Shown here in pieces: positions 1 through 38,964 of a stretch of 38,964 bases of DNA (positions within the stretch are counted from its first letter, which is position 1; each line of letters opens with the position of its first letter). Both the position numbers and the translations under genes were made by a program. The stretch is from Pseudonocardiaceae bacterium (lineage in GTDB: Bacteria > Actinomycetota > Actinomycetes > Mycobacteriales > Pseudonocardiaceae), in the NCBI GenBank assembly GCA_050699895.1, contig JBOHFY010000037.1:1-38964 (forward strand), in the 5' to 3' direction. Below the pieces are notes generated by a model. It was not told where the DNA came from. It saw nothing but the letters and a program-made list of their open reading frames with translations, and made no database searches.

Positions 1-1
1 C

Positions 2-103
2 CAGAAATCCGCCACGGCCTGCACTGGTCGATCTTTCGGCGCTGGCATCAAGCCCAAGCCCGCCGAGCCCACGTTCGGCGCCACCTCCGCCTTCAGACCC
101 TAA
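2..103 (+). CDS. 3' end of an unidentified CDS entering from the left edge (partial)
   Basis: The frame is open from the window edge to TAA at 101-103, with mostly G/C-ending codons. The 33 visible residues (..KPKPAEPTFGATSAFRP*) match no family I recognise. Confidence 0.3.
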   Translation, partial: QKSATACTGRSFGAGIKPKPAEPTFGATSAFRP

Positions 104-208
104 TGATCTAGCACTGTAGTACTAGCCCGCGATGAGCGCGGGGACTGGGTTCGGCTGTAGATGCCGCGTTACGGCCCGGTGTGGCTGGAGACCACGCGCG
201 AGCAGTGA

Positions 209-1303
209 TCACCCAGGGGTGGGCATCAGCGCTTTCCACCTGGCGGCGAGTACCGCAGGACAGGAAATCGCCGGAACACCCAGTGCAGCGATCCGGTCGA
301 CAAGAGCAGGCGACGGCCGCAGATCCAGGCCCAGCGAATACCGGATGGGTCGCCCGACGACCGCCGCCGAGACCCGATCGATGAGAACGGCCACTCCCTC
401 GCTTATCCTGTCCGTGGGCATCAGCAGGCGGCTGACGACATCGCGGTTCCAGGCGACGGTGAACTGAGTGAGGTCATTGAGCCCGATCTCGACGCTCGAG
501 CAGCGGTCGACGATCTGTCCCAGACACAACGCTGCCTCCGGGCACTCGACCGTCACACCGATACTCGACGTGAGCGGCGCCATCCGCCGCGCGAAAGCCT
601 CGAACTCGTCCGCGTGCGCGTACATCGGCAGGACCACGGTTGGTTCTCGGGCCAGATCAAGATCGTCGACCCAGCGGAGAAACAGGTCCACCGCGCGCCC
701 GTCGAGCGCCACACGGGCACCCCGGTACCCCATTGTCGCATCGGCTGCGGACGGCACCGGATGGTGGTCGAAGAACCTGATCTCCAGCGCCTCCCGGTGG
801 ACGTCCGCCAGTTCTGCGCACAGGCGTCGGGCGTCGTCCCTACCTAGGCGTACAAGGCCTTCGACATTGACGACACCGATACCATCGGCGATGCTGACAG
901 TCGGAAGGTCGGCCGGGATCGCCACTTCGGCCAGCACATCGAGCATAGCCGACGCGCGTGGCGGATGCGCTGCGGCCGAGGGCCGGGTCCCTTCGCGTAT
1001 CTCGCCTGTGTCGAAGTCGACCAGCACATGCGCGCCGTCGGCCCACCGGCTCACGTCGACGCCGGTAAGGACCGGAACCCCCAGTCGCCACACGTTGACG
1101 GCGCTGTGTGAGTACGCACTGACTCGCTCTGGTGTCAGAACCGCGCACACCGCCGGGGAGAGCTGGTCTCGGGAGAGCGAGGTGACCCGCGCGACGACCC
1201 ACACCACGCGGGCGTCCGGATCAATCGCCAAGCCTGCCGGATCCCGGCTCCGGCGAAGTTCGCCCACCACCGAGCTCCACCCGAAAGACACGGTCTCACT
1301 CAT
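209..1303 (-). CDS. PEP-utilising enzyme family protein: phosphohistidine swivel domain plus PEP-binding TIM barrel, without an ATP-grasp or HPr-binding N-domain
   Basis: The swivel-domain signature is VSAYSHSAVNVWRLGVPVLTG..VLVDFDTGEI (His in the SH dipeptide). The barrel signatures are MGYRGAR, VLPMYAHADEFEAF and ECPEAAL..VEIGLNDLTQF. I chose ATG 1303 because it forms an ATGA overlap (1300-1303) with the stop of the upstream gene. The track extension to 1471 is Pro/Arg-rich and overlaps the aminotransferase. Confidence 0.8.
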   Translation of the reverse strand: MSETVSFGWSSVVGELRRSRDPAGLAIDPDARVVWVVARVTSLSRDQLSPAVCAVLTPERVSAYSHSAVNVWRLGVPVLTGVDVSRWADGAHVLVDFDTGEIREGTRPSAAAHPPRASAMLDVLAEVAIPADLPTVSIADGIGVVNVEGLVRLGRDDARRLCAELADVHREALEIRFFDHHPVPSAADATMGYRGARVALDGRAVDLFLRWVDDLDLAREPTVVLPMYAHADEFEAFARRMAPLTSSIGVTVECPEAALCLGQIVDRCSSVEIGLNDLTQFTVAWNRDVVSRLLMPTDRISEGVAVLIDRVSAAVVGRPIRYSLGLDLRPSPALVDRIAALGVPAISCPAVLAARWKALMPTPG

Positions 1304-2421
1304 GCGCGCGACCGCGTTTCGCCGGTCATCCGCACTCGGTGCAGGAGGTCGCGGGCATTGATCAGGTCCTCGGTGGGGCGGGCCAGCGGCACGCGGAAAA
1401 GCCGGTGGCCGCGCGCCGAGGACCAGTAGTAGTTCTGCGCGGGCAGAACCTCGACACCCACGTCCCGGCATGCGGCCCAGAAGGAGTGCGCGGTCATTCC
1501 GGCAGGCACCCCCAGAAGTTCCAGGGGGACGTTGGCACAGTCGCCGTGGTGCTCATACCCGTCGGACCGGACCAGCTCGTGAATGACCCCGCGATTCCTG
1601 CGCACGGTGGATCGGATCGTCGCGTCCAGACCGCGCTCCCGAGAGTCCACAACGAACCTCGTCAGGACGGCTAGGTGCAGCGGCGAAACATGAAGCAACA
1701 ACTGGTCATGCAGCACGTGCAGATCCTCAGCGAACCCAGCGGAGGCTGCGGTCACACCGACCTTGATGTCGTGCAGGGACCATGTCTTGCCGGTGTCCTC
1801 CACCACCATGTGCTCGACGCCGCCGGTCTGGAGCACGTCGTACATGTCCCATCCCAGCATCGCCTCCGAATGCGGACGGAAGCTCGCGTCCACGATCAGC
1901 GCGCAGTTCCTACCCCGGCACTGCGCCACAACCGCGCGGAACTCGGCCTCGGACAGGCAGAACCCAGTGGGATTGTTGGGCAGAACCAGCCACAGGGCAG
2001 CCTTGCCTGAGGGCCATACCAACCGCTCCAGCGCACGTAGTGAGCATTCGCTGACCGCCGAGACAGTCACCTCCTCGAACTCGAGAAAATGGCGGATGTT
2101 GTCGAATACCGGTTCGATAAGTAGTACGCGCAAGCCCTGTCGTCGGCAAGTCTGGGCGATTATCTTCAGGCCAGAAGAAGCAGAGAAACTCAAGTGGAGG
2201 CCAGCCGATCGCAAGGCGGACGGCTGCCCACACAAGTCGAAGAACGCTCGCAGGAAGCTGGTTTCGAGGCTTTCCTGGTTGGCGCGGTCGATCTCGTGGA
2301 ACAAATCCGGCAACGAGTGGATGATCTCTCGCTGCCGGGTGTCCAGCGGTAGTCGCGCGTGCCCGTCTGACAGGTTGATTCCGCCGGTCAGAGCCAGTCT
2401 TTCGTACTCAGTGTTGGTCAT
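1300..2421 (-). CDS. PLP-dependent aminotransferase class I/II fold enzyme
   Basis: Motifs are LVLPNNPTGF, ALIVDASFR and VVEDTGKTWSL (candidate PLP lysine). Length is about 373 aa from ATG 2421 (MTNTEYERL). ATG 2448 is an alternative start. Confidence 0.85.
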   Translation of the reverse strand: MTNTEYERLALTGGINLSDGHARLPLDTRQREIIHSLPDLFHEIDRANQESLETSFLRAFFDLCGQPSALRSAGLHLSFSASSGLKIIAQTCRRQGLRVLLIEPVFDNIRHFLEFEEVTVSAVSECSLRALERLVWPSGKAALWLVLPNNPTGFCLSEAEFRAVVAQCRGRNCALIVDASFRPHSEAMLGWDMYDVLQTGGVEHMVVEDTGKTWSLHDIKVGVTAASAGFAEDLHVLHDQLLLHVSPLHLAVLTRFVVDSRERGLDATIRSTVRRNRGVIHELVRSDGYEHHGDCANVPLELLGVPAGMTAHSFWAACRDVGVEVLPAQNYYWSSARGHRLFRVPLARPTEDLINARDLLHRVRMTGETRSRA

Positions 2422-2440
2422 CGGTGCTCGCGGCTGTCGG

Positions 2441-3376
2441 CTACGCATGGACCACCCCTGGCGCCACCCAGTGGACAGTGTCCGGGTCCTGTGACAGCAC
2501 CAGCGCTCGCTTAATCCACCGCTCCCGGGCACTGGTGTGGGGAGCGAAGGCAGAGCGCCAGTGGACCGTGCGACGGTTGTTGAAGACAAGCAAGTCGCCC
2601 GCGCGCAGCATCACCTCGAACCTGGCCCGGGCGATCTCGCGCACCATCAGGGCCAGGATCTCTCGAGTCGCGGCGCCCTCCACCACTGTGTAAGCCGGGT
2701 CGTAGATGAGCTCCATTCCCCGAGTGGTGGCGAGCAGAGTACGGACGTCCGTGCGCACGGCATCCTTGCGCTGGTACGAGTCGTCGAGGCGGAGACGCAC
2801 CGGCGTCTCGGTCAGCAGGCTCTGCTCATGGTCTGAGAAAGTCATGTCGTCGTAGCGTGCGAGGGCCGTCATCACGCCAGGGCCGTTGCGCAGGCACAGT
2901 AGGATTACCCAGTCCGGCCGCGCCGGATGACACCCGTCCTCGACGTGCCACTGCAGTTCGGAGCATCCCGAGCCCAGCTGAGTCCGAGCGTCTTCTGCGA
3001 TGTAGTAGACGTCGTGGATGTGCCGGGGATTTCGCTTCCCGTCTATTGTGTACAGAACGCCGAGAGCGGCGGCGACGCTGCCAACGACGGCGTCCGCCAC
3101 GGGCAACTGGACGGCACACACGCGCTCGTGCGGAGTAGGCGGGATATGCCTGTCCAACGCGAGCCCGGACACCACCCCGAAGCCATGGACCGAGACGGCG
3201 TCGAGCCACGACCTGAGCGGGGCGAAGACCTCGCTGTCGGCGATTCGCCGACACGCAGCCCAGTAGCGGCAGTAGCCCTTGTGAATGCCGTGAGTGACCG
3301 ACTCGCAGTGGCGGCGAAGCCGGAACGCGGCCTCACTGGAGAGACGAGCGCTCGGCGGGACCGGAACCGCACTCAC
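2441..3376 (-). CDS. Fe(II)/2-oxoglutarate-dependent amino-acid beta-hydroxylase, clavaminate-synthase-like (VioC/AsnO family)
   Basis: ELQWHVEDGCHPARPDWVILLCLRNGPGV (HxE of the facial triad) and LLVFNNRRTVHWRSAF..RERWIKR parallel VioC ELGWHTEDAF..YVGLLSLRN and DNRRAVHGR..RWLKR, as I recall them. There is no in-frame ATG downstream of the Nudix gene. GTG 3376 gives a GTGA start/stop overlap with Nudix, and GTG 3385 is an alternative. Confidence 0.8.
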   Translation of the reverse strand: MSAVPVPPSARLSSEAAFRLRRHCESVTHGIHKGYCRYWAACRRIADSEVFAPLRSWLDAVSVHGFGVVSGLALDRHIPPTPHERVCAVQLPVADAVVGSVAAALGVLYTIDGKRNPRHIHDVYYIAEDARTQLGSGCSELQWHVEDGCHPARPDWVILLCLRNGPGVMTALARYDDMTFSDHEQSLLTETPVRLRLDDSYQRKDAVRTDVRTLLATTRGMELIYDPAYTVVEGAATREILALMVREIARARFEVMLRAGDLLVFNNRRTVHWRSAFAPHTSARERWIKRALVLSQDPDTVHWVAPGVVHA

Positions 3377-3975
3377 GGCATCCACGCTCGCTCGAAAGCG
3401 TCCAGCATCGCTTCGCGCTCGGACGGGAGGATACCCGCACGGCCGAGCTGGTACATCAGCTCCGCGTCCTGGATATTGCCCACGCCCTGGAAGTCGAGTA
3501 GATCGTCCGCGGGCACGGGGACCAGGCGAATCTGCTCGCCCGCGTCGAGACTCGTGCCTGCAGGCTCCGACAGCCCGCCTGCCCAGTAGATGTACACCGC
3601 CCAGTCGATCTTGCTCAGCGGCTGCCATGCAGTCCACGGCACCAACCGCTGTGCGGTGTATCCAGACTCCTCGGCCAGTTCCCGGCCCGCAGCAGCCTCG
3701 GGTGACTCTCCATTCTCGATACGTCCGCCGATGGTGTGCAGGCGTTCACCGACACCCGGCTGCCGCTCCGCGGCGAGCAGCACGTTCTTCTCCTTGGTCA
3801 CCGGCAGGACAAGGACGGTGTCGGTCCGGCTGAGCACTTCGAACCGGCGGCTGGTGCCGTCGAACATCGGCTGGTCCCACTGCCATGCGGTGAAGACCGG
3901 CCCTCTGTAGACGACTGTGGCGGTATCAGGTCTGGGCGTTAGTGGCTGAGGCCGCATTGTGGTGCTCCTCTCCAT
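3373..3975 (-). CDS. Nudix hydrolase (ADP-ribose pyrophosphatase-like)
   Basis: A complete Nudix box is present: GGRIENGESPEAAAGRELAEESGY (GX5EX7REUXEEXGU). A GAGGA SD lies about 7 nt upstream of ATG 3975. ATG 3957 is an alternative start. Confidence 0.9.
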   Translation of the reverse strand: MERSTTMRPQPLTPRPDTATVVYRGPVFTAWQWDQPMFDGTSRRFEVLSRTDTVLVLPVTKEKNVLLAAERQPGVGERLHTIGGRIENGESPEAAAGRELAEESGYTAQRLVPWTAWQPLSKIDWAVYIYWAGGLSEPAGTSLDAGEQIRLVPVPADDLLDFQGVGNIQDAELMYQLGRAGILPSEREAMLDAFERAWMP

Positions 3976-3985
3976 GTAGGGATCC

Positions 3986-6160
3986 TCACCGCCGCCTGCC
4001 TGCGATGAGCAATCGTATTCTTGCGGTGATCCTGCGCAGGGGTCCGAAGAAGCTGAAGCTGATCACTAGGGCTGTGGCGATCGCCGCAGCAGCGCCATAG
4101 AGGTAGACTTCCACAGTCCACTTGTAGTGCTGGCCCACCGTGACGACCAGCGTGGTGAGGAGGCTTGACATGGCCAGCGCGAGCACAAGGCTGTTCATCA
4201 GCATCTGCTCGCGCAGTGACGACTCCCCCTGCGCCGAGGCCAGTCTGGTGCGCATGTACTCATAGTCGGAGTCCAGCCGCAGTATCGACCGGAGCTTCTC
4301 GTATTCACGGCGGTAGAAGAAGTCCGCGAGATCGAGGTCGTAGACCTCGGAAAGCTCGGTCGACAGATCTTGGACCGCGCGCAGGACGTGTCGCAGGTCA
4401 GTGATCGTATCGATGTTGTCGTGAAAGCGACCCAGCAGAGCGCGCACACACGAGAACGCGACATCGAGGTAGATCTGCCAGGCGAACCACCGCAGCATCG
4501 AGTGGTTAGGATATTGTTCCGAACCCTGCGGGTAAAGCACGAACTTGCTGTCCAGGTGCGGATTATAGAACGTGAGGCCGGACATGTCGGCGCCGTGGGC
4601 GTTTCCGACGCCGAGGCTGCGGAAATCGACGGTATCGCTGGTGGAGAACGCCTGAGCAGGGTTGACATGATCAGCGTAGAACACCGAACGGTGCAGTACC
4701 CGCTCGAACATCTTGTCCTCGTCGCCCGCGCTCCACCTCGCCCACGGGGCATGTCGTCCGCCGGGCCAGTCCACCAGATAGCAGACACTTCCCATTGAGC
4801 TCTCCACCAGCCCTCTAACGGCGGCTGCACTGGCCCGGGCGTACCGGGCGGCGTTCCCGTTGCAGGTCCAGCGAACCAGGTTGTCGGCGAGCCTGGCGAC
4901 CAGATCCGGAATCGAGGTCGAGGTGCCCCCACCGCCCAGGTAGTCCACGAGGGGGCCGTCGATCGTATACACACCCCCGGATTGCTGGACCGTTCCGGAC
5001 TCGGACAGGTCTACCGCGATCTCGGTCGTCTCCGCGACCCCGGTGCGGCGGGCGACGAGCGCACCATTGTCATCGGACTGGACCGGCACGACGATGAAGG
5101 TCAGGCCGATGGTGCTGCGGAATCGTGACGAATTCGGCAGCCTGCTCAGGCTGAGCAGCGGCACCACTGCGAGAACGGGACTTCCCGCCCGGGAGAGCAC
5201 GGCCGATGGGAGCATGACCGAGTACAGCCTGGCACTGTAGTCGGCCCGGAACAGCTTGGTGCGCCTGATGCCTAACAGGTACAGGAGGTTGTATTCCAGG
5301 AGTCGAAGGTCCCGGGCGTGCTGCCCACCGGACTCCTGCTCCACGAGGAACTCGCGACACCATTCACGGCCGTCGCTGGACACATAGGTGGAGATGTAGT
5401 CGCTCCGCTGCGCCGCACTCACGCTGCCCCGGTAGTTGAGCGCAGCGGAGAGTGCGGGGTGCAAGATGCGCCGCTGAGTTCCCATGGTGCTCTCGGGCCG
5501 CATCGCGGCCTGCTCGGCCGAATGCGGAAACAGTTCTTTGTGCACGTCAAGGATGCTCTTGAGCCTGGCCCCATTCTGGACGAAGGCGTGCAGTTTCGCG
5601 GCCAGGCTCGACTCGCCGGCCCTCGCCGAGTGCCCTGCGGTCAGCACGTTCCCAGCGAGCAGATCGATGGCGATGCTCCTCGACACGATCGCCCAGTCGG
5701 CGCACCGGGCGAGTCGCACCAAGCCCCCGTGGTATCGCAGTAACTGTTCCAGGCTTGCGGCATCCTCGGTCCACGAGAGCGCGAGCCCTGGTTCTCCTGC
5801 GGTCTGACGGGTGTAGACGCTGTACCGCTCGTAGTTAGTGCGCAGGACGATCTCGCACGTTTGCCATCTGCGGTCCGTCTCGGCGGGCGCTTCGCACTGT
5901 GGGTCGTACCCGAGACCAACGCGAACACCGTCGACAACGAGGTGGACTCCGTGTTCGTGCGCCGACTCCCGACCGACGTCGTCACCGAGCAGATCAGCGA
6001 ACCGTGGTTCCTTGGCGAGAGTGAGCAGGGCACCTGCGGGTGCGCCGTACTCGCGCAGGCCATCGTGAACCGAGCCCGTCAGCGAGTCGCCCCCCTCCAG
6101 ATTCCCCGACCCGTTCTCGGAATACGACCGGACCGCGTCACGGACCAACACGAGGACCAT
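3986..6160 (-). CDS. Orphan 724-aa protein: large soluble N-region, helical stalk and two C-terminal transmembrane helices
   Basis: The ORF is uninterrupted and its start overlaps the LLM stop (TGATG at 6158-6162). The C-terminus is SLVLALAMSSLLTTLVVTV - GQHYKWTVEVY - LYGAAAAIATALVISFSFF followed by a basic tail. I recognise no catalytic motif. It contains two in-frame TTA Leu codons ('taa' on the + strand at 5273-5275 and 5741-5743). Confidence 0.75.
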   Translation of the reverse strand: MVLVLVRDAVRSYSENGSGNLEGGDSLTGSVHDGLREYGAPAGALLTLAKEPRFADLLGDDVGRESAHEHGVHLVVDGVRVGLGYDPQCEAPAETDRRWQTCEIVLRTNYERYSVYTRQTAGEPGLALSWTEDAASLEQLLRYHGGLVRLARCADWAIVSRSIAIDLLAGNVLTAGHSARAGESSLAAKLHAFVQNGARLKSILDVHKELFPHSAEQAAMRPESTMGTQRRILHPALSAALNYRGSVSAAQRSDYISTYVSSDGREWCREFLVEQESGGQHARDLRLLEYNLLYLLGIRRTKLFRADYSARLYSVMLPSAVLSRAGSPVLAVVPLLSLSRLPNSSRFRSTIGLTFIVVPVQSDDNGALVARRTGVAETTEIAVDLSESGTVQQSGGVYTIDGPLVDYLGGGGTSTSIPDLVARLADNLVRWTCNGNAARYARASAAAVRGLVESSMGSVCYLVDWPGGRHAPWARWSAGDEDKMFERVLHRSVFYADHVNPAQAFSTSDTVDFRSLGVGNAHGADMSGLTFYNPHLDSKFVLYPQGSEQYPNHSMLRWFAWQIYLDVAFSCVRALLGRFHDNIDTITDLRHVLRAVQDLSTELSEVYDLDLADFFYRREYEKLRSILRLDSDYEYMRTRLASAQGESSLREQMLMNSLVLALAMSSLLTTLVVTVGQHYKWTVEVYLYGAAAAIATALVISFSFFGPLRRITARIRLLIAGRRR

Positions 6161-7101
6161 CAGCCGTCCTCCCCCAGCCGCATGTTTCCGGACAGCAGCG
6201 GCAGCACTCTGGTGCCGAATAAGTCGATCATGTGCGCGGCCTCGTCGAGATCGCGACCGCCGAAAGCGAACTCGAACACCAGATGCTCACACGCGGTCCG
6301 CTCTCCGATGGTCTGGATCTGCTCAGCCGCGTCCACGGCGGACCCGACCACCTGGCTGCCCACAGCGGACTGGACCTGCTCGGGTGTGGGACGTGTCGGC
6401 GTAACCCCGTAGTGCTTGTTCCTGAGTACGAGGTCGGCGTGGGTCACCCGCAGAGCCAGCCGCCTGGCCGCCTCCGTCGTGCGAGCGAGCGTGATCGGCA
6501 CGAAGACGACCGATCCGGGACTGCGCGGCATGGTGGGAGCATAGTTGCGCATGACGCGGATGCCCAGGATGTCGAGCCGCCTGCCCGCAGTGTAGAACCG
6601 CTTGTGCGGCGAGTAGCGCGGACGTGGCCGGATCGGTGTGGAATGCGAGGCGGGGTCGGACGCAAGGAGCTCGATCAGGCGGGACATCATCAAGGGAAAT
6701 CGTTCAACGGATGTCGCCTTATCGCACCCCAGACCCTCGTATTCTGCGGTACTCCTGCCCACACCAAATCCGAACAGGCACCGACCACGCGTCAGGTTGT
6801 CCAGCAGCGCTATCTGCTCAGCCAGTCGCACCGTGTCGTGCAGAGGCAGAACGAGCACGGACGTGCCAAAGGTGGCCTCCGGGAGGCGGCCCGCCAGGAA
6901 GCCGATGGTCAACAACGGCGCAGGGGAGACGAGATAGCCGGAGAAGTGGTGCTCGAACACGAAGATAGAACGCAGTCCGCGCTCGTACCCATGGGTGACG
7001 AGATCCAAGTGGCTGTGCAGGTCCGCGCAGTCGTCGCCGGTGCCCAGCTCATAGGTGTTGAGCGCGATTCCGAACTTCACCTCACGCCCGCCCCTACTCA
7101 C
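6160..7101 (-). CDS. Luciferase-like (LLM class) flavin/F420-dependent oxidoreductase
   Basis: The N-terminus ..VKFGIALNTYELG.. and GTSVLVLPLHDTVRLAEQIALLDNLTRGRCLFGFGVGR are typical of the LLM family. GTG 7101 overlaps the kinase gene by 8 nt. GTG 7080 (VKFGI) is an alternative start. Confidence 0.8.
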   Translation of the reverse strand: MSRGGREVKFGIALNTYELGTGDDCADLHSHLDLVTHGYERGLRSIFVFEHHFSGYLVSPAPLLTIGFLAGRLPEATFGTSVLVLPLHDTVRLAEQIALLDNLTRGRCLFGFGVGRSTAEYEGLGCDKATSVERFPLMMSRLIELLASDPASHSTPIRPRPRYSPHKRFYTAGRRLDILGIRVMRNYAPTMPRSPGSVVFVPITLARTTEAARRLALRVTHADLVLRNKHYGVTPTRPTPEQVQSAVGSQVVGSAVDAAEQIQTIGERTACEHLVFEFAFGGRDLDEAAHMIDLFGTRVLPLLSGNMRLGEDG

Positions 7102-7702
7102 CGTAGCCGAATGGCCAGCGCCGCCTCGGAGGTCCTGTCTGGCAGTATAGATCAGCGCGTGACATCACCTCGTCGAATTGGTGACGTAGATCCATCGTGT
7201 CACCGACGTTCAACAGCGTCGCTGTGATCGTCGGTATCTTCACCAGGTAGTCGTGTCGCACCGAAACATGTTCCGCAACTCGGATCTTGATCTGGTCAGG
7301 TGCCGTTCCACGCTGGTCGAGCAGCCGCAGGAGCTCGGCGCGCCCCATAGGTCGGTACAGGTAGATGTGGACCAGATCGAATTCGTGAGCCAGCACGGCG
7401 ATGATACTGGGCTCGGTGCATACGAGGACCGACGTCCTGCCCGAGGAGCCCGCGTCCCTGACATCATCGATGGACACTGCGTACCGCTTTCCCAACGTAC
7501 CCCAGATCACCAGCCTAGGACTGTCCGCAATAGCCGTGACGAAGGAGAACTCCCACGAGTTATCCGAGGAACGACGGGGACGCGTGGTGAGTTTGGTCGG
7601 GATGGCGTAGCGGCCTGAGGGGTGTTCTTTGGCGTAGGCGAGAAGCTCTGACTTGCCGGAACCGGTGACGCCGTCGAGGATCACCACCCGGGGCCGCGAC
7701 AA
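7094..7702 (-). CDS. P-loop kinase of the guanylate-kinase / PhnN-like fold
   Basis: The Walker A motif is VVILDGVTGSGKSEL, and it is followed by a Gmk-like TTRPRR..EFSFV segment. The start is TTG 7702, 6 nt after the HIT stop. Confidence 0.7.
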   Translation of the reverse strand: MSRPRVVILDGVTGSGKSELLAYAKEHPSGRYAIPTKLTTRPRRSSDNSWEFSFVTAIADSPRLVIWGTLGKRYAVSIDDVRDAGSSGRTSVLVCTEPSIIAVLAHEFDLVHIYLYRPMGRAELLRLLDQRGTAPDQIKIRVAEHVSVRHDYLVKIPTITATLLNVGDTMDLRHQFDEVMSRADLYCQTGPPRRRWPFGYGE

Positions 7703-7708
7703 TTTATC

Positions 7709-15248: not shown

Positions 15249-16355
15249 GTGACACCCATCCACGGCACCACCGACCCCCGTTTCCAGGCCGTCCGGGACG
15301 CCTTCGCCGCCAACTTCCGCGACCACGGTGAAGTAGGTGCCGCGCTGTGTGTCTACCACCGCGGTCGCCGCGTCGTGGACCTGTGGGGCGGCATCGCCGA
15401 CCTCACCACCGGCACCCCCTGGGCCGAGGACACCCTCCAGTACGTCTTCTCCACCACCAAGGGCTTCACGGCCACCTGCGCCCACCTCCTGGCGCAACGA
15501 GGCGAACTGCACCTGGACGCCCCCGTCGCCGACTACTGGCCCGAGTTCGCCGCCACCGGCAAACACCACATCCCCGTCCGCTGGCTGCTGTCCCACCGCG
15601 CCGGCCTGCCCGCCCTCGACACGCCCATACCGCTGGCCAGCGCGCTCGCCTGGCACCCCATGACCACCGCTCTCGCCGCACAACACCCCCGCTGGCCGCC
15701 CGGCTCAGCTCACGGCTACCACGCGCAGACCTTCGGGTGGCTTGTCGGCGAAGTCATCCGCCGCATCACTGGCCGCACCCCCGGCACCTTCTTCGCCGAC
15801 GACATCGCCGGCCCCCTCAACCTTGACGCCTACATCGGTCTACCCCCCGCCCACCAGCACCGGGTCAGCCGACTCATCGAACCCCCCGCCGCCCGCCACC
15901 CAGACTCCACCGCGCTACGCCGCGCCAGCGCCGTCACCACCCCCCGCATCGACCCCAACGACCCCCGGGTCCACGCCGCCGAAATCCCCTCCTCCAACGG
16001 CATCACCACAGCCCGCGCCCTTGCCCGCTTCTACAACGCCCTCATCGACCCGACCGACGGCTACCCCCTCCTCACTCCCGCCACCCTCACCACCGCCACC
16101 ACTCCCCAGTCCGACGCCCTCGACCAGACCCTCGGCGTCCACACCCGCTTCGGCCTCGGCTACGCACTGCCCTCCACCACATTCCCCCTCCTCGGCCCGG
16201 AGTCCTTCGGCCGCGGCGGCCGCGGCGGCTCACTCGGCTGCGCCCACCCGCCCACCCGCACCACCGTCGGCTACGTCATGAACCACATGCATACCGGCCT
16301 CACCACCGACCGCCGCTTCACCAACCTCGCCACCGCCATCACCACATCCCTCTGA
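15249..16355 (+). CDS. Serine hydrolase, beta-lactamase/esterase (class C-like) family
   Basis: The SxxK motif is FSTTKGF, followed by LLSHRAGLP. GTG 15249 has a GGAGG SD 4 nt upstream. The track extension back to 14859 has low GC3 and overlaps the GH30 gene. Confidence 0.85.
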   Translation: MTPIHGTTDPRFQAVRDAFAANFRDHGEVGAALCVYHRGRRVVDLWGGIADLTTGTPWAEDTLQYVFSTTKGFTATCAHLLAQRGELHLDAPVADYWPEFAATGKHHIPVRWLLSHRAGLPALDTPIPLASALAWHPMTTALAAQHPRWPPGSAHGYHAQTFGWLVGEVIRRITGRTPGTFFADDIAGPLNLDAYIGLPPAHQHRVSRLIEPPAARHPDSTALRRASAVTTPRIDPNDPRVHAAEIPSSNGITTARALARFYNALIDPTDGYPLLTPATLTTATTPQSDALDQTLGVHTRFGLGYALPSTTFPLLGPESFGRGGRGGSLGCAHPPTRTTVGYVMNHMHTGLTTDRRFTNLATAITTSL

Positions 16356-16647
16356 CCCCACACCACCCCACCTGCGATCACCGGACCGGATAGGGTGTGC
16401 GTGAGCGGAAAGTCAACGTGTGGATTGTCGCTTGACACTCATCTGGGTTGGGGCTCAGTCTTTTGTGCGGCGTCTAGTGCCGCGTGGACCTGGTGGTGGC
16501 ACCCGCGTGTGCCCCGGCGATGAGGAGGTGGGTCATGGGTATCGATGGCAGTCATAGACCGGTGCCGCATGTCCACTGTCCACGCGCCGATCAGGGCTGA
16601 CCGCAGCGTATGAGCCGTTGGCGGTGCCCGTCTGACGGGATGATCTG

Positions 16648-18315
16648 ATGACCACCGAGACCACGGGAGCCAGCGGGGGCGTCGCCCCACCGGGCGGCAG
16701 CGCCGTGTTGGATGAGGCGCATCTGGGTGACATCCAGGGCGCGATGGGTACGATCCGCCAGGGTGACGAGGGCACTCCTACCAGCCTGTCGGCCCGGGTG
16801 AAGACATTGCTGGCGATCGTGGGCCCAGGCCTGATCGTGATGGTTGGGGACAATGATGCCGGCGCGTTCGGCACCTACACCCAGGCCGGGCAGAACTACG
16901 GCACCCGGCTGCTGTGGACGTTGTTGCTGCTGGTCCCGGTGTTGTATGTCAACCAGGAGATGGTGCTGCGCCTGGGCGCGGTGACCGGGGTCGGGCACGC
17001 CCGGCTGATCCTGGAGCGGTTCGGGCGGTTCTGGGGCGCGTTCAGTGTGATCGATCTGTTCCTGCTCAACGCGTTGACCATCGTCACGGAGTTCATCGGT
17101 ATCAGCCTTGGGCTGTCCTACCTCGGGCTGCCCAAGGTGCCCGGGGTGCTGATCGCCGCCGCGGTGGTCATCGCGGCGGCGTCCACGGGGAGTTTCCGGC
17201 GCTTTGAGCGGGTCTGTCTGGTGCTCGTCGTGGGCAGCCTGCTGCTGGTGCCAATCTTGGTCATGGCCCACCCCCCGCTGAGCACAGTCGCCCACGACTT
17301 CGTGGTACCCGGGATGCCCGCCGGGGCGGAGCTGTCCACGGTGCTGCTGCTGATCATCGCGATCGTCGGTACCACCGTCGCGCCCTGGCAGCTGTTCTTC
17401 CAGCAGTCCTACATCATCGACAAGCGGATCACCCCGAGGTTCATCGGTTATGAGAAGGCCGATCTGTGGATCGGCATCGTCATCGTGGTCCTGGGCGCGG
17501 GGGCGCTGATGGCCTTCTGCACCACCGCGTTCGCCGGGCGCCCGGAGCTCGGGCGGTTCACCGACGCCGGTGGGGTCGCCGTTGGCTTGGGAACCCACGT
17601 CAACCAGGCTGCGGGGGTGCTGTTCGCGCTCGCGCTGATCGACGCCAGCATCATCGGCGCCGCCGCCGTCTCCCTCGCGACGGCCTACGCGATCGGCGAC
17701 GTGCTGGGCCTGCGGCACTCGCTGCACCGCAGCCCACGCGAGGCGAAAAGCTTCTACCTGGCCTTCGCCGGGCTGCTGGTCTGCGCGGCGGTAATCGTGA
17801 TCATCCCGGGGAGCCCGCTGGGGCTGCTCACCGAGGGCGTGCAGACCCTGGCCGGGGTGTTGCTGCCCTCGGCGACGGTGTTCCTGCTGCTGCTGTGCAA
17901 CGACCGCCAGGTCCTGGGTCCCTGGGTCAACGGCCGGGCGCTGAACGTGTTCACCTCGGTGGTGATCGCGGTGCTAGTGATGCTCTCCACCGTGCTCACC
18001 GCCGCCGTGGTCTTCCCCGGCATCACCAGCGCCGCGATCCTGACCATCCTCGCCACCGGCGCCGCCCTGGCCGTGATCGCCGGCATCGCGCTGCTCATCG
18101 GACGCCGGGTGCGCCCCGCGCCGGCAGGCACCGATCCACCGCTGCTTGATCGCCGCCTGCGCGCCACCTGGCGGATGCCGCCACTGGCCCTGCTCACCCG
18201 GCCTACGCTGAGCACCGGCCGCCGGCTCGGGCTCACCGTGCTGCGCGGCTACCTGGTCATCGCCGCGGGCATGGTCGTCGTCCGCGTCGTCCAACTCGCT
18301 CTTGCCGGCCACTAG
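16648..18315 (+). CDS. NRAMP/SLC11-related transporter with non-canonical metal-site residues (NRMT-like, candidate Mg2+ transporter)
   Basis: The TM1 block GPGLIVMVGDNDAGAFGTYTQAG aligns to the canonical GPG..(8)..DPGN..QAG, so DPGN reads DAGA. The TM6 block VGTTVAPWQLFFQQS aligns to GAxxMPHxxxLHS, so MPH reads APW. The protein has about 11-12 hydrophobic helices. Confidence 0.8.
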   Translation: MTTETTGASGGVAPPGGSAVLDEAHLGDIQGAMGTIRQGDEGTPTSLSARVKTLLAIVGPGLIVMVGDNDAGAFGTYTQAGQNYGTRLLWTLLLLVPVLYVNQEMVLRLGAVTGVGHARLILERFGRFWGAFSVIDLFLLNALTIVTEFIGISLGLSYLGLPKVPGVLIAAAVVIAAASTGSFRRFERVCLVLVVGSLLLVPILVMAHPPLSTVAHDFVVPGMPAGAELSTVLLLIIAIVGTTVAPWQLFFQQSYIIDKRITPRFIGYEKADLWIGIVIVVLGAGALMAFCTTAFAGRPELGRFTDAGGVAVGLGTHVNQAAGVLFALALIDASIIGAAAVSLATAYAIGDVLGLRHSLHRSPREAKSFYLAFAGLLVCAAVIVIIPGSPLGLLTEGVQTLAGVLLPSATVFLLLLCNDRQVLGPWVNGRALNVFTSVVIAVLVMLSTVLTAAVVFPGITSAAILTILATGAALAVIAGIALLIGRRVRPAPAGTDPPLLDRRLRATWRMPPLALLTRPTLSTGRRLGLTVLRGYLVIAAGMVVVRVVQLALAGH

Positions 18316-18347
18316 CCTACCGATGCCCACAGAAGGAAGCTTCGGTC

Positions 18348-19778
18348 ATGAGCATGACCCCGCAGCCGCCGCGCAACACCCCGCACCAGAATCCCGACAC
18401 TGATTCTCAGGCCGCCACGTCCGGACGAACGCTGTCGTTGTCGCGGCTGGTCAGCCGAGCTGTGGTCGGGGCTCGCGGGCAGAAACTGGGCCAGCTGTCC
18501 GACGTGATCGTCCGGTTGCGTGGCGCCGACTACCCGCTGGTCCCCGGGCTTGTCGCGGACATCGGTGGGCGCTCGGTGTTCGTGCCCGCCGAGACCGTGA
18601 CCGACTGGGACACCGAGCAGGTGCTGCTGGCCAGTGCCCGGGTCGACCTGCGGGAGTTTGGGCGGCGCGACGGCGAGGTGCTGCTCCGCGCCGACATCCT
18701 CGGCCACCGGCTCATCGACATCCCCCGGGCGCGGCTGGTGCGGGCCTATGACCTGGAGCTTCTCGACACCAGCGACGGTTGGGTGCTGGCCGGGGTGGAC
18801 ACCCGCAAGAACAAATGGTGGCGCCGGACCCTGGGGCTGACCCGGTCCGCCCCGGACCAGCACGGCGAGGGTGAGCCCGCCGACTCCGGGTGCCGGGACT
18901 GGAAGGCGTTCGAAGCGTTGATCGGGCACAAGCCCTCGGTGCTGCTGCGCACCCCGACCGGCCGGCTACGCCGGCTCAAGCCCGCGCAGATCGCCGACCT
19001 GCTTGAACAGGCCTCTCGTCAGGAGCAGACCGAGCTGCTCGATCAGGTCCACGCCGACCCCGAGCTGGAGGCCGACGTGTTCGAGGAACTCGACGACGAC
19101 CGCCAGTCCCGGTTGCTGCGCGACCGCACCGACCCCGAGATCGCCGGTGTGCTGGCCCGGATGCGTGCCGACGATGCCGCCGACGCCATCGCCGACCTGC
19201 CTCAGCCTCGGCGCCAACCCGTCCTCGAGCTGCTCCCTGCGGGTCAGCGTACCAAGGTGACGGCGTTACTGGGCTACAACCCGACCAGCGCCGGCGGGCT
19301 GATGAGCCTAGACTTCCTTGCCCTGCCGCGCGACACCCCGGTCGCCGCCGCGCTGGAGCGGGTGCGCACCGCCCGCACCCTGCAACCCGAGGCCCTGACC
19401 ACCGTGTACAGCCTCAACCACCGGGGGAAGCTGCGCGGCGCGGCCAGCCTGGTCGCCCTGGTCCAAGCCGACCCCGACGCTCTCCTGCGCGCCGTCGCCG
19501 ACCGCGACCCCATCCGGGTCCACCCCGACGCCGACCTGGTCGACATCACTCTGCTGATGACCGACTACAACCTGCTCAACCTGCCCGTCGTCGTCGACGA
19601 CCAGGTCATCGGCGTCATCACCGTCGACGACGTGCTCGAGTCCTCCCTCCCGCGCAACTGGCGCCGCCGCGAACCCGCGAACCACCCCGAGCCCACCGAC
19701 GAAGACAACGAACACCAGCCCCCCGCCGACGCTCACCCCCGCCGAAGCGCCCCCACCAAGCAGCCGCCCCACGATTAG
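18348..19778 (+). CDS. Soluble PRC-barrel + MgtE N-terminal domain + CBS-pair protein (no MgtE membrane domain)
   Basis: The MgtE_N-like helical repeat is IADLLEQASRQEQTELLDQV..VFEELDDDRQSRLL..MRADDAADAIADL. It is followed by a CBS pair (..AGGLMSLDFLAL.. and ..LLNLPVVVDDQVIGVITVDDVLE). No hydrophobic C-terminal domain is present. It starts 32 nt after the transporter stop. Confidence 0.8.
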   Translation: MSMTPQPPRNTPHQNPDTDSQAATSGRTLSLSRLVSRAVVGARGQKLGQLSDVIVRLRGADYPLVPGLVADIGGRSVFVPAETVTDWDTEQVLLASARVDLREFGRRDGEVLLRADILGHRLIDIPRARLVRAYDLELLDTSDGWVLAGVDTRKNKWWRRTLGLTRSAPDQHGEGEPADSGCRDWKAFEALIGHKPSVLLRTPTGRLRRLKPAQIADLLEQASRQEQTELLDQVHADPELEADVFEELDDDRQSRLLRDRTDPEIAGVLARMRADDAADAIADLPQPRRQPVLELLPAGQRTKVTALLGYNPTSAGGLMSLDFLALPRDTPVAAALERVRTARTLQPEALTTVYSLNHRGKLRGAASLVALVQADPDALLRAVADRDPIRVHPDADLVDITLLMTDYNLLNLPVVVDDQVIGVITVDDVLESSLPRNWRRREPANHPEPTDEDNEHQPPADAHPRRSAPTKQPPHD

Positions 19779-19803
19779 GCGCGCCGATCCGGAACCAGTG
19801 GGC

Positions 19804-20900
19804 TCAGCTCAAGCCCTGGGTGAGGGCGGCGGAGTCCGGGACCTTAACAACGGGCTCGGTCACAGAGAACGGGATAATTCCGAGAATCTGCTCGATCACG
19901 TAGTGGGCCGACATCATGGCTCCTTCCTGCCAGCCGGGGAGGGGGACGCCTGATCTCCCGCGACGAAGAAGCGGTTATCGCCCTCGGGCTGGAGCAGTTG
20001 CTTGTACGCCTGCATGTGCTCGGAGTTGCTGGGGTTCCACGCGGCCCAGCCGCCCAACTGGTAGGGCACCTTGTGCCACGCGATGGAGACGCCCTTGCCG
20101 GTGGGAACGATATCCTCGTCCGTGAACTGCCCGTGCAGCTCGGCTGCGCCCTGGCGGGCTTCTTTCAGACGGTCCTTGGGTTCCATATTGCCGAGTGCTT
20201 CGGCACAGTCGTCGAAGTTGTACGCGCCTGTCAGGGTTCCGTTCTGCGAAAAATAGTCGTTGGACGGGTACCACATCTGGGTAATGGTGTGATCAGTCCA
20301 GCTGATGCCGCCGTAGATGTTGTCCGGGTCGTCCTCCCAGAAGCGCTCGTTGGCCTGCCAACCCACCTTGCAGGTGGCCGCGAATTTCACTGCCTGGATC
20401 GCCTCATGGAATCCCGGCGAGAAGTTGGACAGCCTGGTGTTCTGGAGTACCGGGAGCGGGATGGTGCTCACGCAGTAGTCCGCCACCTCGGTGTGCACCT
20501 GACTCGCGTGCCGGTACTCAACCGCGACGCCCTCCTCGCCGAGCAGTGTCATCCCGATGACCTCGGCTTCGAGCTTGATGACCTGCTCGAGCTTCTTCTG
20601 GAACGCCTTGACAATCATGTCCATACCGCCGGCCGGCTGGAACATCGTGGCCTGCCACAGATAGTCGACCGGCTGGTAGAAGTGCGGGGTATCAGCGGTG
20701 GAGGTCGTCGGCGAGTTGCTCGTTGAGCGCCTGGTTGTCCCGCTTTCGTGACCCTGGCCCTTCACGATCGCCTTGGGTACCGGGCGGGGCGACCAGGACC
20801 CCTCACCCAGCGCATCACTCCGCGCCCGGACCCGGCGTAGCCGAGCCCCGCACCGCGCACAGCACCCTGGCCCGCTGATCGTCACCCGTACATCCCTCAC
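19804..20900 (-). pseudogene. Flavin amine oxidase / L-amino-acid-oxidase family gene remnant (N-terminal FAD domain missing, C-terminal frameshift)
   Basis: The substrate/FAD-domain sequence is QPAGGMDMIVKAF..WYPSNDYF..FVAGDQ. The conserved C-terminal GWQEGAMMSAHYVIEQI continues in another frame down to the stop at 19804-19806, with the shift inside the C-run at about 19933-19947. No GxGxxG dinucleotide-binding segment is found upstream in any frame. Confidence 0.7.
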
Positions 20901-20976
20901 CGTGCGCAGGCCCCGGTTGCACGATCTTTTTTAGATCATTTGTAGGGTTGCGGTGATCGCGCATCCTCTCCCGGGT

Positions 20977-21072
20977 CCCGCCCGCGCTGTGGTTCCCGAA
21001 CTCAACAGGAACGCTGGTCAAAGGCGGTGTGAGAGCTCTGGTGTTGAGTTCGGGAACCACAGCGCGGGCGGG
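20977..21072. repeat. 31-bp perfect inverted repeat with 34-nt spacer (MITE-like or recombination scar)
   Basis: CCCGCCCGCGCTGTGGTTCCCGAACTCAACA (20977-21007) is the exact reverse complement of 21042-21072. It lies immediately upstream of the truncated amine-oxidase remnant. Confidence 0.85.
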
Positions 21073-21445
21073 GCGCCCACGCGCGGTCGGGATTGACCTT
21101 GGACGGTGGGTCGCGGTGGAGTCACCGGCCACTTATTTGATCTTGAAACGACCGTGCCCCCGGTGGTGTCCTGGGCGCTCTTTTTTGATGGCACTTCTTG
21201 TGCACCGTGGCCATACCACGATGCGGCCAGTGACTGTCACGGTCACTTCCCCCACTTGCCCGGCGGAGATTCACGCGGCGTCTCTGGGTTCATGGGATAG
21301 GGAGGTTACCGATCGTTGTCTTTGTCGTCACCCGTGACGTCAGTCTCTCCTGCTGTCAAGCTCTCGGTAGAGGATATCGCTGAGGCATACCGCGACACAC
21401 ATTTGTCACTCAAGTTACTTGATCGACGGGAGAGGCCCCCGTTCT

Positions 21446-21901
21446 TTAGGCCAGTTCGTGGTCGTACTTCGAGAAGATCGCTGTGAGTGTTCCGACGTCG
21501 GGGGAGCCGGGTGGCAAGTCGTTCATCTCGATGAAGTACTGCTCATAACCGGCGGGTGTGATGATGCCCAGCAACCGGCCGGGGGTCTCGCCGATGTTTT
21601 CGAAGCTATGAGCAACGTTACGTGGCACGTAGAAGAAACTACCCGTGTCGGCTGATATGGAAGCCTCCCCCGCCCGGAATCGAAAACGACCGCTCAGGAC
21701 GTAGAAGCATTCCTCGTGTGCGCGGTGCAGATGGTGCGGGGCACCGGCCCCGGGAGCAAAGGTGGCCTCCGTCACGGCGAGGGCGCCCGCCGTCTGGGCG
21801 CCAGTGACCTTGATCGACCATTGATTGCCGTGGACACGTAGCGGGCGGCCACCACCGGGGAGGAGTGTCACAGGCGTCGAGCAGTCCGTAGAATCAATCA
21901 T
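21446..21901 (-). CDS. Cupin-2 domain protein
   Basis: Cupin motifs are PGAGAPHHLHRAHEECFYVLSG and GSFFYVPRNVAHSFEN. The protein is 151 aa with an ATG start. Confidence 0.85.
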   Translation of the reverse strand: MIDSTDCSTPVTLLPGGGRPLRVHGNQWSIKVTGAQTAGALAVTEATFAPGAGAPHHLHRAHEECFYVLSGRFRFRAGEASISADTGSFFYVPRNVAHSFENIGETPGRLLGIITPAGYEQYFIEMNDLPPGSPDVGTLTAIFSKYDHELA

Positions 21902-21933
21902 GGCTACCTCATAGAATCGATCATGGCTACCTC
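21888..21933. repeat. 23-bp tandem duplication covering the SD and start codon of the cupin gene
   Basis: GTAGAATCAATCATGGCTACCTC (21888-21910) is followed directly by ATAGAATCGATCATGGCTACCTC (21911-21933), with 21/23 identical. The second copy creates a 6-codon uORF (MIDSMR*) ending 2 nt before the real ATG. Confidence 0.85.
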
Positions 21934-22000
21934 GTAGGGCGCTGGGGGGGTGAAGGTTTGTGGAGTGTGTGAGATCGAGGCGCGAGATGGGGCGTGCTGG

Positions 22001-23212
22001 TCACGTTCGTTGCCGTTGTGTCTGCCGCCGGTTTATCTCGTTTGTTGGTGCGCATTGGCGATACCCTAGACCGGATATTCGCATGGCCATCCGGCGGCGT
22101 ATAAAGGGGATGTGGTTGGCGGTGCGCATGATGGCGTCGCGTAGCGGGCGTGCCGGGCGGGGGAGGAACCAGAGCCGGGTTAGCCACCTTGTGGTGGCGA
22201 TCACCTGCTTGGCGACGTGACGCTGCTGTGTGGCGTAGGTGTCCAGCACAGTGTCCGGGCTGCCTATCAAGACGGCGGCGAGTGCATGGCCAAGGGCGAT
22301 CCCGTCCTGGATGCCGGTGTTCATTCCTTGCCCACCGGCCGGGCTGTGCACGTGGGCGGAATCTCCGGCGAGTAGGACCCGCTTGGCTCGGTAGTTCTTG
22401 GCCAGGCGGTGGTGGACCCGGAACCGTGAGCTCCACACCAGCTCGGTGATCTGGGTATCGGCTGGCCCGGAGGTGTCCAGCAGAGCCTGAAGGTCAGCGG
22501 CGGTGGGATGTTCAGAAGTCTGGTCGGTTGCGCCGATCATCCGGTAGACACCGCCGGGCAGTGGGATGATGATGAACAGCCCGTTACGGCCGAGGTAAAT
22601 CGACACATTCTCGGCGGGCAGGTCTCGGTCCAAGCGAACGTCACCGAGCATGAAGGACTCGGAGCGTGTCCCTCCGGTGTATCCGATGGCGGCCTGATCG
22701 CGTACCGCGCTGTGCATACCATCGGCGCCGACCAGATAGCGGGTTCGGATCTGCCGTGTTGTTCCGGTCGGATCGGTCACGGTGACCGTGACACCTGCGT
22801 GGTCCTGGGTCATCGACTCGAACACGTATGGCCGATAAACTTGCCCGCCGAGCTCGTGGAGCCGGTCGAGCAGTATAGCCTCGGTGCGATCTTGCGCAAT
22901 GAGTAGCGCGAAAGGGTACCTGGTGGGTAGCGCCTCGAACCGAGTCGTCAACAGAGGCCGGCGGCGGGTGCGCACGGTGAATCGGGTGCAGGTCTGTCCC
23001 TCAGCGACCAGGTGTTGAGTCGCCTGTAGTTCCTCGAGTGCCTCCAGGGTGCGGGCATGCACAATGGTGGCTCGGGAGGTGTTCGCTCCGGCGGCCTGCC
23101 GATCCAACAAGATCACATCGACGCCAGACAAGATCAACTTTGTGGCCAGTGCGAGCCCAGTCGGCCCGGCGCCAACGACCACGACATCCGCATCAGTGGG
23201 TGTTTCGGGCAC
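22001..23212 (-). CDS. FAD-dependent aromatic-ring monooxygenase (PheA/TfdB-like)
   Basis: The dinucleotide fold is DVVVVGAGPTGLALA. Other motifs are GADGMHSAVR (DG motif) and LLAGDSAHVHSPAGGQGMNTGIQD (GD motif). GTG 23212 has a GGGAGG SD. The track extension to 23350 runs into AT-rich promoter DNA. Confidence 0.9.
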   Translation of the reverse strand: MPETPTDADVVVVGAGPTGLALATKLILSGVDVILLDRQAAGANTSRATIVHARTLEALEELQATQHLVAEGQTCTRFTVRTRRRPLLTTRFEALPTRYPFALLIAQDRTEAILLDRLHELGGQVYRPYVFESMTQDHAGVTVTVTDPTGTTRQIRTRYLVGADGMHSAVRDQAAIGYTGGTRSESFMLGDVRLDRDLPAENVSIYLGRNGLFIIIPLPGGVYRMIGATDQTSEHPTAADLQALLDTSGPADTQITELVWSSRFRVHHRLAKNYRAKRVLLAGDSAHVHSPAGGQGMNTGIQDGIALGHALAAVLIGSPDTVLDTYATQQRHVAKQVIATTRWLTRLWFLPRPARPLRDAIMRTANHIPFIRRRMAMRISGLGYRQCAPTNEINRRQTQRQRT

Positions 23213-23555
23213 GACAGAAACCTCCCACCAGTAATGGTACTCATGTTGCACTAAGGTTAAGTGTAGCAGGGTTGAGTATATAATGCAATAGGAGTTCCAT
23301 TTGCCTGGAGAGCGGCCCATCCCGGGTACCCTTCGGCCCGGAGGGCACACCGCGCAGGTTCGCTCCGCGGTGTTTCGCGCCGCCTGTCTAGATCATTCAC
23401 GCTGATCCACAATTCCATGATTGTCTGGTTTCTGGGGCGTGATCGGCGCAGATAGTGATCTTGGGTATGGTGGTGGTCCCGATGGGGCTCGGGTGGGCGC
23501 CGGGTTCCACGGTTCGGCCGGGTGGTGTTGGTTGGTCGGGTCGGTGGTGGGTGGG

Positions 23556-23990
23556 TTAGGCGGAGTGCGGGGCTTGGAGGTGTTCCCACGCGGTGGTCAG
23601 GTCGGGGGCCCATTCCCAGCCGGGCGGGATTTTGAGGATCTTGTGTCTGGCGTGGGTGACGAGGCGGGCTGGGGCAGATCAGCCCGACCCCGATGCCGCA
23701 ACGGGACAAACCCCGACCTGGCCATCACCTCCGCCAACTCGGTGCACAACCCGAGCCAATCAGCCAGCAACCGCGGCAACACCACCCCAGCCGCCGCCAC
23801 CGTTCCCGCCCCACCGACCTCGACCGACAACTTCTCCGACCACGCCAGCGCGGGATCCACCACACCACGCCGACTCCTTGTAGCCTGCACCCGAAAGGTG
23901 TCCCTTCCTCGCAGCCGATACGGTCCTCAACAACCCGTATCATCGCAGTTCAGGGACACCTTTCACTGTCCCGACACCCTCCGAAACCAT
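23556..23990 (-). mobile_element. Internally deleted IS1380-family-like insertion sequence remnant
   Basis: The N-terminal transposase-like fragment VEVGGAGTVAAAGVVLPRLLADWLGLCTELAEVMARSGFVPLRHRGR is joined almost directly, in another frame, to a C-terminal-type fragment RLVTHARHKILKIPPGWEWAPDLTTAWEHLQAPHSA* (stop at 23556-23558). The roughly 300-aa catalytic core is absent. A nested hairpin leader lies at 23893-23963. Element ends are not defined. Confidence 0.55.
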
Positions 23991-24010
23991 GATCATAAAG
24001 ATCGGGGTGA

Positions 24011-24161
24011 ATACCCCAGGTCTATGCCGAGCTTACCGAGGGCGGTTATCTGGCACTATCTATTGGCAAGATCACCATTCGGGCAGGTGTCACTAAGACT
24101 ACCGTGTACCGCCGGTGGCGGCAGCGTGGAACGACTCGTCGCTGGTCTCTGCTATCGGTGA
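24011..24161 (+). pseudogene. TetR-family regulator fragment (HTH region only, 5'-truncated and frameshifted)
   Basis: The fragment reads ..AELTEGGYLALSIGKITIRAGVTKTTVYRRW, then shifts frame by 1 nt into GSVERLVAGLCYR*. A stop lies immediately upstream at 24008-24010. No ligand-binding domain follows. Confidence 0.7.
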
Positions 24162-24289
24162 TCGCGTCGCTGTCGCTGCACGGTGGCATGCATGCGCCGG
24201 GTAATGGTGGAACCGGCCGGCAGCCGAGAGCGGTGGGGGGATCGGCCGCCGGCCGGGGCTCGTAGGGTGTGCGTGGCAGGGCTGGTGGT

Positions 24290-24559
24290 TCATGGTTTTG
24301 GTTCCCAGGTCAGGACGTCGGTGAGCACCGTGAGTGCGCTGCCCTCCACTCGGCGGTCCACTAGCCCACTCCCGGGAATGATCAGTGGGGCGGTCCGCCG
24401 GAACGCGAAGCCACGCAGCTTGAGGTCGTCGAGGAGCCGCTTCGCGGTCACCAGATCCGGGCTTTCAGCGCCCACCGGGTGCCACCTCCATTCTTTCTGG
24501 GCTTGGGCGGCGCCGTGTGGTTCTTGGCGCGCCAGTTTGGGAATTGTGGCCGTCGCCAA
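24290..24559 (-). CDS. Small hypothetical ORF or gene fragment (89 aa)
   Basis: GC3 is moderately high in the central part (WHPVGAESPDLVTAKRLLDDLKLRGFAFRR). I recognise no family. It overlaps the 5' end of the XRE fragment and may itself be a relic. Confidence 0.25.
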   Translation of the reverse strand: MATATIPKLARQEPHGAAQAQKEWRWHPVGAESPDLVTAKRLLDDLKLRGFAFRRTAPLIIPGSGLVDRRVEGSALTVLTDVLTWEPKP

Positions 24560-25370
24560 CCGGGTACGCCCCCTCGCTTCACGTGCTTACCAAACTGGCC
24601 GAAATCTACGAATGCGGCGTCGCGGATCTGGTGAGTGATTGCGCCGACTTCGGCTCACGAGATTCGGCTAGTCGAGACGCAGAAATCATTTCGAGGATTC
24701 CCGGGTTGCTCTCAAGTGATGTGTCCGCACCGCTTCCTAGTGATACCGAGTCGGACTTGGCGGTTCTCGTGGAACGGCTTGACGAGATGGACGTGCACGA
24801 ATTCGGGCGATTGAGTGCCGCCTTGGCCCAGCACATCGACGCCAATATCGATGACGCGCACTCCTCCTCAAGCTCGCAGCCGGGCTGTCGTTGGCCGCAG
24901 TAGCACCTGCTATCTCGACCCTCGAAGCTGATGCGTCGGAAGCCGCTCCACCGTCTGAGGGAGGCCGTCGTCTCGCTGGCGTCTGGCGCAGTCGATACGT
25001 CTATTACAGCTCAGCACGTGAAAGTGAGTTCGTCGGTGAGCATTACGTCGTGCTCAACCAGCAGGAGAATCAGCTGTCGGGCCAGAGTCTGGTGAACACG
25101 TTAAACTCACTGCTGACCCTTGACCTCTCGGTCAGCGATTCAACAGTGACCGGCACGTGGATCGAGCGGACCTCGCCGACCGGATACTACAAGGGTGCGG
25201 TGTACCGTGGCGCCATCCAACTGTTGATCGATCCCACGGGAAGGAGAATGGCTGGGCGATGGTTGGGGTTCGACAAGGAATCTAATATTAACACCGGCGA
25301 CTGGGAGCTGACCCGGGTCGCGGCATCCACTTCGAAGAGCGTGCTACGCGAGTTCCACTTCAAGGTGTGA
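24517..25370 (+). pseudogene. XRE-type regulator remnant (5'-truncated HTH, frameshift near 24852-24903)
   Basis: Only the last HTH helix is present (PSLHVLTKLAEIYECGVADLV). The frame switches just before RRALLLKLAAGLSLAAVAPAIS, which is read in the frame of the 24891-25370 ORF (open from 24855). The two track ORFs 24517-24903 and 24891-25370 are therefore one disrupted gene. Confidence 0.6.
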
Positions 25371-25597
25371 CGCTACAGTAACACCGATAACACCGATCGC
25401 GTTAAAGAGATTTTGCACTTCAGCTTGCGTCACTTGTTACCCGGCAGCTCTGCATGAATCAGGTCTTCGCGCTTCAGGTAAAGGAGTACAACCCGATCAT
25501 CTTGTCGATTGATCAACGATCAGTCGCGAAGGCGAGGACTGTCCGCGCGCCCGCCGGGATTAGGTCAGGTCAGCGCGGCCCAAGACCGTATGCGTCT

Positions 25598-26488
25598 TCA
25601 TGCCGCGCCTGTGTTGCTGGTGTGCGGTTGGGGTGTGACGTCGGCGATAACGTACCGAACCGGCATCTCCATTGTGATGAGCCCGTTGGTAGATCGTCGC
25701 GAGTCGAGTTCGTCGATGATTGACTTCTCCAGTTCGCGGCGTGACTGCTCCGGCAGGTTGTTCCACAGCAGCCGCATGCCCTGCTTACGCGACCAGGCCA
25801 CCCAGTCACGGCCGGAACTGGTGACCATCCGCACAGGCTCGTCGCGGATGACGACATTGTCGAAACCGGCCGCGCCGAGTGCCGAGGCCAGCACGTCGCG
25901 CTCCACCAGTCATGAATACTGGAGCTCCATCAACCGGTGCGGTTGCCACTTCTCGGGAATATGGTAGAGGATCTCGTTAGTGATGATGTGGGTAAACAGT
26001 GGGGGAAGGAAATGAAACGTGCCGTGGGTGAACGCCGGGCTGGTGAAGGCAAGCTTTCCGCCGGGTGCCAGCAGCGTACCGAACCGCGTCAGCGCAGCGA
26101 ACGAGTCCGGCAGGAAGATGATGCTGAAACTGCCGATTATGTAGTCGAACGAACTCGGCGCGAACCGTGGGTCCTCGGCGTCCATCACGACCAGCTCGAC
26201 GCTGCCCAACTCGAGCAGGTCGGCTTCGCGCCTGGCCTCTTCGATCATCGCCGGCGCGATGTCGATGCCGACTAGATGCCCTGCCGCGCCTACTGCGGCT
26301 GCTGCGGGGAACAGGTAGGCGCCACGGCCACAGCCGACGTCGAGCACTCGGCCGCCGACCTGGGGCGTTATCAGCTCGACTAGGCGCCTGCCCATCGGGG
26401 TGAAGAACTCAACACCCAACCGGTCGTACGTCGCGGCCGCGTGGTTGAAGACGTCGGTGACCTCGGCCTTGTAACCTGCCGCGCCCAT
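25598..26488 (-). pseudogene. Class I SAM-dependent methyltransferase interrupted by an in-frame TGA
   Basis: The SAM motif is RVLDVGCGRGAY..LVGIDIAPAMI. Track ORFs 25910-26665 and 25598-25906 are in the same frame and are separated only by TGA (25910-12) and CTG, reading ..ELQYS*LVERDVL... ATG 26488 has a GGGGAGGGG SD. Confidence 0.7.
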
Positions 26489-26702
26489 TCGTTCCCCTCC
26501 CCAAGGATATATGATGGTGTCTGTCCTGCGCTCGCGGAGCCGAGACCAGGTTTGGGCGGAGGAAACCCTGCCGGTCGAACCAAAAAAGCAGCGCACGATG
26601 TCTGAGCAGAGCATCCCAGGAGCTGCTGGAGGGTAGATAGAAGACACCTGCAGAACTGGTCGCATCCCGGTGGGAGATCACTCGGTACGCTGAGATTTCT
26701 CT

Positions 26703-26712
26703 TGTCGCGACA
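26703..26712. promoter_or_regulatory. 10-bp perfect palindrome TGTCGCGACA in the divergent methyltransferase / SnoaL-like promoter region
   Basis: It is read directly from the sequence. A half-site-like TGTCGCACA recurs at about 26758, just before the SD of the SnoaL-like gene. Confidence 0.3.
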
Positions 26713-26775
26713 CAATCGTCGTGTTCCAATGGAGCTGCGAATGGAAGATCGCGTTTTCTGTCGCACAAGGAGTAT

Positions 26776-27147
26776 ATGATGAGCACCGGCATCACGGCTG
26801 TCCGTCGCATGTTCGACGCTTTCGCCTCCGGCGATGTCAGCAGTGTCGAGGAGTACATTCACGATGACTACCTCAATCCCGACTCCCTGGAGCGGTCCGA
26901 TGCCGGCGGCCCCGAGAGCTTCGCGGGGAACGCCGCATGGTTGAATAATGTCCTTTCGGGCATCAAGTTCTCCGGGCTGGAGATCTCTGAGGGCGAGGGC
27001 TTCGCCCTCGCCCGCGTGATCTTGGTCGGGGTGGTCTGGGCGTGCCGCGCCAGCGTGGTTTGCCGTAAATCGGTGGTTGGAGTCCCGGTTATGGCGGCAT
27101 CTGGTCCGAATGGTCTTCGTCGAGTAGAGAGGTCATGTCATGACTAG
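26776..27147 (+). CDS. NTF2-like (SnoaL-type polyketide cyclase/ester cyclase family) protein, 3' third doubtful
   Basis: The N-terminal two-thirds (AVRRMFDAFASGDVSSVEEYIHDDYLNPD..) look SnoaL-like with high GC3. GC3 collapses in the last ~40 codons, while the other frames show higher GC3, which suggests indels. The stop overlaps the O-MT start by 8 nt. Confidence 0.55.
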   Translation: MMSTGITAVRRMFDAFASGDVSSVEEYIHDDYLNPDSLERSDAGGPESFAGNAAWLNNVLSGIKFSGLEISEGEGFALARVILVGVVWACRASVVCRKSVVGVPVMAASGPNGLRRVERSCHD

Positions 27148-28168
27148 GACAGTTATGAGCGATACCGCGCCGGTGACGGTCGTGCGGGAACTCGCGCTCG
27201 CCGCTGGGTTCGCCGCCGTGTTGCGTGCGGCGGTGAAGCTCGGGCTGGCCGACGTGCTGGGTGGCGAGCCGGCGTCAGCCGAGCGGCTCGCCGCACTCGT
27301 GGGCGCCGAGCCCGGGGCGCTGCGCCGGTTGCTGCGCGCGCTGGCCTGTCATGGGTTCTTCGCTGAGGACGGCCAGGGCAGGTACGTGCACACCGACCCG
27401 TCCCGGCTGCTTCGCCGCGACGCGCCGCGCAGCATGCGCTACATGGTCATGTGGGTTACCGAGCCGTGGACCTGGCAGGCGTGGCCGAAGCTGGACGAGG
27501 CCGTGCGGACTGGCCGGGATGTCTTCCACGACCTGTACGGTGACGAGTTCTTCGCCTGGCTGCACGCGCACGCGCCGGAGTCGGCGGATGTCTTCGACCG
27601 GGCGATGACTCAATCCAGCAACCTGTCCTCTGAGGTCGTGGCCGACGCGCTTGACCTGAGCGAGGTACGGACAGTCGTCGACATCGCGGGCGGCCAGGGC
27701 CATCTGTTGAGCACGTTGCTGCAGCGAAACGTGCACCTCAACGGGGTACTGCTCGACCTGCCGGGCGTGGTGGCGAACGCGGACCCGCGACTGCGCGAGG
27801 GTGGCGCGCTCGCCTCGCGGGCCCGTCTGCTGCCCGGTGACTGCCGTGCCGCGGTGCCCGTGGAGGCGGACCTGTACGTGCTGAAGAACATCTTGGAGTG
27901 CGACGACGAGAGAACAGTGACGACGTTGCGCAACGTCGTCTCGGCCGCACGGCCCGGGGCCCGGGTCGCCGTCATCCAGAACCTGGTCGACGGCAACCCG
28001 GAAGTGAAGTTCAACACGGGGATGGACCTGCTCCTGCTACTCAACGTCGGTGGCAAGAGGCACACTGAGCGCGGACTGGTGGAGCTCATCGAGCAGGCCG
28101 GGCTGAAGGTCGAGGCGGTCCGGCCGGCCGGCCCCTACTTGCACCTTATCGAGAGCACTGTGCCCTAG
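27140..28168 (+). CDS. Family-2 O-methyltransferase (aromatic polyketide/small-molecule OMT, DnrK/TcmO-like architecture)
   Basis: An N-terminal dimerisation/winged-helix region is present. The SAM motif is VVDIAGGQGHLL..LLDLPGVV..LLPGD. The usual LHDW catalytic segment reads ILECDDE. Confidence 0.9.
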   Translation: MTRTVMSDTAPVTVVRELALAAGFAAVLRAAVKLGLADVLGGEPASAERLAALVGAEPGALRRLLRALACHGFFAEDGQGRYVHTDPSRLLRRDAPRSMRYMVMWVTEPWTWQAWPKLDEAVRTGRDVFHDLYGDEFFAWLHAHAPESADVFDRAMTQSSNLSSEVVADALDLSEVRTVVDIAGGQGHLLSTLLQRNVHLNGVLLDLPGVVANADPRLREGGALASRARLLPGDCRAAVPVEADLYVLKNILECDDERTVTTLRNVVSAARPGARVAVIQNLVDGNPEVKFNTGMDLLLLLNVGGKRHTERGLVELIEQAGLKVEAVRPAGPYLHLIESTVP

Positions 28169-28252
28169 CGGAGCTGAGCCCAGCACGTTTCGGGGTCAAC
28201 GCCGTCGTCGTACGCACCGTCGTGGTGCTCATCTTAGTCAAGGAGATTGGCT

Positions 28253-29896
28253 GTGCGTGAGCAGAGCAGCGTTGGCTCGGGCCGAGTGTCCACCGGGCCG
28301 TCGTCATCAGATGATCCGTTGGCCGCGCTCGATACTGGTGGTCCACGGGTCGACGACCTGCTGCGCCGGGCAGCGCGGCGCATACCGGACCGGGTGGCGC
28401 TCCGTACGCCTGAGGGTGCGGTCACGTATGCGCGGCTGGACGACCAGGTGTCCCGGTGCGCGGTCGCCATTCGGGGCGCGCTGGGCGAGACGGCAGCCGT
28501 CGTCGGGTTGGCGGCGGTGCTCGACACCGCGTTCGCCGTCGCGTACTACGGCATCGCTCGGAGCGGCAACATCATCGCGATCGTGAACCCGCTATTGCGT
28601 GAGGACGGCCTGGTGCACGTGCTGGGTATCTCCCGGGCTCGGGCCGTCGTCGTGCCACCCGAGGTCTACCGGCGGCTCAGCACCCTCCGAGACCGGCTTC
28701 CCGACCTGGAGCTGGTCGTCCTGACGCACCGGGATGCCGAGGGCACCCCGCGGGACGCGCCGACACTCGCTGAGCTGGTCGCGGCCACGTCCGGGCAGCC
28801 GCTGCCCGGGATGGATCGGGATCCCGAGGCCGTGATCTGCATCCAGTTCACCAGCGGCACGACAGGCGTTTCTCGGGCGGTCCAGTTGACGCATCGCAAC
28901 CTCGTGGTCAACGCGGCGCAGACCGCGCGGGCGCATCACCTCGACAGCAGCTCGGTGATTCTCAATTGCTTGCCGAATTTCCACCCGATATTCCTCAACA
29001 TCGCCGCCACTGTGACCGCGACCCAGGTGCTCAGCGCAGCCGAGGATGTCGTGGAAACGATCACGATCGCCAACCAGTGCCAGGCCACGCACTACTACAG
29101 CCTGCCCGTACAGATGGCGCGCCTGGCCGCCGATCCACGATTGGCCGGACTGCGGCTGCACAGCGTGCGAGTTTTCCTGTCCGGTGGCTCCGCGCTGGCC
29201 CCGGCGACCGCCACTACCCTGTCCGAGCACTTCGGGATCCCCGTCCTGCAGGGCTACGGGCTCGCGGAGACCTCGGCGTCGACCCACATTGACCGGTTCG
29301 ACCGTTCGAAGATCGGCTCGGTGGGGCCGCCGGTGGTCGGTACGGAGTGCCGCATCGTCGATGTCGACACACGCGAGCCCCTGCTGATCGAGGCGCGCGG
29401 CGAGGTCCAAATTCGTGGGCCCCAGCTCATGGTGGGCTACCTGGACTCTGGCGACAACGCGATCGACGCCGAGGGCTGGTTGTCCACCGGCGATGTCGGC
29501 TACCTTGACGACGAGGGCTACCTGTTCGTGGTCGACCGGCTCAAAGACGTCTTCAAGTGTGACAACGAGCTCGTCGCGCCGGCGGAGATCGAGCGGGTTC
29601 TGCACCGCCACCCCGCGGTAGCCGACTGCGCCGTCGTCGACTACCCCGACGAGTTCAGCGGCGCCGTCGCCTACGCGCTCATCGTGTCGCGCGACGGCGC
29701 GGCTGACCTGGCCGAGATCGCCGAGTTCGTCAACGGCCAGGTCCCGTACTACCAGCGCCTGCGGCACGTGGAGTTGCGAGAATACATTCCGCGCTCGCCC
29801 AACGGGAAGATCCTGCACCGTGAACTACGCGAGCAGGTGCGTGCCCGCCGGATGCCCAGCCAGGAGACACCGCCGCACAGCGGGTGTTCTCGATGA
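28253..29896 (+). CDS. AMP-dependent acyl-CoA/acyl-ACP ligase (ANL superfamily)
   Basis: Adenylation core motifs are FTSGTTGVSRAV, GYGLAETS, GWLSTGDVGYLDDEGYLFVVDRLKD and PRSPNGKILHREL. GTG 28253 lies 7 nt after a GGAG SD. The track start TTG 28247 is too close to the SD. Confidence 0.9.
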   Translation: MREQSSVGSGRVSTGPSSSDDPLAALDTGGPRVDDLLRRAARRIPDRVALRTPEGAVTYARLDDQVSRCAVAIRGALGETAAVVGLAAVLDTAFAVAYYGIARSGNIIAIVNPLLREDGLVHVLGISRARAVVVPPEVYRRLSTLRDRLPDLELVVLTHRDAEGTPRDAPTLAELVAATSGQPLPGMDRDPEAVICIQFTSGTTGVSRAVQLTHRNLVVNAAQTARAHHLDSSSVILNCLPNFHPIFLNIAATVTATQVLSAAEDVVETITIANQCQATHYYSLPVQMARLAADPRLAGLRLHSVRVFLSGGSALAPATATTLSEHFGIPVLQGYGLAETSASTHIDRFDRSKIGSVGPPVVGTECRIVDVDTREPLLIEARGEVQIRGPQLMVGYLDSGDNAIDAEGWLSTGDVGYLDDEGYLFVVDRLKDVFKCDNELVAPAEIERVLHRHPAVADCAVVDYPDEFSGAVAYALIVSRDGAADLAEIAEFVNGQVPYYQRLRHVELREYIPRSPNGKILHRELREQVRARRMPSQETPPHSGCSR

Positions 29897-29928
29897 CCAG
29901 CCTCAGCGTCATGACCAGCCTCAGCGCC
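29893..29928. repeat. 18-bp tandem duplication at the convergent ligase / aromatase stop codons
   Basis: ATGACCAGCCTCAGCGTC (29893-29910) is followed by ATGACCAGCCTCAGCGCC (29911-29928). Copy 1 carries the ligase TGA (29894-96). Copy 2 carries the aromatase stop (TCA on the + strand, 29921-23). Confidence 0.85.
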
Positions 29929-30871
29929 GGCGCTGCTCGGCGAACGACCGCGCATGACCGAGTGTGGCCAGGCTGTTCGTGCTCAACGCGGTGCGTACGA
30001 AGTTCCGCGCGTCTGTCACGGTCTTGCCGGCGCCGAGTACTGGTGTGATGGCTGAGGGTTTGATGACGACTGTGTGTCGCGAGGTCACCGCGACACCCCC
30101 GGCATTCTCCTCCAGCAGCCAGCGGCCGGTGTGCACGGTCATGAGCTCGGGCAGCCCGGTCTGCTTGTAAACGATTTTGTTGTGTGGGAAGCAGATCCGT
30201 ACTGATGTTGTGGTGTGCATGGATCCGTTGTTGGTCTGGGTGTCCATTTCTAGTAGTTGGATGTTCGGCACGTCTTCGGTCAGCGACACCCGGGTCACGT
30301 GCGGCAGGCGTTGCGCCCATTTTGTGGCGTCGTAGATGAATTCGTAGGCGTCCTGGGCTGAGCCGGTGATCTGCACGGTGTCGTCGAAGGTCATTGTCAG
30401 GTTGTTGTGGTTGTTGCCGAGTTCCGCGGTTGATTTCAGGGCGTTGAGCTCGGCGTTGCTGTTGCGGTCGACCGCGCGCTCGATCCACGCGAGATTCTCC
30501 GCGGCGTCGTCGACCGCCCGGTAGTGGTGCTGCAGCCGCACCACGCACTCGGTCGCCGCCAGCGGTTCCACGATCCACGTCCCGCCCATCGCGGCAACCG
30601 GCGGTTGGGAGATTTCTTGGCGGAATTCCACTCGGCGTGTCCCCGCGTCGAGCCGGCGCCGGGATGTCCAGGTTTTCACCGTGCCGTTGGCTGTTGCCCA
30701 GAGTTGGATCCGTTCCTCCGACTCACTGCGCTGCACGTGCTCGACGTGCATGGTTGGTGGGAATACCCGGGGCCATTGCGCCACGTTGGCGATCAGTTCG
30801 TATACGCTGTCCGCGGGCGCGAGCACGGTGATCTGGTGCTCGGCCTGGCGCGTGCCCGTTCGCTCTGCCAT
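29921..30871 (-). CDS. Didomain aromatase/cyclase (ARO/CYC, two SRPBCC/TcmN-like domains, ActVII type)
   Basis: There are two tandem halves of about 150 aa. The first contains HQITVLAPADSVYELIANVAQWPRVFP.. and the second contains TVQITGSAQDAYEFIYDATKWAQRLPHV... The protein is 316 aa and has an AAGGAGG SD. Confidence 0.9.
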   Translation of the reverse strand: MAERTGTRQAEHQITVLAPADSVYELIANVAQWPRVFPPTMHVEHVQRSESEERIQLWATANGTVKTWTSRRRLDAGTRRVEFRQEISQPPVAAMGGTWIVEPLAATECVVRLQHHYRAVDDAAENLAWIERAVDRNSNAELNALKSTAELGNNHNNLTMTFDDTVQITGSAQDAYEFIYDATKWAQRLPHVTRVSLTEDVPNIQLLEMDTQTNNGSMHTTTSVRICFPHNKIVYKQTGLPELMTVHTGRWLLEENAGGVAVTSRHTVVIKPSAITPVLGAGKTVTDARNFVRTALSTNSLATLGHARSFAEQRRR

Positions 30872-30902
30872 GTGTCCTGCCTCCTTGTTCAGCCCGCGGC
30901 GG

Positions 30903-30929
30903 CGGGGGATACGGGGGATGCGGGGGATG
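30903..30929. repeat. 9-nt x3 tandem repeat (CGGGGGATA CGGGGGATG CGGGGGATG) directly downstream of the KR stop
   Basis: It is read directly from the sequence. It lies in the 61-nt KR-ARO/CYC spacer. Confidence 0.8.
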
Positions 30930-30932
30930 CGG

Positions 30933-31721
30933 TTAGTAGTTGCCTAGTCCGCCGCACACGTTCAGCGCTTGCGCGGTGATCGGCGCGGCGGTGTCTGTGG
31001 TGAGGTAGCCGACCAGTCCGGCTACTTCCTCGGGTGTTGAGTAGCGACCGAGCGGGATCTTGGCTTGGAAGCGTTCCAGGATGATGTCTTCTGTGGTGTT
31101 GTATGCTTGTGCGTAACCCTGTCGAACTCGTTGTGCCATGGGTGTTTCCACATAGCCGGGGCATACGGCGTTGACTGTGATGCCGGTCTTCGCTAGTTCC
31201 AGGCCCAGGGCTTTGGTGAAACCGATCACGCCGTGTTTCGATGCTGAGTATGGGGCGCCGAGCACCACTCCTTGCTTACCCCCGGTGGAGGCGATGTTGA
31301 TGATCCGCCCGTGCTCGCGGGCGAGCATCCCGCCGGTGGTGAGCACTTCCCGGGTCATCAGGAAAACGCTGGTGAGGTTTGTGGTGATGACGTCGAGCCA
31401 CAGCTCGTCGGCGATCTGGGCGGTTACTCCGCCCCCGCTGCGGCCGGCGTTGTTGACTAGGACGTCCACTGGCCCGTATCGGTCGAGGGTTGCCTGGACG
31501 ATGGTGTGTATGTCCGTGCGTGAGCGGACGTCCCCGGGGCTGCCGTCCACGTCGAGGCCGTCCTCGCGGAGCTGCTTGGTGACTAGTGCGATGTTGCCGG
31601 CGTTGCGTGCGCAGATGAAGACCCGCAGGCCCGATGAAGCGAGGTGTTTCGTCACAGCGAGCCCGATCCCGCTGGTGGCCCCGGTGACGAGGGCGACCCG
31701 TTGCGTGCCCTGTTCTGGCAT
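30933..31721 (-). CDS. Type II PKS C-9 ketoreductase (ActIII-type SDR)
   Basis: VALVTGATSGIGLAV, VNNAGRSGGG, PYSASKHGVIGFTKALGLELAKTGITVNAVCPGYVETPM and the C-terminal AQALNVCGGLGNY* are near-identical to ActIII as I recall it. ATG 31721 has a GGAGGGG SD. The track extension to 32105 is an artefact. Confidence 0.95.
   Translation of the reverse strand: MPEQGTQRVALVTGATSGIGLAVTKHLASSGLRVFICARNAGNIALVTKQLREDGLDVDGSPGDVRSRTDIHTIVQATLDRYGPVDVLVNNAGRSGGGVTAQIADELWLDVITTNLTSVFLMTREVLTTGGMLAREHGRIINIASTGGKQGVVLGAPYSASKHGVIGFTKALGLELAKTGITVNAVCPGYVETPMAQRVRQGYAQAYNTTEDIILERFQAKIPLGRYSTPEEVAGLVGYLTTDTAAPITAQALNVCGGLGNY

Positions 31722-38964: not shown

What the first reader, a model, noticed from the sequence alone, without database searches (positions are those of the whole stretch)
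3986..6160. 724-aa orphan protein with CorA-like topology but no GMN motif, carrying two TTA codons
The protein has a soluble region of about 620 aa and then a strongly helical, charged stalk (..DLSTELSEVYDLDLADFFYRREYEKLRSILRLDSDYEYMRTRLASAQGESSLREQ..). It ends in a TM-loop-TM hairpin and a basic tail. This overall layout resembles CorA/ZntB-type channels or 2-TM effector modules. However, the inter-TM loop reads GQHYKWTVEVY and has no GMN. I see no P-loop, HxxxH, DxD or other catalytic signature. The only features are a His-rich patch (ESAHEHGVH) and a Gly run (YLGGGGTS).

Two in-frame TTA leucine codons (5273-5275 and 5741-5743, read on the - strand) are rare for a genome of this GC content. 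In Streptomyces-like organisms such codons imply bldA-type developmental control. The protein is the centrepiece of the operon and is translationally coupled to the LLM gene.
Basis: partly seen in the sequence, partly recalled or inferred. Interest (0 to 1): 0.62.

Follow-up and report, generated by a model that had tools for sequence, protein, structure and literature searches.

The report
CorA-like membrane gate in mobile cassette
The 724-aa gene is real and belongs to a rare, unnamed protein family that joins a new cytoplasmic domain to a CorA-like two-helix membrane pore, and it always travels with the same seven arginine- and nucleotide-handling enzymes on mobile elements, so it may be the membrane gate of an undescribed small-molecule system.

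Summary
The ORF at 3986-6160 (-) is real. Both TTA codons, the C-terminal TM-loop-TM hairpin, the missing GMN and the TGATG overlap with the LLM gene are all as described. It is not a strict orphan: an exhaustive search finds 157 clusters, all unnamed and without a Pfam, NCBIfam, PADLOC or PHROG match. A deep-alignment AlphaFold model (pLDDT 91.9) shows about 550 aa of cytoplasmic domains with no detectable relatives. After these comes a helical stalk whose last helix runs unbroken into TM1, then a 3-residue loop, TM2 and a basic tail. Three weak but concordant signals tie the stalk and TM module to CorA.

In nine independent loci X lies with NUDIX (directly downstream in eight), HIT, a Gmk-like kinase, LLM, an Arg/Lys hydroxylase, an MppP-family oxidase and a minimal PEP/phospho-His enzyme. 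Gene order is shuffled, host G+C ranges from 43 to 67%, and neighbours include integrases with tRNAs, a conjugative T4SS, an IS and an R-M system. X is absent from 400 other genomes of the phylum.

Best reading (about 0.4): a ligand-gated CorA-like pore that senses a phosphorylated or nucleotidylated arginine derivative, with NUDIX and HIT as off-switches. The bldA idea fails, because TTA is common in this genome.

The parts
3986..6160 (-). X: 724-aa membrane protein of an unnamed family
   Evidence: ORF and translation. Full-length homologues. AlphaFold model with pLDDT 91.9.
5651..6160 (-). X aa 1-170: N-terminal alpha+beta domain. Residues 1-140 are occupied in only 30-42% of the 61 aligned family members, and the solitary distant members looked up lack this region.
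   Evidence: Column occupancy by 20-residue block. Secondary structure. No profile similarity to CorA or to the other X domains.
5048..5317 (-). X aa 282-371: the most conserved block of the family. A long helix is followed by a beta-meander carrying near-invariant R299, R300, F304, R311, P318, P334, R348, T350, P359 and R371. It is the candidate pocket for an anionic ligand.
   Evidence: Conservation. Secondary structure. The ligand role is an inference.
4211..4498 (-). X aa 555-650: helical stalk with the conserved E-x-Y-D-L-D motif (aa 605-610). This is the region that aligns with the CorA stalk.
   Evidence: hhalign against 23 CorA sequences: probability 65%, P=6e-5, score 40.1 against controls of 22.3 or less. 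hhalign against CRISPR-associated CorA: score 37, same register.
4046..4201 (-). X aa 654-705: TM1 (continuous with the stalk helix 629-679), a 3-residue loop (K680-W681-T682) and TM2. No GMN.
   Evidence: Hydropathy. Model. Loop not conserved.
5741..5743 (-). TTA codon, aa 140
   Evidence: Not unusual in this genome.
5273..5275 (-). TTA codon, aa 296
   Evidence: Not unusual in this genome.
3373..3975 (-). NUDIX hydrolase. Its best NCBIfam match is the ADP-compounds hydrolase NudE. It starts 10 nt after the X stop. A NUDIX gene lies directly after X in 8 of 9 cassette loci.
   Evidence: Contexts.
6160..7101 (-). Luciferase-like monooxygenase. Its stop overlaps the X start (TGATG).
7094..7702 (-). 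Guanylate-kinase/PhnN-like P-loop kinase, conserved across the cassettes
   Evidence: Orthologues found by BLASTP.
7709..8122 (-). HIT-family protein (nucleotide hydrolase or transferase)
2441..3376 (-). Fe(II)/2-oxoglutarate oxygenase of the Arg/Lys hydroxylase group (VioC, OrfP, GntD, KDO1-like). The probable GTG start at 3376 overlaps the NUDIX stop.
1300..2421 (-). MppP-family PLP- and O2-dependent L-arginine oxidase/hydroxylase homologue
   Evidence: PDB sequence hits to MppP structures at E 1e-47 to 1e-49. NCBIfam TIGR04462 at 3e-39. Start codon.
209..1303 (-). Minimal PEP-utilising enzyme: a swivel domain with an invariant S-H, plus a PEP/pyruvate TIM barrel (RFFD, RG, LPM, ExP, IGxNDLxQ). 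It has no ATP-grasp or HPr-binding domain.
   Evidence: Alignment of six orthologues.
8528..9451 (-). HTH_31 + DUF5753 (Sco1979-family) regulator upstream of the operon. It is a host-type regulator and is not part of the conserved cassette.
   Evidence: It is absent from the other cassette loci.

Best explanation
X is the membrane component of a horizontally mobile eight-gene cassette. Its last ~170-260 residues form a CorA-like module: a helical stalk whose final helix continues into TM1, a very short outer loop, TM2 and a basic tail. By analogy with CorA this module probably assembles into an oligomeric, probably pentameric, pore. Because GMN is absent it would not be a Mg2+-selective channel. 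The preceding ~450-550 residues are cytoplasmic domains with no detectable relatives. They carry a near-invariant cluster of arginines and, in the cassette clade only, extra invariant Trp, Asp, Lys and Arg residues. I read this region as a receptor for an anionic small molecule.

The co-inherited enzymes would make and destroy that molecule:
- The Arg/Lys hydroxylase, the MppP-family oxidase and the LLM modify L-arginine.
- The Gmk/PhnN-like kinase and the minimal PEP/phospho-His enzyme phosphorylate the product.
- HIT, or two NTase-like paralogues in one variant cassette, would attach a nucleotide.
- NUDIX, directly after X in all but that variant cassette, and HIT would hydrolyse the conjugate as off-switches.

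Ligand binding would open the pore and collapse ion gradients. That behaviour fits a conflict or defence role for cargo carried on integrative and conjugative elements.

Shown: the gene, the family, the fold, the conserved gene set and its mobility. Inferred: oligomeric state, gating, ligand identity and biological role.
For: - Real, conserved gene with no named family.
- Model at pLDDT 91.9 and pTM 0.89 with CorA-like C-terminal architecture.
- CorA ranks third in the Foldseek PDB search (probability 0.54, 328 columns).
- One of 61 family members hits PF01544 at 1.4e-3.
- hhalign of the X stalk against CorA scores 40.1, against 22.3 for the reversed alignment and at most 19.0 for shuffles. 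At low stringency the alignment is collinear over CorA 46-339 and X 467-713.
- hhalign gives a similar score (37) in the same register against CRISPR-associated CorA.
- Conserved positions are Arg, Thr, Ser, Pro and Phe, with no catalytic Asp, Glu, His or Cys. Clade-specific W465, W473, W476, D254, D525, K539 and R557 are invariant in the cassette clade.
- The same gene set occurs in nine loci down to 24-31% identity, with shuffled order and strand. X-NUDIX adjacency is kept in eight of them.
- Mobility and context: a T4SS with integrase and tRNA (L008), a relaxase with integrase and tRNA (L009), an IS and an R-M-like pair (L001/L002), and a ThsB-like TIR near a distant member (L011).
- Host G+C ranges from 43 to 67%. 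X is found in 0 of 60 relatives and 0 of 400 genomes of the phylum.
- Precedent: CRISPR-associated CorA has a unique N-terminal domain that binds SAM-AMP, and it is obligately paired with a signal-degrading enzyme (PMC10600005).
Against: - No CorA signal reaches significance on its own. Foldseek has no match at E<=1e-3, and X itself has no Pfam CorA hit.
- CRISPR-associated CorA mostly keeps G-M-N. X does not.
- The cassette contains no recognisable infection sensor and no signal synthase of a known class (Cas10, CD-NTase or TIR).
- A seven-enzyme pathway is unusually elaborate for a second messenger.
- PADLOC recognises none of the cassette proteins as a known system.
- The Arg cluster is also conserved in solitary distant members that lack the enzymes. 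It may therefore bind a common metabolite or play a structural role.
- The defence-island context rests on only a few loci.
Confidence: 0.4

Rival explanations
1. The cassette is a small biosynthetic gene cluster for an arginine-derived, phosphorylated or nucleotide-linked antimetabolite. X is its export channel or self-protection device, and HIT and NUDIX provide self-immunity by hydrolysing the product inside the producer.
For: - The MppP-family and VioC/OrfP/GntD-like enzymes are hallmark enzymes of arginine-derived natural products.
- Gene clusters are commonly mobile.
- From general knowledge, HIT phosphoramidases protect producers of peptide-nucleotide antibiotics.
- A WhiJ-like regulator pair sits upstream in this host.
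Against: - CorA-type pores conduct ions, and no CorA-like exporter of an organic molecule is known.
- The outer loop is only about 3 residues and is not conserved.
- Distant family members stand alone without any enzymes.
- There is no NRPS, ligase or usual exporter class in any of the loci.
- The tightest linkage of X is to NUDIX, not to the arginine enzymes.
Confidence: 0.2
2. X is a membrane-anchored scaffold or regulator, or a non-canonical enzyme, that recruits the soluble enzymes to the membrane. One example would be activating a modified arginine phosphate for decoration of an envelope polymer in a lic-operon-like logic. Under this reading the two helices serve only as an anchor.
For: - Kinase plus NTase-like or HIT chemistry resembles the logic that activates head groups for envelope decoration.
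- From general knowledge, mobile elements often carry surface-modification genes.
- About 76% of X is cytoplasmic.
Against: - No conserved catalytic acidic, His or Cys residues occur across the family.
- The stalk and the TM1 entry (E-x-YDLD, E651, Q652, N656) are among the best conserved parts. That is unexpected for a passive anchor.
- No glycosyl- or phosphotransferase for the final transfer is present in the cassette.
Confidence: 0.13
3. X is an ordinary divalent-cation (Mg2+, Co2+ or Zn2+) transporter of the CorA/ZntB type that supplies metal to the operon's enzymes.
For: CorA-like C-terminal architecture. No canonical CorA was found in this 85%-complete MAG, whereas 24 of 26 genomes searched (this MAG included) have one.
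Against: - GMN is absent and the loop is unconserved.
- X has no PF01544 match.
- X has about 450 extra residues with a conserved Arg cluster.
- The distribution is sporadic and mobile: 0 of 400 genomes.
- The window already encodes an Nramp-type transporter with an MgtE_N/CBS partner.
Confidence: 0.03

Closest known systems
CorA / MIT-superfamily divalent-cation channels (Pfam PF01544)
   Same: Cytoplasmic N-terminal part, long helical stalk whose last helix continues into TM1, short outer loop, TM2 and a basic C-terminal tail. Weak profile-profile similarity in the stalk in the correct register. Top-3 Foldseek hit.
   Different: No GMN. No significant Pfam match. Twice the length, with about 450 residues of unrelated cytoplasmic domains. 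Rare and mobile rather than housekeeping.
CRISPR-associated CorA effectors of type III systems (SAM-AMP-gated; PMC10600005)
   Same: A C-terminal CorA-like module joined to a large N-terminal domain of unique fold, with conserved arginines proposed to bind a nucleotide conjugate. Obligate pairing with an enzyme that degrades the signal (NrN or SAM-AMP lyase there, NUDIX here). Weak stalk similarity.
   Different: No cas10 or any CRISPR gene in any locus. N-terminal domains are not detectably related. CRISPR CorA mostly keeps G-M-N. The partner enzymes here are arginine-modifying and phosphotransfer enzymes.
2-TM effectors of nucleotide-signalling defence systems (SLATT, Cap15 or Pycsar-type TM effectors)
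   Same: Two C-terminal TM helices, a mobile or defence-island context and co-occurrence with NUDIX-type hydrolases.
   Different: No Pfam SLATT or PADLOC match in 61 members or in X itself. X is much larger. No cyclase or SMODS partner.
Arginine-derived natural-product pathways using MppP/RohP/MilM with VioC/OrfP/GntD-type enzymes
   Same: The two neighbouring enzymes belong to these families.
   Different: None of those pathways includes an X-like protein, a minimal PEP/phospho-His enzyme, HIT, NUDIX and a Gmk-like kinase together. No paper describing this set was found.

Membership tests
CorA / MIT superfamily (PF01544) | Significant match to the family profile | tested here: not met
   P0001 has no Pfam or NCBIfam hit. 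Only 1 of 61 family members hits PF01544, at E=1.4e-3 and below the cut-off.
CorA / MIT superfamily (PF01544) | G-M-N motif at the outer end of TM1 | tested here: not met
   The loop reads GQHYKWTVEVY. No GMN is present and no loop motif is conserved across the family.
CorA / MIT superfamily (PF01544) | Stalk helix continuous with TM1, then TM2 and a basic C-terminus | tested here: met
   AlphaFold model: helix 629-679, a 3-residue loop, helix 683-723 and the tail RRITARIRLLIAGRRR.
CorA / MIT superfamily (PF01544) | Remote homology by profile-profile or fold comparison | tested here: inconclusive
   hhalign probability 48-65%, score 40.1 against controls of 22.3 or less. Foldseek CorA 8tmc at rank 3, probability 0.54, E=0.046.
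CorA / MIT superfamily (PF01544) | Homopentameric funnel | not testable with these tools
CRISPR-associated CorA effector | Encoded next to type III cas10 or cmr genes | tested here: not met
   No Cas domains appear in any of the 14 loci inspected.
CRISPR-associated CorA effector | Homologous N-terminal ligand-binding domain with RR/DD motifs | tested here: not met
   hhalign of X domains against the CorA-1 alignment gives P>=0.1 outside the stalk. That alignment was recovered from a machine-read supplement and contains reading errors.
CRISPR-associated CorA effector | Obligate partner that degrades the signal molecule | tested here: inconclusive
   A NUDIX gene lies directly downstream of X in 8 of 9 cassette loci. 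It is a different enzyme family from NrN or SAM-AMP lyase, and its substrate is unknown.
SLATT / known 2-TM defence effectors | Match to SLATT or PADLOC effector profiles | tested here: not met
   No such Pfam family appears among the 61 members. No PADLOC hit for X.
bldA (TTA)-regulated genes | TTA is a rare codon confined to a small fraction of genes in the genome | tested here: not met
   1.23 TTA per 1000 codons. 766 of 2386 crude gene calls (32%) carry TTA. The 724-codon gene is expected to carry about 0.9.

The most novel reading that the evidence does not exclude
The cassette is a new CRISPR-independent immune or conflict system. A dedicated pathway converts L-arginine into a phosphorylated or nucleotide-linked messenger using MppP-type oxidase, Fe/2OG hydroxylase, LLM, a Gmk-like kinase, a PEP-driven phospho-His enzyme and HIT. 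That messenger opens a CorA-like pore, X, through a previously unseen receptor domain. NUDIX resets the system. This would be the first amino-acid-derived second messenger of this kind and the second class of ligand-gated CorA effectors.
Probability: 0.25. Interest if true: 0.85.

Novelty: new variant of a known kind. Interest (0 to 1): 0.62.

Why it matters
If this reading is right, it would extend ligand-gated CorA-type pores beyond type III CRISPR. It would add a new receptor fold and link arginine-modifying chemistry and PEP-driven phosphotransfer to membrane-level conflict functions. Whatever the biology turns out to be, three concrete things come out of this work:
- an unnamed protein family of about 150 clusters with a confident structural model;
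- a conserved eight-gene mobile cassette that is not in Pfam, NCBIfam, PADLOC or PHROGs and was not found in the searched literature;
- two cultured carriers, Actinomadura viridis and Micromonospora sp. NPDC049751, that make it testable.

Tried and rejected
Searches that found nothing:
- Pfam, NCBIfam, PADLOC and PHROGs on X gave no hit.
- PDB by sequence and by a 61-sequence profile gave nothing below E=0.2.
- Foldseek against PDB and BFVD gave nothing at E<=1e-3.
- Pattern-based locus scans of GTDB genomes, JGI metagenomes and IMG/VR gave no confirmed relative.
- A profile search through the word-indexed protein database added only fragments.
- Rfam found no riboswitch or other RNA in eight cassette loci, only tRNAs next to integrases.
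- The promoter and terminator scan was at background level.
- Four literature searches found no description of the cassette.

Models and comparisons that failed:
- The first AlphaFold run with 4 sequences was poor (pLDDT 54).
- hhalign of X domains 1-170, 171-280, 281-455 and 455-555 against CorA and against each other showed no relation, so there is no internal duplication.
- Many low-probability hotdog-fold entries appear in the Foldseek list and may correspond to helix 282-303 plus the beta-meander. My hhalign test against 4HBT sequences was negative, but the control set was built carelessly with mixed reading frames, so the test is uninformative.

Ideas rejected:
- The bldA/TTA idea.
- The His-rich patch and Gly run as motifs.

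Full report
**Observation.** The minus-strand ORF 3986-6160 runs from ATG to TGA and encodes 724 aa. Its GC3 is 0.80. Two homologues of exactly 724 aa align with it end to end: Actinomadura viridis at 57% and a JGI metagenome protein at 55%. The start and the frame are therefore sound.

The TTA codons are aa 140 (5741-5743) and aa 296 (5273-5275). Hydropathy gives two C-terminal hydrophobic segments at about 654-676 and 686-708, followed by RRITARIRLLIAGRRR.

The LLM stop overlaps the X start as TGATG, with a GGGGGAGGA Shine-Dalgarno-like run upstream. NUDIX starts 10 nt after the X stop. The kinase-LLM, HIT-kinase, NUDIX-hydroxylase and oxidase-PEP-enzyme junctions are equally tight.

The His patch and the Gly run are present but are not conserved even among the four closest homologues.

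**TTA.** The genome that holds the window is a 4.07-Mb, 526-contig MAG that is 85% complete, with 67.5% G+C. In 2386 crude gene calls, TTA occurs 1.23 times per 1000 codons, 32% of genes have at least one and 213 have two or more. A tRNA-Leu(UAA) gene is present. Two TTA codons in 724 codons are close to expectation (about 0.9). The bldA-type inference is not supported.

**Family.** X matches nothing in Pfam, NCBIfam, PADLOC or PHROGs, and nothing in the PDB by sequence. The word-indexed search found only three relatives. The exhaustive HMMER scan of 1.84 billion representatives found 157 clusters at E<=1e-3, with 88 at 1e-10 and 34 at 1e-30. Most are 550-780 aa. Where sources give names they are 'hypothetical protein'. 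Clusters are almost all singletons from metagenomes, and the cultured carriers are Actinomadura viridis and Micromonospora sp. NPDC049751. X is absent from 60 relatives, including 36 genomes of the same genus, and from 400 evenly drawn genomes of the phylum.

**Structure.** With four sequences AlphaFold failed (pLDDT 54). With a 61-sequence alignment (A2) it gave pLDDT 91.9 and pTM 0.89. The model has these parts:
- an alpha+beta domain at 1-170;
- mixed alpha/beta domains up to about 545;
- helices 555-585, 589-607 and 614-626;
- one unbroken helix 629-679 that runs from the cytoplasm through TM1;
- a 3-residue loop;
- helix 683-723.

This is the CorA layout.

**Evidence for a CorA relationship.** Whole-chain Foldseek found nothing at E<=1e-3. 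CorA (8tmc) is rank 3, with probability 0.54 over 328 columns. BFVD gave nothing. One of the 61 members hits PF01544 at 1.4e-3.

I built a CorA alignment from 23 actinobacterial genes. hhalign aligned X 584-656 with CorA 218-286, the stalk immediately before TM1, at probability 65%, P=6e-5 and score 40.1. The reversed CorA alignment scored 22.3, and 30 column-shuffled versions scored at most 19.0. At low stringency the alignment is collinear over CorA 46-339 and X 467-713, with both TM helices in register.

An alignment of CRISPR-associated CorA-1 proteins, recovered from the machine-read supplement of PMC10600005, gave a similar stalk match (score 37, P=1e-3). It gave nothing for the N-terminal domains. 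Those proteins mostly keep G-M-N, and X does not.

The other X domains show no profile similarity to CorA or to each other. I conclude that the C-terminal module is structurally CorA-like and probably, though not demonstrably, homologous. X fails the defining sequence tests for family membership.

**Conservation.** Across the family the best-conserved positions are R299, R300, F304, R311, P318, P334, R348, T350, P359 and R371, which lie on a helix plus beta-meander. S554 and the stalk motif E605-x-Y-D-L-D are also conserved. The TM loop is not. No acidic, His or Cys residue is family-invariant, which argues for binding rather than catalysis. This last step is an inference.

The cassette clade of 24 sequences adds invariant R252, D254, R269, W465, W473, W476, G519, N520, D525, G528, K539, R557, W558, D566, R617, E619, E651, Q652 and N656. 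Residues 1-140 are occupied in only 30-42% of the 61 aligned family members.

**Gene neighbourhood.** Nine independent cassette loci were examined: the window, L001/L002, L003 (partial), L005/L006, L007, L008, L041/L042, L043 and the variant L009. X identity to the window protein falls to 24-31% across them. All carry the same partners wherever the contig reaches:
- NUDIX, directly after X in eight of the nine;
- a TauD-type oxygenase;
- an Aminotran_1_2 enzyme;
- a PEP-utilizers_C enzyme;
- LLM, HIT and a Gmk-like kinase.

Order and strand are rearranged in L008 and L043. L009 is a variant with X, two paralogous 231- and 233-aa proteins with a GxGxR-like N-terminal motif (NTase-like by eye, with no Pfam hit), HIT, the PEP enzyme and DUF1826. 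More distant members (L011, L038, L039) stand alone.

**Mobility.**
- L008 lies between a Trb/VirB-type T4SS and an integrase next to a tRNA.
- L009 lies between relaxase-type genes and an integrase next to a tRNA.
- L001/L002 is flanked by an IS and by a GHKL-type REase_II-like protein with a type II methyltransferase.
- L011 is near a ThsB-like TIR protein.
- Locus G+C ranges from 43 to 67%.

Together with the phyletic gaps, this shows horizontal spread as island cargo. In the window the cassette reaches the contig end on one side. On the other side it meets a host-type Sco1979-family regulator and then exopolysaccharide genes.

**Partner enzymes.**
- The aminotransferase-fold protein is an MppP-family enzyme. 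PDB hits are at 1e-47 to 1e-49 and TIGR04462 at 3e-39. Members of this family (MppP, RohP, MilM) are O2- and PLP-dependent L-arginine oxidases/hydroxylases (abstracts listed).
- The oxygenase groups with Arg/Lys hydroxylases: 6daw, KDO1, OrfP, VioC and GntD.
- The PEP enzyme keeps an invariant S-x-x-S-H and the PEP-barrel motifs but has no ATP-grasp or HPr-binding domain.
- The kinase is Gmk/PhnN-like.
- The NUDIX protein is closest to the ADP-compounds hydrolase NudE.

From these identities I infer a pathway that oxidises and hydroxylates arginine, phosphorylates the product and links it to, or cleaves it from, a nucleotide. The actual product is unknown.

**Interpretation.** The closest functional precedent is the CRISPR-associated CorA. 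It is a CorA-like pore with a unique N-terminal domain that binds SAM-AMP through conserved arginines, and it is obligately paired with NrN or SAM-AMP lyase. X repeats that logic with different parts. I therefore favour, at about 0.4, a ligand-gated pore whose ligand is made and removed by the cassette.

Three rivals remain: an exporter or self-protection device of a small biosynthetic cluster (0.2), a membrane scaffold or non-canonical enzyme (0.13), and an ordinary cation transporter (0.03). The rest of the probability is unassigned.

Weak points are the sub-threshold CorA signals, the lack of a recognisable sensor or synthase, and the unusual size of the pathway. A further weak point is that the Arg cluster is also conserved in members that lack the enzymes.

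**Limits.** There was no coordinate access for domain-wise fold searches. The CRISPR-CorA alignment came from machine-read text that contains errors.

Noticed in passing
L001:13750-16305 and L002:12240-13415: Directly after the cassette in the Actinomycetota MAG lies an 851-aa GHKL-ATPase protein that matches PADLOC REase_II models, followed by an N6/N4 type II methyltransferase. An IS (HTH_Tnp_1 + rve) lies directly before the cassette.
   Followed up: partly
L009:8850-10250: Two convergent paralogues of 231 and 233 aa (33% identical) with a GxGxR-like N-terminal motif and no Pfam or PHROG hit occupy the position that NUDIX and the kinase hold in other cassettes. They may be nucleotidyltransferases.
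   Followed up: partly
L008:16895-18411 and L009:11969-13430: In both loci a tyrosine integrase sits next to a tRNA gene at the edge of the cassette. This is typical of islands or ICEs integrated at tRNAs.
   Followed up: partly
window 16648-19778: An Nramp-family transporter is followed by an MgtE_N + CBS protein. The MAG itself gave no PF01544 CorA hit, whereas 24 of the 26 genomes searched (this MAG included) have one. The MAG is only 85% complete.
   Followed up: no
window 19914-28168: A stretch of lower G+C (0.58-0.64) carries an amine oxidase, a cupin, an FAD monooxygenase, SAM methyltransferases and an O-methyltransferase. It may be a second acquired or secondary-metabolic block.
   Followed up: no
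window 10291-15076: A GT2 synthase-like protein and a GH30 hydrolase (an exopolysaccharide-type module) lie next to the regulator that borders the cassette. GC3 is higher here than in the cassette.
   Followed up: no
L038:2086-4761: A distant X homologue of 585 aa lies near an 891-aa Tubulin_2-domain protein and several small proteins with no family match.
   Followed up: no
window 8158-8487: This 109-aa ORF lies between the regulator and HIT and has no family match. Its translation is Arg/Pro-rich, with GC3 0.71, and it may not be a real gene in this frame.
   Followed up: no
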